A stretch of DNA of 64,000 nt from an uncultured Dehalococcoidia bacterium (GCA_950072105.1 CATMOE010000008.1:21797-85796); one strand, 5' to 3'; positions 1-64,000 are shown, numbered from the stretch's first letter. The notes: generated by a model not told the origin, from the letters alone. Made by a program: numbers and translations.

Positions 1-862
1 CTGGAACCATTGCGGCCCAGCCTGGGTCCGTGGCCACTTCTCCCTGGCTGAGCAACCGTACTATTTCGTTAACGAACAGCGGGTTTCCTTCGGTGCGCCG
101 GTGCACCAAGTCCAAAGCGTTATCGGGTAGAGCAACTCCGGCGCTGAGCTCGGCAAATTCGCTCACTTCCTGCTGCGTTAAGCCACCAAGCTGGATCCGT
201 CGGAACAGTTGCTCGCGCATGAGGCTGCCCAACGTCTGCGATAATGGGTGCTGCCGCGACACCTCTACGTCACGGTAGGTACCCACCAGCAGCAGGTTGC
301 TAGCCGCCATGCCACGAGCCAGGAATTCCAGCAAAAGCAGAGAGGCGTGGTCGCCCCAATGCAAGTCGTCCAGGACGATTACCAGCGGTTGAGACTGGGA
401 GGCATTTTTCAAGAAGGTGGTGACGGAGTCGAAGAGACGGAACCGGGCCGGCTCGGGCTCCAACGCAGGCGGGTCTGTAAGATCGGGCAGCTTTTCCCGT
501 AAGCCGGGAATCAATTCAGCGATGTGGGACGCGCCGGGTCCCATCGCCGAACTTAGCTGGTCAGGGTCTTGTTCGCTGATGAAAGAGCCGATGGACTGGA
601 TCCACCGCCAGTAGGGGGGCGCCCCCTCTTCTTCGTAGCACCGGCCCCAAAGGACTCGGGCTCCTTGGGTTTCGGCGTAGGTAGTCAACTCTTGGGCTGT
701 TCGAGTTTTGCCGATGCCCGGCTCACCCACCAGCATCACCATTTGCCCGCGCCCGGCCAGGGATTCTTCCAAGGCCGCCCTTAGCTCACCCATCTCTCTC
801 TGCCGGCCAACGAAGACGCCGGAGGAGGCACGGGAACTTGATTGAGACGAAGGCTGTGACAT
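1..862 (-). CDS. AAA ATPase (AAA_16-type) N-terminal part of a LuxR/STAND-like regulator; runs off the window edge
   Basis: Manual translation from ATG 862: MSQPSSQ..FVGRQREMGEL..LVGEPGIGKTRTAQE (Walker A)..VLDDLHWGD (Walker B)..TEGNPLF; paralogous to 43114-46059. Confidence 0.85.
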   Translation of the reverse strand, partial: MSQPSSQSSSRASSGVFVGRQREMGELRAALEESLAGRGQMVMLVGEPGIGKTRTAQELTTYAETQGARVLWGRCYEEEGAPPYWRWIQSIGSFISEQDPDQLSSAMGPGASHIAELIPGLREKLPDLTDPPALEPEPARFRLFDSVTTFLKNASQSQPLVIVLDDLHWGDHASLLLLEFLARGMAASNLLLVGTYRDVEVSRQHPLSQTLGSLMREQLFRRIQLGGLTQQEVSEFAELSAGVALPDNALDLVHRRTEGNPLFVNEIVRLLSQGEVATDPGWAAMVP

Positions 863-1000
863 GGGGCCAGTATAGTTGGAATGGATAGAGGGTTCCAGTG
901 CCGGTGTGTATTGGTCATCCTACCTAAGGCCGTGTCTGCTTAGATTCGATTTGGAATATAATTTGTCTTGAAAACTGGGAGTGCCCTAAGAACGAATAGA

Positions 1001-1465
1001 GTGGATTGGGAAGAATTCAAACGCGCTGATCCAGAATTAACGGCCTTGGGCGAAGAGCGCATGGAGGCAACCGGGTTGGTGCTATTGGGTACCCTGAGAA
1101 AAAACGGTTTCCCGCGCATCTCGCCGGTGGAACCGCTCTTGACTATGGGGCGTCTCTACCTGGGGATGATGTGGCAGTCGCGCAAGGCGCTGGACCTTCT
1201 GCGCGATCCACGGTGCACCGTGCACAGCACGGTTTCGGACCGGCACGGCAGTGAGGGAGGGTTTAAGCTGTATGGACGTGGTCTGGAGATCCGGGATCTG
1301 GAAGAGCGGCGTCTCTACAGTGAGGCGCTTCATGAGAAGATCGGATTCAAGCCGGAAGAGCCGGAGTTCCACCTGTTCGCGGTTGACATCGAGAGCGCGG
1401 CTTACGCTGTGATCAGAGATGGGGAGTGGTTCCGTCGGATTTGGAATGCCGCCGGTCGCGGCTGA
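1001..1465 (+). CDS. Pyridoxamine 5'-phosphate oxidase-like split-barrel flavin/F420-binding protein
   Basis: LGTLRKNGFPRISPVE, SRKALDLLRDPRC motifs; GTG 1001 preferred over TTG 968. Confidence 0.75.
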   Translation: MDWEEFKRADPELTALGEERMEATGLVLLGTLRKNGFPRISPVEPLLTMGRLYLGMMWQSRKALDLLRDPRCTVHSTVSDRHGSEGGFKLYGRGLEIRDLEERRLYSEALHEKIGFKPEEPEFHLFAVDIESAAYAVIRDGEWFRRIWNAAGRG

Positions 1466-1525
1466 GAATGTGGGCAGATCGGCGAGTGCTGTTAGGTTGA
1501 AGGAGCAGCCGGACTGGTAAATGGA

Positions 1526-1559
1526 CCGTGCCGGGGGAAGGGGAATCACCCCGGCACGG
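1526..1559. terminator. Hairpin between convergent genes
   Basis: CCGTGCCGGGG / CCCCGGCACGG 11-bp perfect stem. Confidence 0.55.
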
Positions 1560-1597
1560 GAGAATGTAGTCTTCGTTCGGACCTAGGCAAAGATTTC

Positions 1598-1861
1598 TTA
1601 TACCGTTCCATTCACATGGCCGTTGGTAGCCTCGGCCAACACGGGTTGATTTTCCTTGCTCTGTCTCCGGGAGCGCATGGCGTCTACGTAACCGGCGGCC
1701 TTGTCGCGAATCCCGTCGGCCTTGTTGCGAAGCTCGTCGGCTCGGGCCGCCACGATCTGCCGAGACTGTTTACCGGGTTTGGGCGCGAATAATAGGCCGG
1801 CAACCGCGCCCAAAGCGGCGCCAGCGATAAGACCTGTGACCAACTTGTTTGTGTTAACCAT
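1598..1861 (-). CDS. YtxH-domain protein
   Basis: GLIAGAALGAVAGLLFAPKPGKQSR signature; AGGAGG RBS upstream. Confidence 0.85.
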   Translation of the reverse strand: MVNTNKLVTGLIAGAALGAVAGLLFAPKPGKQSRQIVAARADELRNKADGIRDKAAGYVDAMRSRRQSKENQPVLAEATNGHVNGTV

Positions 1862-1930
1862 TGTCGTTCCTCCTGTATCTTGTTCCGTTCGGCTGCTCTA
1901 ACTTGTAAACCTATTAAACGATACCCAGCG

Positions 1931-1970
1931 TTACCGGGGAATTACTGTTGAATTACCGGCTTATTACCGG
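1931..1970. promoter_or_regulatory. Four direct TTAC(C/T)G(G/T) repeats at 11-bp period, putative regulator-binding array
   Basis: TTACCGG 1931, TTACTGT 1942, TTACCGG 1953, TTACCGG 1964; upstream of the ytxH-like gene. Confidence 0.5.
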
Positions 1971-2262
1971 GGAGTGATTCCGGGCGCGGACGTACGAGCC
2001 CAGTAATACCATGCGAGATAGATAACCAAAGGAAACCAGGTTACTTAAATCCTGGTTAGACGCGGGTATTGTGGGAGTGGAGTCTGGGATTTGAGGAATG
2101 CCTTAATATGCGGGATTTTAAGACGCACCTCCGGACCGACCTGATCTGCCGAGAGGGTGGCCTGGATGGCGTGGGACTAGGATGGATTGTCTGAGGCGAA
2201 AATGCACCGATGGCTACATCAGGCTGGGTGGCAAGGTCTAGGACACGGAAAAGACGCTCGCT

Positions 2263-3030
2263 CTACTTGTCCCGGTATCCCCTGGGGGTTGCCATGTGCC
2301 CCTGCAGCAGGTAGGTGGTGGAGTTTCCGATGACCACGGTGGTGACCATGTTGATGTCCTCGGCGATCCCTTCCAGCCCTTCCAGGTCGGTGATAGTCAC
2401 CTGTTGCCCCGGCCGAAAAGCGTCCTTGACGACGCCGACTGGGGTTTTACCAGAGCGATGCTCAAGAAGTATGCGCCGGGCCTCCATCAGTTGCCATTGG
2501 CGGGTCCGGCTTCGGGGGTTGTATAGGGCGACGACGAAATCTCCCTGGGCTGCCGCCTTCAGCCGTTGTTCGATGGCCGTCCATGGGGTCAGCAGGTCGC
2601 TGAGACTGATGGCGCAGAAGTCCTGCATCAAGGGCGCGCCCAGCAAGGCGGCGGCGGCCTGCATGGCGGAGATGCCGGGCACCGTTTCCACTTGAGGGTT
2701 GATCCCGTCCCAATCCAAACCATTTAGCACTTGGAACACCGGGCCGGACATGCCGTAGATGCCGGCGTCTCCCGAAGACACCACCGACACCACCCGACCC
2801 GCGTAAGCCAACTCCACGGCCTTGGACGCCCGCTCAATCTCCTGGCCCAATTCCATGGAGACGAGTTCCTTGCCAGCTAGCAAGTCTCCGGCCTGTTCGA
2901 TATACGCACGGAACCCGACAACGACGTCCGATTCCTCCAGGGCCGACATGGCCGCACCCGTCAAGTACTCAGCCTCGCCGGGTCCTAGGCCAACAAGAAA
3001 CAGCTTGCCTTGTTTGTTGTCGTTAGCCAC
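2263..3030 (-). CDS. cbiH: Cobalt-precorrin-3B C17-methyltransferase
   Basis: VGLGPG, SSGDAGIYGM, DFCAISLSDLLTPW, ALYNPRS, TPRGY; start GTG lies inside the element's inverted repeat. Confidence 0.93.
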   Translation of the reverse strand: MANDNKQGKLFLVGLGPGEAEYLTGAAMSALEESDVVVGFRAYIEQAGDLLAGKELVSMELGQEIERASKAVELAYAGRVVSVVSSGDAGIYGMSGPVFQVLNGLDWDGINPQVETVPGISAMQAAAALLGAPLMQDFCAISLSDLLTPWTAIEQRLKAAAQGDFVVALYNPRSRTRQWQLMEARRILLEHRSGKTPVGVVKDAFRPGQQVTITDLEGLEGIAEDINMVTTVVIGNSTTYLLQGHMATPRGYRDK

Positions 3031-3442
3031 AGAGACACAGAGGCACGGAGGGTTTAGAAGATGAGCCGTTTGATGCCATTTGTTAGCAACCTTGAGTTAA
3101 AGTTCATTAAGAGACCAATTTTCTTGCCGGTGATCTTTAGGTAGGTTAACACTTGGGCCTCGAAGAGGGGATCGTGACGTTCGACACTTTTAATTTCCAC
3201 CACCACCGTATCTTCCACGACGAGTTCGATCCGGTAATCACCAATCTGTTCCCCTTTGTAGGTGAGTGGTATCGGCACCTGTCGTTGATACTGAAGCCCT
3301 TGGAGACCCAACTCGACACATAGGGCTGCCTCGTAGGCGCTCTCGAGAAGTCCCGGCCCCAAATGCCGGTGCACTTCTATCCCACAACCTATGATCCTTT
3401 CCGTAATTTTATTTAACTCTGTGATCTCTGTGTTTCTGTGGC
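3026..3442 (-). mobile_element. IR-bounded GxxExxY cassette with TA duplication
   Basis: IRs 3023-3050 and 3417-3445 (19/20 identity over the outer 20 bp); TA at 3024-3025 and 3443-3444. Confidence 0.75.
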
Positions 3443-3449
3443 TAATCAA
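3054..3449 (-). CDS. GxxExxY protein (PD-(D/E)XK nuclease-like)
   Basis: GPGLLESAY motif, VVVEIKS, QVLTYLK; 131 aa. Confidence 0.93.
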   Translation of the reverse strand: MISHRNTEITELNKITERIIGCGIEVHRHLGPGLLESAYEAALCVELGLQGLQYQRQVPIPLTYKGEQIGDYRIELVVEDTVVVEIKSVERHDPLFEAQVLTYLKITGKKIGLLMNFNSRLLTNGIKRLIF

Positions 3450-4579
3450 GACTTATCAGCGCCGTAGAACATTCGGGCAACGGCGACGGTTGCGCGGTCG
3501 GTTTTGGTTTTGGTGACTAATAGTTCGGTTGCGGATGAAGCCAATAGGGCGGCGGGTTCGCATACGCCCCAGATTCCCAACAATCTGTGAGGTTCTGGGG
3601 AGGGTGTTGGACCCAGTTCAGAGCCTTCAGGAGGGAACATGGAGTTCAGATCTGATTCGCCGTAGCAGTGGACCGGCACTTGGAGCTTGGCCGCCATCTG
3701 TCCGATGCCTACTTCGTCGCGCTTTAACTCGGCGGTGGCGATGCAGTTGATGCTGGCCTTAGCCAGGTTGTTATCGCGGAATGTAGTGTCGATCAGGTGC
3801 TCTAGATGTTCCATGGGGACGCCACGGCGGCACCCCAGGCCAACCGCCAAGCTACGAGGCCGATATACCACGACGAATTTGCCGGGCAAGGCATCGGAAT
3901 AGGTCTTTTCGCTGGAATGATCCTGGGCCGCCAGGTCGGTGATTACCAGCGCGGCGGCGCATGGGGATTCAGCCAAAGACTGTAAAGATCGGTACACCTC
4001 GACGTTGTCTGGCAACGGCTGGCCGGAAGGCCACCAGCCGGTCTCCCCGGCCTCCTGATATATACCCACCGGCTCTCCGTTTATGGAGATGGCGCTGGCT
4101 CTTGTGACAGTCAGCGGGTCCGCTTCTATCTGCCAGCCGAATTCCTGACCAAGTAAGTCCACGGCCAGGCGTCCGGTCACGTGGGATGCCGAGGTTACGA
4201 CGGGAGAAGCGTCCAGGATGGAGGCTACTTCTTGAGCCAGCTTGTCAGCCCCGCCCAGGTGTCCCGAAAGCAGGCTCACGGCGAACCGCCCGGCGTCGTC
4301 GACGCAAACAACGGCAGGGTCACGGTGCTTGTGATCTAGGCATGGCGCCAGCAGCCTGACCGCTGCCCCCACGGGCATGAAAAGCACTAATCGCCGGCAC
4401 TCTTGGAAAACACTTTGAACCAGAGGGCGGGCCGGCAGGTCGAAAGCTACTGCGTTATCTTCCTCAACCAAAAAGCGCCGGTCCAGATAAAGGGTCGAGC
4501 CGCCGCCCAATTCGGTGGCAACCCTACGGGCCAGCTCTGCGCCGTTGCGGGAAATAGCGACGATGGCGGTATCGGTCAT
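3446..4579 (-). CDS. cbiG: Cobalt-precorrin-5A hydrolase
   Basis: KHRDPAVVCVD, SLLSGHLGGA, GLGCRRG, GVCEPAAL; start moved to ATG 4579 (MTDTAIVAIS). Confidence 0.92.
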   Translation of the reverse strand: MTDTAIVAISRNGAELARRVATELGGGSTLYLDRRFLVEEDNAVAFDLPARPLVQSVFQECRRLVLFMPVGAAVRLLAPCLDHKHRDPAVVCVDDAGRFAVSLLSGHLGGADKLAQEVASILDASPVVTSASHVTGRLAVDLLGQEFGWQIEADPLTVTRASAISINGEPVGIYQEAGETGWWPSGQPLPDNVEVYRSLQSLAESPCAAALVITDLAAQDHSSEKTYSDALPGKFVVVYRPRSLAVGLGCRRGVPMEHLEHLIDTTFRDNNLAKASINCIATAELKRDEVGIGQMAAKLQVPVHCYGESDLNSMFPPEGSELGPTPSPEPHRLLGIWGVCEPAALLASSATELLVTKTKTDRATVAVARMFYGADKS

Positions 4580-4589
4580 GGCCTGGTGT

Positions 4590-5438
4590 TCACTGCCCGC
4601 CGCCGCTGGAGCCCTCCTCCACATCGGAAGACTCCGCCTCGGCCCGGCGGTAGAGGTGGGTGTAGTCGCTGGCATAGAGGTGGGACGACGAGACGCCGTT
4701 GGCCGCAGTGGGGACGTGATGAAGCAGGGCCGGGTCCATCGCTTCGCCAACCATGATTAGAGCCTGCAAGGTGATCTTGGCATCCCTGACCTTGGCGGCA
4801 ATGTCGCTAAGGGTGCCCCGAATAATCTTTTCGTCCGGCCAACCCACCCGGTAGACAACAGCCACCGGAGTGGATTCAGTGTAACCCGCTTCTAATAACT
4901 GGCGCACCACGGTGAACATCCGCGTGATACTTAAAAATATGACTAGCGTGGAACCATGAGCCGCCAGGTCTTTCAGTTGTTCTCCGGGTGGCATGGAGAC
5001 ACGGCCTTGTGCCCGGGTCATGATCACCGTCTGGGACCCGCCGGGTATGGTCAATTCGACTTTCAGCCGGGCGGCCGCCGCGAAGGCCGCGCTTACCCCC
5101 GGTATGATTTCGTAATCTACCTGGGCCTCTTCCAAGATTCGCATCTGTTCCAGGACGGCCCCGTAGATTGAAGGGTCGCCGCTCTGGATGCGAGCCACGG
5201 TCTTCCCCTGGCGAACCGATTCCAATGTCAACTCCATGATTTCGCTCAGGTTCAGAGTCTTGCTGCCATGGACCTCGGCGCCGGGCTTGGCGAAATCCAC
5301 GATGGAAGGATGGACCAGGGAGTCGGCGTATATGATTACATCGGCGGACTCGATCACCGATTTGGCTTTTAACGTCAACAACTCCGGGTCGCCGGGGCCG
5401 CCGCCAACTATATATACCTTGCCTTGGCTTTGAGCCAT
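4590..5438 (-). CDS. cbiF: Cobalt-precorrin-4 C11-methyltransferase
   Basis: VGGGPGDPELLT, YADSLV, SGDPSIYGA, SHLY. Confidence 0.93.
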   Translation of the reverse strand: MAQSQGKVYIVGGGPGDPELLTLKAKSVIESADVIIYADSLVHPSIVDFAKPGAEVHGSKTLNLSEIMELTLESVRQGKTVARIQSGDPSIYGAVLEQMRILEEAQVDYEIIPGVSAAFAAAARLKVELTIPGGSQTVIMTRAQGRVSMPPGEQLKDLAAHGSTLVIFLSITRMFTVVRQLLEAGYTESTPVAVVYRVGWPDEKIIRGTLSDIAAKVRDAKITLQALIMVGEAMDPALLHHVPTAANGVSSSHLYASDYTHLYRRAEAESSDVEEGSSGGGQ

Positions 5439-5442
5439 TCTT

Positions 5443-6168
5443 TTACCTCTTGATTATCAGAAGGGAGAAATAGTCCAGGTCTTCCTCGGAGAGCGTGCTA
5501 AGGTCCCTGACCACCTCTTCCCGGGCGGTGCTGGCACGGCGTACGTATATGCCCTTTCCGGCCAAGCCCAGTTGCTCCAGATTAGCCAGCGCTTGTAGCA
5601 GGGTGCGGTTAACCTTCATGAGGATGATGGTGTCGTAGTTGGCGATGGCTTCGGATAGGTCGTCGATCCCGTAGACGGCGGGCAGGATCACCAATCTCTG
5701 GCCGTGGGTGACCAGGGGAACTCCGGCGCTGGCTGCCGCCGCCATGACGGAGGACACGCCGGGAATGATCTCCACGGTAACCTCAGGGTATCCCGACTTG
5801 ATGCTGTCCAACACGTAAGAAAAGGTGCTGTACAGCATGGGATCGCCTTCGGTGATAAACGCCACGTCCTTTCCTTGTTTGAGGTGGCCACCGATGGTGT
5901 CGGCGGCGTTCCGCCAGACCGCCGCGGCTCCCGCTTCGTCGTCGATGGGGAACGGAATCCGGATGATTTCCTGTTTTTTCTCGTCCAGGTAATCCCGCAC
6001 GATGTCCAAGGCATAGCTTTCCTGGCTGGACTCCGAGCGAGGTGTACATATCACCGGCACCTCTTGGAGAACCCGTAGGGCTTTCAACGTGAGCAACTCC
6101 GGGTCGCCGGGACCCACGCCCACTCCGTAGAAGCGCCCGAAGTTGGTGCTATTTCCCGTCGTGCTCAT
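5443..6168 (-). CDS. cbiL: Cobalt-precorrin-2 C20-methyltransferase
   Basis: GVGVGPGDPELLTLKA, EGDPMLYSTF, YFSLLII. Confidence 0.93.
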   Translation of the reverse strand: MSTTGNSTNFGRFYGVGVGPGDPELLTLKALRVLQEVPVICTPRSESSQESYALDIVRDYLDEKKQEIIRIPFPIDDEAGAAAVWRNAADTIGGHLKQGKDVAFITEGDPMLYSTFSYVLDSIKSGYPEVTVEIIPGVSSVMAAAASAGVPLVTHGQRLVILPAVYGIDDLSEAIANYDTIILMKVNRTLLQALANLEQLGLAGKGIYVRRASTAREEVVRDLSTLSEEDLDYFSLLIIKR

Positions 6169-6172
6169 CGAG

Positions 6173-6787
6173 CTATCCTTCTCGCCGGGCGGTCACCACG
6201 AAGACCGGGTTAAGGGCCTCCAAACGGACCGTCCCGTCGGGCATATCTTTTCCTCTGGACGAGTTCACCATAACCATGTCGGCAACAAAACCCGACGACT
6301 TGAAGCGTTGGTATACTTCATTTGTGCGTTCCAAGGCAGCCAGGTTAACCACGATGCGGCCGCCTGCTCGCAGCCGCTTTATCGCCACGTCTAATATCTC
6401 CGCCAGGCTTCCGCCGCTGCCTCCCACGAACACCGCGTCTGGGTCAGGCAATTCCACCAGTGCGTCCGGCGCTTCTCCGGCGATGATATGAACGTTCTTT
6501 GAGCCCCACTGCTCCACGTTACGCCGGAGCAGCGGCAAGCTCTCTTCGTCACGCTCCACGGCGTAGACAGTGCCTTCCCGGGCGATTATAGACGCTTCGA
6601 CAGAGATAGACCCGGTGCCGGCTCCGATGTCCCAAACCACGCTGCCGGGCCGGAGACCCAGGGAATAGAGGCTGACCGCGCGCACTTCCCGCTTGGTGAT
6701 CTGCCCCTGCAGCGGGCGCCGTTGCTCGAAAGCATCGTCGGGAAGGCCCAATGCCCGTTGCGAAGCCGCCTGCAATTTCTCAACCAT
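6173..6787 (-). CDS. cbiT: Cobalt-precorrin-6B C15-methyltransferase (decarboxylating), stand-alone
   Basis: GLPDDAF, ITKREVR, WDIGAGTGS, PDAVFVGGSG, ALNPVF. Confidence 0.92.
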   Translation of the reverse strand: MVEKLQAASQRALGLPDDAFEQRRPLQGQITKREVRAVSLYSLGLRPGSVVWDIGAGTGSISVEASIIAREGTVYAVERDEESLPLLRRNVEQWGSKNVHIIAGEAPDALVELPDPDAVFVGGSGGSLAEILDVAIKRLRAGGRIVVNLAALERTNEVYQRFKSSGFVADMVMVNSSRGKDMPDGTVRLEALNPVFVVTARREG

Positions 6788-7991
6788 TGGTCTGGCTTCC
6801 GGCGGTGGCGATCAGCGGAAGGCCCTGGGGCGACGTGGAAGCCTGGCCCAAGAGTGCGCCGTCGAAATCGAAGCACAGGCTATCGACGATGAGTTTATTG
6901 GCGTCGTCGCCAAGTAGCTTATGGCTTTCTTCGCAGACCATCTCGCACATCAAGGTAAATACCGAGTTCAGACCGTTGGCCAGCGCAAGTTCCTGAAAGT
7001 GGCGGGCGCTGGCGGCTTGGCGTATCTCTTCTTGAACCTCATCGGTCGCACCGCATTGGGAGGCCAGGGCAGCCAGGAAGGTGGTGTCCACCCGGTTCCC
7101 GGCCACGTGGGTCACGAAGTATCCTTGAGCCATTTTTGAGAGTTTGCCGACCATTCCAGCGTGGGTTGCCCGTTGGACGTTACGCATGACGCAACGTTTC
7201 AACGACGGTCCGCTGAAGATGCCGGCCTCGATGTAAGCCATGTCCGGCAGGTCCAATACTTTTTTGGTGAAGATCTCGCTCTGCGTGCCGGTGGAAAGCA
7301 CCAAGTGGGACAAGTCGTTGGTCGCCGCTACGTCTATGGCCATGTTCGCGCTGGCCCGCCATGCCGCGGTGGAAAAGGGCTGGACCACGCCGGTGCTGCC
7401 CAGGATGGATATCCCTCCCAGGATTCCCAGGCGTGAGTTGGTGGTCTTTTCCGCGATCTCTTCGCCGTTGGGAACGGAGATCTCCACGACTAAGCCGGTT
7501 TCGGACGGAAGGCCGTGGGTCGTGGCCGCTTCGTTCACAGAGTCGATTATCATGCGCCGGGGCACCCGGGTGACGGCCGGTTCGCCTACCTCGATCCCGA
7601 CACCTGGGCGGGTCACTGTTCCCACGCCGATACCCCCGGCGATCCGTACTTTATCAGCGAAGTTTGGGTCCCTGTAGACCGTGACGCATATCTCCGCACC
7701 GTGGGTGACGTCCGGATCGTCGCCGCCGTCCTTGATGACCGAGCAGGTCACTTTGCTTCCATCATCCGAGGTCTGGCATCGGTGAATCTCGAAGGTGACC
7801 GATCTGCCTACCGGCAACTGAATCGTTGATTGGCCAACCGATTCCCCGGTGAGCAGGGATTGAGTGGCGGCCTTGGCCGCAGCTGCCGCGCATGACCCGG
7901 TGGTATACCCGGTGCGCAGTCCCCCTCGCTTAACCGTTTGCCTGCTGTAGTCGCTTTCCGGCCTTTGGTCCGGATTCGGCTTGTCAACCAT
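6780..7991 (-). CDS. cbiD: Cobalt-precorrin-5B C1-methyltransferase
   Basis: LRTGYTTGSCAAAA, KDGGDDPDVTHG, RLGILGGISILG. Confidence 0.95.
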   Translation of the reverse strand: MVDKPNPDQRPESDYSRQTVKRGGLRTGYTTGSCAAAAAKAATQSLLTGESVGQSTIQLPVGRSVTFEIHRCQTSDDGSKVTCSVIKDGGDDPDVTHGAEICVTVYRDPNFADKVRIAGGIGVGTVTRPGVGIEVGEPAVTRVPRRMIIDSVNEAATTHGLPSETGLVVEISVPNGEEIAEKTTNSRLGILGGISILGSTGVVQPFSTAAWRASANMAIDVAATNDLSHLVLSTGTQSEIFTKKVLDLPDMAYIEAGIFSGPSLKRCVMRNVQRATHAGMVGKLSKMAQGYFVTHVAGNRVDTTFLAALASQCGATDEVQEEIRQAASARHFQELALANGLNSVFTLMCEMVCEESHKLLGDDANKLIVDSLCFDFDGALLGQASTSPQGLPLIATAGSQTNG

Positions 7992-8024
7992 CGTGTTTTA
8001 TCCGGTCACATGCTGGCGAGAGCA

Positions 8025-8948
8025 CTAGCCCTCCACCCGGTCCCATACTTGGCGTATCCGGTCAGCGGCCACCGCCACGATCCGGTCGTCAACGCCCAGA
8101 GGCGGCGTTACCGACAGAGATACGGTTGGGTGACTTTGAGCTATCCGGTCCATGCCCCCCAGAATGTTTCTCTTGAGGATTAGCCCGGGGAAAAACAGAT
8201 AGGGAACGACCACGATACGCGCGACTCCCCGCTCCTCCACCAATCTCGTAGCGGCATCGTCCACCGTTGGGTCACCGTAGTGGGACTGGGCCACCGCAAC
8301 AGCATAGCCCAAACCAAGACGATTCTCTACCATGCGCCCCAAGTCCTGGAACCAGAGGCAATCGTCGTACTGGTTCTTGGTGCCTGCCTTGACCACAAGC
8401 ACCCCGGTAGGACCTCCTTCCTTATTCGTAGGAGATTCTGTTTCGTTGGACAGGCCCAGACTTTGTACACGCTCCACTATGATCTCCGCCATGCGGGGAT
8501 CAGGGCCCAACGATTCAGCCAGGTATAATCCCAACGAAGGCAGTTTCGCGCGTAACTCGTCCAGGATCTCGTCCATCTCCAAGGTGACATGCTTTCCCTG
8601 ACCCAGCAGGTACGGGATGACCACCACCCGTTCCAGTCCCTGGTCCGCCATATTGTGGATGGACTGGTCTGGATGCGGTTCGATGAACTCCAAGCAAGAA
8701 AGCTCCACCTCGGCCCGTTGGCCGCCCAATGAGGATTGGAGGCGGTCTGCCGCATCCCTTAATCCCAATGGGGTGCTTGGACAATCCAGGCACCATGGGG
8801 GCCGTTCGTGTCCGGTCCCTCGCCAGGAACAGGAACACTCATCGGGGCTGGCGCCGCGCTGGCTGCCGTGGGCCACGAAAACAACACCCCACCGGCCGCC
8901 GCCGTTTTCGTCATTGCTACTGTCAGACATCTCCGGTCGTCCGGTCAT
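8025..8948 (-). CDS. cbiX: CbiX/SirB-family sirohydrochlorin cobaltochelatase, two domains, with Cys-rich insert
   Basis: VAHGSQ, LEFIEP, PYLLGQGKH, VPYLFFPG; operon context. Confidence 0.8.
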   Translation of the reverse strand: MTGRPEMSDSSNDENGGGRWGVVFVAHGSQRGASPDECSCSWRGTGHERPPWCLDCPSTPLGLRDAADRLQSSLGGQRAEVELSCLEFIEPHPDQSIHNMADQGLERVVVIPYLLGQGKHVTLEMDEILDELRAKLPSLGLYLAESLGPDPRMAEIIVERVQSLGLSNETESPTNKEGGPTGVLVVKAGTKNQYDDCLWFQDLGRMVENRLGLGYAVAVAQSHYGDPTVDDAATRLVEERGVARIVVVPYLFFPGLILKRNILGGMDRIAQSHPTVSLSVTPPLGVDDRIVAVAADRIRQVWDRVEG

Positions 8949-9595
8949 GATGACGCCTTTTGGTCTATCAGCGACAGCAGGGCGTTGACGGTGGCCGCGG
9001 CGGCCGAGCTGCCGCCACGCCTTCCGTGCACGGTGATATAGGGGATGGGACCGGCGGCCAGTTCTTCCTTAGACTCGGCGCAGGCCACGAATCCCACGGG
9101 CATACCGATGATTAATTTTGGCAAGGCTTTCCCTTCTTGAATCAAGTCCAGCAATGCTAACAAGGCGGTGGGGGCATTGCCAACGGCCACGACTGATCCG
9201 TTCAGATAGGGAGCTAATTCCCGAATGGCCGCAACCGAACGGGTGGTTCCCTCGCTTTGGGCGCGGGCCGCGACTTCCGGGGTGTCTATGCGGCATTGGG
9301 TGGCGACTTGATGGCTTTTGAGCAAGGCTTTGGATATTCCCATCTCCACCATCCGCACATCGGTAACGACCACGGCCCCGTCCCGAAGAGCGCCGATACC
9401 CAGGTCCACCGCTCCTGGGCTGAAGGACACGTCCAATGCTATCTGAGGGTCCCCTTCGGCCCGGACGATTCGGCTAACGACGTAGCGCTCGTTGCCGCTT
9501 AACGAGAGAGAGCCGGGCAGGGAAGCCTCCACCATTTTCAGGCTTTCCCGGTCGATCTCGTCCGGCAGCAAAGCGTATTTTTCAACCAGTGACAT
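8945..9595 (-). CDS. cbiC: Cobalt-precorrin-8 methylmutase
   Basis: AVGNAPTAL, GMPVGFVACAESK, GRRGGS. Confidence 0.93.
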   Translation of the reverse strand: MSLVEKYALLPDEIDRESLKMVEASLPGSLSLSGNERYVVSRIVRAEGDPQIALDVSFSPGAVDLGIGALRDGAVVVTDVRMVEMGISKALLKSHQVATQCRIDTPEVAARAQSEGTTRSVAAIRELAPYLNGSVVAVGNAPTALLALLDLIQEGKALPKLIIGMPVGFVACAESKEELAAGPIPYITVHGRRGGSSAAAATVNALLSLIDQKASS

Positions 9596-9659
9596 ATCAG
9601 TTACTCAGACTCCGGCCGGGGTTTGAATACTAGGAGCCTCCGGCGATGCCAGGAAGGCA

Positions 9660-10943
9660 TCAACACTCCTCGGCCCCCAATTTAAAAATCTCCCGGGCCA
9701 TGCGGAGGTCGCTGGGGCTTCGATGCTCCTTGAGGTAAACGGTGGGACCATGGAGAATCTTCTTGACGATAGCCTGGGTCATCGCCTCCAGGGTTGCGGT
9801 GTCATCCGGGGATAGATCTGGGTTCATCTTCCGCAGGGTTTTTTTGAGTTCCTGCGCTCTGATGGTTTCAGCTTTGTCCCGTAGCGCGATCACCGTGGGA
9901 AGGGCTTGTTGGGCAAGGCGCCACTGAAGGAAACCTTCGGTCTCCTTGATGATCAACTCCTCCGCCTGCTCGGCTTCGTTGGCGGCGGCGATCCGGCGGG
10001 CTTCAGATACCCTGTCCAGGTCGTCCACGTCGTGAAGAAAAACGTTATCGACCAAGCCCGCTGCCGGGTCTATGTCTCTGGGTACAGCGATGTCTATCAG
10101 AAACATGGGCCGGTCAGGCCGGGAGGCCATGGCGTTACTGACCAGATCCGCGCCCAAGATGTATTCCGGCGAACCGGTACAGGCGACCACAAGATCGCTT
10201 TCCCGGAGGGCATCGGGCATTTCTGGAAGTGGCACGGCATGCCCGGACAGGGTCTTGGCCAGTTCCACCGCCCGATGATGGGTACGGTTAACCACGGTGA
10301 TGTCCGACACGCCGGAAGAGCGCAATCCCATCGCTGCCAGGCCTCCGGCTTCTCCCGTGCCCAACACCATGGCGCTCAATCCGGTCAGATCTCCTAAGTC
10401 GCCCACGGCCAATTCCACGCAGGCCTGGCTGACGGACATGGCATGCCGGCCGATGCCGGACTCCCGGCGTACCTTGCGTCCCACCCGTAGGGCTTGTTGG
10501 AAGAGTTGATACAACGGCCCGGTCACGGTTTCGCCGCGTACGGCCGTGTCAAAAGCTTCCCGCACCTGCCCGATTATCTGGTCTTCGCCCAACATCATCG
10601 AATCCAGGCTGGAGGCCACTCGAAAAAGGTGGCTGACGCACTCCCGTCCGCGATGAAGATAGAGGTATCTTTCGACGTCCACCAGCCGGATGTGGAAACA
10701 ATCGACCAAAAACTCTTTTATATTTTTCTCGCCTTCGCCCCATCCGGCAGACGAGTCCGACCCTTCTTGGGGATCCAAGGCGTAAAATTCGGAGCGGTTG
10801 CAGGTGGACAGGATGACGCCGGGCATTCCGTAAGCCGCCATGGTTGTCAAAGCGGAAGGAAGTTGCTCCGAATTCAGCGTTATCTTTTCCCGCACCTCCA
10901 GCGGCGCGGTACGGTGGTTCAATCCTACGACCAGGAATTCCAA
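9660..10943 (-). CDS. hemA: Glutamyl-tRNA reductase
   Basis: GLNHRTAPLEVRE, STCNRSE, LDSMMLGEDQI, DIAVPRDI; TTG 10943 follows GGGAG RBS. Confidence 0.95.
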   Translation of the reverse strand: MEFLVVGLNHRTAPLEVREKITLNSEQLPSALTTMAAYGMPGVILSTCNRSEFYALDPQEGSDSSAGWGEGEKNIKEFLVDCFHIRLVDVERYLYLHRGRECVSHLFRVASSLDSMMLGEDQIIGQVREAFDTAVRGETVTGPLYQLFQQALRVGRKVRRESGIGRHAMSVSQACVELAVGDLGDLTGLSAMVLGTGEAGGLAAMGLRSSGVSDITVVNRTHHRAVELAKTLSGHAVPLPEMPDALRESDLVVACTGSPEYILGADLVSNAMASRPDRPMFLIDIAVPRDIDPAAGLVDNVFLHDVDDLDRVSEARRIAAANEAEQAEELIIKETEGFLQWRLAQQALPTVIALRDKAETIRAQELKKTLRKMNPDLSPDDTATLEAMTQAIVKKILHGPTVYLKEHRSPSDLRMAREIFKLGAEEC

Positions 10944-11013
10944 ATAATACTCCCTAGCTTGCCTCAACAAGAGTCCCTAGATGTGCCATTGTTCAGAGTT
11001 AAGGGCCGTTTGG

Positions 11014-11042
11014 AGTGTATTCTCGCGGCTATGCACTGTCAA
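11014..11042 (-). promoter_or_regulatory. Sigma70-type promoter of the hemA-cbi operon
   Basis: TTGACA-17 bp-TACACT on the minus strand. Confidence 0.7.
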
Positions 11043-11095
11043 CGCTGGACGCCTGGCGGTGGGGTCGCCGAAACCGAATTACATAGGCATGTGGT

Positions 11096-12490
11096 CTAGT
11101 CATCCGCCGGTGTTGAGGACAGACTTGGTGTCGGCACTACCTCGGCTTCGGCGGATTCCGGCGGTTGCAGTTGGGTCCCCAGATTTCGCACTTTGCTGTT
11201 GAGCAGACCCGGACCAATGGCGAAGGCTGCCACGAACAGCCCTCCGATCGCGATGGCGAAGGGCACCGTGATAAAGCTGAAGCCGGCCAGGGCGCTGGCC
11301 TGCATTCCTCCCAGGGGCATTATGCTCCAGGTCATTCCGTAGAACCCCATCACCCTCCCGCGCATCCGGTCTGGCACCAGCATCTGAAGAGAACTTTGGA
11401 TGGAGATCATATAGCCGGAGTTGCAGGCGCCCATGACGAACAATATGGCCATCACCACGTAGAGAGACCCGATAAACTGGGCGGCCATGGCGAAGGTGGC
11501 CACCAGCAATCCGAAAGCCACGGCGCCGCCGATGATAAATGGGCCCTTGTTCACCACATTGCCGCGGGCCCCGAACCAAATGGTGGTGAGCAGCGCGCCG
11601 ATTCCACCGACGCCCAACATCAGCCCTTGTCCCCGGGCGCCCACGTCCAGGATATCCACCGCGAAGACAGGCATGAGCATGATATAGGCCATGCCGAAGA
11701 AGCTGTTGAAGAAGGTCATGCTGATGAGGAAAGAGAATATGGAATTGCGCTTTATGAAGCGGAGACCCTCCAGCATGTCCTGGGCGGCGTTGCCCCGGGA
11801 ACCCCGGGGAATCGGCGGTACCTGGAGGAAGAACATGACTACCGACATCGTCAAGAACCCGGCCCCGGCTATAAAGAAGGCGGCTTCGGTGTTGATGAAG
11901 TCGATGATGAATCCGGCTATGGCTGGGGCGATGATCCGGGTGCTCTGCCAGATGACGGAGTTCATGGCCACCGCGCTCATCATGACCTTGCGATCTATCA
12001 GGTGAGGGTAGATGGCCTGACGAGCCGGAGTATCGAAAGCCTCCACGGCGCCGGCCAGAAAAGCGATCGCCAGAATGTGCCACGGCTGCACGACATCTAA
12101 TAGGGTGAGTATCGCCAGTAGAAAAATCAGGCCGGCAGTGGTGGCCTGAGTGCATACGATCAGCAGGCGCTTGTCCAGTTTGTCGGCGAATACGCCGCCA
12201 AAGAGGTTGAAGAACATACCGGGGAGGGCGTTGGCGACGCCCGCATACCCCAAGAACCAAGGCGAGTCGGTGATGAGGTAGATCAGCCAGAGTTGGCCGA
12301 CACGGAACATCTGGTAACCGCTAACCGCCGCCAACATCCCGAGCCAGTAGGCCCGGTATTTGGGGTATTGCAGCGCCGGAGGTAAGAAGGATTTCGCAAA
12401 CCCCCGTCTCCGGCGGCGGAATGCGGGTCCCATGGCGACGGCCATGAAGACGACGCCAAAGGCCAGAATCACCAGGCCGATGAAGGTCAT
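11096..12490 (-). CDS. MFS transporter (EntS/MFS_3-like)
   Basis: GGVFADKLDKR motif A, about 12-13 hydrophobic segments, PDRMRGRVMG. Confidence 0.88.
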   Translation of the reverse strand: MTFIGLVILAFGVVFMAVAMGPAFRRRRRGFAKSFLPPALQYPKYRAYWLGMLAAVSGYQMFRVGQLWLIYLITDSPWFLGYAGVANALPGMFFNLFGGVFADKLDKRLLIVCTQATTAGLIFLLAILTLLDVVQPWHILAIAFLAGAVEAFDTPARQAIYPHLIDRKVMMSAVAMNSVIWQSTRIIAPAIAGFIIDFINTEAAFFIAGAGFLTMSVVMFFLQVPPIPRGSRGNAAQDMLEGLRFIKRNSIFSFLISMTFFNSFFGMAYIMLMPVFAVDILDVGARGQGLMLGVGGIGALLTTIWFGARGNVVNKGPFIIGGAVAFGLLVATFAMAAQFIGSLYVVMAILFVMGACNSGYMISIQSSLQMLVPDRMRGRVMGFYGMTWSIMPLGGMQASALAGFSFITVPFAIAIGGLFVAAFAIGPGLLNSKVRNLGTQLQPPESAEAEVVPTPSLSSTPADD

Positions 12491-12652
12491 GATGCGGGTG
12501 CGGAAGTTAACAGACCCGGTAGGATCATCCCGCGCCGATAGACCACTGGAGAGGGGACTATTTGTAGATCGGAGAGATGTCCCGGATCAGCGTTAACGCC
12601 GTGATCAGATAAATACGTGCTTTTCCTCGATTGGCCAGGCCGTGGGTGAGTT

Positions 12653-12907
12653 TTAAACCTTGGCGGCCGGCTTATCCCGCTGGACCAGCATACCTTCCAG
12701 GATTCGCTCAAGAGCCATGGTATGGCTGCACACGCCCCTGGTGTCGAAATAGTGGCACTGACAGTCCCATCCGGCTTCGTCGTAGGTGATCTGATAAGTA
12801 TTGTGGTTACCATCGAAGCTCGCCTGCAGAGTGGTGATCGTCACCCGCTCCTTCTGCTCGGCGTAGGTCCTGGACTTCTCGATCTTGCTCACTATGCTGG
12901 AGTCCAT
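12653..12907 (-). CDS. Small SWIM-type Zn-finger protein
   Basis: WDCQCHYF..GVCSH; GGAGGTG RBS before ATG 12907. Confidence 0.7.
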   Translation of the reverse strand: MDSSIVSKIEKSRTYAEQKERVTITTLQASFDGNHNTYQITYDEAGWDCQCHYFDTRGVCSHTMALERILEGMLVQRDKPAAKV

Positions 12908-13063
12908 TGTCACCTCCGAACCATTTATGATTATGGGCCGTGAGATGGGCCGCCGCCCTTAAACCCCGATTGTACTATCCACCCTTATTGTAGTCGTTAT
13001 GACCGGATAAATTCAAATTTTGATTCAGGCGTTGCGAGCGCGGAAAATATTCAGAGCGTTCGA

Positions 13064-13092
13064 TTGACGCTATTTGGCCCTTGGCATACAAT
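13064..13092 (+). promoter_or_regulatory. Sigma70-type promoter of alaS
   Basis: TTGACG-17 bp-TACAAT. Confidence 0.65.
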
Positions 13093-13142
13093 TTCAACCA
13101 CTTCAACGCGTCCCGTAATCTCAGTAAAGCGAGTCTAGAAAC

Positions 13143-16112
13143 ATGACCGGCGACGAGATCAGGAACCTATTTACCCGCTTCTTTCAAGACCGAGGCCACT
13201 TGGCCATGCCCAGCGCCTCGCTGATCCCCTCTGGAGACCCAACCTTGCTGTTTACCAGCGCCGGTATGGTCCCCTTCAAGCCCTATTTTACCGGGGAGCA
13301 GACGCCGCCCAGCATCAGGATGACTAGCAGCCAGAAGAGCTTCCGTACCACCGACATCGACGAGGTGGGCGACCACAAACACCTGACCTTTTTCGAGATG
13401 CTGGGCAACTTCAGCATCGGCGACTACTTCAAAGAGGGCGCAATTGGCTTCGCTTGGGAGTTGGTAACCAAGGAGTTTGGCCTGGACCCGGAGCGGATCT
13501 TCGTTACTATCCATCTGGATGACGACGACGCCTACCAGATCTGGCGGGATCAGGTGGGAGTCCCAGAGGAGCGCATCTACCGGTACGGCGACAGCGACAA
13601 CTGGTGGGGACCCGCGGGCAACGAGGGCGCCACCGGTCCTTGTTCTGAGATCCATTATGACGGCGGACGTGACAAGGGTTGCCAGGATATGGTCACACCG
13701 GATGTCTTGACGGCCATTCTGCGGGAAGACCGGGATGCCGGCGCCAAGGCGGGTTTTCCGGATGTCCCCGGCTGCCACCCCAACTGCAACTGCGAGCGTT
13801 TCGTGGAGCTATGGAACCTGGTGTTCATGCAGTATTACCAGGACACCCAGGGCGTCCGCGAACCCCTGCCCGCTCCCAGCGTCGACACCGGAATGGGTCT
13901 GGAACGGGCGGCGGTCATTCTCCAGGGCAAGTCCAACATCTACGAGACAGATCTCTTCGTGCCAATCATCGAGAAGGCCTGTCAGCTAACCGGCAAGACT
14001 TACGGGCAGGACCAGCAAACCGACTACGCCCTGCGGGTTGTGGCTGAACATGCCAGGTCCGCCGCATTTCTGATCGGCGACGGTGTCTCTCCCGGAAATG
14101 AGGGGCGAGGCTACGTCCTGCGCCGGATCATCCGCCGGGCCATCCGCCACGGACGTCAGTTGGGCGTGGCCGAGCTTTTCCTAGCCGAAGTCACCGAAGT
14201 AGTGCTAGGCCACTTCAGCCACGTTTATCATGAACTGGAAGAGAACCATGACTTCATTTTGCGGGTGATCCGCTCGGAGGAGGAGCGATTCGGGCGTACC
14301 TTCGAGCAGGGCAACGGTATCCTCCGCGGCTTATTCAAGCTTAGGGAGGCCGCGATCCCTATTCTGATTCAAGCCAAGAGCGATGCGGCCCAAGCAAGTG
14401 CTTTGATTACCACATTGACAGCGGCATCGTCGATCTCCGGCGATGCGGACGAATCCATTGGAGTAGACCTGGCGGTCAACTCTCTCGCTCAACGTCTGGC
14501 CGGCACCGATCGTGGCCAGATAAATGAATCCTTGGATGAGTGGTCCGGCCGGATCAGCGGCATTGAAACGTTCATCTTGTATGCCACCCACGGCTTTCCT
14601 CCGGAACTCACCGCTGAGATCGCCCGGGAGCAAGGGCTGGAAGTGGACATGGACGGCTTCCAGCGCGAAATGGAAGTCCACGAAGAGCAGTCCAAGTCCG
14701 ACCGGGCCTTCACCGGCAGTATGGAAATGCTGTCGGCCTATGAAGACTTGGGCTTGGGGGCAACGCCCTTCGTCGGATACGACGGATTGAGCCAAGAATC
14801 AACTTTGGCCGCCATTTTGGTGGGTCCTTCGACAGGCTCAGGACGAACGGAGGCGGAAGGTTCAGGACGAACGGAACCAGAGGAGCCAGGACAGATGGAA
14901 CCGTCGAGCCATGCCACCCAAGGCCAGCGGGTCGAGGTGGTCCTTGCGGAGACGCCGTTCTACGCCGAGGGCGGCGGCCAGCTCGGCGACCAGGGAACGA
15001 TCACCGGTCCAAACGGGGTAGTACGGGTTGAGGACACTCAGAGCCCGGTTGCCGGTCTCATCGTCCACCGGGGCGTAGTGGAGCAGGGAGACATTTCCCT
15101 GGGGGACCAGGTAACCGCCCAAGTTGACATAATCCGCCGATTGGACGCATCCCGAAACCACAGCGGCACCCATCTGCTGCATGCTAGCCTGCGGTCGGTG
15201 CTGGGCGCCCACGTGCACCAGGCCGGTTCCCTGGTTGATCCAGACCGCCTCCGCTTCGACTTCAGCCACGTCACCGCCCTGTCTCCCCAGGAGATATTGT
15301 CGGTGCAGGCCTTGTCCAACGAAAAGGTGCGGGAAAATCTGCTGGTATCAACCCAAGAGACCACTTACGCCGAGGCGGTGCGCCAGGGAGCCCTGGCCTT
15401 TTTTGGCGACAAGTATGGCGACGTGGTCCGCATGGTCAGCATGTCCAACGGCGAGGCTTTCAGCGTTGAATTATGTGGTGGTACCCACGTTTCTGCCACC
15501 GGCCAGGTGGGTACCCTGTTCGTGCTGGGCGAGTCCTCTATAGGAGGCGGGATGCGCCGCATAGAGGCGGTCACCGGGCGGGCTGCCGAGGAGTTGTTTA
15601 TCCAGCAGGCTGCGAAGCTGGAGGCGCTCTCCCAGAGATTGCAGACTCCCGTGGCCGACTTGGAAGAGCGGCTGGATAGTTTCATAAGCGATACCGAAGA
15701 CCTGAGACGCCGGTTGGCGGCTCTGGAAAGGTCGACCCTGCGGTCCGAGGCCGAGGAGATACTCGGCCGGGTGGTGGATGTTGACGGGGTAAAAGTCGTG
15801 GCGGCCCGGACATCGGCGCCCGGTCCCGAAGCCATGCGTGAGATGGGAGACTTTTTGAAAGCCAAGCTATCCAGCGTCGTGGTAATGTTGGGATCGGTGG
15901 TGGACGGTAGCCCCATTTTGATCGCCATGGTTACCCCGGATCTGGTGGACAAGGGTTTGCACGCCGGGAACTTGGCTCGGGACACCGCCAAGGTTGTGGG
16001 CGGAGGAGGCGGGGGCCGTCCGGACATGGCTCAGGCTGGCGGACGAGACGCGGGCAAGCTGGATGAGGCTCTGTCTGGGGTCCCTGAGTTGGTGAGGCAG
16101 AGCCTGTCCTGA
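13143..16112 (+). CDS. alaS: Alanine--tRNA ligase (989 aa, with insertions)
   Basis: DPTLLFTSAGM, TFFEMLGNFS, DTGMGLER, HSGTHLLH, ELCGGTHV, GGGGGRPDMAQAGG. Confidence 0.98.
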   Translation: MTGDEIRNLFTRFFQDRGHLAMPSASLIPSGDPTLLFTSAGMVPFKPYFTGEQTPPSIRMTSSQKSFRTTDIDEVGDHKHLTFFEMLGNFSIGDYFKEGAIGFAWELVTKEFGLDPERIFVTIHLDDDDAYQIWRDQVGVPEERIYRYGDSDNWWGPAGNEGATGPCSEIHYDGGRDKGCQDMVTPDVLTAILREDRDAGAKAGFPDVPGCHPNCNCERFVELWNLVFMQYYQDTQGVREPLPAPSVDTGMGLERAAVILQGKSNIYETDLFVPIIEKACQLTGKTYGQDQQTDYALRVVAEHARSAAFLIGDGVSPGNEGRGYVLRRIIRRAIRHGRQLGVAELFLAEVTEVVLGHFSHVYHELEENHDFILRVIRSEEERFGRTFEQGNGILRGLFKLREAAIPILIQAKSDAAQASALITTLTAASSISGDADESIGVDLAVNSLAQRLAGTDRGQINESLDEWSGRISGIETFILYATHGFPPELTAEIAREQGLEVDMDGFQREMEVHEEQSKSDRAFTGSMEMLSAYEDLGLGATPFVGYDGLSQESTLAAILVGPSTGSGRTEAEGSGRTEPEEPGQMEPSSHATQGQRVEVVLAETPFYAEGGGQLGDQGTITGPNGVVRVEDTQSPVAGLIVHRGVVEQGDISLGDQVTAQVDIIRRLDASRNHSGTHLLHASLRSVLGAHVHQAGSLVDPDRLRFDFSHVTALSPQEILSVQALSNEKVRENLLVSTQETTYAEAVRQGALAFFGDKYGDVVRMVSMSNGEAFSVELCGGTHVSATGQVGTLFVLGESSIGGGMRRIEAVTGRAAEELFIQQAAKLEALSQRLQTPVADLEERLDSFISDTEDLRRRLAALERSTLRSEAEEILGRVVDVDGVKVVAARTSAPGPEAMREMGDFLKAKLSSVVVMLGSVVDGSPILIAMVTPDLVDKGLHAGNLARDTAKVVGGGGGGRPDMAQAGGRDAGKLDEALSGVPELVRQSLS
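14824..14875 (+). repeat. REP-like repeat inserted in-frame in alaS
   Basis: GTCCTTCGACAGGCTCAGGACGAACGG plus partial tandem copy AGGTTCAGGACGAACGGA (14858-14875). Confidence 0.65.
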
Positions 16113-16134
16113 GTTTGACAATGGAGCTGAGACG

Positions 16135-16548
16135 CTGAGACTGCTGGCTTTGGACCTGGGAGAGAAACGTATCGGACTGGCGGTAAGCGACCCTGAAGGG
16201 AGGCTGACCCTGCCGGCGGGACACCTTCAGCGTACCAAGCTGGTTGAGGATGTGCGCCGGGTGTTGGAAGCGGCCGGGGAGCGAAGGGTAGAGGGATTGG
16301 TGGTGGGCATTCCTTATAGCATTAACGGCGAAACCGGCCCTCAGGCAAAACGGGCCCTGGTTTTCGTGAGGGCTCTCCGGAAACAAACCTCCCTGCCGGT
16401 GCACGAAACCGACGAGCGGTACACCTCGGTGGAAGCCGAGGCGCTGATGCGGGAGGCGGGCCACCAGCCCTCCAGGGACCGCGCCGCCGTGGACGAAGCC
16501 TCGGCAGTTTTGATTCTACAGCGGTTTTTGGACGCGCGGACCGGCTGA
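16135..16548 (+). CDS. ruvX: YqgF/RuvX pre-16S rRNA nuclease (Holliday junction resolvase-like)
   Basis: LALDLGEKRIGLAVSD, DERYTS, VDEASAVLILQ; probable CTG start 16135. Confidence 0.92.
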   Translation: MRLLALDLGEKRIGLAVSDPEGRLTLPAGHLQRTKLVEDVRRVLEAAGERRVEGLVVGIPYSINGETGPQAKRALVFVRALRKQTSLPVHETDERYTSVEAEALMREAGHQPSRDRAAVDEASAVLILQRFLDARTG

Positions 16549-16559
16549 TGACATTGTAC

Positions 16560-16588
16560 GTAGGGGCGGGTTTAAAACCCGCCCCTAC
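16560..16588. repeat. GTAG-type REP palindrome
   Basis: GTAGGGGCGGGTTT-A-AAACCCGCCCCTAC perfect 14-bp arms between convergent genes. Confidence 0.75.
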
Positions 16589-16620
16589 AGCTACCTGAGA
16601 TCTTTGGTCAATCCTATTAA

Positions 16621-17397
16621 CTAGTCCAGATAGGTTCGGTCGAAGTCTTCGGACAACAGATCCATCGCGTCCATGTCCCAGTCGAAGGAAAGCACCACCG
16701 AGCGGTCGGACGTCGCGGACAGCAGGCGCTTCCCATTCTTGGCCACCACGCTCTCGGCCTCCCGGTAGTCCAACTCCTCCGGCTCTTCCCCGGTGCGGTT
16801 GCACACCATTATCGGCAAACCGGTATCCAAGGAACGCTGCTCCCACTCGCCGTCGGGTCCGCAGCGGCCCGGACCCCACGACACAGGGGATACCAACAGC
16901 TCGGCGCCGTTGTCTTTCAACGCCTGAGCAACTTCGTTCTTGTAGGCGTCGGCGCAGATCAGGATCCCTGCCTGCACCCCACCGCATTCCACGGGTACGA
17001 TCTTCGTGCCGGCGGTGGACCAAGACTCGGCGCCGCCCAGGGCTTTAATCTTGCTGTGCTTGCCGACGATATGGCCTTCTTGGTTGATAACGAACACCGT
17101 GTTGTACAGCTTGTCGGTTGCGGGGTCACGTTCGGGATGGGACAGGAAGACCGAAACGTTCCGTTTCTTGACCAACTTGCAGAATTCCTCCATCCAGGGA
17201 CCTGGCTGGGGGGTGATCCAGTCGGTGCCGATCTGCTTCATGAACAGGTAACCGGGTATGCATAGCTCGGGGGTAATCACCCAGTCGGCCCCATCGTCGG
17301 CGGCCACATTAACCGCGCGCTCCACCAGCCGGCGGTTGTGTTCAATGTCGCATGTGACCGGGGCTAGGTGTAGAAATGAAACCCGCAGCTTTCGCAT
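16621..17397 (-). CDS. Carbon-nitrogen hydrolase (nitrilase superfamily)
   Basis: TPELCIPGY (Glu), HSK (Lys), ICAD (Cys) triad. Confidence 0.88.
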   Translation of the reverse strand: MRKLRVSFLHLAPVTCDIEHNRRLVERAVNVAADDGADWVITPELCIPGYLFMKQIGTDWITPQPGPWMEEFCKLVKKRNVSVFLSHPERDPATDKLYNTVFVINQEGHIVGKHSKIKALGGAESWSTAGTKIVPVECGGVQAGILICADAYKNEVAQALKDNGAELLVSPVSWGPGRCGPDGEWEQRSLDTGLPIMVCNRTGEEPEELDYREAESVVAKNGKRLLSATSDRSVVLSFDWDMDAMDLLSEDFDRTYLD

Positions 17398-17603
17398 ACT
17401 TTCCTTTTGTGTATCCGGAGGATGGAGAGTACCCGTTTGGGTGATCTCCCATCGCCGGGTTGCACCTGTATGGTTGACGGCAATTATAGCACCAGCTAGT
17501 TTTAGCCCGGAAGCCGTATTGGGTTTACTTGACGCATGGAGGCGGGGGCGGGAGAATAGAAAAGCGCATCTCCATAGATCGCCGTCTCCGGCGAACAGCG
17601 CGT

Positions 17604-17677
17604 TGCCCGGTGGTGTAGTGGTAGCACATCAGCCTTTGGAGCTGAGGGCCCTGGTTCGAGCCCAGGCCGGGTAGCCA
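17604..17677 (+). tRNA. tRNA-Gln(TTG)
   Basis: Acceptor TGCCCGG/CCGGGTA, anticodon arm TCAGC-CTTTGGA-GCTGA, GGTTCGAGCC T-loop, encoded CCA. Confidence 0.97.
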
Positions 17678-17745
17678 GCATTCCCCTCTATATAGGGCAC
17701 AGCGCTTGTGTCTGACCCATTTTTTACTGAGTGCAGGAGACTCCA

Positions 17746-18192
17746 TTGGCGAAATCCAAAGCCAAAACCGTTGACGAGTACTTGGCTGAACTTCCGGAAG
17801 ACCGGCGTGCCGAAATCGCCATCGTCCGAAAAGTCATACTGGCCAACTTGCCCGACGGTTATCAGGAAATGATGCAGTTTGGCATGATTGGGTACGTCGT
17901 CCCTTTGGAGCGTTATCCGGTGACCTATAACGGTCAGCCCCTGATGTTTGCCGCCTTAGCTTCTCAGAAGAACTATATGTCGTTGTACCTCATGAACATA
18001 TGCAGTGACGAGGCAGTAGAAAAGTGGTTCGTTGAGGGGTATAAGGCCAGCGGGAAAAAATTGGACATGGGTAAGGCTTGTGTCCGGTTTAAGAGTCTGC
18101 AAGACCTACCGATCGACCTGGTCGGAGAAGCCATAGCCCTTACTCCGGTAGCCGGCTTCATAGAACGGTACGAGCTGTGCCGGAAGAGATAG
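17746..18192 (+). CDS. DUF1801 (YdhG-like) protein
   Basis: TVDEYLAELPEDRR, LASQKNYMSLY, LDMGKACVRFK; TTG 17746 after AGGAG. Confidence 0.8.
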   Translation: MAKSKAKTVDEYLAELPEDRRAEIAIVRKVILANLPDGYQEMMQFGMIGYVVPLERYPVTYNGQPLMFAALASQKNYMSLYLMNICSDEAVEKWFVEGYKASGKKLDMGKACVRFKSLQDLPIDLVGEAIALTPVAGFIERYELCRKR

Positions 18193-18243
18193 GACACTTC
18201 GATGATCCGTAGACGTTCACTGCATCTGGAACCTAACCTTCAA

Positions 18244-18653
18244 TCAATCCCGCACATCGTGCCTGGTCAAAAGTCCCTGCCAGTCAAGGATGCGCTGGTC
18301 GGAGGTCGGTAGGTTTGGCCTCTAAGCAGGGCCGTTGCCGTAATGATACGGTCGGCTGAGTCTCATGGGAGACCTTCGAGTTCCGGTGCTAGAATCCCGA
18401 TCTCACCAGTCAGTGGTATCTCCCCTATGCCTAATCCAAGGGTATTTTGACGCCATGCGCTGTTGGAATAATCCAATATGAGCCGTCCTTGTCTGGTGAG
18501 TAACGCGATTTCCCAGAAGGAGATTGCTGAAACGAAGAGCAGGTTGTCTCGCAGGGCTTGATCGGCGATGTCGCGGCTGGCCGGACCAAGACGTTGGTCG
18601 CCGTTCATGGCCCAAATACGGATGTTGGTATCCAGAAGAATGGGACTACCCAT
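18244..18653 (-). pseudogene. vapC: VapC/PIN toxin pseudogene
   Basis: ILLDTN, VSAISFWEI, then LP*DSADRIITATA (TGA 18363-18365), then a frameshift before TSDQRILDW. Confidence 0.8.
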
Positions 18654-18676
18654 TCTCAGCTTTTCATTCTTCTCTA

Positions 18677-18698
18677 ATGACTATAGTCATGACCATAG
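18677..18698. promoter_or_regulatory. Palindromic operator-like site upstream of vapC
   Basis: Perfect palindrome ATGACTATAGTCAT overlapping near-palindrome CTATAGTCATGACCATAG. Confidence 0.5.
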
Positions 18699-18905
18699 AA
18701 ACATATCAGCATTTACGGATTGACCCAGATTGATGACTTATTCAAGACTGTCGAGGGTTCGCTTGCTTCTCTTGCGGCTCTTTTGATGGTCGGTATTTGA
18801 CCGCCTGTCCCTTGGACGGGTATATTATCCTGCGACAACAATTCCGGCCCGGGAACGTGCCATGATAACTAGGTGTGATGGTAATCTGATGACGCAAGGT
18901 CGGTT

Positions 18906-19607
18906 GTGTACGCGCTGATTCTAGCCGGCGGCAAAGGCGAAAGGCTCAGACCTTTGACCGATACGCTTCCCAAACCCATGGTGCCGGTGTGTGGAAAACC
19001 CATACTTTGGCATCAAGTTCAGTGGCTTAAAGAAGCCGGGGTGACCGACGTGGTCTTTTTGGCGGGTTACCGCTGGGAAGCGATCCAGGATTATTTTGGA
19101 GACGGTCAAGCTTTTGGCATCAGAGCCCATTACAGTGTGGAAGACTCGCCGTTGGGCCGGGGTGGGGCCATCCGGAACGGATTTCCTCTCGTACCTGAAG
19201 AGGAGGATCTGGTAGTGGTCCTTAACGGCGACGTGATAACCCAGGAGCCTTTCGGTTCGCTATCACGGCGTCATGAGGAAAGGAAATCGGCCAATCCGTC
19301 CCACTTGGCAACAATCATGGTGGTGCCCTTCGTCAGTCCCTACGGGCTGGTGGACATGAATCCTGATGACGACGTGATCGGGTTTCGAGAGAAAGTGCCG
19401 ATGCCTTACTGGATCAACGCCGGCGTTTATCTATTTGAACGGCGCATGGCTTTGGAGATGCCCGAGTTGGGAGACCATGAGACGGAGACTTTCCCTAGGC
19501 TGGCCCAGGAGGGCAAACTTTCCGCGGTGAAATCCCAGGTCTTCTGGCACAGCGTGGACTCATTCAAGGATCTGCGGGAAGTGGAAGAACATCTGGGGAG
19601 CCAATAA
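18906..19607 (+). CDS. Sugar-phosphate nucleotidyltransferase (NTP_transferase family)
   Basis: LAGGKGERLRPLTDTLPKPMV, NGDV, INAGVY. Confidence 0.88.
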   Translation: MYALILAGGKGERLRPLTDTLPKPMVPVCGKPILWHQVQWLKEAGVTDVVFLAGYRWEAIQDYFGDGQAFGIRAHYSVEDSPLGRGGAIRNGFPLVPEEEDLVVVLNGDVITQEPFGSLSRRHEERKSANPSHLATIMVVPFVSPYGLVDMNPDDDVIGFREKVPMPYWINAGVYLFERRMALEMPELGDHETETFPRLAQEGKLSAVKSQVFWHSVDSFKDLREVEEHLGSQ

Positions 19608-19661
19608 TCTGGATATCCGTGTGGAGCTCAATCTTCGACGGGGTGGCGAAAGCCGACGTCT

Positions 19662-20630
19662 ATGACTCAGAGAGAAACCGCAAACCCTACAGCCGCCGGC
19701 GGCATCGCGCAAGCGGTCGCCAGCGTTAAAGAAAATATCGAAAAAGTCTTGGTGGGGAAAGGCGGGGTCATAGAACTGACCCTAGCTGCCGTTCTCAGCA
19801 GTGGCCACATTCTGATTGAAGACGTGCCTGGTATCGGCAAGACTACACTGGCCCGAGCATTGGCCAGTTCTCTAGATTGCACCTTCCATCGGATCCAGTT
19901 CACCCCCGATCTGATGCCGTCAGACATCACCGGCATCAACTTTTACAACCAGAAAAGCGGCGACTTTGAGTTTCGGCCCGGGCCCATAATCGCCCAAGTG
20001 GTGCTGGCGGACGAAATCAACCGCGCCACACCCCGCACCCAGTCGGCGCTTTTGGAGGCCATGGGCGAGCGTCAGTTGACGGTAGATGACGTTACCATTA
20101 CCCTGCCCGTTCCCTTCCTGGTGATCGCGACTCAAAATCCCATCGAGTTGGAAGGGACATTCCCTTTGCCTGAAGCCCAATTAGACCGGTTTTTGTTGCG
20201 CCTGAGATTGGGCTACCCCACAGAGGACGAAGAAGAGGCAATGTTGACTCGGTTCCAGACTGACGACCCGCTGAAGGACCTCGCAGCGGTGCTCGGGGCC
20301 TCAGACATTGCCTCACTGCAGGACGCCGTCCGGGAAGTCCATTTCGACCCCGTGCTGCGAAATTATTTGGTCCAATTGGTACAGGCCACCCGAAGCCATG
20401 GGGACGTGGAATTGGGCGCCAGCCCTCGGGCCACGATGGGCCTCTACCGGTGCAGCCAAGCCTTGGCGGCGATCCGGGGGAGGGATTACGTGACCCCCGA
20501 CGATCTGAAAACCCTGGCCCCCTTGGCTCTAGCCCACAGAATGATTCTTAAGTCCCAGGCCCGGCTGCGGGAGCGTACGCCGGAGAGCATCATCGACGAG
20601 ATTCTGGCCCAGGTACAAGTGCCCGTATAG
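19662..20630 (+). CDS. moxR: MoxR-family AAA ATPase
   Basis: EDVPGIGKT, RIQFTPDLMPSD, DEINRATPRTQSALLE, LPEAQLDRF. Confidence 0.95.
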   Translation: MTQRETANPTAAGGIAQAVASVKENIEKVLVGKGGVIELTLAAVLSSGHILIEDVPGIGKTTLARALASSLDCTFHRIQFTPDLMPSDITGINFYNQKSGDFEFRPGPIIAQVVLADEINRATPRTQSALLEAMGERQLTVDDVTITLPVPFLVIATQNPIELEGTFPLPEAQLDRFLLRLRLGYPTEDEEEAMLTRFQTDDPLKDLAAVLGASDIASLQDAVREVHFDPVLRNYLVQLVQATRSHGDVELGASPRATMGLYRCSQALAAIRGRDYVTPDDLKTLAPLALAHRMILKSQARLRERTPESIIDEILAQVQVPV

Positions 20631-20648
20631 GGGCCTAAACGACCGATC

Positions 20649-21869
20649 ATGCTCAACGAAGTTTGGCTCCTAGTTAGCTTGGTCATCTTGTTTATCGGCT
20701 TGGTGGCCAGCCAAGGACTCCTATTGGTTCTTGGGGCTCTTAGCCTGATTGTCTCTTTAGTGGCCAAGTATTGGGACCGTTTTGCCTTCCAGAAAGTAAC
20801 CCACTTTCGAACCCTCTCTAACAACCGGGCCTTTGTTGGTGATTCCGTGGAATACGTAATCACCCTTTCCAATGAAAAAGTGCTTCCTTTGATCTGGTTA
20901 GATATTCAGGACGCATTTCCGGAAGGTTTGGAATTGCCCGGCGGCAATCTGCGTGGCAGCGGCGCCGAAGTGACGAGACAACACTGCATCACCACCTCTT
21001 TGCTTCCTTATCAAAAAGTCTCCTGGAAGTATAAGATCAAATGCACCGCCCGAGGATACCACCGCATCGGGCCGGTCCGATTGCGCAGTGGGGATATCTT
21101 TGGATTCAGCTCCGCGGAGATCCACTATCCGAAAGTGGAACACCTGCTGGTGTATCCCAGGATCGTCGATCTGGGCGCATTGATCTTACCGGAGCAACAT
21201 CCGCTGGGTGAAAGCAAGTCGTGGAAACCAGTCGTTCAAGACACCACGCGGTTCCTACGGCAGCGAGATTACAATCCCATAGACCCAATGAAACATATCG
21301 ACTGGAAGGCGTCAGCCCGGAGGCAGCGTCTACAGACCAAGGTCTTTGAACCGGTGGTTTCTTTGAACGTTCTGATCGCGCTGAACGCGGCCACCAGCGA
21401 ATTCGCGTGGCAGGGGAGTAACCGGCGCTTTTTTGAGCGGGCGGTGACGGCGGCGGCGTCAGTAGCAAACGATGCGGCCCTAAGCGGCTACAGCTTTGGC
21501 CTGGTCAGCAATGCGGTGGCCAGCTACTCAGGTAAATGGCTTAGCGTTCCCATGGGGGCGTCTTCCACCCAGCTCTCCTTGGTCCTGGAATCCTTGGCGA
21601 TGGCTGGGCCGTATGTGGTAACTCCTCTGACCGAAGTGTTGCGTGGCGAGCGAGCTTCGCTACCCGCCGGAACGACGGTGGTGGTGGTCACTTCAATATT
21701 GACTCAGGTCATGGCGACGGAAATAGCCTATATCAAGGAGAGCGGGTATCAGGTCCGGGTGCTTTACACCGGCGACCAGGCCCCGTCAGTAGAATTGCCC
21801 GGCGTACCGGTGGTACGTCTGGGGAGAGTTTTAGACGCTCAGGTGGAAGATGAACCAGCTATGGCGTAA
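20649..21869 (+). CDS. DUF58 domain protein
   Basis: N-terminal TMs, RDYNPIDPMKHIDWKASAR; follows moxR. Confidence 0.88.
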   Translation: MLNEVWLLVSLVILFIGLVASQGLLLVLGALSLIVSLVAKYWDRFAFQKVTHFRTLSNNRAFVGDSVEYVITLSNEKVLPLIWLDIQDAFPEGLELPGGNLRGSGAEVTRQHCITTSLLPYQKVSWKYKIKCTARGYHRIGPVRLRSGDIFGFSSAEIHYPKVEHLLVYPRIVDLGALILPEQHPLGESKSWKPVVQDTTRFLRQRDYNPIDPMKHIDWKASARRQRLQTKVFEPVVSLNVLIALNAATSEFAWQGSNRRFFERAVTAAASVANDAALSGYSFGLVSNAVASYSGKWLSVPMGASSTQLSLVLESLAMAGPYVVTPLTEVLRGERASLPAGTTVVVVTSILTQVMATEIAYIKESGYQVRVLYTGDQAPSVELPGVPVVRLGRVLDAQVEDEPAMA

Positions 21870-23277
21870 CAGCGCCGTCACTGGCGTCGGGCTATTCCTA
21901 GAGTCTTGCGCTTTTTACCTGGTGATCAAATTGATCAGCGCCGGCCTGGGTCAATCGATGGCAGCGCTGCCGATCTGGTTGGTCGTAGTTGCCATCCTTT
22001 GGGCCTACGTGCTTTCTTCGTACGTACAAACAATGAAGTTCACGTCCAATCTTCGTGGCCTGGTTGGATTGGGCATCTCGGGGCTGTCTATATTGGTATT
22101 GGCTCATCTACACACCGGCATGGGAGTATTGCCGGTGGGAGCGTTCATCGGTTCCAATTTCGATACCATCGCGCGACAGGTATTAGTTTTCGCTTTCTTG
22201 GTCCTCTTGTGGTGGCGAGGCACCACCATCGCTCAAGATGAAGTAACGCTGGATACGGTTAGGGCCTCGTTCCAGTGGGGATTGATGGTCCTCTTCGCGG
22301 CCGTACTGATAGATACCGTGGCCGAAGCCGACTTGGTCAACGGATTCCTGGTGATCGGATACTTTGGTGTTGGCCTGGTTGGCATGGCCCTGGCGAGGTT
22401 TTCTTCCGAGGCCGGTGATTCCCAGATCATGTCTTTCGAATGGTGGATGCCCATCACCGTCAGCGTTGGCGCGGTGCTCATCCTTGGGATGGTCATCAGC
22501 GGAATCGGCTTGGGGGGTCTCGACGACGTAACCCGGGCGATCTTAAAGTTAGTCGGAAACATCGGTTTTTGGATGATAAAACCGCTGCTTCTTGGATTGG
22601 GCTACATCGCCGGGGTATTGGTGGCTGTGGGCAACTGGTTGTCCAGTATGTTCGGAGGAGGCGACCTCAGCGGACTTGCCAGAGCACAGGAACAGATCCG
22701 CCAATTCCACGATACCATGCAACAAGAAGCCGGCGATGACGGACCACCTGGGGCGTTGATTTTTCTGATCAAGTTTTTGGGATTTACCGTTGGGATCTCA
22801 TTGGCGGCCTGGATCATTTACCGGATATTTAGGTTTCGCCGCCTGCACCAAGGCACCGGCGTTGTTGAGGAAACCCGTGAGTCTTTATTCAGCTGGAGCC
22901 AGGCTAACCAGGACCTTTCATCGCTCATCAGCGCCTGGTGGAACAAGTGGACGTCGGGAGGACCTGGCAAGAAGGCGATCGCCCAGCCGCGCGACCCTCG
23001 CGAGGTTTATCACGCGCTGCTGGACCTGTCGGCTGAGTCCGGGCGGCCAAGAGAAGAGTGGCAAACTCCCAGGGAGCACGAAGGCACCTTAGATGGATTG
23101 TTCCCCTCAGAGCCGGTAGATCGAATCGTCGATGGATTTCAGCACGTTTATTATGGGGAAGCTGAAGCTACAACGCCGGAGATCGAAGGGTTGCAGTCCG
23201 ATTGGACCGCCATCAACGAACATCTTGCGGAGCTTAATCGCCAGAAGGAAGAGAAAGACGGCCACACGGGCGAGTAG
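21850..23277 (+). CDS. Multi-TM protein with C-terminal DUF4129-like domain
   Basis: Many hydrophobic segments; PREVYHALL..WQTPRE..YYG. Confidence 0.72.
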   Translation: MNQLWRNSAVTGVGLFLESCAFYLVIKLISAGLGQSMAALPIWLVVVAILWAYVLSSYVQTMKFTSNLRGLVGLGISGLSILVLAHLHTGMGVLPVGAFIGSNFDTIARQVLVFAFLVLLWWRGTTIAQDEVTLDTVRASFQWGLMVLFAAVLIDTVAEADLVNGFLVIGYFGVGLVGMALARFSSEAGDSQIMSFEWWMPITVSVGAVLILGMVISGIGLGGLDDVTRAILKLVGNIGFWMIKPLLLGLGYIAGVLVAVGNWLSSMFGGGDLSGLARAQEQIRQFHDTMQQEAGDDGPPGALIFLIKFLGFTVGISLAAWIIYRIFRFRRLHQGTGVVEETRESLFSWSQANQDLSSLISAWWNKWTSGGPGKKAIAQPRDPREVYHALLDLSAESGRPREEWQTPREHEGTLDGLFPSEPVDRIVDGFQHVYYGEAEATTPEIEGLQSDWTAINEHLAELNRQKEEKDGHTGE

Positions 23278-23278
23278 G

Positions 23279-24181
23279 CTATAGAAAGCGGGGAATCACC
23301 TCCCGGGCGATGGTCTCCATCAAACGGGTTATCGTGTCCACGTCCCCGGTGTTGAGCGCCAAGACGACGTGCTGGACGCCGGCAGTCTCATAGGCGGCTA
23401 GCGAGGCGGCAATTGCGTCTGGATCATCGCCGGATATGCGCGCCCGGCCGGCGGACCGGCTGCTGGACGGTCCGCCGTGAGCCTCCACCTCTATTCGCAA
23501 AGACATGGCCAGCGATTCCGGCGCTCTGCCGGCCGCGGTTGCCATCTCCTCAATCTCACGGCGGCCTATGCTGAATTCCTCCGGACTAAGGCCGGTAGGG
23601 TGCCAACCGTCTCCCCGAAGCGCGGCCCGCCGCATAGCCCCAGGGCTGGAGCCGCCGATCCACAAAGGGATATGAGGTTTCTGAACCGGTTTGGGCGAAA
23701 ATAGTAGATCGGTGAACTTCCAGCGGCGGCTCTCGTAGGTGGGGCTGGGGCTAGTCCATAGCTCCTTCATGATGGCGATGCATTCGTTGGTCAGAGATGC
23801 CCGGTCCCGCATGGAGATGCCCAGGGCGTCGAACTCTTCGGTCATGGCCCCAACACCCACACCCAGGATGACTCTCCCGCCGGAGATCTGGTCCAAGCTG
23901 GCGGCGTATTTCGCCAACTCCACCGGGTTGTGGTAGGGCAATACCAGGACGGATGTGCCCAACATGACCCGTTTGGTGGTGGCGGCGAGATAGGAAAGAG
24001 TGGACATTGGATGGTAGTAGGGTTTGCCCTCCAGCCGCTCCCGGATGTACCCAGTATTGAAGAGGTGGTCCATGACCCAGACAGAGTCATAGCCCAATTC
24101 CTCGGCCAACGGGCCAAAATCCAGCACCTGCTGAGGGTCCTCGATGCCCCAATTGTTGGGTATGGTGACGCCGAATTTCAC
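23279..24181 (-). CDS. LLM-class (probably F420-dependent) oxidoreductase
   Basis: AEELGYDSVWVMDH, LDQISGGRVILGVGVG, PKPVQKPHIPLWIGG. Confidence 0.9.
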   Translation of the reverse strand: MKFGVTIPNNWGIEDPQQVLDFGPLAEELGYDSVWVMDHLFNTGYIRERLEGKPYYHPMSTLSYLAATTKRVMLGTSVLVLPYHNPVELAKYAASLDQISGGRVILGVGVGAMTEEFDALGISMRDRASLTNECIAIMKELWTSPSPTYESRRWKFTDLLFSPKPVQKPHIPLWIGGSSPGAMRRAALRGDGWHPTGLSPEEFSIGRREIEEMATAAGRAPESLAMSLRIEVEAHGGPSSSRSAGRARISGDDPDAIAASLAAYETAGVQHVVLALNTGDVDTITRLMETIAREVIPRFL

Positions 24182-24212
24182 GATTCCTCTGCAACTTGCC
24201 CGTGGGCGAATT

Positions 24213-24299
24213 CCGTCAGCGGTCAGCCGTCAGCTAAGGCCCGTTGTCCACCGGGAGCCCATTGCTGCTTGGTGTTTGCTGAAAGCTGATTGCTGATGG
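24213..24299. repeat. Heptamer-periodic inverted repeat (TCAGC)x3...(GCTGA)x3
   Basis: CCGTCAGCGGTCAGCCGTCAGC (24213-24234) vs GCTGAAAGCTGATTGCTGATGG (24278-24299). Confidence 0.6.
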
Positions 24300-24308
24300 C
24301 CGATGGCT

Positions 24309-24782
24309 TTATCCGGTGTTGATCGCCTGCACCAGACGGGCTGTTTCGATAGCCGCGACCGCGGCGTTGCTGCCCAGATTACCCGACTTACCCCCGGCAC
24401 GGTTCAAGGCCTGTTCCATGTTTTCGGTGGTGAGTACGCCGAATATCGTCGGCACCCCCGTGTCCACCCCGACCTGCCCGATACCACGGGACGCATGACC
24501 GGCGACCATGTCATAGTGGCCGGTTTCGCCTCGAATCACGGCTCCCAAACAGATTATCGAGTCGTACCTGCCAGTATCGGCCAGATTCTTCGCGGCCACC
24601 GGCAACTCGAACGCTCCCGGAACCCAAACGATGCTGATGTCGTTGTCGCTTACGCCGTAACGTGATAACGTCCCAATCGCTCCATCCATCAGTGGCCGCG
24701 TCACCAATTCGTTGAAGCGGGCTACAACCACCGCCACCCTTAAACCTTGGCCGTTCATGTCTCCACTTAGCTCTTTGGGCAA
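24309..24782 (-). CDS. ribH: 6,7-dimethyl-8-ribityllumazine synthase
   Basis: [35 protein letters not shown]. Confidence 0.96.
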
Positions 24783-24812
24783 GACATTTCTCCTGGTCTG
24801 AATTGGCTATCG

Positions 24813-25541
24813 CTAGCCGGTGGTTCCATCGGCGGTCACGGGCTCCGGGCGCACCCCCGCCTCTAGCACCTTTTCCAACAGTTGTGGCTCGGATAGGGGT
24901 CCGGACAACCGGATGTGCTCGTTGATCACGGTTACAGGCACTGAGCGCACCCCGTAATTTCGGGCTAGCAACGGAAACTCTTGGATCTCCACCACGTCGG
25001 CGGCGACCAACGGGTTCTCGATGGCCAGAGCGTGGGCCAAACAGGCCAAGCCCGGACAATCGGCGCTGGCGGGTGTTACGAACACTTGAATGTGGACCTT
25101 CTGGGTGAGCTTCCGCAGCTTTTTCCGGGTGTCCATGCTCAGAGGGCTGACACTTCGGGATATGGTCTTGATATCGGCTACCATGGCGGCCATACCGTAT
25201 CCCATAGGCGCGCCGTAAAACTTAACTCGGGACGACCCGTCCGTGCTGATGACAATGGCCGGAATACGGGTTACGCCTTGGTCCTGGGCAACTTGGGGGT
25301 CGTTGTAGAAATCGACCGTTTCAAGATCGATCTTGGGTGTCAGCGCGGCCAACTCCTCCAACAGTTGTAGGGTTTGTGGGCAGCGGGGACACTCCCGGCC
25401 CGGAATCGTTATCACGGACGGTTTCTGGGTAAACAGGCGAATCTGGACCTGCGCTTTCAGGTCTTTTCTAAAGGTCCGCTTTAACTGGGACCTATCTTGG
25501 TCGGAAATCATCGGTTTTTGCATGGTTAAGTCGCTCTCCAT
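24813..25541 (-). CDS. Two-domain thioredoxin-fold protein (PDO/AhpF N-terminal-like)
   Basis: CPRC in domain 1; SADC in domain 2; YGVRSVP cis-Pro motif. Confidence 0.8.
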   Translation of the reverse strand: MESDLTMQKPMISDQDRSQLKRTFRKDLKAQVQIRLFTQKPSVITIPGRECPRCPQTLQLLEELAALTPKIDLETVDFYNDPQVAQDQGVTRIPAIVISTDGSSRVKFYGAPMGYGMAAMVADIKTISRSVSPLSMDTRKKLRKLTQKVHIQVFVTPASADCPGLACLAHALAIENPLVAADVVEIQEFPLLARNYGVRSVPVTVINEHIRLSGPLSEPQLLEKVLEAGVRPEPVTADGTTG

Positions 25542-25643
25542 GCTGGGGTGCTTGGGGCCTAAACCGGGAGTATCCGGTGCAGTTTGTAGCCGGGCCCAAC
25601 GGCCAGTCTCGAACGATTACCAGTGTACACGCGAAGCTAGACG

Positions 25644-26255
25644 TTATCCACCCTGATCCAACTCGCGGCGGATGGTGAACATTCTTTGGAAAAGCGTGAA
25701 GCAGGAAACCGCGGCAATGAGGAGGAGGACCCAAAAGATCTGTCCTATCAGCAAGCCGATGCCCAGAAGGATAACCCGTTCGGTACGGGTCATTAATCCG
25801 GACCTGGAGAAAACGCCCAATCCCTCTCCGCGGGCCCGTAGATAGCTGACCCCTTGGGAGAAGATCAGCGCTAGAAATAACACGATAATGAATACTAGGA
25901 GGTATGATTCGTCGAAGTTTGCCCCAAGGGCGTAGAACGCCAACCCCACGAACAGGGCGGCTTCTCCCAGACGGTCAAAGACGGAGTCAAGAAGGGCGCC
26001 GAATGGGCTAACCTTGCCGGTAAGGCGGGCTAATGCCCCGTCCATCAGGTCTAGACCGCTGCCCAGGAGAAAGACGATGCCTCCAGCCAGCAGCCAGCCA
26101 GAACCGACGAGATATGCCGCCACGACGGTAAACCCAAAACCGATGAGCGTCACTGCGTTGGGGGTCAGCTTTAATGCTCTGAGGAATCGGGCGCCGGGCA
26201 GCTCAACGTATTGAAGTATGGCCTCTCTTATCTGCTCTCTTCCTGGTACGGCCAT
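25644..26255 (-). CDS. pgsA: CDP-alcohol phosphatidyltransferase (PI-phosphate synthase-like)
   Basis: TPNAVT, DLMDGALAR..GALLDSVFDR, SYLRARGE, RTER. Confidence 0.88.
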   Translation of the reverse strand: MAVPGREQIREAILQYVELPGARFLRALKLTPNAVTLIGFGFTVVAAYLVGSGWLLAGGIVFLLGSGLDLMDGALARLTGKVSPFGALLDSVFDRLGEAALFVGLAFYALGANFDESYLLVFIIVLFLALIFSQGVSYLRARGEGLGVFSRSGLMTRTERVILLGIGLLIGQIFWVLLLIAAVSCFTLFQRMFTIRRELDQGG

Positions 26256-27369
26256 TGGCTAAACTCATACAGTCTTTATAATAATCTTCCACCTGGGCGG
26301 CGACCCGGTCCCACCGGTATTGCTCAACTGTTTGGCGGCCCTGGGACCCCAGTTTATTACGCAATTGGGGGTCACGAATCAGCGTACCCAGCGCTTGGGC
26401 CAGGCCTTCTATGTCTTTGCGGGGAAATAACAGGCACTCCTGGCCGTGGGTAACGATACCGGCGTACCCTTCGATGTCGGAAGCGACCACCGGCTTTCCC
26501 GCGGCCATGGCCTCCAGCAGCACAATGCCGAAGCTTTCCGCGCCGGTGGCCGGCGAACAGAATATGTCGGCGCTGGCGTAGTAACGAGGCAGGTCTTCAT
26601 AGGGAACCGAGCCGGTAAATACCACGTCGTTCAGGCCCCGGCCACCAAGTATGCTGTGGGATTCCTTATCTGGGGAGCCGGGACCCACAACCAATAGCCT
26701 AATGTCCGGCAGGTCCCATTTCAGGCGGCTGAAGGCTTCCAGCAGGTACCTCAGCCCTTTGCGCTTCTCAAGACGTCCGACGAACAAGATGTTGATCTTG
26801 CCGTCCTGGTATTCAGGCCACGGCGCCGCCTTAGTTGAGAAGTGGTCCAGGTCTATCCCATTGGGGATGATTTTGTAATTTCCGGGAAACGCGCTGCTTA
26901 CATAACGTAGCGCGGCGGGGGAGACGGCGATACCTCCGTCCAAACGCTGGTGCCATCGCTTGATGAGGGGATGGCTGAGGTGGTACAGGTGGCTGTGCTT
27001 ATAGGAGGCGTGAAAGGTGCCTATGTTGACCGCGTCGGAAAATTCCAGAACGCAAAGGGGCAATATGGGCGCCATCGGCTCGTGGAGATGGACGATATCG
27101 AAGGCCTCCCGCTGCAAAAGGGCCCGGACCTTGGGGTACAACCACCAAGAAAGGGAAACCCGGGCGGTGGATCCGCCGCTGGGCAGCGGAACCGACCTGC
27201 CCAGTGCGACGAACGGTTCGTCGTTTTCATTTTGACGGGATGGCGAGTGGGGTGCCAGGACCTGAACTTCATGGCCGTTCCGGCCCAACTCCCGGGCTAG
27301 TTGGGTGACGTGGGCAGTTACCCCACCGGGCCAGGTGAAATCGTAGGGTGAAACCATGGCGATTTTCAC
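26203..27369 (-). CDS. pimA: GT4 glycosyltransferase, PimA-like phosphatidylinositol mannosyltransferase
   Basis: VSPYDFTWPGGV, HLHEP, GTFHA, RKG, ESFGIVLLEAMAAG. Confidence 0.8.
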   Translation of the reverse strand: MKIAMVSPYDFTWPGGVTAHVTQLARELGRNGHEVQVLAPHSPSRQNENDEPFVALGRSVPLPSGGSTARVSLSWWLYPKVRALLQREAFDIVHLHEPMAPILPLCVLEFSDAVNIGTFHASYKHSHLYHLSHPLIKRWHQRLDGGIAVSPAALRYVSSAFPGNYKIIPNGIDLDHFSTKAAPWPEYQDGKINILFVGRLEKRKGLRYLLEAFSRLKWDLPDIRLLVVGPGSPDKESHSILGGRGLNDVVFTGSVPYEDLPRYYASADIFCSPATGAESFGIVLLEAMAAGKPVVASDIEGYAGIVTHGQECLLFPRKDIEGLAQALGTLIRDPQLRNKLGSQGRQTVEQYRWDRVAAQVEDYYKDCMSLANGRTRKRADKRGHTSIR

Positions 27370-27412
27370 GCAGTCCCTCCAGATAGCGGCCGAGAGGCAA
27401 CCCGTATCCGGG

Positions 27413-28504
27413 CTATTCTGATTCGCCTACGGCGCCCGGGTTTTCGATGAAGTCTTCCACCATCTTCCTCGCAACATCGTCGGTAAATTGGTCCGGTGGC
27501 GATTTCATAAAGTACGCGCTGGGGCCTTGGAGGGCTCCGCTGATGCCCCGGTCAAGGGCCAACTTGGCGCAGCGTACCGCATCGACAACGACGCCTGCTG
27601 AGTTGGGGCTATCCCAGACTTCCAGCTTGACTTCCATGTTGATCGGCGCACCGCCGAAAGAGCGCCCCTCAATACGGATGTGGCACCATTTGCGGTCTTG
27701 GAGCCATGGTACATGGTCGCTGGGACCGACATGGATATCATCGGGGTCGATTCCCTCGTCCATCTGGGAGGTAACCGCGCTGGTTTTGGAGATTCTCTTG
27801 GAGACGGTCCGTTCCCGTTCCAGCAGGTTTAGGAAGTCGGTATTTCCGCCGAAGTTCAACTGATAGGTGTTCACGATCTTCACACCCCGGTCTTCAAACA
27901 AGCGGGTGAGCACCCGGTGGGTAATGGTCGCGCCCAATTGGGACTTGATATCGTCGCCTACTATGGGCACTCCGCGCTCCTCAAATCGCTTGCTCCAGTA
28001 TTCCTCTTTGGCGATGAAAACCGGGATGCAGTTGACCATGGCGCACCTGGCTTCCAGGATCTGCTCCACGTACCATTTGGTGGCCATTTCGCTGCCCACA
28101 GGCAGGTAGTTGATCACCACGTCCACTTCTCGCTCTTTAAGGATGGCGGTAATGTTGGCGGTGGAGTGGGAGGATTTTTTCACCAGGTGGGATACGTATT
28201 TGCCGATGCCGTCGTGGGTCATGCCCCTTTCCACTGGAACGCCCATGTGGGGCACGTCCGCAAACTTCAAGGTGTTGTTGGGTTCAGTGAATATGGCTTC
28301 GGAAACGTCCTTGCCGACCTTGTTCTGATCGATATCGAAAGCAGCCACCACTTCGATGTCTTCGATCCGGTAGTCGCCTATCTTGACGTGCATGATGCCC
28401 GGGACTTCGGAATCCTCGGGTAGCTCTACGTACTCGTGAATACCCTGCACGAATGAAGAGGCGCAATTTCCTACGCCAATGATGGCGACTTTGATTTTCC
28501 CCAC
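27413..28504 (-). CDS. ino1: myo-inositol-1-phosphate synthase (short, actinobacterial-like type)
   Basis: [44 protein letters not shown]. Confidence 0.95.
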
Positions 28505-28641
28505 GATTTGGGCTCCTTTATGACCTTTACCCGTGCTTCACCGCACTGGGATCGGGCGGGTGAATTTTAGCAAGTTCCACTGGGCGCTACAAGAGGCTGG
28601 CTGGCGGGTTTTCTCTGAATATCCGCCATTAGGGTGCTACA

Positions 28642-29328
28642 TCAGGCGGCAGGAGGGAAGAATCGGAAGATTGCTGTCCGGTCGTCGTGCCTAAAGCGTC
28701 TCCCCAATTGCTCTGGCACCCCGCCTTTACCAAGGCGGCCTTCCACGACCTCATTCGTTTTCTCCGCCGCGTCGCTGGCAGAAGGAGCGGCGCGGATGAT
28801 GTCTGACAACTCCTCTACTAGCATATTGTCGGTCACTCCGTCGGTGGCCAGCACCAGTCGTGTGCCGGGTTCCACCGGAAGCTCGGCGCGGGCCAAGTTT
28901 GTGAGGGTTTCGTTGGCCCCGATCGCTTTGGCCACCCCCACGTGCAGGAAACCGCCCATCCGGCCTGAGATCTGCCGGATGGAGTCACCGATAATGTGGA
29001 AGACCGGGCTATCCCCGGCGCTGATCACGTGCAGCTTGTCGTCTTGGTACAGAACGATCGATACGGTGGTCAACAAGAACCTTCCACCGCCGACCTCGTA
29101 AAACTCCTGGTTGACCGCCTCAAGGGCGGCGACGATGTCCTCGGGCGATTTGATAGTTGCCGCGGATAGGGCGTCCACCACCGACTGGCTGGCCTCCTCC
29201 CCGCCATGGCCGGTGACGCCGTCCATCACGCAATCCATGAAAGAATTATCGCCCAGGTCACGGAGCAGAAAGTTATCTTCTCCGTGAGATGAGTTATCTT
29301 GGAATGTAGCTACTGTGCTACTGAGCAT
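28642..29328 (-). CDS. PP2C/SpoIIE-family phosphatase
   Basis: GEDN, VMDGVTGHGG, AGDS, LATDGVTD, HDDRT. Confidence 0.85.
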   Translation of the reverse strand: MLSSTVATFQDNSSHGEDNFLLRDLGDNSFMDCVMDGVTGHGGEEASQSVVDALSAATIKSPEDIVAALEAVNQEFYEVGGGRFLLTTVSIVLYQDDKLHVISAGDSPVFHIIGDSIRQISGRMGGFLHVGVAKAIGANETLTNLARAELPVEPGTRLVLATDGVTDNMLVEELSDIIRAAPSASDAAEKTNEVVEGRLGKGGVPEQLGRRFRHDDRTAIFRFFPPAA

Positions 29329-29372
29329 GTTCCTTGTCCTTCATTGTTTCTATACGGATTTGGCTGTCGGGA

Positions 29373-30443
29373 TCAGCGGTCGAAAGCCGCTAATTCGACT
29401 TCGGCGTCGAAAAGGTATTTGTTCCAGTGGTCTTCTTTAAGCCAGTTTAGCGCCTCTCCCCATGCCAGGCGCATCTTATCCATGCCCTCCAGATCCTCGT
29501 CTCGTTGATCAACTGCCGTCAGGTAGGAGTTCAAGTCCTGGCAGAAGCCGGCAAGGTCGGTATATGAGCGGTCGTGAACCCTGGCTATCATGTCCAGGGC
29601 AGCGGTTCGCACCGGCTCGTCCGTTTCGCCGAAAGCTGCGGCCATCTCGTCCAATTCCTCTAGGAAGTTGACCACCGGACGTTGACCGTAGGGTTCCCGG
29701 TAGTCCGCCGCATCCTCAGGATGCGTTTTGGGAGTGGCGTAAAATTTCAGCATTTCTAGACAGAAGTCGTGAATGTCCCTGGGCGGCCTACCCCGGCGGT
29801 CCGGCTCTCCATCCAAGGAAACCAGGTCACCACAATCGACGACGGTTATATGGCCGGTTAATGGCTGGTAAAAAAGGTTTTGTGGGCGAAGGTCCAGCAA
29901 AATATAGCCGATCTGGATAAAAGATTCTTCCAACGTCAGTAATTGTTCGTGAACGGCGAATGGGGCGCGGTCCGGTGGGCGCAGCAATGGGTGTAAGGCG
30001 AACAGGTTCTGGCCTACACCGGTTGGGACTCCCGTGATGCGGGCTCTCATGTCCCCCACCATCAAAGGTATGCCTTTGGCTCGTTCTTCTACGATAACCC
30101 GGTATTCCTGCCCCAAGGAGTCGCCGTAGAACTGGTCGTGGATCGCTCGTTCCGTATATCCAACCATGGGCACTAAATTTTCGTTGGTCTGGCCGATCTG
30201 CTCTAGGACTTGAAGTGTACGATCGGTGCGCGCTTCGGTGCTGACGTGCATTCCCCGGCTTATCATCTGGGGTACGGGCCTCTTCAAAACCACCTGTTTG
30301 CCGGTTTCCTGGTCCAGCGCCGCTCGGACTTCATAGTCGGCGCCGGTACCCAAGATACCAGAGGTCTGGAAGCGGTCAAGGTCGACTTTTTGCATCAACA
30401 TACGTCCGATCGCCAATCGCCCCATCACCGCGCCAAGAGCCAT
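29373..30443 (-). CDS. Divergent Ser/Thr protein kinase-like protein
   Basis: LGTGADYEV (Gly loop), VVLK, LLDLRPQN (catalytic loop), VVDCG (DFG-like); start may be 30401. Confidence 0.65.
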   Translation of the reverse strand: MALGAVMGRLAIGRMLMQKVDLDRFQTSGILGTGADYEVRAALDQETGKQVVLKRPVPQMISRGMHVSTEARTDRTLQVLEQIGQTNENLVPMVGYTERAIHDQFYGDSLGQEYRVIVEERAKGIPLMVGDMRARITGVPTGVGQNLFALHPLLRPPDRAPFAVHEQLLTLEESFIQIGYILLDLRPQNLFYQPLTGHITVVDCGDLVSLDGEPDRRGRPPRDIHDFCLEMLKFYATPKTHPEDAADYREPYGQRPVVNFLEELDEMAAAFGETDEPVRTAALDMIARVHDRSYTDLAGFCQDLNSYLTAVDQRDEDLEGMDKMRLAWGEALNWLKEDHWNKYLFDAEVELAAFDR

Positions 30444-30595
30444 TTCGCCAGCTTCGGCGGTGGCTGTTTCACAACCTGCGAGGACAGACCGATGGTACCC
30501 CCTCGTAGGGCAAAATGCAATAAATCAGACTGATTTCCCAAGGCTGCTCCTTTCCGTGGATCGATGCGCCGGTAAGGCGCTTGGTGAGCATGGAC

Positions 30596-31489
30596 CTAGG
30601 TTATGGGGCTGCGATATACCAGAGTTACCCATTCTTCCTGATGCCACTCTTTGATATAGGTAAAGCCCAGATCCAATAGGACGGTTTCCACATCTTGGCG
30701 CTGAGACTCCATCAACCCGGAAGCTATCAGATGTCCACCGGCGATTAACGTAGGCAGGATATGAGGCGCGCGCTCCCCGACGGCACGGGCGGAAATGTTG
30801 GCGACCGCAACATCGAACTGCCCATTTCCCGCCAAAGGATGAGGCACCGACCCCTGAGTCAACGCCACTAATTTCTGCACCCGGGTGCGGCGAAAGTTTT
30901 GCCGCGCGGCTCGCACCGCTTGAGGGTCGATGTCCAAGGCGACCACTCGCGATGCCCCTAGTTTGGCGGCGGTGATGGCGAGGATTCCGGAGCCGGTTCC
31001 CACGTCTAGGACGGCCATGCCGGGCTTCACAATATCTTCCAGTGCCTCCAAACAGGTATGGGTGGTGGGGTGATAGCCTGTGCCAAAGGCCATTCCGGGG
31101 TCCAGTTCAATCAATACGTCGCCGGGACCTTCTTCGTAGTCTATCCACGTGGGCTTTATCACCAAGTGACGGCCCACTCTAAGCAGATCAAAGTGGGACC
31201 GCCATTCGCTTTCCCAGTCTTGCTCCTCGGGCAAGGGGGTGATGGTCAAGTCTTCCATGGGCTCAAGAATGGCGACCAACCTCAGCCCCACCTCGATGCG
31301 GGCCAAACGTTGACGGGAATTGGCCGGCAGATAGGTCCGCATCAAAACCAGGTCCGAGGCGTCTCGTTCCTGCCCCCGTTCCCGTACTCTTTCCATCGAA
31401 AGGCCACGGCCGTAGCGGCCGAACAAATACGAAACCGGTTCCACGTATTCGTATGGCACTCGAATGCTAAGCTCTTGCCAGGACATCAA
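30596..31489 (-). CDS. prmA: Ribosomal protein L11 methyltransferase
   Basis: LDPGMAFGTGYHPTT, LDVGTGSGIL, VANI; follows dnaJ. Confidence 0.95.
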   Translation of the reverse strand: MMSWQELSIRVPYEYVEPVSYLFGRYGRGLSMERVRERGQERDASDLVLMRTYLPANSRQRLARIEVGLRLVAILEPMEDLTITPLPEEQDWESEWRSHFDLLRVGRHLVIKPTWIDYEEGPGDVLIELDPGMAFGTGYHPTTHTCLEALEDIVKPGMAVLDVGTGSGILAITAAKLGASRVVALDIDPQAVRAARQNFRRTRVQKLVALTQGSVPHPLAGNGQFDVAVANISARAVGERAPHILPTLIAGGHLIASGLMESQRQDVETVLLDLGFTYIKEWHQEEWVTLVYRSPIT

Positions 31490-31569
31490 CTCTCCGAAAA
31501 AAACCCGGGCGGCAAAGCAACCCGAGCGTCTGGGTCTAAAACTTGCGGGTCAAGGCTACGTTCTAATGC

Positions 31570-32730
31570 CTAGCCCAAGACTTCCTTGATCCGCTCGAAT
31601 ATTCCCTTGTCGCTATCGTCATCTGATCCCTGGTCCACGCCGCCGGAGTCGTTGCCGCTTTGGCTGGAGTTGAGGGAACGGGCCAACTCCTCCAGCAATC
31701 TGCGTTGTTCCGGATCCAGCGCTTGGGGAACTTGCAGGTTCACCAATACTCGCAGGTCTCCGCGGCGGTTACCGTGCAGGTGAGGAACACCTTTACCCCG
31801 TATTCGGAATTCGGTGCCCGGTTGAGTCCCTTGGGGGACCTTGATCTTTTCGGTGCTCCCGTCCAGGGTGGGCACTTCTTTTTCCACGCCCAAGGCGGCT
31901 TCCGCCACGTTGACCGGGAGATAATACAACAGGTCATTGCCATCCCGGTCGAACTGTTTGTGGTCCCGTACATCAAGATGTATGTAAAGGTTGCCCGCAG
32001 GTCCGCCACCCCGCCCCACGTCCCCTTCGCCGGTAAGACGTACCTGCATCCCAGCCTCTACTCCCGCCGGGATGGTGACGGATATCTTCCGCTTACGGCG
32101 GTCTATGCCGGAGGCTCGGCAAGCGGTACAGGGAGTTTTTATGACCTTTCCAGAACCTCGGCAGGCTGGACAGGCGCTAACCTGGGCGAATTGGCCGAAG
32201 ATACTTCTCTGGGACCGCCGAACCTGCCCACTGCCCCGACAGGTGGTGCAGGAGCTTATTTCCGAGCCGGGTTCGTTGCCTTCGCCCGAGCAGTGTTGAC
32301 ACGGTTCCTGACGGGTAATCTCCACCTCACGTTCGGTGCCGAAGACGGCTTCGTGGAACTCAAGGACAACCCTTTGTTGAAGGTCTTCGCCGCGCTGAGC
32401 CTGACGCTCTCGCCGCCCGGAGACATCACCGAAGAATGAATCGAAAATGTCTCCGAAACCACCGAACACGTCGAAGCCGTCGAAGGGCCGGTCTTGACCG
32501 CCGTTGGAGCCAACCCCGGGGCGTCCGAAACGATCGTATTGGGCCCGCTTCTTGGGGTCGGAGAGTACTTGATAAGCTTCGTTGATCTCCTTGAATTTAT
32601 CTTCCGCGCCTTCGCTCTTGTTCCGGTCTGGATGAAACTCCATGGCCTTTTTGCGAAAGGCTCGTCGAATCTCCTCTTCATTGTCGGTTCTGGCTACTCC
32701 CAGAGCCTCATAGAAGTCCTTATCGGCCAT
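31570..32730 (-). CDS. dnaJ: Chaperone DnaJ
   Basis: HPD J-domain, G/F region, four CxxCxGxG-type repeats. Confidence 0.97.
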   Translation of the reverse strand: MADKDFYEALGVARTDNEEEIRRAFRKKAMEFHPDRNKSEGAEDKFKEINEAYQVLSDPKKRAQYDRFGRPGVGSNGGQDRPFDGFDVFGGFGDIFDSFFGDVSGRRERQAQRGEDLQQRVVLEFHEAVFGTEREVEITRQEPCQHCSGEGNEPGSEISSCTTCRGSGQVRRSQRSIFGQFAQVSACPACRGSGKVIKTPCTACRASGIDRRKRKISVTIPAGVEAGMQVRLTGEGDVGRGGGPAGNLYIHLDVRDHKQFDRDGNDLLYYLPVNVAEAALGVEKEVPTLDGSTEKIKVPQGTQPGTEFRIRGKGVPHLHGNRRGDLRVLVNLQVPQALDPEQRRLLEELARSLNSSQSGNDSGGVDQGSDDDSDKGIFERIKEVLG

Positions 32731-32934
32731 GCAATGTCACCTACTGTGGCTAACTTCATTGGATATAGTCTGGTTCATTATAGTGCAGCCAGGCGGCACG
32801 CTCAATAGCGCGAACTACCCGGTAATGCCTTTTAATCGCCGAATTTAGGCTGTTGAACCGGTAGCCACCGAAGCGGTAGTCGTTGCAATGGCCGTAGATG
32901 AGCGAAAATGGCGTGTCGAAATGATCACCTCTCC

Positions 32935-32963
32935 TTGACACCGGTGACCCTCATCGTTAGCAT
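32935..32963 (+). promoter_or_regulatory. Sigma70-type promoter of rny operon
   Basis: TTGACA-17 bp-TAGCAT. Confidence 0.65.
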
Positions 32964-33025
32964 GTAAGTTTAAGTGTGGTAACCAATTTACTCAGTATAA
33001 TCGACGGATAAGGAGAGGTGATAAG

Positions 33026-34558
33026 GTGCTAACTACAACTGTCATCATAGTCCTGGCCGTCCTTGCGGTTGCTGGGTTTGGGGTATCTGCATGGTTGACC
33101 CTCAGATCAAAGTTTGACGGTACAAAGGTAGACAACGCCAGGGAGAGAGCTGAAACCATAGTAACGCAGGCGGAGGAGGAGCAGCGTAAGCTCCTTCTTG
33201 CTGCTCAGGAAGACGTCCTTAAACTTCGCACCGAAGGTGAGAACGAAGTTAAAGAACAGCGCCAGGAGCTAAACCGGCAAGAACGCCGGTTCTTCCAACG
33301 GGAAGAGCAACTGGAGCGGAAGACTGAAAACCTGGATCGGTTGCAAGATGAGCTTAGCGGCAAAGAAGCCGAGGTCAAACAGACCTTGGTTGAGGCCGAA
33401 GAGATCAAAGGTAAACAACAGGAAGCTCTCGAAAGCGTAGCCGGTCTAAATGTAGCCGACGCACGGCAGATAGTCGTTAAGCGGGGCGAGGAAGAAGCCC
33501 AGCACGATCTGTCCCGCCGGTACTATGAGCTGGAAAAAGAACACAAGGCGAGAGCGGACGATAACGCCCGCAAGATCATTACCCTGGCGATTAACCGTCT
33601 AGCAACGGATGTTGTTTCTGAGGCAACAACCTCGGTAGTATCCCTGCCCAACGATGAGATGAAAGGACGTCTCATAGGCCGAGAAGGGCGAAACATACGT
33701 ACTTTGGAGGCCCTGACTGGCGTCGATGTGATCATCGACGATACCCCGGAAGTAGTGACGATTTCCTGCTTCGACCCCGTCCGGCGGGAGATCGCGCGTT
33801 TGTCATTAGAGAAACTTATCTCGGATGGGCGCATTCAACCCGCCCGGATCGAAGACGTGGTACTGCGTGCCCAAAAAGATATTGAGCAGACCATCTGGAA
33901 AGCCGGGGAGCAAGCCACCTTCGATGTTGGAATAAGCGGTCTGGATACGGAGCTTATCAGGCTCTTGGGGCATCTCAAATACCGTTATAGCTACGGTGAA
34001 AACGTATTGAAGCACTCTGTGGAGGTTGCTCTACTGTCGGGTATGCTGGCTGCTGAAGCCGGCGCCAACGTAGAAGTAGCCAAAATGGGTGGGTTACTAC
34101 ACGACATCGGCAAAGCCCTAACCCATGAAATCTCCGGGCCCCATGCTGAAATAGGCGCGGAGATCGCTCAGAAGCATGGTATCAACTATAGCTCCTACCG
34201 AGGGATTCTCGAGCATCACGACGACGAGCACGAGACTATCGAGTCTTTCTTGGTGGCTAGCGCCGACGCGATTAGCGCATCCCGGCCTGGGGCTCGCAAA
34301 GAGTCCTTGGAACTCTATGTTAAGCGGCTTAAGGACTTGGAACAGGCCGCCGCCGGCTTTAGCGGTGTAGAGCGGGTATTTGCGATTCAAGCCGGTCGTG
34401 AGGTAAGGGTTATGGTGAAGCCGGAAGACATGGACGACGTCGAGTCAGCCTCGCTGGCCCGCAACATAGCCCGTAAGGTAGAGGAAGACCTGGTCTTTCC
34501 CGGGCAGATCAAGGTAACGGTTATCCGGGAGACCCGCAACGTGGAATTCGCTAGGTAG
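33026..34558 (+). CDS. rny: Ribonuclease Y
   Basis: N-terminal TM, coiled coil, KH (GRLIGREGRNIR), HD (LLHDIGK), ADAISASRPGAR. Confidence 0.97.
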   Translation: MLTTTVIIVLAVLAVAGFGVSAWLTLRSKFDGTKVDNARERAETIVTQAEEEQRKLLLAAQEDVLKLRTEGENEVKEQRQELNRQERRFFQREEQLERKTENLDRLQDELSGKEAEVKQTLVEAEEIKGKQQEALESVAGLNVADARQIVVKRGEEEAQHDLSRRYYELEKEHKARADDNARKIITLAINRLATDVVSEATTSVVSLPNDEMKGRLIGREGRNIRTLEALTGVDVIIDDTPEVVTISCFDPVRREIARLSLEKLISDGRIQPARIEDVVLRAQKDIEQTIWKAGEQATFDVGISGLDTELIRLLGHLKYRYSYGENVLKHSVEVALLSGMLAAEAGANVEVAKMGGLLHDIGKALTHEISGPHAEIGAEIAQKHGINYSSYRGILEHHDDEHETIESFLVASADAISASRPGARKESLELYVKRLKDLEQAAAGFSGVERVFAIQAGREVRVMVKPEDMDDVESASLARNIARKVEEDLVFPGQIKVTVIRETRNVEFAR

Positions 34559-34740
34559 ACGACGATTTCGCCAGTGGTGAAAGCGTCGCGGTAGGCAACC
34601 AACCTAACGGTCCAGGTAGACTTGGATGAGGGGACCCAAGAACCGAAACTTGGGTCCCCTCAAGCTGTGTGAATGATTGGAATTCCAGGCTAGTTTCCAG
34701 CCCAGCTTCCAGATTGGACATCTCCAGGGGGAAATCGGTT

Positions 34741-35511
34741 TTGCGTATCCTTATGATTGGGGACATAATCGGCAAACCCGGTAGGCGGGCGGTGCGAAGT
34801 ATCGTGGGGGACCTACGCCGGGAACATAGCATCGACATGGTGATTGCCAACGGAGAAAACGTGGCCGGGGGATTCGGAATCACATTGGACACGGCCTATG
34901 AACTGTTGGAAAGCGGTGTCGATGTCATCACCTCAGGGAATCACATCTGGGACCAGAAGGAAATAATCCCTCACCTGGATGAGGGTTTGCCCATTCTACG
35001 TCCGGCCAACTATCCTGACGCTCCGGGCCGGGGTTACTTGATCCAAGAAGACGTCATGGTTATGAACCTGATGGGCCGGGTCTTCATGCCTGCCTTGGAC
35101 TGCCCATTTCGTACCGCCAGCCGGTTGCTGAAAGAATCCGGTAGGGAAGACGTTCCCGGGGTTATCATCGTCGACTTCCACGCCGAGGCCACATCAGAGA
35201 AGCAAGCGATGGGTTGGTATTTAGACGGCCGGGTTAGCGCGGTGTTGGGTACCCATACCCACGTGGGGACGGTGGACGGCCGAATCATGCCCAAAGGGAC
35301 CGCATATCTGTCCGATGTGGGAATGACCGGCCCGGTGGAATCTGTGATAGGTAGCGAACCGGAGGCCGTTCTCACCCGTTTCCTCACTGGCATGCCCCAC
35401 CGGCTGGCCGTAGCCGGCGGCCCGGTGAAGATGAACTCGGTCCTGCTGGATATTGACACTGAAACTGGAAAGGCGCGATCTATCGAGCGCCTGGACATTA
35501 TGGAGAGCTAA
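34741..35511 (+). CDS. ymdB: YmdB/TIGR00282 metallophosphoesterase
   Basis: IGDIIGKPGR, NGEN, GNHIWD, DFHAEATSEK, GTHTHV; TTG 34741 start. Confidence 0.93.
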   Translation: MRILMIGDIIGKPGRRAVRSIVGDLRREHSIDMVIANGENVAGGFGITLDTAYELLESGVDVITSGNHIWDQKEIIPHLDEGLPILRPANYPDAPGRGYLIQEDVMVMNLMGRVFMPALDCPFRTASRLLKESGREDVPGVIIVDFHAEATSEKQAMGWYLDGRVSAVLGTHTHVGTVDGRIMPKGTAYLSDVGMTGPVESVIGSEPEAVLTRFLTGMPHRLAVAGGPVKMNSVLLDIDTETGKARSIERLDIMES

Positions 35512-35512
35512 A

Positions 35513-36385
35513 ATGAGTGCCCTGGTTGACTTGCACCTTCACACTACCGCTTCAGACGGCCGGTTGTCTCCGGCTGAACTGGTCCGGCTTTTGGCTAAGC
35601 AAGGATTGAAGCAGGTGGCCATATCGGACCACGATACCACCGAAGGGCTGGAAGAAGCCTTCGCCGCGGCGAAGGAATTTCCGGACATGCGGATAATTCC
35701 CGCCATTGAGTTAAGCACGGATATCCCCGGCGATGAAGTCCATATGCTCGGCTACTTCCTCCGGTATGAAGATGAAGAGCTACAAACAATCTTGCGCCAA
35801 TTTCGGGCGGGCCGTTTGGAGCGAGGCCGGATGATTGTCGAAAAATTGGCCACTCTGGGCATCCATGTCGAATGGGAGAGAGTTCAGGAGATCGCCGGGG
35901 AAGGGGCGGTAGGGCGCCCCCATATCGCCCTTGCGATGGTGGAAAAAGGTTACTGCAAAGAACCTAAAGACGCCTTCCCGGAATACCTGGGACGCAACGG
36001 TCTGGCCTACGTGGAGCGGTCTAAGATGACGCCACCGGAAGCGGTGGAGATGCTGATACGGTTTGGAGCGGTACCGGTGCTAGCTCACCCAGCTTACCTG
36101 GTGAACATGGAGTCGACGATCGCCGAGTTAGCCGAAGCGGGCATCGTGGGCCTGGAGGTCTATTACGCGCAATTCAGCCCGGAAACGGTGGAACAACTTG
36201 CCCGATTGGCATCTCAACATGGGCTGATCCCTTGTGGTGGCAGTGATTATCATGGCCTGGGGAACGAAGGAGAGCCACTCCCCGGCACATTAGGACCGCC
36301 TTTGGAGACTGTGGAACTACTGGAGCAAGCGGCGGAAAAGATCGCCGCGGCCGTCGGAAGACAGGCGCGAGTCAGCGCACAATGA
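35513..36385 (+). CDS. PHP-domain phosphoesterase (TrpH/YciV-like)
   Basis: DLHLHTTASDG, SDHDT, GRPHIA, LAHP, GGSDYHG. Confidence 0.9.
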   Translation: MSALVDLHLHTTASDGRLSPAELVRLLAKQGLKQVAISDHDTTEGLEEAFAAAKEFPDMRIIPAIELSTDIPGDEVHMLGYFLRYEDEELQTILRQFRAGRLERGRMIVEKLATLGIHVEWERVQEIAGEGAVGRPHIALAMVEKGYCKEPKDAFPEYLGRNGLAYVERSKMTPPEAVEMLIRFGAVPVLAHPAYLVNMESTIAELAEAGIVGLEVYYAQFSPETVEQLARLASQHGLIPCGGSDYHGLGNEGEPLPGTLGPPLETVELLEQAAEKIAAAVGRQARVSAQ

Positions 36386-37107
36386 TGCCGATGGAATTAT
36401 TAGGTCTATACGCCTTTTCCTATCTATTAGGTTCAATTCCCACCGCTTATCTGGTCGGCAGGCTGGTCAAGCATGTGGATATCCGCGACTATGGCAGCGG
36501 CAACGTGGGCGGATCTAACTTATCGCACCACGTTGGCAAAAGATGGACTGTGCCTCAATGCCTATTGGACGTTGTGGTCAAAGGATCTGTTCCAATATGG
36601 ATCGGGCTGTATGGTCTGGGGCTCGACCCGACAGCGCCGTTGCTGGTGGTAGTGCCCCTGCTGGCCGTCCTAGGGCACAACTGGAGTATCTACTTGAAAT
36701 TCCAGGGCGGCCGCGGCATCGCCGTGGTTTTTGGCACCCTTCTAGCATTGGCCCCGCTGCTGTTGGCGGCGTTTGCCATGGTTGCGCTAGTTGGCTGGGT
36801 AATGACCAGAAGCGCCGGGGTTTGGGTATTGATCTCTTTGCTACTGTTGCCCTTGTGGGTAATGCTAATGCCCACATGGGCTGTTTTGGGTGGCGACCGG
36901 TTAGTGATAGGTTGGTTTTGCGGTGGGTTGGTGGGGCTGATTGTTCTGAAGCGGTTGGTATCTAATTGGACTCCCCTTTACAAAGGACTACCCAGAAAAA
37001 AGGTTTTGTTTAATCGACTTTTTCGGGACCGGGATATTGACGACCGGAACGAGTGGGTCTCGGTCGGGGGCATCGAGACTCAATCGGAGCGGCCGACCGA
37101 AGGCTAG
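36382..37107 (+). CDS. plsY: Glycerol-3-phosphate acyltransferase PlsY-like
   Basis: YLLGSIP, DIRDYGSGNVG, GHNWSIYLKFQGGRG. Confidence 0.85.
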   Translation: MMPMELLGLYAFSYLLGSIPTAYLVGRLVKHVDIRDYGSGNVGGSNLSHHVGKRWTVPQCLLDVVVKGSVPIWIGLYGLGLDPTAPLLVVVPLLAVLGHNWSIYLKFQGGRGIAVVFGTLLALAPLLLAAFAMVALVGWVMTRSAGVWVLISLLLLPLWVMLMPTWAVLGGDRLVIGWFCGGLVGLIVLKRLVSNWTPLYKGLPRKKVLFNRLFRDRDIDDRNEWVSVGGIETQSERPTEG

Positions 37108-37138
37108 CATCAGGCGAATGGGATATTGTTGAATCAAC

Positions 37139-37669
37139 ATGACCATGAATCAATCACAACAAGAGGAATTGATCCTAGGATCGGTTAACTACTGCTACCG
37201 GCATCCCGATGTCGAGACTGGGTTGTCATGCAGCCAGTGCGCAAAGTCCGTCTGTATCGACTGCATGGTTCAGGCCCCGGTTGGGATCCGTTGCCGCGAG
37301 TGCGGCAAAGCAGTCAAGATGCCGACCTATGACATTTCACGCGGTTACTACGCGCGGGCCGCCGGAGTGGGTGCGGGGGTGGCGATCGGCGGTGGCCTGA
37401 TGTGGGCGCTAGTCAATTTTGTCAACTTCAACTTCTTCGGCCTCCCATACCTAGCGTCTCTGATCGGCCTGGGTATCGGCTACGGTGCGGGAGAGTTGAT
37501 CAGCAGGTCGGTCAACGGTAAACGAGGCTCCGGCCTGGCTTGGATATCCGCTTGCTCAGTGATTGGAGCGTTCTTGGTAAGTTGGCAAACCGTCCCGTTC
37601 TCATTGGGTATTTTCGGTTTGCTCCTCATCGGTTTCGGCGTCTACACTGCCGTTCAGAGGGTCCGATAA
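37139..37669 (+). CDS. B-box-type Zn-finger membrane protein
   Basis: CYRHP..CSQCAKSVCIDC..GIRCREC followed by TMs. Confidence 0.75.
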   Translation: MTMNQSQQEELILGSVNYCYRHPDVETGLSCSQCAKSVCIDCMVQAPVGIRCRECGKAVKMPTYDISRGYYARAAGVGAGVAIGGGLMWALVNFVNFNFFGLPYLASLIGLGIGYGAGELISRSVNGKRGSGLAWISACSVIGAFLVSWQTVPFSLGIFGLLLIGFGVYTAVQRVR

Positions 37670-38194
37670 CTCCTGCCATAGGGTCCGGACCGTCTCCGTG
37701 ATAACCCCTCCATCGAAACCGCGGCGCTGCAAGAGGGACCAAAGGCGTCGCCGGAACTGAGAGAACTCCCCACGTGCCAACCGCATGGCCAAGCTAAGGC
37801 CGGCACGGTAGGCGTTCCCAGGCCCGTCGAAATTCTCCAAAGCCTCCCTGATCGTTTCCTCCGGAACTCCCTTACCCAATAGCTCCTGGCGCAACAATCT
37901 CTGTCCTCTTGGACGCCGCCGCTCCCGGCTGCTGCGCCACTGGCGGGCGAACGCGGCGTCGTCCAGGTAGCCTTGTTCTGTGAGGGCGGTGATTACGCGG
38001 TCGATGACCTGGGAGTCGTAACGTGGAGTCAGGCGGCGCCGTACTTCGGCCTCGCTGCGCCCCCGATAACCAAGGAGGCGGAAAGCGGCGCTCCTAGCGG
38101 CCAGATAGTCGGAGTTCCGCTCTGAAGCGCCATCAGGTGGGCTGGGTGCTTGAGACTTTCCAACCTGTCCAGGACCCCAATCAGAGTTGGTCAT
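37601..38194 (-). CDS. recX: Regulatory protein RecX
   Basis: RSEAEVRRRL, GYLDDAAFA, LQRRGF; downstream of recA. Confidence 0.9.
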   Translation of the reverse strand: MTNSDWGPGQVGKSQAPSPPDGASERNSDYLAARSAAFRLLGYRGRSEAEVRRRLTPRYDSQVIDRVITALTEQGYLDDAAFARQWRSSRERRRPRGQRLLRQELLGKGVPEETIREALENFDGPGNAYRAGLSLAMRLARGEFSQFRRRLWSLLQRRGFDGGVITETVRTLWQELSDPLNGSVDAETDEEQTENTQ

Positions 38195-38209
38195 TAATAA
38201 ACCTAAGAA

Positions 38210-38246
38210 GCCCCTTCGCTAGACAGTCGTTGTTCAGCGAAGGGGC
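38210..38246 (-). terminator. Hairpin between recA and recX
   Basis: GCCCCTTCGCT / AGCGAAGGGGC stem followed by TTCTT on the minus strand. Confidence 0.6.
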
Positions 38247-38275
38247 CCGCACAGAATCTTCGTGGGCAGGAGATT

Positions 38276-39382
38276 TTATTCCTCTTTCTCCGGTTCCGTA
38301 ACATTCGGGATGGCGTATTCGTTGCCGGTTGCTGACGATGCCGCCTCGTCGGCGGGGGCTTGCTCCGCCGGGCTTTCTTCCGGCTTAGCGGTAGTATCGC
38401 GGATCCTAGCTTCGAGGGAATCAGCGATTTCCGGGTGTTGCGTCAAGAATTCCTTGGAGTTCTCCCGGCCCTGGCCCAATCGAGTTTCCCCGTAGGAGTA
38501 GAAGGCGCCCGATTTCTTGATAATGCCTTGGGCGGTCCCCAACTCCAAGAGGTCGCCCATCCGGCTGATGCCCTGGTTGAACATAATGTCGAACTCGGCA
38601 ACGCGGAACGGAGCTGCTATCTTGTTTTTGACGATGCGGGCCCGTACCCGGTTGCCTATTATCTCGGACCCTTGTTTGATGGACTCCACCCGCCGAAGAT
38701 CGATACGGACTGAGCTGTAAAACTTGAGAGCACGTCCTCCAGGGGTGACTTCTGGGTTCCCGTAGGAAACGCCGATCTTTTCACGTAGTTGGTTGATGAA
38801 GATCACGGCGGTGTGGGAGCGGTGGATCGCCGAGGTCAACTTACGAAGTGCCTGGGACATCAGCCGGGCTTGTAGTCCCATGTGTGAGTCGCCCATGTCC
38901 CCTTCGATTTCTGCCTGGGGCACTAAAGCGGCCACGCTGTCGATGATGATTGAGTCGATGGCGCCGCTGCGGACCAATTGCTCGGTGATGTCCAGCGCCT
39001 GCTCGGCGCTATCCGGTTGGGCGATGAGCAGGCTTTCCACGTTCAGGCCGCAATGTTCGGCATAGACTGGGTCCATGGCGTGTTCCACGTCTATATAGGC
39101 GGCAAGCCCCCCCAATTTTTGTGTTTCGGCCATTATGTGGATGGCCAGCGTGGACTTGCCCGTCGACTCTGCTCCGAAGATTTCGGTTACCCGGCCACGT
39201 GGAATACCTCCGGCGCCCAGCGCCACGTCAAGGGCCAGGGATCCAGTTGGAATCACTTCGGTTGCTAGCCGCTGGGCCGCTTCGCCCAAGCGCATCACGG
39301 CGCCTTTGCCGTAGTCTTTTTCGATGTGGGCTAGAGCGATGTCGAGAGCTGCTTGTTTGTCTTTGTCGTTGTTTGTAGCCAT
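38276..39382 (-). CDS. recA: Recombinase A
   Basis: [39 protein letters not shown] 39382 after GGAGGG. Confidence 0.98.
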
Positions 39383-39418
39383 CTTCCCTCCATCCTGCCT
39401 GGAATACTGGCGCATGTT

Positions 39419-39432
39419 AGCACGGGCGTTCT
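39419..39432 (-). promoter_or_regulatory. Putative LexA (SOS) box overlapping recA promoter
   Basis: AGAACGCCCGTGCT, one mismatch from GAAC-N4-GTTC, overlapping an extended -10 TGCTAACAT. Confidence 0.6.
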
Positions 39433-39538
39433 AATACCTACAAGGTTCAAATGTCATAGTGTTTTGGAGGAGGATTATTTTGCTTGAATGCCAACTTTGA
39501 TAGTTGGATCTGATGCTTCCGGGCCAACCGGTCCGAGA

Positions 39539-39778
39539 CTAGAACTCTCAATTCCCGCCTTTGAAGCCGATTGTCGCTTCACCGTTCTCAACGATCACGG
39601 GAGTGACTCTTTCGCCGCCGGTTAGGCTGAGCAGGTCGTCGATCTTGTCCCTTTCCTTGGAAACATCTATTTCCACAAAAGATACACCGCGGTGCCGATA
39701 GTCCATCTTGGCTGCTGACGAGTAGGCGCAATCTGGGTGGGTATAGATAGTAACGGTAGTTTCGCTGGATTGGGTCAC
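39539..39778 (-). CDS. Glutaredoxin-like probable selenoprotein with C-terminal U-x-x-stop
   Basis: GTG after GGGAG; HPDCAYS, RVTPVI, GFKGGN-TGA-GAG-TTC-TAG; SECIS-like hairpin after UGA. Confidence 0.75.
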
Positions 39779-39971
39779 GTTAGACTCCCTTGAAATCAGA
39801 TTGGGTATGGTCTTATTGTAAGGTCGCACGCCCGGATGTTCAACGAGATAATCTGCCGATGGTCCTGAATTTCGTGGTATGCTTTTTTGGAGCTACTTTA
39901 GAGAAGCTTCAACTCCCTCCGGCCAATCTTCCGGCTCTTATACAGGGCCGGAAGGGCCACATTGAGCGATT

Positions 39972-41150
39972 ATGCCATCCACCGACCGATTGCTAGCCGA
40001 ACTTGGCGAGTTGCTGACGGAAAATGCCATCGGCGTGGGGCGTTTGACTCCCAGACCCAGGGGCGGAAGATTGACTGGGGATCCGAGGCGGGTTCTGGAA
40101 CAGACGTTGGCCCTCCTTGAAAACACCCCCTCTTCTCGGGGCTGCTTGGTCTACGGCAATGGTTGCTTTGCCGTGGGGCGATATACCGATGCGGCCGCGG
40201 TTTATCAAGGCATCTTGACGGTCCAGTCAGATGACCTAGACGCTAGGTTTAATCTGGGCCTGACCCATCTCCGGCTTAAGGATCCCGGGCGGGCGGTGGA
40301 GAACCTAAATCTGGTTCTTGCCCAGGATCCTTCAATGGCCGAAGCTCACTATCAACTGGGAAACGCCTACGACGATATGGGCGAAGGGGAATCGGCTCTG
40401 GCAGGGTACGACCAAGCCAAAGCATTGCAACCCGGCTACCTTCAGGCCATCTACAACAAGGGCGTGTCTCTGGCCAAGCTGGGGCGGCACCATGAAGCAG
40501 TGGCGGAGTTCGACCAAGCGGTTGCCCTCCGGCCAGGTTTGTCCAACGCCTACATGAACCGGGGGGCCTCCCTGGACGAGCTGGGGCGGCATCAAGACGC
40601 GATCAACGACTACACCGTGGCTATCGAATGCAATCCCGAAAACGCCGACGCCTATTTCAATCGGGCCCGAACCAATTATTACTTGGAAAATATGGAGGAC
40701 ACCATTGAGGATTATTCCAAGGTGCTGAGCCTCACTCCCGATGACGCGGAAGCCTACAACAACCGTGGTTTGGCCTTCGACGCCTTGGGCGATTATGACC
40801 TGGCTTTGGAGGATTACGGTAGGGCCGTAACCTTGCGGCCAGATTTCGCTGAGTCACTAAGCAATAGAGGAGCGGCTTCGGAGGCCCTGGGGAAAACGGA
40901 GGAGGCGCTGGACGACTACCTGGCGGCTTTAACAGCGGCGCCCAACTTCGCGGCCGCTCATTACAATGCCGCCAGGCTATACGCTCGATTAAGGGATGTC
41001 GATCAATGCCTTCCCCATTTGGAAAAAGCGATGCGGCTGGTCCCGGAACTGCGCTCGGATGCAGACGAAGATGACGAATTGGGCTGGGTCTTGAAGCTAC
41101 GCCAGCTTAAGCAAGAGCGGGGAAGGGGTACCGGAGAAGCCGGCGCCTAG
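39972..41150 (+). CDS. Tetratricopeptide repeat protein
   Basis: Multiple 34-aa AYxNRG/AxxNLG repeats. Confidence 0.9.
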   Translation: MPSTDRLLAELGELLTENAIGVGRLTPRPRGGRLTGDPRRVLEQTLALLENTPSSRGCLVYGNGCFAVGRYTDAAAVYQGILTVQSDDLDARFNLGLTHLRLKDPGRAVENLNLVLAQDPSMAEAHYQLGNAYDDMGEGESALAGYDQAKALQPGYLQAIYNKGVSLAKLGRHHEAVAEFDQAVALRPGLSNAYMNRGASLDELGRHQDAINDYTVAIECNPENADAYFNRARTNYYLENMEDTIEDYSKVLSLTPDDAEAYNNRGLAFDALGDYDLALEDYGRAVTLRPDFAESLSNRGAASEALGKTEEALDDYLAALTAAPNFAAAHYNAARLYARLRDVDQCLPHLEKAMRLVPELRSDADEDDELGWVLKLRQLKQERGRGTGEAGA

Positions 41151-41857
41151 CGGTTCTCCGGCGCGACCGGACCCAGGTCTGGATCCGCATCCAGGTCGGG
41201 TTCCAACTCCAGGTCGAGGAGGATCTCTTCCTCTCCTGGAAGGCTCAGTCTGCGCCGGCGGGCAATGTTACTGCGGATGAGGACCAATCCGGCCAGAACG
41301 GTCAGTCCCAATACCAGATCGCGGTCAATCTGATAGTAAAAGCTCAGAGCGGTCAAGAAGACGTAGCAGGCAGCGATTCCCCAAGATGAACGCCAGATCG
41401 ATCTCCGCATCAGAAGAATCACCGCTACCCCGATAGCCACACCCAGTGGAGCCAAGCTCGGCATAAGAGCCAGAGTTATGCCCATGAGGGAAGCCATCCC
41501 GTCTCCGCCGCGAAACCCGGCGAACAAGGATTTCCAGTGGCCGATGATCGCGGCTGCCCCCACCAATAAAATCAGGAGACTAGGAACGTCCAGCAAATGG
41601 GCGATAATGATTGCGGCCGAACCTTTGGCCACATCCCCGATAAACACCACCGAGCCTGTACGGTGGCCGACGTTCCAGAATACGTTGGCTGTACCGGCCT
41701 CGTTGCTGCCGGTGGAGAATATGTCCACTCCCCGCAACCGCGCCGCGATCAGCGCGAAGGGGATTGAGCCTAAAAGATAGCCGACCAGAACGGCGGCGAT
41801 AACTTTTTGAATTACTACGTAGTCTATGGGCACTGACCTACCATCACCTGGATGCAA
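41147..41857 (-). CDS. plsY: Second PlsY-like acyltransferase
   Basis: YLLGSIPF, DIFSTGSNEAGTANV, DVAKG, GHWKSLFAGFRGGDG; start uncertain. Confidence 0.8.
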   Translation of the reverse strand: MHPGDGRSVPIDYVVIQKVIAAVLVGYLLGSIPFALIAARLRGVDIFSTGSNEAGTANVFWNVGHRTGSVVFIGDVAKGSAAIIIAHLLDVPSLLILLVGAAAIIGHWKSLFAGFRGGDGMASLMGITLALMPSLAPLGVAIGVAVILLMRRSIWRSSWGIAACYVFLTALSFYYQIDRDLVLGLTVLAGLVLIRSNIARRRRLSLPGEEEILLDLELEPDLDADPDLGPVAPENR

Positions 41858-42033
41858 AGTCGGCTGGAACTAGTGTGATCCTTACTTAGATAATACAGCA
41901 GCCAAGCCTCAAGGGGAATAGCAATGGCCTCGAATCCGGCTTCCATTCTGACCACGGCATGTTCGATTATGGTCCAATTCGCCAAGTAAGATTGTGGCCA
42001 ATCACAATGGCCCTAAGGCTCCGAATAAATGCA

Positions 42034-42061
42034 AAGGCCTCGGGGATTTCCCCGAGGCCTT
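42034..42061 (-). terminator. Intrinsic terminator-like hairpin after the repeat protein gene
   Basis: AAGGCCTCGGGGA-TT-TCCCCGAGGCCTT. Confidence 0.65.
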
Positions 42062-42149
42062 CGGTTGCTGCCGCAGACTGTTCGGCTGGTAGGGGCAATT
42101 ACCGGCCGTCTCCGCCTAACGGAAGCTGGGCGCCCTTATGTAGGAAACT

Positions 42150-42743
42150 TTACTCTGATTCGCCGGTGATTGGGTGGAAGTTCTCTTCCGCCATGCCGAA
42201 GGAACCGACGTTCATGCCCGCGTTGTCCGTCTCTAGTTCACCGGAAACCGGGTGGTAGTACTCCTCACCCAAACTCGGGGAGCCGATATCCAACTTTCCC
42301 GAAATCGGGGAGGTCTCTTCGCCGGTGACCGGGTTGAAATACTCTTCGCCTAGGTCGAAGGAACTTACTTTAATGCTTCCAACGGCCTCGGAGATGTTCT
42401 CACCAGTGACCGAGTGAAAATTCTCTTCGCCCGGCCCCCAGAAGGCAAGACGCTCGATGCTCAACGGTCTGGCCAGAACGCCCATGGAACGCTGGATGAT
42501 CTGGTTGGGAAGCAGTCCGGTGGGCTCACCGGTTACTGGGTTGAACCACTCTTCCCCAAGTTCTGTCTGGACCGACAATTGATTCTCGGATGCCTGAACC
42601 TGTCCTGGTGTAAATCCTGGCGCCGTTACCGCCACCATTGCGGCCCCCAGAACCAATGCCCCCAGGAATTTGGCTAGTGTGTTGTGTTTGATCCCGTTGG
42701 TGAGTCCTAATTTTGCCCTTTTTATCTGAGTTGTGATTTTCAT
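42150..42743 (-). CDS. Secreted protein with five GEExF(H/N)PVTGE repeats
   Basis: Basic N-region, hydrophobic stretch, VQA cleavage-like site; repeats at aa 62, 104, 131, 158, 184. Confidence 0.75.
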   Translation of the reverse strand: MKITTQIKRAKLGLTNGIKHNTLAKFLGALVLGAAMVAVTAPGFTPGQVQASENQLSVQTELGEEWFNPVTGEPTGLLPNQIIQRSMGVLARPLSIERLAFWGPGEENFHSVTGENISEAVGSIKVSSFDLGEEYFNPVTGEETSPISGKLDIGSPSLGEEYYHPVSGELETDNAGMNVGSFGMAEENFHPITGESE

Positions 42744-43113
42744 TCCGGTTGCCCCATCAAATCTATGGGATTCCCGCTGTTCCCCTGTTCTCGGTTGCTT
42801 GCCCCGTTTGTCGTCCCTTTCATGGTTGCCCCTCCACTTATTTGCTATGCCGGTAGCTTATCGAAGGCAAGCTGGCGCAACATCCAGGAGATTACTGATT
42901 TCTTAAAAGTAGCCAAAATCCCGAAATTGGCCGGCCTCAGTAAGATTACGGAGACTTCTAAGTAGTTCCAACGAGAGCCTAATGGGACAAGCGGAAGAAA
43001 GGCGTGGACAGAAGACTGGGGCAGACGGTTGAGTTGCTGGGAGGTTCTGCTCGGCAGATAAACGTATCTGGGGTGACGTCTTTAGCGGGGAGATTGGGAG
43101 GGGGTAGATCGGC

Positions 43114-46059
43114 CTATACCAGACCCCGCTGGTTGGCGTATGACGCCGCCTCGGTCCGGTTTGCGGCGTTGGTCTTGTTCAGGATATTTCCCACGTGGGT
43201 GGAAACCGTCCGCACACCTATGAATAGCTCTTCAGAGATTTCCCTGTCGGTCTTGCCGGAGGAGATCAGGCGCAGTACCTCTACCTCGCGCTGGGTCAGA
43301 CCGTCGGGATAGGCCGGGGCTCTTTCCGGTAGCAACCCGGCTTTTTCCTGGAGTGCCGACACCCGCGCCATCAAGGGAAGCATGCCCAGATCGGTGGAGA
43401 TGGATCGTGCTTCTTCCAGCAACAGTATCGCCTTGGAGCGGTCACCTGGACCCTGGTATTCCAAGAGCGTTTCGGCGTAGTCGTGATAGCTCCATGCCAA
43501 CTCGGGCCGGTAGCCAGCCCCCCGGCAGAATTCCAAAGCGTTCTCGAAGTGTTCGATAGCCCATTCGAACTTGCCTATGGTCCGGGCTACCAATCCCAGG
43601 ACCCGGTCGCCGTTTAGGCCATCGAGTTGAGTGCCTGCGCTTGATTGCAAGGCGGGGTAATGCTCGCTCGCTACCTCAGCGTCCCCCCGAATCACGGCGA
43701 TCAGCGCCAATCCCCATCTGGCGTACCTGATGATAAAGGGTGTCGCGGATTCCGCCGATAGCACCGTCGCCGCGGCGTCCTCAGCTATGTGTAGCCGGTC
43801 CACCTCGCCGGTGATGCGGGCAACGACGGGTATCATTAGAGCTGCCGATGCGTGATCATATCTGGGTCCGGAAGTTACGAGGCGGAGGGTCTCCACGAGG
43901 CCTTCCAGGTACTCGTTACCTTCGTCCAGGTTCCCGGTCTCGTACTCTAGTACCATTCTTGTGACGAGGAGGCGGGCATCTGACGGCGACAACAATAGGC
44001 CACGGCGGTTAAATTCTCTGGCGGCCTGCCAGTCACCCTCGTATCGTGAGGCGAATTCGTTGAGCCAAAGGGCAGTAGCCAGCCAATAGTGGCCACGCAA
44101 GTCCTCAGCCTTAGACAGAATCGCCGCTGCATGATGCTGTCCCTCTTTGGATCTTCCTGTGTTTAGCAGAGCAATTCCAACCCAAAACCTGGCGGCCACC
44201 TCTGACACCTGGTCGTCAGTACGATCGGCCAGTTCAATGGCGCGTAGACCCTTAGCTATGGTTTCCTCGAGGTGTAGGTGCCAATAATCTACATCTGAGG
44301 AGTGAGCCAAGGTCCGCATCTCCAGGGCCAAGTCCCCGGTACGTTGGGCGATGGCCAAAGCTTTGTCGAACGCGTCCATTGCGCCCTCGTAATCTCCTTC
44401 TCCCAGTCCCAGGCCAAGGACATATCTAGACAATAGGCGCCCAGCCTCCGGAGAATCCGGATCTATAAGTCGCAAGGCACGGGACACAAGATCCACGCCG
44501 CCGTGGTGACCCGCAATCTGGTGCAGGGGATACTCCGCAACGGCTACGGCGCCAGCCACATCGTCCTCGCCGGCGTAGATCTCAAAGGCCTTCCCCATGC
44601 TAGTAAAAGCTACGTCGAGCTGTTGCCTACCCAGTGCGGCTCCTTGGGCTCGTCCAAGGCCAAACAGCGCCGCTGCCATCCCGGCGTCGCCGGGCTGCCT
44701 TTCTGTGGCCGAGAGCGCGCGTTGGAAGTGAACCAGAGCTTCTTCAAAAGCATGGGTTGCCAATGCGTGTTCTCCTGCTAGCAGGGCGTAACGCACCAGG
44801 TTCTCGGGCCCAAGGACAGCTTCAGCTTCGCCAAAATGGAACGCCAACGCGCCGGCATGCCTCTCGGTATCGGCCGCCGTACATCTCTTCTAGGGCTCCA
44901 CCTATGCGGGCGTGCGGACGCGCCCGGCGGGTAGCGGACAGTTCTTCGGCTAGCGTTTGCTGGATCAAGGCGTGGCTAAAACGGTGTAGGCCCGGCGTGC
45001 CCGGCGTCTCTTCAATCACCCGTGCTGCTAGTGCCTGGTCCAAAGCCTCCAATATCAGGTCCTCGGAAATACCGTCAGATAATGTGTTCAACAGCCGGAA
45101 GTCAAACTCCCGGCCGATCACCGAAGCGATGGTCAATGCTCGGATGCAGTCGTCCGGCAACCGGTTGAGACGCTGCCCTATCACGTCCCGGACACCCTCA
45201 GGAATGCTGAATTCAGTGGAATGGGCCGCGTCGTCAGCTAACTCTTGCCGCTCCGCTAAAAGCCTTACCACTTCGGATATGAAAAAAGGATTGCCTTCAG
45301 TGCGGGAATGAATGGTTTCAACCAAACCTTGAGCATGCGTTTCCCCGTCGGTCCCATCAATAAACCGGCCGGTTTCTTCCTGGCTCAGTCCCAGCAACTG
45401 CTGCCTCTGAAACACCGGCTGGCGGGACAGTTGGGCGAGAGTTTCGGACAGAGGGTGCTGTCTGGAAAGCTCCATATCTCGATACGTGCCGACAACCAAT
45501 AACCTGCTCTCAACCATCTGCCGGGCCAAAAACTCCAACAGCAAGAGCGAAGGCTTGTCGGCCCAGTGCAGGTCGTCCAGGATAGCAAGAGGGGTTGGTC
45601 CGAGGCCGCGTTCTTCAAGAAGGCCGCGATTGAGTCAAACAGCCGGAAGCGGGCCTGTTCCGGATCTAGATATGGGGGTGGCGCCAGGTCCGGAAGTTTT
45701 TGGCGCACCTCGGGGACGATCTCCGCGATGTCGGCGGCGCCCGGCCCCATCTTTGTTTGCAACCGCTGGGGGTCGCACTGCCCCACGTAGTCTCGGATGG
45801 GTTGGACCCACGGTCAGAAAGGCGGTGCGCCTTCCTGTTCGTAACACCAACCCCAAAGAACCTGAACGCCTTGCCGTCCGGCGTGGGACGCTAATTCCTG
45901 GGCGGTACGGGTCTTGCCGATGCCCGGCTCACCGGCCAGCATGACCAACCGTCCCTGGCCGGACAGGGCGTCATTCAGGGCTGACGTCAGCTCAGCCATC
46001 TCCCGCCGACGGCCTACGAAGACCTGGGCTATATCGCTGTTGGGACGAATCTCTGCCAT
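43114..46059 (-). pseudogene. AAA ATPase-TPR-LuxR HTH regulator, disrupted
   Basis: GEPGIGKT at N-terminus, LTQREVEVL..TVSTHVGNILNK LuxR HTH at C-terminus; TGA at 45814-45816 and frameshifts near 45582 and 44874. Confidence 0.85.
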
Positions 46060-46318
46060 GCAGCAACTACCGAAATTGTATTTAATTCAGGCCACTGGTC
46101 CAGGTATGGGGAAATGTTACGTTGGAGGTGACGGGTTGTCCAGCAAGAAATAAAACCCATAAACACGGGACCTGGCCGGTAAGTTGGCAATCAATGCTGA
46201 GCCCTGGGCGGGATCGCCAATGAGGGTGTAAACTTGGGACTTCTACGGGACTTGGTTTTAGCGATTCCTTGCGTCTCACGCGATTTTTGAAATGCGAATG
46301 AATAGAGGAGTTTTACAC

Positions 46319-46768
46319 ATGGAAATAGAGAACAAACTCAAAGCGATGGGACTGGAGCTACCTGCCGCCGGAACCCCGCCGGCGGGCCGCGCCGGGGCGG
46401 TCCAAGTTGGGAACATACTTTTCGTCGGCGGGCACACGGCGGGGGCAACGTACCGGGGCAAGCTGGGAGCGGAGATATCCGTGGAGCAAGGTTACGAAGC
46501 CGCTAAAGAAGCGTGCCTCAACTGTCTAGCCGATGTGAAAGCCGCGATCGGTGACCTGGATAAGGTGAAGCAGGTGGCCAAGCTGCTGTGTATGATTAAC
46601 GCCGTTCCCGATTTCGGCCAGCAACCCTTGGTCGCCAATGGAGCCACCGACCTTCTGAGCGAGTTATTCGGTGACGCCGGGGCACACGCCAGGTCCGCCG
46701 TGGGGATGGGTTCGCTACCCAACGGGGTCTGCATCGAGATTGAGATGATTCTGGAAATATCGGACTAA
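46319..46768 (+). CDS. RidA/YjgF-family protein
   Basis: GKLGAEISVEQG, NGATDLL, HARSAVGMGSLP; ATG after GAGGAG. Confidence 0.9.
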   Translation: MEIENKLKAMGLELPAAGTPPAGRAGAVQVGNILFVGGHTAGATYRGKLGAEISVEQGYEAAKEACLNCLADVKAAIGDLDKVKQVAKLLCMINAVPDFGQQPLVANGATDLLSELFGDAGAHARSAVGMGSLPNGVCIEIEMILEISD

Positions 46769-46800
46769 GCTGATCGGTCTGAAGCCCGGAAATATCTACC

Positions 46801-47523
46801 ATGGCTGAACCCGCAGGGCAGGTGACGGTCACTTATTACGGCCACTGTGCCTTCCTGTGGGAGACCAGCCAGGGCGCCAGGGTGCTGGTTGACCCCTACC
46901 GGAACCGGGAAGACCGCTACTGGTTCACCCGTAAGTTTCCAAGCATCCCTTGCGATCTGGGCCTGATAACCCATGCCCATTTCGACCACGACGCCGCAGA
47001 CCGTTTGCCGGAGACCGCTTCCCTCCTCCGGATGCCGGGGGAGGTGAGCTACCGGGATTTTTCGGTTCGGGGGATCGGGGATCTCCATTCCAATCCTCGA
47101 GGCAACACACCCAATTTCCCTAACGTGATGTTCCGGTTTGAGGCCGGCGGCCTGCGCTTTCTGCATATCGGCGACAACCGGGCCGACTGGCCCGGCGATG
47201 TGGCCGAGTCGGTGGGCGAAGTGGATGTCCTAATGGTCACCGTGGACGATTCCAATCATCTTCTTACTTACCGGGAAGTGGACTCCCTCATCGACCGGCT
47301 GAGTCCCAAGGTAGTGATTCCCATGCACTATCAGATCCCGGGACTGGTACCAGACTCGGCCGGTCTATTGCCCCCCGACGGTTGGCTGGCGACGCACCCA
47401 GGGGTGAAGCGATTGGGACACCATTCTGCTCTTTTTTCCGGGGCAGACCTGCCCGGCAACACCGAGATCTGGGTCTTTGATCCGTCACCAGAATCTTTGG
47501 CGGCGTCCTTGACAAGCCCTTGA
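46801..47523 (+). CDS. MBL-fold metallo-hydrolase
   Basis: GHCAF, THAHFDHD, HIGD, IPMHY. Confidence 0.88.
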   Translation: MAEPAGQVTVTYYGHCAFLWETSQGARVLVDPYRNREDRYWFTRKFPSIPCDLGLITHAHFDHDAADRLPETASLLRMPGEVSYRDFSVRGIGDLHSNPRGNTPNFPNVMFRFEAGGLRFLHIGDNRADWPGDVAESVGEVDVLMVTVDDSNHLLTYREVDSLIDRLSPKVVIPMHYQIPGLVPDSAGLLPPDGWLATHPGVKRLGHHSALFSGADLPGNTEIWVFDPSPESLAASLTSP

Positions 47524-47678
47524 TATCCCCATTGAAAGATTCTTAGGCTGGCCAAGACCGGAGAAGCAGCCCGATAAAACTCGGGAACACAGGCTCAGAT
47601 AGGCGCCATCCCCGTCCTCGGATCAACGAAAAAAGCGGCATCCACCACAAACCCGCAAAACGTAGTAAAATAAACGGC

Positions 47679-47981
47679 ATGATGGACCTAAAGTCTTGGT
47701 TGGGCGAACAAAGCATAAGTGTGCGGGAGTTTGCCTTGGAACTAGAGGTGCCGCTTAAGACTGCCCAAGATTGGGTATATCGAGGCGTCGCGCCGTCTGC
47801 GGAAAACCGCGACAGGCTCAGCGGCTTCATCTCTTCTCGTTGTGCCCACCATTGGGTCATCGACGCCGCTAACGGTCACACCAGCCGTGGTGTGTGCAAG
47901 ATATGTGATGAAGTTCGGGAGTTTGAAAACTCAACCGAGGCGTCGTTGTGGATACCTCCTAAACGTACATCCAGTGCCTAG
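47679..47981 (+). CDS. Small HTH protein with C-terminal Zn-ribbon
   Basis: SVREFALELEVPLKTAQDWV (HTH) plus CAHHW..CKIC. Confidence 0.7.
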   Translation: MMDLKSWLGEQSISVREFALELEVPLKTAQDWVYRGVAPSAENRDRLSGFISSRCAHHWVIDAANGHTSRGVCKICDEVREFENSTEASLWIPPKRTSSA

Positions 47982-48434
47982 TCCCTCCCCTTAACCACCT
48001 TGGACCAACTCTTCGTATCTAACCCCGCCATCTTGGATCTAGCAACAGACGTTGTACGGCGAGTACGAAGTATCACTGCCTTAAGAACTGCAAGGGCCCC
48101 ATCGCCAATTTCCCTCAGACGCCCCACATCATGTCGAGCCGCCATCACTGTGGCAGGATGTCGTGGTTTGCGAATTCATCTATCCCGGTAGTCCGGAGAC
48201 CCGTTCGGGATGGTAGAATGTCGGTCAAATGGGCCGGAGTATCACCGTCAATCTTACCCACTCGGCAACGGCGAAGACGATGATCTCATGGTCCGAACAA
48301 GGAATTGGTTCCTTTGGTTCACCTATAGCGGCCCCTACAACCCGATATGAATCATTGCTGGGCCACTGCGCCGGTCCAACGGGCGTTCACGGTTAATCGA
48401 TCCACCATCATTTAATCTGAGGGAGCATCAGCGA

Positions 48435-50996
48435 ATGGCAAGCACGAAATCGCCGGCGACGGCAACGGTCAACAGCGTAGCCCTCTCCAGTCAAACATTA
48501 GGCAGTTCTGTGCCTCTACCGGACTATGACAAGCAGCGGATCGAAGACATTGGGTTCTTAACGGACATGACTTTGGTGCTATTGGGCAACTACGCCCAAA
48601 CCGGGCACTTTGGCGGCCCGCTAGCTTACTCCGCCTATACCGTCGCATCTCACCTGGCCGGCCCCGATCTGGGCGGACTCCGTTTTGACTATCGCCGGCC
48701 CAAACACCCTTACGCCGACAAATTCATGCTGGCGGGAGGCCATAACGCACCGGTCACCTATGCCCTCTGGATGATTATGGGTGAGGCCATGGCCCGCAAG
48801 CATGCCCAGTCAGGTGACGCCCGGTTTCACGTTGACCCGAATCTGGCGATGCTGTCCATCGACGCCCTAGGCTTCCGCCGAGGAGCCGGGGCACTGAAAG
48901 ATCTGCTGGAGCAGAACAACCTTCAAGACCATCCACTAATGGCTCAAGCCAAGATTCGCGGCATCCGGTCACTGGCAGGGCACGCGGAGACCACGGACGT
49001 TACCAACGATGTTAATGGAGGGCCCTCTGGAATAGGGATAGCGACCGCCGCGGGCAAGGCCGCATTTTGGGACATCATGGGTGCGCCGGATAGCCTGAAG
49101 ATTCTGGCTATCGAAGGCGAATTTGCCATGACCTCCGGCCATGCCCAAGAATTGAAAACCACAGCGGTGGCCCAGCAGGTCGGCAAGCGTCTAAGGATCC
49201 TACTCTCGTATAACAACGCCGGTATCGATGACGAGTTGGTGGGCGGCGTGATCAATCCAGCGTACGCCGCTTACCGGATACAAGACCAATGGGCCTCCTA
49301 CGGCTGGAACGTTTTTGCGTTGGACGACGGTAATGATTACGATCAGGTGGTAGCGGTCCTCAAGACCATGGAGGACTGGGACCCCACAGACAACCGGCCC
49401 ATGATAGTGGTCGGACGTACGGTCAAAGGATGGTGGCCCGCTGCCGAAAACGGAAATATTCCCGGATTCGGAGAACAGATCGTCAGCTACCACAGCCATC
49501 CTTACGCCTTCGCCATGAACGGCGATTACTTCCAAGCCTTGGCCGCAACCTTCGAACAGCGTTTCGGGGTCGAGTTCCAAGGCATCAGGGATGGCGCGGT
49601 ATCCGATAACCGGGAACGCTTGATCCAATTCAAGCACAACATCGACGTCGCCATGTCCGTTCTAGAAAAGGATGGTCTGGGGGACTGGCTGGCCGAGCGG
49701 CTGGTGGAGATTGGCGACTCGGTTAACGACGAATTGCCTTTGCGTATCGACCGGAATATCGACCCGTTCCTCGACCCTCGGTTGGGCGTCGGCAACTTGC
49801 CGATAGAGCCACAGAAGGTCACGATCCGGAATCCCGTATCCGGAGCTGAGAAAGAAGCGACCATCACATTGTTTGAAGAACCCGGCCGCGTCCGCGGCAC
49901 CCGCCGGGGCATATCCGAGATAATCAAGTGGATGAACTACGTCACCGGCAACCGTTTGATCACAGTCGCCGCTGATTTGTCGGACTCCATCAACGTTGAA
50001 GGTGGGTCCTTTTGGGGCCACTACGACCCGGTGGAGAACCCGGCTGGCACTCGGCTCAAGGCGAGTATTCAGGAAGCGGGAAACGCCTCTACGGCCGTGG
50101 GTTTGGTGGGCCAGTCCGCATCCCTGGACCCGGCCAAGCACGTTGGACTTTGGGCCCTGAGCGGCACCTACGGGGCCTTTACGCCCCTGATGTATCTCCC
50201 GGCCCGGGTCTGGAGCCAGCAGAATCAGGACAGCCCCTTCCGGGTTGGGGTGTTGAACATCCTGGCCGGCCATTCCGGTCCGGAAACGGCCGCCGACGCC
50301 CGCACCCACTTCGGCATCTTTTCTCCTCAAGTGTGGAAACTGTTCCCCAGACACCAGGTGATCACCCTGAGTTTCTGGGACTACAACGACGTTGCCGCCG
50401 GGTATTTCGCCGCCGTTGAAATAGCGGCGCGGGACCCAAAGGTCGGCGTCATTGTTCTAGAGGTGGCCAGGCCCGACTTCCCGGTGGCGGACCGCAATAC
50501 CTTCGCCGACAAAGACCTCAAGGCAGCAGCCAAGGGCATGTACGTCATAAGGGACTTTGAGCCAGGCAAGCCAAAACATGGTTATGTAATCTCGCAGGGA
50601 TCATCCTCCACTGTAAATCTGGTGGACATTCTACCCCGTCTGGCGGAAGAAGGGCTGAACGTTAAAGTGATTGCGGCGATCAGCGAAGAGCTGTTCCATC
50701 GGCAACCCGAGGAGTACCGAAATTCGGTTATACCTCCCGAGGCCCGTTTCGATCTGATGGTGGTCAGCACCGGCACCCGGCGCGTCTGGCCCCTGCAGGA
50801 TGCCGGTCCCCTGACCGACGAATATTCGCTGGTTTCAGACTGGCACGACGAATGGCTGACCGGCGGAACCGAGTCCGACGTAATCACCGAGGCACACTTG
50901 GACCCAGAGTCCATCTTCCAAGGAGTAAAGCGCTTCGCCTCGGACCACGACGATCGCATATCCCGGCAAGCGGCCCAGCTGGAAAGTTTGCGCTAA
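48435..50996 (+). CDS. Divergent transketolase-like TPP enzyme
   Basis: GHFGGPL, AGGH, LAGH, ADLSDS, TYGAF, GHSGPETAADARTH. Confidence 0.8.
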   Translation: MASTKSPATATVNSVALSSQTLGSSVPLPDYDKQRIEDIGFLTDMTLVLLGNYAQTGHFGGPLAYSAYTVASHLAGPDLGGLRFDYRRPKHPYADKFMLAGGHNAPVTYALWMIMGEAMARKHAQSGDARFHVDPNLAMLSIDALGFRRGAGALKDLLEQNNLQDHPLMAQAKIRGIRSLAGHAETTDVTNDVNGGPSGIGIATAAGKAAFWDIMGAPDSLKILAIEGEFAMTSGHAQELKTTAVAQQVGKRLRILLSYNNAGIDDELVGGVINPAYAAYRIQDQWASYGWNVFALDDGNDYDQVVAVLKTMEDWDPTDNRPMIVVGRTVKGWWPAAENGNIPGFGEQIVSYHSHPYAFAMNGDYFQALAATFEQRFGVEFQGIRDGAVSDNRERLIQFKHNIDVAMSVLEKDGLGDWLAERLVEIGDSVNDELPLRIDRNIDPFLDPRLGVGNLPIEPQKVTIRNPVSGAEKEATITLFEEPGRVRGTRRGISEIIKWMNYVTGNRLITVAADLSDSINVEGGSFWGHYDPVENPAGTRLKASIQEAGNASTAVGLVGQSASLDPAKHVGLWALSGTYGAFTPLMYLPARVWSQQNQDSPFRVGVLNILAGHSGPETAADARTHFGIFSPQVWKLFPRHQVITLSFWDYNDVAAGYFAAVEIAARDPKVGVIVLEVARPDFPVADRNTFADKDLKAAAKGMYVIRDFEPGKPKHGYVISQGSSSTVNLVDILPRLAEEGLNVKVIAAISEELFHRQPEEYRNSVIPPEARFDLMVVSTGTRRVWPLQDAGPLTDEYSLVSDWHDEWLTGGTESDVITEAHLDPESIFQGVKRFASDHDDRISRQAAQLESLR

Positions 50997-51073
50997 GCCG
51001 GCCTGATCGAGACCATTCAATCTTACGGGTTCATTTATTCTGATGGTGGTGAGCCATCCCGGGAGACTGATAT

Positions 51074-51484
51074 TTGACTGAAGAAAGCATCAAACTCGTT
51101 CGGCGTATGTACGACGAAGCCTGGAACGAGGGCAAACTCGACGTTGTCGATGAGATATGCGCCCCTGACTACGTCGGCGAAGGGCCGTACGGCGACGAGC
51201 ATGGCCCGGAGTCCGTCAAGAGCGGCATCCTAACGCGCCGCCAGGCATTTCCCGACATCCACGTGACCATCGAGGACATCATCGCTTCGGGAGACAAGGT
51301 CGTCGCGCGCCTAACATTTCGGGGAACACATAAGGGCGAGTTTCTAGGTGTCCAACCCACTGGTCAAGAAGTCATTTGGTCGGGAATCTGGATATATCGA
51401 GTCGCCAACGGAAGGTTTGTCGAACGTTGGCATAACTACGATATGCACGGTTTGATGCGGCAGCTAGGCGCAATCCCGTCCTAA
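51074..51484 (+). CDS. SnoaL-like ester cyclase family protein
   Basis: AFPDIHVTIED, GDKVV, GTHKGEFLGVQPTG. Confidence 0.88.
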   Translation: MTEESIKLVRRMYDEAWNEGKLDVVDEICAPDYVGEGPYGDEHGPESVKSGILTRRQAFPDIHVTIEDIIASGDKVVARLTFRGTHKGEFLGVQPTGQEVIWSGIWIYRVANGRFVERWHNYDMHGLMRQLGAIPS

Positions 51485-51732
51485 ATGGTTTCGGGGATAC
51501 CTGCGGGGACTGGACCTTGGCCGCGTCTACAGTGGCTCTTCGCAAGCGTTGTACCCCGCACTGAGTCACCGCAACACAAGGCCCCTCCATGGGCGCCATC
51601 TGGAAATGCTCCCCATTACCATCTATAAAATGTTCGCATAGTTGCCAATTACGATTATGATGGCGCTATGCTGAAGTTCGTCACGTCAATCTCCGGCGGC
51701 TCCTATCAGGCGGCGTCTTCAGTCGTCAATCT

Positions 51733-52890
51733 ATGAGGCAACGCCGATTCCTGACCGCCGTGGCCTTAGGGATGTTCTTCACCCAGAGTGCGTCGTTGAT
51801 GTTGGCCCCGTTATTGGTTGCGATGGCTAATGAGTTCGACACCTTAGTGGCAGTCGCCGGACAGCTCGCCACCGCCACATTCGCGGCGTGGGGCGTGTCC
51901 GTGGTCACCGTAGGGCCATTGTCCGACTCCTTCGGCAGGCGGCCGGTAGCATTAACCGGGCTTACATTGCTTTCCATCGGGGTATTGGCATCGGCCTTCG
52001 CGCCAAACCTGGGAACTTTGATGGCCCTTAGGGTAGTAACCGGGCTTGGCGGCGGCATGATTCCCCCAAACAGCATGGCGGCCGTGGCCGACTCCGTTCC
52101 CACAGCTCGCCGTGCCCAGATAATAGGCGGGATCATGGCATTCGCTACCCTGTCTGGCGTTATTGGCGTACCCTTGGTGGCGGTAGCGGCCGATTCAGGA
52201 GGTTGGCGGCTACCCTTCCTGGTGATTGGAATTCTGTTGGCCGCATGCACTCTGCTCAATTGGTTCTGGTTCCCCAAGAACGAGGGTGCCGGACTCCGGT
52301 CCCTCTCGTTCCTCTCAAGATACCGACTGATATTGGCCATTCCTGTCTTCCGGGCGGCGTTGACGGTGAACGTCGCCCAGCGGATGGCCTACATCGCACT
52401 ATTCAGCTATCTTGCGGCCTACTTGATCAAAACCTACGAAATGAGCGTCGGCGCAATCGCGGTCCCCTTGGCGTTAGTCGGCATCGGCACAGTAGTTGGC
52501 AGCTACATAGGCGGTCCACTGGCCAACCGGAAAGACCGGATGCCCTTGATGGCGATTTCGTCCTTGGCCGGTGGCGCCGCCGCCTTGCTCCTGTTCTTGA
52601 TTGAAGTCCCGGTCTGGGCGGCTGTGGCCATCGCCACGGGAGCGGTTGCGCTTTTGAGCGTCGCCTGGCCATTGATGATTACTTTTAGCGCTGAGATATC
52701 CACCCAATCCCGGGCCACCGGCGTTGGGCTGCTGGGGGCCAGCAACCAATCGGGAGGCGTCGGCGGGGCTGCAATAGGCGGCGTGCTGTTAGCCGCCAGT
52801 GGATTCCCGGGAGTCGGGTACCTATGTTTGGGCGCAACGGCGTTCTCGGCGTTAGTAATCGCGTTATTCATGCGCCAGGCCAGGCCTTGA
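51733..52890 (+). CDS. MFS transporter
   Basis: GPLSDSFGRR motif A, about 12 TMs. Confidence 0.88.
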   Translation: MRQRRFLTAVALGMFFTQSASLMLAPLLVAMANEFDTLVAVAGQLATATFAAWGVSVVTVGPLSDSFGRRPVALTGLTLLSIGVLASAFAPNLGTLMALRVVTGLGGGMIPPNSMAAVADSVPTARRAQIIGGIMAFATLSGVIGVPLVAVAADSGGWRLPFLVIGILLAACTLLNWFWFPKNEGAGLRSLSFLSRYRLILAIPVFRAALTVNVAQRMAYIALFSYLAAYLIKTYEMSVGAIAVPLALVGIGTVVGSYIGGPLANRKDRMPLMAISSLAGGAAALLLFLIEVPVWAAVAIATGAVALLSVAWPLMITFSAEISTQSRATGVGLLGASNQSGGVGGAAIGGVLLAASGFPGVGYLCLGATAFSALVIALFMRQARP

Positions 52891-53104
52891 ACAAAGCCAT
52901 CTGGCTTGACCCTCAGATCGCGATCGTGTATGGAAAATAACCGCTAACTTACACCCTTGTGGGCAGGCATAAGGGGCCCAGCAGGATACGAACCGCCCAG
53001 CGGGGTTAGGCATTGACCGTGGCATGCTGGACGGCGCGATAGAGGAATCAAAAGAACATCTGTAAGAGACGGTTACGAAAAACCGAAGGATCAATTAAGA
53101 AACC

Positions 53105-54220
53105 ATGAAAATCGCCGACATAAAGATAGATGTGATAGAGCGGGAGATTCCCGACACCGGCTTGGATTCAGACCTGGGACGGTTCGCCGGAACCGTGGAG
53201 CAAGGGCTGTTGCGCATCCTCACGGATGATGGCATCGAAGGGAATTGCTACATAGGGGGATTCCGCGGCGGCGGACGCTCCCTTTTCGGTCCAATACTTA
53301 ATGTATTAAAACCCGAACTTCTGGGCCGGGATCCTTCTGAAAGAGAGTGGCTGTGGCATCGCCTGCAGATCTTGAGCTCCCGCAGGGGCATCACCAATCA
53401 AATTTGGGCCCCGGTAGACGTCGCCCTTTGGGATATAATCGGGAAAGCCGCCGGGCTTCCCATCTATAAGCTCTTGGGCACTCAGAGATACGAGACAGAA
53501 GTTTACGGTACATATCCACCTCGGCATGATTCGCCTGATGGGTATGTGGAAGAAGCTCGTGAAATGGTATCCAGGGGTTTTCGCGCCTACAAGATACACC
53601 CTGGCGTGATGAGCACTCGAGACGTCATACGGATGGTGACATTAGTCCGGGAAGCCGTGGGGCCGGACGTTCGGCTTATGCTAGACCCTAATTGCGGCTA
53701 CGATTACCGCAAAGCTCTCGATATCGGCAGAGCCTTGGACCAAAACAAGTTCCATTGGTTCGAAGACCCGGTTCCCCATCACGACCTTGACGCCATCAAA
53801 TCGCTGACCGAGCGGTTGGACGTGCCCCTTTGCATGAGCGACCAGAACCCCAATCAATTCTTTGATGCCGCCAACATGGTCAGAAATCAATCATCGCGAT
53901 TGGTCCGGGGAACGGCCCAAAAACTGGGCATCACCGGATTGAAGAAGCTTTGTTCGCTGGCGGAAGGCTTCGGGATAAATTGCGAGATTGGCACCGCGGC
54001 GAACTCTCTATTGAACGCCGCCAACCTGCACGTCATTTTCTCGGTGTCCAATTGCGATTACTTCGAATACTGGATGCCCCAAGCTGCCCATCAGTTCGGG
54101 CTAGTCGATGACATCCACCTCAACGGCAAAATGGTGATTGAGGCGCCAACCCGGCCTGGTCTGGGCTACGAGCTAGACTGGGATTGGCTGAAAGCCCACA
54201 CCGTAGAAACCTTGGGGTAA
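53105..54220 (+). CDS. Mandelate racemase/muconate lactonizing enzyme family protein
   Basis: DVALWDIIGKAAGLPIYKLLG, AYKIH, MLDPN, WFEDP. Confidence 0.9.
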   Translation: MKIADIKIDVIEREIPDTGLDSDLGRFAGTVEQGLLRILTDDGIEGNCYIGGFRGGGRSLFGPILNVLKPELLGRDPSEREWLWHRLQILSSRRGITNQIWAPVDVALWDIIGKAAGLPIYKLLGTQRYETEVYGTYPPRHDSPDGYVEEAREMVSRGFRAYKIHPGVMSTRDVIRMVTLVREAVGPDVRLMLDPNCGYDYRKALDIGRALDQNKFHWFEDPVPHHDLDAIKSLTERLDVPLCMSDQNPNQFFDAANMVRNQSSRLVRGTAQKLGITGLKKLCSLAEGFGINCEIGTAANSLLNAANLHVIFSVSNCDYFEYWMPQAAHQFGLVDDIHLNGKMVIEAPTRPGLGYELDWDWLKAHTVETLG

Positions 54221-54298
54221 TGGCCTATCTGGGCGTCCCCAAATCGCCAACATAATCATGCACCGAAAAATACCCCTAGCTAAGCGAGGAAGGTAACC

Positions 54299-55930
54299 GT
54301 GGCGCGAGATATCGGACCGGACGGGGTATTCATCAACGCCGCCGGCATGATTACCATGCAAGGTCAGCCTTTTTTTGAAGATGGGTTAACTGCCTTGGCG
54401 GTGCGAGACGGCAACATCATCGCCATCGGTTCCGGCGAGTCCATTCTCTCCATGGCCGGTCAGGTTCCCGTGGTGGACCTGGAACGCGCCGTGGTGATGC
54501 CCGGCCTCATCGACAGCCACAACCATTTTCTAAGTACCGCGCTAGGCTGGAACCGCGTGCAGATCCACGGAGCCAGGTCCATCGATCAACTGTTGGAGTC
54601 TATCGAACAACGCGTCCGTGAAGCGCCGCCCGGCGAGTGGATCCTGTGCTCCAGCCGGTGGCACGAAACCAATCTGGCGGAACGGCGCATGCCCACGGCC
54701 GCGGAGTTGGACCGGGTCGCACCCAATCACCCCGTCTACCTGCCACGGGGAGGCCACGTCGTAGTCACCAACACTTTGGGATTGAAACTGGCGGGAATCT
54801 CGCCGGACAGCACTGATCCGTCGGGAGGCGAATTCGTAAGAGACGGCGCCGGCCGGCTCACCGGCATGTTATTGGAAAGGCCGGCATTCTCCAGTCTCGC
54901 CCGGTTGCTGCCCCAGCCAGGCGAGGACGACCGCCGGTCGGCTATCCGCGCCGGGATCGCAGCCTACAATCAGGTTGGCATCACCGCAGTGAGAGAGCCT
55001 GGATTAACCGGCGAAGAGATTCAGTCTTACCAGGCGGTGATAACCGAGGAGAAGTCGATCAGGGCCTCGCTGATGTGGCGGGTTGATCTTGGCACGTCAC
55101 CGGAAGAGCGGCGACAGTGGGTTCAAGGGTTAGCATCCAAGAGCGAAGGGGGCAACCAGTGGTTGGATATTTGGGGTCTGAAAGTGACCTTGGACGGTGG
55201 TGTGGAAGGCGGCTACTTTTACGACGCATACGCTAACAATCCTGATTTTAAGGGCTTCCCATTCACCAGCCAAGAAAACCTTACGGCCATCGTAGAGGAG
55301 GCCCACCACATCGACTGGAGAGTTGGTGTACATGTAGTCGGCGACGCCGCCTTGGAATTGGCCTTGGACGCGTTCCAGGCAGCCAACGCCCGGTCGTCTA
55401 CCAAAGGCCGCGGACACGCCTTGGAGCACGCTTTCACGCCGGTTCACCGGTCCATGGAGCGGACCCTGGAAATGGGCATCGGCGTGACCCTGCAACACGC
55501 CCTGGTTTACAGCTTGGCCGGTAACATGCAGACCTATTGGGGTGACCGGCGCGCGGCGGACTGCACTCCCTCCCGCGCCTGGATAGATTCGGGGGCTCTG
55601 GTCGGCGCCGGCACGGACTCCCCGGTCACCGGCTACGACCCGTGGCTAAATATATACGGATTTGCCACTCGGGACACCGAAGTCGCCGGAATCATCGGTC
55701 CGGAGCACTGCATCTCCATCGCCGAGGCGTTGCGGGCGTACACCGTCGGGTCGGCGGAGATCTTCGGAAGGGGAAGCGCCCTTGGATCTCTGGAAGTCGG
55801 CAAGGCAGCGGACTTCATCTGCTTGGAGCGTGACCCTCTAGCATCCTCACCCGATCAGGTGCGCCACATGAAAGTAACGCGGACTTTCGTGGGCGGCAGG
55901 CAGGTGTACCCGGGTCCCGGCCGCGAGTAG
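54299..55930 (+). CDS. Amidohydrolase 3 (YtcJ-like)
   Basis: PGLIDSHNH, KVTLDGG, HVVGD, LEHA, GTDSP, GSLEVGKAADF. Confidence 0.9.
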   Translation: MARDIGPDGVFINAAGMITMQGQPFFEDGLTALAVRDGNIIAIGSGESILSMAGQVPVVDLERAVVMPGLIDSHNHFLSTALGWNRVQIHGARSIDQLLESIEQRVREAPPGEWILCSSRWHETNLAERRMPTAAELDRVAPNHPVYLPRGGHVVVTNTLGLKLAGISPDSTDPSGGEFVRDGAGRLTGMLLERPAFSSLARLLPQPGEDDRRSAIRAGIAAYNQVGITAVREPGLTGEEIQSYQAVITEEKSIRASLMWRVDLGTSPEERRQWVQGLASKSEGGNQWLDIWGLKVTLDGGVEGGYFYDAYANNPDFKGFPFTSQENLTAIVEEAHHIDWRVGVHVVGDAALELALDAFQAANARSSTKGRGHALEHAFTPVHRSMERTLEMGIGVTLQHALVYSLAGNMQTYWGDRRAADCTPSRAWIDSGALVGAGTDSPVTGYDPWLNIYGFATRDTEVAGIIGPEHCISIAEALRAYTVGSAEIFGRGSALGSLEVGKAADFICLERDPLASSPDQVRHMKVTRTFVGGRQVYPGPGRE

Positions 55931-55951
55931 CACCGGCAGCGGTGTTCTTGG

Positions 55952-55980
55952 TTGACAGTTAACGATTTTTTCGTTAATGT
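55952..55980 (+). promoter_or_regulatory. Sigma70 promoter with internal palindromic operator; predicts a leaderless transcript
   Basis: TTGACA-17 bp-TAATGT; TTAACGA-N5-TCGTTAA at 55959-55977; ATG 7 nt after the -10. Confidence 0.75.
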
Positions 55981-55987
55981 GCTCAAC

Positions 55988-57508
55988 ATGAAACATCAAT
56001 TGAACCCCGCCGAGCTGGTAATATCTCGCTTCGGGGGCCAGACCTCGCTGGCAGCTCTTCTTGGCAAGCGGCAAAGCACCGTGCAGCATTGGGCGAAAAC
56101 CGGACGGATTCCATCGCAATGGCACGCACAGCTGATGCAGGTCGCCCGCGACAAAGGAATCGCCCTTGAACCCAAGGATTTCGTCGCGATGGAATCTCCG
56201 TCTATCCAGCGGGCTGATGGGAAGCTCGGCATTATGCTTGTGGGCCTAGGCGCCGTTTCCTCCACCCTGATCGCCGGCGTCGAGCAGATTCGGCGCGGCG
56301 TGAGGCAACCTGTTGGATCGATCACTCAGATGGCCACGATCAGGATTGGCAACCGGACGGAGAAACAGACACCCCTGATACGGGATTTTGTTCCGCTGGC
56401 AGACCTAGAGCAACTTGTGTTCGGCGCCTGGGACCCGATTCCCGACAACGCATATGAAGCCGCCTTGAAGTGCGGAGTCTTGAACCGGTATGAAGATATC
56501 GACCCCATTGCGGACTTCCTGAGAAGCATCGAGCCAATGCCAGCCGTATTCGACAGCGAATACGTCAAGCGGATCAAGGGCACCAACACAAAGACGGCAA
56601 GCACTAAGTTCGAAGCCGCCGAGGCTATTCGCGATGACATCCGCCGCTTCAAGGCCACTAACGACTGCGACCGGCTCGTGATGATTTGGTGTGCGTCTAC
56701 CGAAAAATTCGTTACCGAATCGGATGTGCATCAAGACATTGAGAGTTTCATAGGGGGGCTCAGAGAGAACGATGAAAATATCGCACCCTCCATGATTTAT
56801 GCCTACGCCGCCCTGATGGAGGGCGTTCCCTTCGCCAACGGCGCGCCGAATCTGACAACTGACGTCCCAGCTCTCGAGAAGCTAGCACGCGATGAAGAGA
56901 CCCCAATTTGCGGGAAGGACTTCAAGACTGGCCAAACCCTCGTCAAAACAGTGATAGCTCCAATGCTGAAGGCAAGAATGCTTGGCGTGGACGGCTGGTT
57001 TTCGACGAATCTACTGGGCAACCGGGATGGTGAGGTTCTCGATGAGCCTGAGAACTTCAAGACGAAAGAGGAATCGAAGCTTGGTGCCTTGGATTACATC
57101 TTGCAGCCCCATCTGTACCCTAGCCTCTATGCCGATGCCTATCACAAGGTCCGTATCAACTATTACCCGCCCCGTGGAGATAACAAAGAAGGTTGGGACA
57201 ACATAGATATCTTCGGCTGGCTTGGTGGCCGTATGCAGATCAAAGTCAACTTCCTATGCTCAGATTCCATCCTCGCCGCCCCACTAGTGCTCGATGTAGC
57301 TCTGTTTATGGATCTGGCAAAGCGAGCCGGGCTAAGCGGGATTCAGGAGTGGCTGTCCTTCTACTTCAAGAGTCCTCATCATGCGCCAACCGTATATCCA
57401 GAGCATGACCTCTTCATACAGCAGACGAAGCTCAAGAACACCCTCAGGTGGTTAATGGGCGCCGGGCAGATCACGCATCTCGGAATGGAGTACTACCGTG
57501 AGGGTTGA
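55988..57508 (+). CDS. ino1: Cro/YdaS-like HTH fused to myo-inositol-1-phosphate synthase (long type)
   Basis: FGGQTSLAALLGKRQSTVQHWAKTGRIP, then VGLGAVS, WCASTE, GKDFKTGQT, NLLGNRDG, GDNKEGWD, DSILAAP. Confidence 0.9.
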   Translation: MKHQLNPAELVISRFGGQTSLAALLGKRQSTVQHWAKTGRIPSQWHAQLMQVARDKGIALEPKDFVAMESPSIQRADGKLGIMLVGLGAVSSTLIAGVEQIRRGVRQPVGSITQMATIRIGNRTEKQTPLIRDFVPLADLEQLVFGAWDPIPDNAYEAALKCGVLNRYEDIDPIADFLRSIEPMPAVFDSEYVKRIKGTNTKTASTKFEAAEAIRDDIRRFKATNDCDRLVMIWCASTEKFVTESDVHQDIESFIGGLRENDENIAPSMIYAYAALMEGVPFANGAPNLTTDVPALEKLARDEETPICGKDFKTGQTLVKTVIAPMLKARMLGVDGWFSTNLLGNRDGEVLDEPENFKTKEESKLGALDYILQPHLYPSLYADAYHKVRINYYPPRGDNKEGWDNIDIFGWLGGRMQIKVNFLCSDSILAAPLVLDVALFMDLAKRAGLSGIQEWLSFYFKSPHHAPTVYPEHDLFIQQTKLKNTLRWLMGAGQITHLGMEYYREG

Positions 57509-57562
57509 CCTGCAGAACAGGATCGAGGGTGTTCTGGATTTGTATCGAGAAGCTAGAAATCC

Positions 57563-57751
57563 GTGGTGTTCCATGAAGCTCAAATTCGCGGCCCTAGGCT
57601 CACCGCAATAGTATTCGACACGACCCGGAGCTACCAGATCGCGTTTGCCATTTTTATTGCCTGCTTCCTGGCTTCGGCGGTGTTTTTGTATTTCGCACAA
57701 CCTCCCGTCCCTGTGGTATCCACTCCCTCATTAGAAGCCTCAGACTACTGA
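57563..57751 (+). pseudogene. C-terminal remnant of an MFS transporter
   Basis: GP..IVFDTTRSYQIAFAIF resembles the last MFS helices; no N-terminal part present. Confidence 0.55.
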
Positions 57752-57923
57752 TCTGTCGCCGGACTCCAGTTCAAGCCGGCGCCAAATAGTTTATGAGCTT
57801 GGCGGCGTTCTTGCGCAATTCTACGCTGGTGTTAGTGTAAGATCGTGCGGCCTCCGGCAACCGCAACAAGTAGTCCCGGATGCCAAAGGCAGCCATAAAA
57901 GGCGAAACAACAGGGGCGAAGTC

Positions 57924-60266
57924 ATGACAGAGCAACACTCGGTGCAAGAGCAGACGTTCAGTCTGATGGAAAAGACGATCGACGAGATCCACGCGGCGAT
58001 AAAGTCGGGGCAGACAACCTGTGTAGCGATCGTGCGGCAATACTTAGACCGGGTACGAGCCTACAACGGTGTCGCCAGCATGCTGGTCACCGAAGATGGA
58101 GCGGCCGTTCCGGAAGCCCCAGGCGTAGTTCGGGGGAGGCAGCCCCTACGCTTTCCCACAGAAACTGTCAAAGCCTCGACCGTCTTGCCCGATCTCGACA
58201 GATACCAAGGACCGCCGTTGGAATACGGCCGCATGGAGCCGACTTCATCCGATCCCACGGTATCCCAGCAATTCGGAATGATCGGCGGGATACCGAACGC
58301 CGGACAGGTAAACGCCCTTGCCACGCTGAATATAAGGGGCGAACGGTCGGTCACGTGCAAAGGAGACTTCGACCGGCATGTCAACGAGGGCCCCCTTCCC
58401 CCCGGAGCGCCTCCGGTTTGCGAACACTTCCGCCTGATGCCCGACGCCCTAGAGCGGGCCGCCGAGCTAGACGCGGCTTACGGAAGCAACCCCGACCTGG
58501 AAAAGATGCCGATGTATGGCGTGGTGTTTTCCTTCAAGGACCCTTTCGACACCAAAGACATGCGCTCTACCGGTGGCGGTGACGCGCATTACGACATCGA
58601 CTTTCCGGCACGGGATCACGTGCTGGTGGAGCAGCTTCGGGAAAAAGGCGGGATCATCTTCGCCAAGGCGGTCAACACGGAGTACAACGGACGGGCCGGG
58701 GACCCCGGTGGCCGCAACGATCCTGATAAAGTGCTGCCGTCGGTGCTGGGGTACCAGCGCAGCACTTGGGCCGGCAATCCTTCCAACCCCTACGACACCA
58801 CCCGCTCGGCGTCTTTGGGATCGAGCTCGGGCTCTGCTTTGTCGGTCAGCACTAACATGGTTATGGCCAGCCTGGGGGAAGAAACACGAGCGTCAACCCG
58901 GGGACCGTCAAACCACAATTCGGTGGCGCTTATACTGCCCCACAAGTCGCTGATAGGCTTTGACGGGGGCGCCATCGGCGCCGACATATACTGCGACCGC
59001 AGCGGCATCATCTGCCGCACTATCGGCGACTGCGCTAAAGTCCTAGACGCCCTGAAGGACCCATCCGAAGGTTACTACGACCCCCGCGACCCATTCACCA
59101 CCGTGCCGCGCTCGTCCGTGTTAAGCACAACCTTCGCCAGTCACGCATCTACGACCGGCGCGACCGGCGCGCTTAAGGGTATCCGCATCGGTATCATTCG
59201 GGAGTCCATGGTCTTCCCGGCCGGCTCCAATACCGAGACGCCCATCGTCTCCGCCGCCGCACGGGAGATCAAGACCGTCCTCAGTGACAAGCTTGGGGCC
59301 ACCCTGGTGGAATCGTCCGACCCTCTTTGGGAAAGGGACCCGGAAATCGAATCCATGAAAACGGATTTCCGGCGCGCCTTGGCCCGTCTGGTCCCAGTAT
59401 TCATGCCGGAGCTGTTATTTCGGATGAGGCCCGATGGACAACCCCTTTTCGAGGAGTTCGCGGCGGCCATCCTTCCCACCGAATTCATGCCTGGAAAGAT
59501 TTTCGGCTCGGGCACGATGCAGCCCATCGACTATTTCGTCGAGTTGGCGGACGGCCGGATAGAACCGCCCTTGAACCTGAACATCGCCACCGTCCAACAG
59601 CAGGAGTTGGCGATGGCGTTCCGGTACCATATCCCCCAGTACCTATCGCGCCGCGCCGCCGACTGGAAGGAGTTGGGTTTCACGGAAACGCTGGTCGATT
59701 TCCCCACCCTCAACCAGCGGTCCAAGTTCTGGGGCGACGACCATCGCGCCGCCTTCAAGAATTGGGAAGAAGTGACCGACCCGCGCAATCCCCACGGGCA
59801 GCGTCAAGGGGTAAATGAGCGGATAATGCTGCGTGAATTGCTGCGCCGGGTGGATATGATGGTGCTGATAGAGAATCACCTGGACGCACTGGTCCGCCTG
59901 CACACGCCCTTTCCGCCGGCCAAGATCGGCGGCCCCAGTCAGCACGGAATCTCGGGGAATCTGCGTTTAGAATCGTTCAACGGTCCAAACGCGGGCCTGA
60001 CGGAAGTCCTGATCCCGGCTGGCTACGTCACAACCGTCTACGACCCAGTATTCCAACTCAGCCCCGACGGCGCCCGCTACCTGTCCGTCCCCTCCAACGT
60101 CCCAACAACCATCCCGGAGCCGGGATTACCCTTCTCCCTGGTGTTCCGCGCCGACCCTGGCAAAGAAGACATCATCCTAAAGATTGCCTCAGCCTACGAA
60201 GCGGCCTCAAAACGCCGCGTTCCACCACCGGATTTTGGGGCGGTGCCTGGGACGAATCCGGGGTAG
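57924..60266 (+). CDS. Amidase signature family protein
   Basis: TIDEIHAAIKSG, FKDPFDT (Lys), GSSSGS, GEETRAS, AYEAASKRRVPP. Confidence 0.88.
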   Translation: MTEQHSVQEQTFSLMEKTIDEIHAAIKSGQTTCVAIVRQYLDRVRAYNGVASMLVTEDGAAVPEAPGVVRGRQPLRFPTETVKASTVLPDLDRYQGPPLEYGRMEPTSSDPTVSQQFGMIGGIPNAGQVNALATLNIRGERSVTCKGDFDRHVNEGPLPPGAPPVCEHFRLMPDALERAAELDAAYGSNPDLEKMPMYGVVFSFKDPFDTKDMRSTGGGDAHYDIDFPARDHVLVEQLREKGGIIFAKAVNTEYNGRAGDPGGRNDPDKVLPSVLGYQRSTWAGNPSNPYDTTRSASLGSSSGSALSVSTNMVMASLGEETRASTRGPSNHNSVALILPHKSLIGFDGGAIGADIYCDRSGIICRTIGDCAKVLDALKDPSEGYYDPRDPFTTVPRSSVLSTTFASHASTTGATGALKGIRIGIIRESMVFPAGSNTETPIVSAAAREIKTVLSDKLGATLVESSDPLWERDPEIESMKTDFRRALARLVPVFMPELLFRMRPDGQPLFEEFAAAILPTEFMPGKIFGSGTMQPIDYFVELADGRIEPPLNLNIATVQQQELAMAFRYHIPQYLSRRAADWKELGFTETLVDFPTLNQRSKFWGDDHRAAFKNWEEVTDPRNPHGQRQGVNERIMLRELLRRVDMMVLIENHLDALVRLHTPFPPAKIGGPSQHGISGNLRLESFNGPNAGLTEVLIPAGYVTTVYDPVFQLSPDGARYLSVPSNVPTTIPEPGLPFSLVFRADPGKEDIILKIASAYEAASKRRVPPPDFGAVPGTNPG

Positions 60267-60346
60267 CTGTTCTAGGTTAATGTTCTATACTGAATCCTGG
60301 CAATGAGCTCCATCGGTCGAATTTCCAACCTCAAGGAGACTAACGC

Positions 60347-60598
60347 ATGAGCGTATATTGGAAAACCGTTAATAGGGGACAGAACCTGATCCTCAGCGAA
60401 GAAGAAGGGAAGGAAGAGATCGTCGGCGGGTACCGCGATACCAAGCGTGGTATCGACGCCTACGCTCAGACTTTTAGCTACGACCCCGGCCGCTCCCAGA
60501 AGGGGTTCGACACCATCGAAGACGCCAAGGAATTTGTAGAAGCTTTTAGGCCGTGGGAGATTCATGGTGTCTTTGACGTTACAGTCGACCGCGAATGA
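60347..60598 (+). CDS. Hypothetical protein
   Basis: AAGGAG RBS and ATG; coding-like composition; no recognisable motif. Confidence 0.6.
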   Translation: MSVYWKTVNRGQNLILSEEEGKEEIVGGYRDTKRGIDAYAQTFSYDPGRSQKGFDTIEDAKEFVEAFRPWEIHGVFDVTVDRE

Positions 60599-60886
60599 GA
60601 GGCGGCTTCCGAATCGAGTGCAACTGCCGGCCCTGACGCTTCCGAGCATCCCGGCGAATCTCCGGAGCCTGATTCTCGAACGGCTGCAACCGCCAGATCT
60701 GCTCCGGCTGCACAACCCACCGAGCCCGTTGTTCCGGAACAGATGTCTCGAAAAAGCTGGTGGCAGTTCTGGAAGAAGGGTTAGGCGGATGCCGGCGCAG
60801 GCTAGTCACTAACGTTCCGCATCCCTTCCTCACCAAGAGCGGCGTGTGCTAATCTGTACCGGATATTTTTCAAGGAGTGATGATCA

Positions 60887-61981
60887 ATGGGTCCATTAGG
60901 ACTTTCTGAATACAAGCCGGAGCAAGCCTACCTGGGTTATACCCTTTTCACACCGATGCAAACCCAGGAGGCCTACCTGATCGATATGCGTGGCAACGTC
61001 GTCCAGAGATGGGAGCTACTCTACCGTCCGGGCGACTACGGATACCTGCTGGAGAACGGAAACCTTCTTATGTCCGGCCGCACCAACAAAGGCCCTGTGG
61101 AGATCGGCGGCCGGGGCGGCATCATCATGGAGATCGACTGGGCTGGAAATAAGGTGTGGGAGTACGTTGAAGATACGCTCCACCACGACTTCTGCCGTAT
61201 GGACAACGGCAACACCATGGTCTTGGGATGGGAGCAGGTACCGGCCGACGTGGAGAAAAAGGTCCGGGGAGGCATCGCCGGGCCCACGGAGAAGGGCCTA
61301 TGGTGCGACTATTTCCGTGAAGTAGCTCCCAACGGAGCAACCGTCTGGGAGTGGCACGGTTTCGAGAACCTGGATCCGGAGGCCGATGCTATCTGCCCCC
61401 TTCACCACCGCGATGAGTGGACCCACACCAACACCTGCGAGGTACTTCCCAACGGCAACATCATGACCAGCTTCCGGCTGCTGGACACCGTTGGCATCAT
61501 CGACAAGAGCACGGGAGATTTCGTCTGGAAGTGGGGCCGGGGAGAACTAGGCCATCAGCACGACCCCAACTTGTTGGAAAACGGCAACGTGCTAATCTTC
61601 GACAACGGCTGGCATTCGGTCTCCGCCCCCATGCCCTCTTCCCGAATCATCGAAATCGAGCCCAATAGTAATGAGATTAAATGGGAGTACAAGACCAAAC
61701 CGGGTTGGGATTTCTTCAGCTCTTTCATAAGCGGCGCGCAACGGCAGCCCAATGGCAACACTCTGATATGCGAGGGCATGAAAGGCCGGATTTTCGAGGT
61801 GACGAACGAAGGAGAGATCGTTTGGCAATACGTGAACCCTTTCTTCGGCGATGACGCCCGGTTCGGCCGCTCTAACACGGTCTTTCGGGCTTACCGGTAC
61901 GGCCCGGACTTCCCAGCATTCAAAGGGAAAGACTTGGACCCTGGAAGGTTCGCCTGGCTTAACAACCTGCATCGCCCGTAG
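60887..61981 (+). CDS. Arylsulfotransferase (ASST)-like beta-propeller protein
   Basis: HHDF, WTHTN, HQHDP, FDNG, SGAQRQPNGNTLICEG, FRAYRY. Confidence 0.85.
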   Translation: MGPLGLSEYKPEQAYLGYTLFTPMQTQEAYLIDMRGNVVQRWELLYRPGDYGYLLENGNLLMSGRTNKGPVEIGGRGGIIMEIDWAGNKVWEYVEDTLHHDFCRMDNGNTMVLGWEQVPADVEKKVRGGIAGPTEKGLWCDYFREVAPNGATVWEWHGFENLDPEADAICPLHHRDEWTHTNTCEVLPNGNIMTSFRLLDTVGIIDKSTGDFVWKWGRGELGHQHDPNLLENGNVLIFDNGWHSVSAPMPSSRIIEIEPNSNEIKWEYKTKPGWDFFSSFISGAQRQPNGNTLICEGMKGRIFEVTNEGEIVWQYVNPFFGDDARFGRSNTVFRAYRYGPDFPAFKGKDLDPGRFAWLNNLHRP

Positions 61982-62039
61982 CCAACCGGCAAGATCAATT
62001 TCCCACTCAGCCAAAGTATGGAACCAGGCTGGAAAACAG

Positions 62040-62070
62040 AAAGAACCCCAGGTTGACCCTGGGGTTCTTT
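62040..62070. terminator. Bidirectional intrinsic terminator
   Basis: AAAGAACCCCAGG-TTGAC-CCTGGGGTTCTTT between convergent genes. Confidence 0.8.
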
Positions 62071-62148
62071 CCGTTTTGCTACTAACGCGGATGTCCCACT
62101 TTATGGACGGAACATACGGCCGCCGGTATATTTTTACATCGAATAGGA

Positions 62149-62904
62149 CTAGCTCAGGTTATTCTCCAAGAAGGTGAAGATCTTGCTCCAACCGTCCACT
62201 GCCTGCTCTTGGCGGTAGTTCGGCGTATGGTAGTAGAAGAAACCGTGGCCGGCGCCATCGTACCGGTGGAAATCATATTTCTTGCCAGCCGCTTTTAACT
62301 TTTCTTCATGCTGGTTCACCTGCTCTGGCGTCGGCGCCTGGTCATCGTTGCCGAATATCCCCAGAAGCGGACAGCTCAAGTCATTCGTGAAGTCTATCGG
62401 CGCCACCGGCTGGTTATCGGTCAGGTCGTCCCCAGAAGCGACGACACGGCCTCCCCAGCACTCTATCGCCGCGTCAAAGCCCTTGATCCGGCAGGCGGAG
62501 AGGAAAGACAGGCGTCCCCCGGAACAGGTACCGAAGATGCCGACTTTGCCGTTGAGGTTGGGCAAGGCGCGAAGGTACTGCATCGCCCCTTCCAAGTCTC
62601 CCAGCGCCTGGGCATCTGGGATACCCCCGGCAGCCCGGACCCTGGCGCCCACCTCGTAGGGTTCCCCGTCGCCGTCCCGATGGTACAAGTTGGGGGATAT
62701 GGTTACGTAGCCGTGGTGGGCATACCGGCGCGCCGCCTCCCGGTACCATTCGTCCCAGCCGGGAGCGTGGTGGATCAACACCATCCCTGGGAATGGCCCC
62801 GCACCCAGAGGCTTGGCGATGTAGGCGTTGATCGCGTCACCGTTGTGACCGCAGATGGAAGTAGTTTCTGCCAGCATGCCTTCGTACATGTCAGTGGTAT
62901 ACAT
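62149..62904 (-). CDS. Dienelactone hydrolase family protein
   Basis: GTCSGG nucleophile elbow, GNDD, YDGAGHGF. Confidence 0.9.
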   Translation of the reverse strand: MYTTDMYEGMLAETTSICGHNGDAINAYIAKPLGAGPFPGMVLIHHAPGWDEWYREAARRYAHHGYVTISPNLYHRDGDGEPYEVGARVRAAGGIPDAQALGDLEGAMQYLRALPNLNGKVGIFGTCSGGRLSFLSACRIKGFDAAIECWGGRVVASGDDLTDNQPVAPIDFTNDLSCPLLGIFGNDDQAPTPEQVNQHEEKLKAAGKKYDFHRYDGAGHGFFYYHTPNYRQEQAVDGWSKIFTFLENNLS

Positions 62905-62980
62905 TGAAGAACCCCCGATTCAAAAGATGGTTACAGCTTGATTCCGTTTTGCCTCCGAGTCAATCCCAAAGTCGTTGCCG

Positions 62981-63538
62981 TTACCTCTGCCTTGGTTGCA
63001 AGAACTTGAATTCCCCGAACATGGTGGCGCTATGGCCCGGGAATGTACAGACAAAATCGTAGATCCCCGCGATCTGACCTTTAAACTTTATCTCGTCCGA
63101 TTCGCCTGGATTCAGTAATTTGGTGTGGGCGATGATCCGGTCATCATCTGGCTGTATCCAGCCGTTGGCCGCGCCTGCTTCGGCGCCGGCAGCTACTACG
63201 GCGTCTTTAGTCCCTGGTTTAACCAATACCCAGTTATGTTGATTGACTGCGGAAGCGTTGGAGAAAGTTACCGTCACCGAATAAATGGCCGTTTCTTGCA
63301 ATCTGGCTCTGTCGAACTTCAATTCATCGCCAATCGTACTGATGTGGGGCCGGGCCCGCTTGCTTTTGGCTACGGAATCCTCCCCTGCCGAGGCAAGGAT
63401 GTCCGGAACAGCGGAAGAAGCCGCAGCGGCTGGAGCTGCCACGGGTACAGCGGTAGGTTCTGCGGCGCCACCGCAAGCTATGACCTAAACTAGCGCCGTC
63501 ATTATCAATACCAGCAGCAAAAATGCCGGAAGTTTCAT
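62981..63538 (-). pseudogene. Auracyanin/azurin-like blue copper lipoprotein with an amber codon in the signal peptide
   Basis: MKLPAFLLLVLIMTALV*VIAC (TAG 63485-63487, lipobox VIAC); QHNWV and CTFPGHSATM type-1 Cu ligands. Confidence 0.75.
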
Positions 63539-63777
63539 CGGGTTCACCCCTTGAGAAAACTATTTTGACTGGGGCATTATAACGCCCGCGACCGGATTCT
63601 AGCCAGCCTCGGGCTTAGATTAGGGCTTGGTTTCCGCAGACCAACGATGCCTCCAACCTGCAGTGAGCCACAAGAGAATTATCGGCCGCGTAGCTCGATA
63701 GACATCAGGAAAGTCTAGTCAAAGTTTGGCATGGTAAGTTTTTCCACCAGATAATCCAGCAGGGGATGTTTTTGAAC

Positions 63778-64000
63778 TGTTGGCAACCAGCAAAAGTGGG
63801 ACACTTTTGTTAAGGAGAGATCAGGGGGATGTGGCAGTATTGTAGGACTCCCGGCGCTGCCGGTTGTAGCGTTTGCGCCATTGTAAAGTCTGAGCTTTCA
63901 CCTCCCTTCTTCTGATCAAGATCCCTTCCCGTCTTCCCCTTAAGACATCATCCGGGGTCACGTTGCTCAGGGCTTTGTGATAGCGACGGTGGTTGTAGTA
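63778..64000 (-). mobile_element. Right end of an IS481/IS3-like insertion sequence (truncated by the window)
   Basis: Transposase C-terminus YYNHRRYHKALSNVTP.. ending at TGA 63821-63823; candidate terminus ..GTTGCCAACA ending 63778. Confidence 0.75.

Follow-up and report, generated by a model that had tools for sequence, protein, structure and literature searches.

Does an inositol-phosphate synthase that carries its own DNA-binding domain repress the gene that encodes it, and would it do so in response to the metabolites that it binds? The question is raised by a gene in the 64,000-nt stretch of DNA analyzed here (hereafter, the window), the host of which is described as a marine Dehalococcoidia relative. 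A sequence-only reading of the window had proposed that the gene encodes a Cro/YdaS-type HTH fused in frame to a complete myo-inositol-1-phosphate synthase (MIPS), and that the product binds a palindrome in its own leaderless promoter. We followed this proposal through profile and structure searches, comparison of homologous promoters, and analysis of the coding sequence itself, and the features under discussion are collected in the table.

Features of the fusion locus and of related genes in the window (positions counted from the first letter of the window; a dot marks features given without strand)
Feature	Position	Strand	Remarks
-35 hexamer TTGACA, predicted sigma-70-type promoter	55952..55957	+	sequence; homologous promoters
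Operator O1, TAACGA-N5-TCGTTA	55960..55976	.	fills spacer; last TA opens -10
-10 TAATGT, TAnnnT type	55975..55980	+	T 100%, A 98%, last T 98% in 97 promoters
HTH-MIPS fusion gene	55988..57508	+	506 aa from ATG 55988; predicted leaderless
Cro-like all-helical HTH (carph-isopro), aa 5-65	56000..56182	+	NF046037 64 bits; AlphaFold pLDDT 89.7
Linker, 12 residues between F65 and G78	56183..56218	+	length 12 in 93/93 distinct genes
Bacteroides-type myo-inositol-1-phosphate synthase, aa 78-506	56219..57505	+	7nwr match E 9e-162; active-site residues kept
Operator-like O2, TACCGA-N5-TCGTTA	56698..56714	.	codons S237-T243; 738 bp after O1
Unit of ~2 kb, likely inserted	55912..57900	.	absent from relatives' empty-site contigs
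MFS transporter C-terminal remnant	57563..57751	+	tblastx; MFS label by eye
Stranded former 3' end of amidohydrolase gene	57901..57927	+	TGA overlaps amidase ATG (ATGA)
Separate short-type ino1	27413..28504	-	followed by GT4 glycosyltransferase and PIP-synthase-like gene

The open reading frame ends at 57508 and opens at 55952 only in the mechanical sense that a TTG stands there. The fusion itself was real as read, in that NCBIfam model NF046037 (aa 9-60, 60-64 bits against a cut-off of 38) and both MIPS Pfam models (PF07994, 318 bits; PF01658, 114 bits) matched above their cut-offs. We refer to NF046037 by its model name, carph-isopro. Of the label Cro/YdaS-type, the Cro-like part stood, on the evidence of NF046037 and of the fold, whereas the YdaS and P22_Cro profiles matched weakly, below cut-off. 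AlphaFold predicts a Cro-like fold for aa 1-71 with a pLDDT of 89.7, and the best structural match to the HTH is the Cro protein of Xfaso 1 (3bd1; Z 7.3, rmsd 2.4, 61 aligned residues), followed by those of N15 (2hin, 6on0; Z 6.6) and P22 (1rzs; Z 6.0), all of them middling Z values; phmmer relates the HTH to 3bd1 at E 7e-5. The presumed recognition helix reads RQSTVQHW, and Q29, S30, T31 and W35 of the HTH are invariant in 93 of 93 distinct fusion genes. No LacI-family model matched the fusion protein in profile searches. For the enzyme, the catalytic residues given for yeast MIPS (N350, G353, N354, D356, K369, K373, K412 and D438; PMC5614600) align with N341, G344, N345, D347, K360, K364, K400 and D426 of the fusion, each of which is kept by 88-93 of the 93 distinct homologs; yeast S368 corresponds to T359. 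By this alignment the MIPS part has intact active-site residues; the full-length predicted structure is poor over the catalytic domain, where 173 residues fall at pLDDT <50.

The promoter was laid out as had been noted, with TTGACA, a 17-nt spacer, TAATGT, and a perfect TTAACGA-N5-TCGTTAA palindrome at 55959-55977, and its parts could be weighed across 101 loci, comprising the window, 20 phylum matches, and the best 80 of 399 genome-collection matches, with three duplicate pairs included. The expectation that the palindrome would recur upstream of homologous fusions was borne out in 100 of the 101 loci, where O1 occupies the same offset and has 0, 1, 2 or 3 mismatches (52, 31, 13 and 4 loci); these counts are not independent trials, because the loci and genomes are close kin. 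The remaining locus (L025), from a same-genus relative, has an O1 spacer of 4 bp, and L208, the 5' end of which appears damaged, has no O1. Among 97 distinct promoters, the left arm of O1 carries 1.5-2 bits per base against about 0.1 in its flanks, although it lies within the sigma spacer, and exceeds most positions of the -35 in information. The -35 itself matches at 5-6 of 6 positions at the same offset in 50 of the 97 promoters and at 3 or fewer in 42. The -10 of the window matches TATAAT at 3 of 6 positions only, and the promoter went unlisted by a consensus scanner.

The start codon lies six to seven nucleotides past the -10 in 90 of the 101 loci (seven for the ATG at 55988), in keeping with the leaderless layout first read from the window alone, and neither GGAG nor GAGG occurs 4-16 nt upstream of the start in any of 100 loci. 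We therefore predict, from these sequence comparisons, that the transcript is leaderless. In contigs of low depth from four metatranscriptome runs, the fusion gene and its neighbors were covered alike; one contig begins at 55958, ahead of the predicted start, and may represent DNA or read-through. Additional operator copies stand near O1 at five loci, L014 (+31 bp), L021 (-95), L206 (-97), L211 (-95) and L085 (-107), and in L014 and L206 the whole promoter-operator seems to have been duplicated.

The association of O1 with the fusion extends to the scale of genomes. Since the O1 of the window is the sole zero-mismatch copy of TAACGA-N5-TCGTTA in a 4.08-Mb genome, it is not a chance occurrence, and in 401 genomes of the phylum the exact form TAACGA-W5-TCGTTA occurs 14 times, 13 of them at the fusion gene (reversed control, 0). 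Expressed by genome, 13 of the 21 fusion genomes hold an exact site, once each, and the other 380 genomes hold a single one; this match (L109, G263:C1:2824316) is intergenic, about 280 bp before an open reading frame without a family label. Upstream of three non-fused long MIPS genes, the best match to O1 had 4-5 mismatches, and the upstream region of a fourth such control was interrupted by a contig end. No second exact site appeared in any of the 401 genomes, where weak sites could remain, and a matrix built from O1 alone scored O1 at 29.5 bits and the intragenic site O2 at 27.4 in the 4.08-Mb genome, with nothing else above 15.3. The regulon, as far as such searches reach, appears to be the fusion gene alone.

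The best evidence that the HTH is what binds the operator comes from outside the MIPS fusions, because the operator goes with the HTH onto unrelated proteins. Scans of viral and metagenome sequences recovered the carph-isopro HTH joined to unrelated C-termini, those that could be typed being P63C or RhuM. Perfect palindromes with 6-bp arms are enriched before non-MIPS HTH genes at several spacer lengths, with a peak at 5 (18 of 45 genes versus 2.2), so a motif test was used in their place, in which the eight strongly conserved O1 positions formed a relaxed motif and 110 nt upstream were scanned. From 49 of 52 metagenome loci and three viral loci, 43 genes were left once duplicates, a gene with a broken frame, and a MIPS fusion had been taken out. 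The relaxed motif is exact upstream of 16 of these 43 genes (shuffles: mean 0.1, maximum 1); allowing one mismatch raises the count to 23 (mean 1.2, maximum 6), which leaves 20 genes with none. One HTH-P63C gene (L186) has the complete TTGACA, O1 and TATAAT arrangement of the fusion promoter. Covariation between half-site and recognition helix is only partial in these sequences: helices that end in xY-W are mostly accompanied by TATCAA halves (30 of 34 have A at position 5), QH-W helices on non-MIPS proteins occur with both TAACGA and TATCAA (7 of 16 have G), and among MIPS fusions 140 of 200 halves read TAACGA. As the HTH-operator pair also serves non-enzyme partners, the module needs no enzyme partner, and on this comparative evidence the accessory genes of the HTH-P63C and HTH-RhuM kinds probably carry a portable cassette for autorepression.

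Within this wider family, HTH-P63C and HTH-RhuM genes (L125, L139-L189) have TAnCnA-W5-TnGnTA palindromes, one or two per promoter. Representative proteins with the same HTH include RibB (DHBP synthase; P0252), MEDS sensors (P0168, P0174, P0179), a metallo-beta-lactamase/Apyc1-like enzyme (P0247) and IalB-like proteins (P0267, P0271), and the RibB fusion is a second candidate for a self-repressing metabolic enzyme.

Inside the coding sequence, the codons under O2 carry a signal that points to selection on the DNA. O2 itself, which the first reading had not noticed, came to light when the genome was scanned for sites resembling O1. In the STEK group, which is 48 of the 93 genes and was chosen after inspection of the codon table, GAA, AAA and RTT number 47, 47 and 46, where the codon usage of the individual genes predicts 17.2, 13.0 and 10.6; in the 21 genes whose GC3 reaches 0.8 or more, they number 20, 21 and 21 against a predicted 4.1, 3.2 and 2.6. 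Among 463 five-codon windows that of O2 ranks first, with an excess of 0.84 (mean 0.13, sd 0.10), and the same codons in the other 45 genes rank 290 of 457. In a quick tree of 89 enzyme domains, genes with O2 group into a single clade with 53 members (SH-aLRT support of 100, no bootstrap); the site persists in 50 of these and has been lost from 3, and 34 fusions that branch elsewhere lack it. When the O2 columns were left out of tree building, codons 238-242 showed 5, 1, 1, 1 and 2 synonymous changes, where like columns have medians of 17, 8, 7, 7 and 12; S237 is unexceptional in this test. At all six synonymous positions the bias is toward the base favored by the O1 matrix, the rare ATA codon appears in five clade genes with K240I, where it preserves the A/T spacer, and I242V changes have restored the consensus G at three places on the tree.

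Taken as sequence evidence, these observations place O2 under selection at the DNA level, in one clade only, and make it a likely auxiliary operator. The distance from O1 to O2 is 725-741 bp across genes. Because the commonest form of O2 departs from O1 at a position conserved there to 99%, scoring 9-21 bits against an O1 median of 29, the site may bind weakly. Three genes without a good O2 (L021, L206 and L211) have a second site 95-97 bp upstream instead. A slippery-site reading was rejected by inspection, as there is a five-A run only and no fit to X XXY YYZ.

The fusion is scattered in its distribution. A search with aa 1-75 returned 301 clusters, and a MIPS domain was present in all 120 among the matches listed; 27 short matches that might have been stand-alone copies of the HTH look mostly like cut or frameshifted fusions. 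Of 400 other genomes from the phylum, 20 have the fusion, and among close relatives it occurs patchily, in 10 of 40, its own genome included. The titles of the best 80 of 399 genome-collection matches are Chloroflexota (Dehalococcoidia, SAR202, Tepidiforma) but for two, short contigs labelled Poribacteria and Phycisphaerales, and the cultured carrier Tepidiforma flava has O1 only. No neighboring gene is kept across the 80 loci, the commonest being an ABC ATPase-like family (17 of 80) and an MshA-like glycosyltransferase about 4 kb upstream (11).

At the site in the window, relatives with an empty version of the locus agree with the suggestion that the gene is a separately acquired module. Contigs from runs X4, X16, X17 and X18 join 55911 to 57901/57902 through 10-11 other letters, and a fifth run has a loose end at the same joint; the GC content of the unit is 0.54, compared with 0.61 in the flanking genes. 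With ten letters in between, the frame of 57901-57927 is, by arithmetic, in register with the amidohydrolase, and the simplest reading of these sequences is that promoter, gene and MFS remnant were inserted into a coupled amidohydrolase-amidase operon. The MFS remnant, reported from the outset, was recovered by tblastx to two other places in the genome (E 3e-5 and 4e-5), which we read by eye as MFS C-termini; the MFS family encoded downstream at six other loci gave no match to it. Transposon-type ends were sought and dismissed, a 7-bp direct match near the unit ends being judged chance and no inverted repeat of at least 7 bp being present. One same-genus genome also has a filled site. In another same-genus locus (L193, G435:C11), a mandelate-racemase-like gene is joined directly to the amidase, without amidohydrolase and fusion, so that by sequence comparison this spot is one that gains and loses genes.

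The window does hold a different ino1, of the short type, as the first reading had it, and the run of short ino1, GT4 and PIP-synthase-like gene (25644-28504, minus strand) suggests lipid supply, with glycosylated phosphatidylinositol lipids as the products; the PIP-synthase-like gene scores 138 bits, below the cut-off of 170. Of 53 fusion genomes checked, 17 have a short-type Ino1 beside the fusion and 36, several of them closed, yielded no intact second Ino1, so the fusion often serves as the principal enzyme. A decayed second ino1 is visible in two genomes with the fusion (G283:C1:761468-761704 and G259:C1:3121087-3121233), consistent with replacement of the short enzyme by the fusion. Mycothiol as a product is not established, because the MshA-like gene of the genome scores 364 bits against a cut-off of 462 and the MshC-like match 308 against 485, the latter not distinguished from cysteinyl-tRNA ligase. 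MshA-like glycosyltransferases at L123 (G000:C39:14904-16088) and L072:1011-2348, at 353-364 bits against the same cut-off of 462, make a mycothiol-like or other inositol-phosphate glycoside pathway possible in Chloroflexota. Elsewhere in the window, a PP2C-like phosphatase stands beside a kinase-like open reading frame just before the short ino1 (28642-30443, minus strand; by eye), and genes at 2263-10970 (minus strand) are, judging by their N-termini, what we take to be cobalamin/tetrapyrrole biosynthesis genes.

Together, these comparative tests strongly support the autorepression first proposed, because the site is conserved, tied to the fusion, and follows the HTH into unrelated fusions, and we think it highly probable that the fusion represses its own gene. 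In the mechanism that we propose, an enzyme tetramer like that of BT_1526 would pair the HTHs, and an HTH pair on O1 would exclude RNA polymerase, giving negative feedback by which the enzyme caps its own level. Within the O2 clade, the second HTH pair of the tetramer could occupy O2 and tighten repression through a loop of about 740 bp or as a roadblock; we favor binding of O2 by the fusion, with moderate confidence, and put forward its looping to O1 more tentatively. Binding of NAD, glucose-6-P or inositol-P might also retune HTH spacing across the fixed 12-residue linker, a ligand gating that we put forward as tentatively as the looping, the invariant linker length being a hint only. Stated whole, with the MIPS tetramer acting as its own LacI, clamping O1 and O2 in a ligand-switched loop of about 740 bp by means of a portable cassette of Cro head and operator, the model is improbable in all its parts at once.

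The closest competitor denies only the ligand-gating step. If a portable HTH-operator cassette on MIPS simply held the level of the enzyme constant, dosage would be controlled without metabolite sensing, an outcome that we consider evenly poised. Metabolite gating is not required by the data, because the HTH-operator pair also occurs with non-enzyme partners; the same HTH and operator family accompanies P63C and RhuM, the HTH also turns up with MEDS, RibB, metallo-beta-lactamase-fold and IalB domains, exact sites gave no sign of a wider regulon, and the fusion is patchy (10 of 40 relatives) and without conserved neighbors. Pulling the other way are the linker, which has the same length of 12 residues in each of 93 genes, and the rise of a second operator within the enzyme-coding part, which fits use of the enzyme oligomer. 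The identity of the second site can itself be disputed, for the frozen codons 238-242 might instead be explained by RNA structure, by pausing or slippage during translation, or by a promoter within the gene. The modest score of the majority form and its distance of 738 bp from the promoter speak for such a reading, but the skew of all six synonymous positions to the O1-matrix base, the poor pairing of the majority form as a hairpin (by inspection), the I242V changes that restore the consensus G, and the genes that have an upstream site in place of a good O2 make it unlikely.

Two further readings accept O1 as an operator and change either what binds it or what binding does. A degenerate -35 is a trait of activator-dependent promoters, and 42 of 97 promoters match at 3 or fewer positions, which would suit a fusion that activates its own promoter; a site over the -10 and spacer is, however, the classic position for steric repression, and O1 overlaps the -10, fills the spacer, and is accompanied in many promoters by a perfect -35, so we rate activation as very unlikely. 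Slightly less credible still is the reading in which a trans-acting, IpsA-like inositol sensor binds O1 and the HTH is a passenger. IpsA does act on ino1 through a palindrome in Corynebacteria (PMC3899939), and the support for O1 binding by the fusion is comparative, drawn from sequence. Nevertheless, the motif accompanies the HTH onto unrelated genes in viral and metagenome contigs, is absent before non-fused MIPS genes and occurs once per genome where exact, and Q29, S30, T31 and W35 do not vary in 93 of 93 genes. Autorepression by the fusion remains our preferred account of O1.

In the literature searched, largely freely accessible papers, we found no description of a MIPS-HTH fusion or regulator, or of carph-isopro; a brief prior mention elsewhere is possible. 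The fusion would extend the few known enzyme-repressors by an enzyme and a DNA-binding family not represented among them before, and the carph-isopro domain, so far uncharacterized, gains a predicted operator, TAnCnA-W5-TnGnTA, valid across unrelated fusions. In O2, a coding sequence appears to be under selection as a predicted protein-binding site. The host group is little studied, with Dehalococcoidia and SAR202 records among the closest matches, and because the unit is compact (promoter, operator, gene), it should be easy to test in E. coli. If ligand-gated, it would constitute a one-gene sensor for inositol-phosphate flux.

Ligand control is established for enzyme-repressors of the BirA type and is the defining feature of a trigger enzyme; among the other features of that class, the fusion has a DNA-binding domain joined to an intact enzyme and, by comparison, a conserved site in its own promoter. 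BirA, NadR, PutA and the archaeal RbkR (PMC5397151) likewise combine an N-terminal DNA-binding domain and an intact enzyme with a palindrome at their own or their pathway's genes, whereas the fusion pairs MIPS with a phage-Cro-type HTH, has apparently a single-gene regulon, and possesses a second, intragenic site. The closest solved enzyme, BT_1526 of Bacteroides thetaiotaomicron (PDB 7NWR), is described as active and tetrameric (PMC9246714); it matches the fusion at E 9e-162 from fusion residue 72 onward, which leaves the HTH without a counterpart, and shows 56% identity in the structural match. Cro proteins are dimers on palindromic operators, their free domains dimerizing weakly or only on DNA (PMC6649833), and those of Xfaso 1, N15 and P22 share the all-helical Cro fold with the fusion HTH, but they are stand-alone phage switch proteins, whereas this HTH is linked to an enzyme and has neither a cI partner nor a conserved neighbor. 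The likeness to IpsA of Corynebacteria and Mycobacteria, described as a LacI-type activator that senses myo-inositol, has several targets, and binds a palindrome at ino1 (PMC3899939), lies in the palindrome at an inositol-phosphate synthase gene; IpsA is a separate protein of the LacI type and the fusion is not.

LacI has the auxiliary operators O2 and O3 besides its main operator. The fusion locus resembles the LacI and GalR systems, the latter with DNA looping (PMC6524683), in pairing a promoter operator with a weaker copy that lies either within the coding region or some 95 bp upstream and in having a presumed four-headed binder, and it differs from both in that the presumed tetramer is the enzyme itself, acting over a spacing of 725-741 bp in what is, here, a proposed loop.
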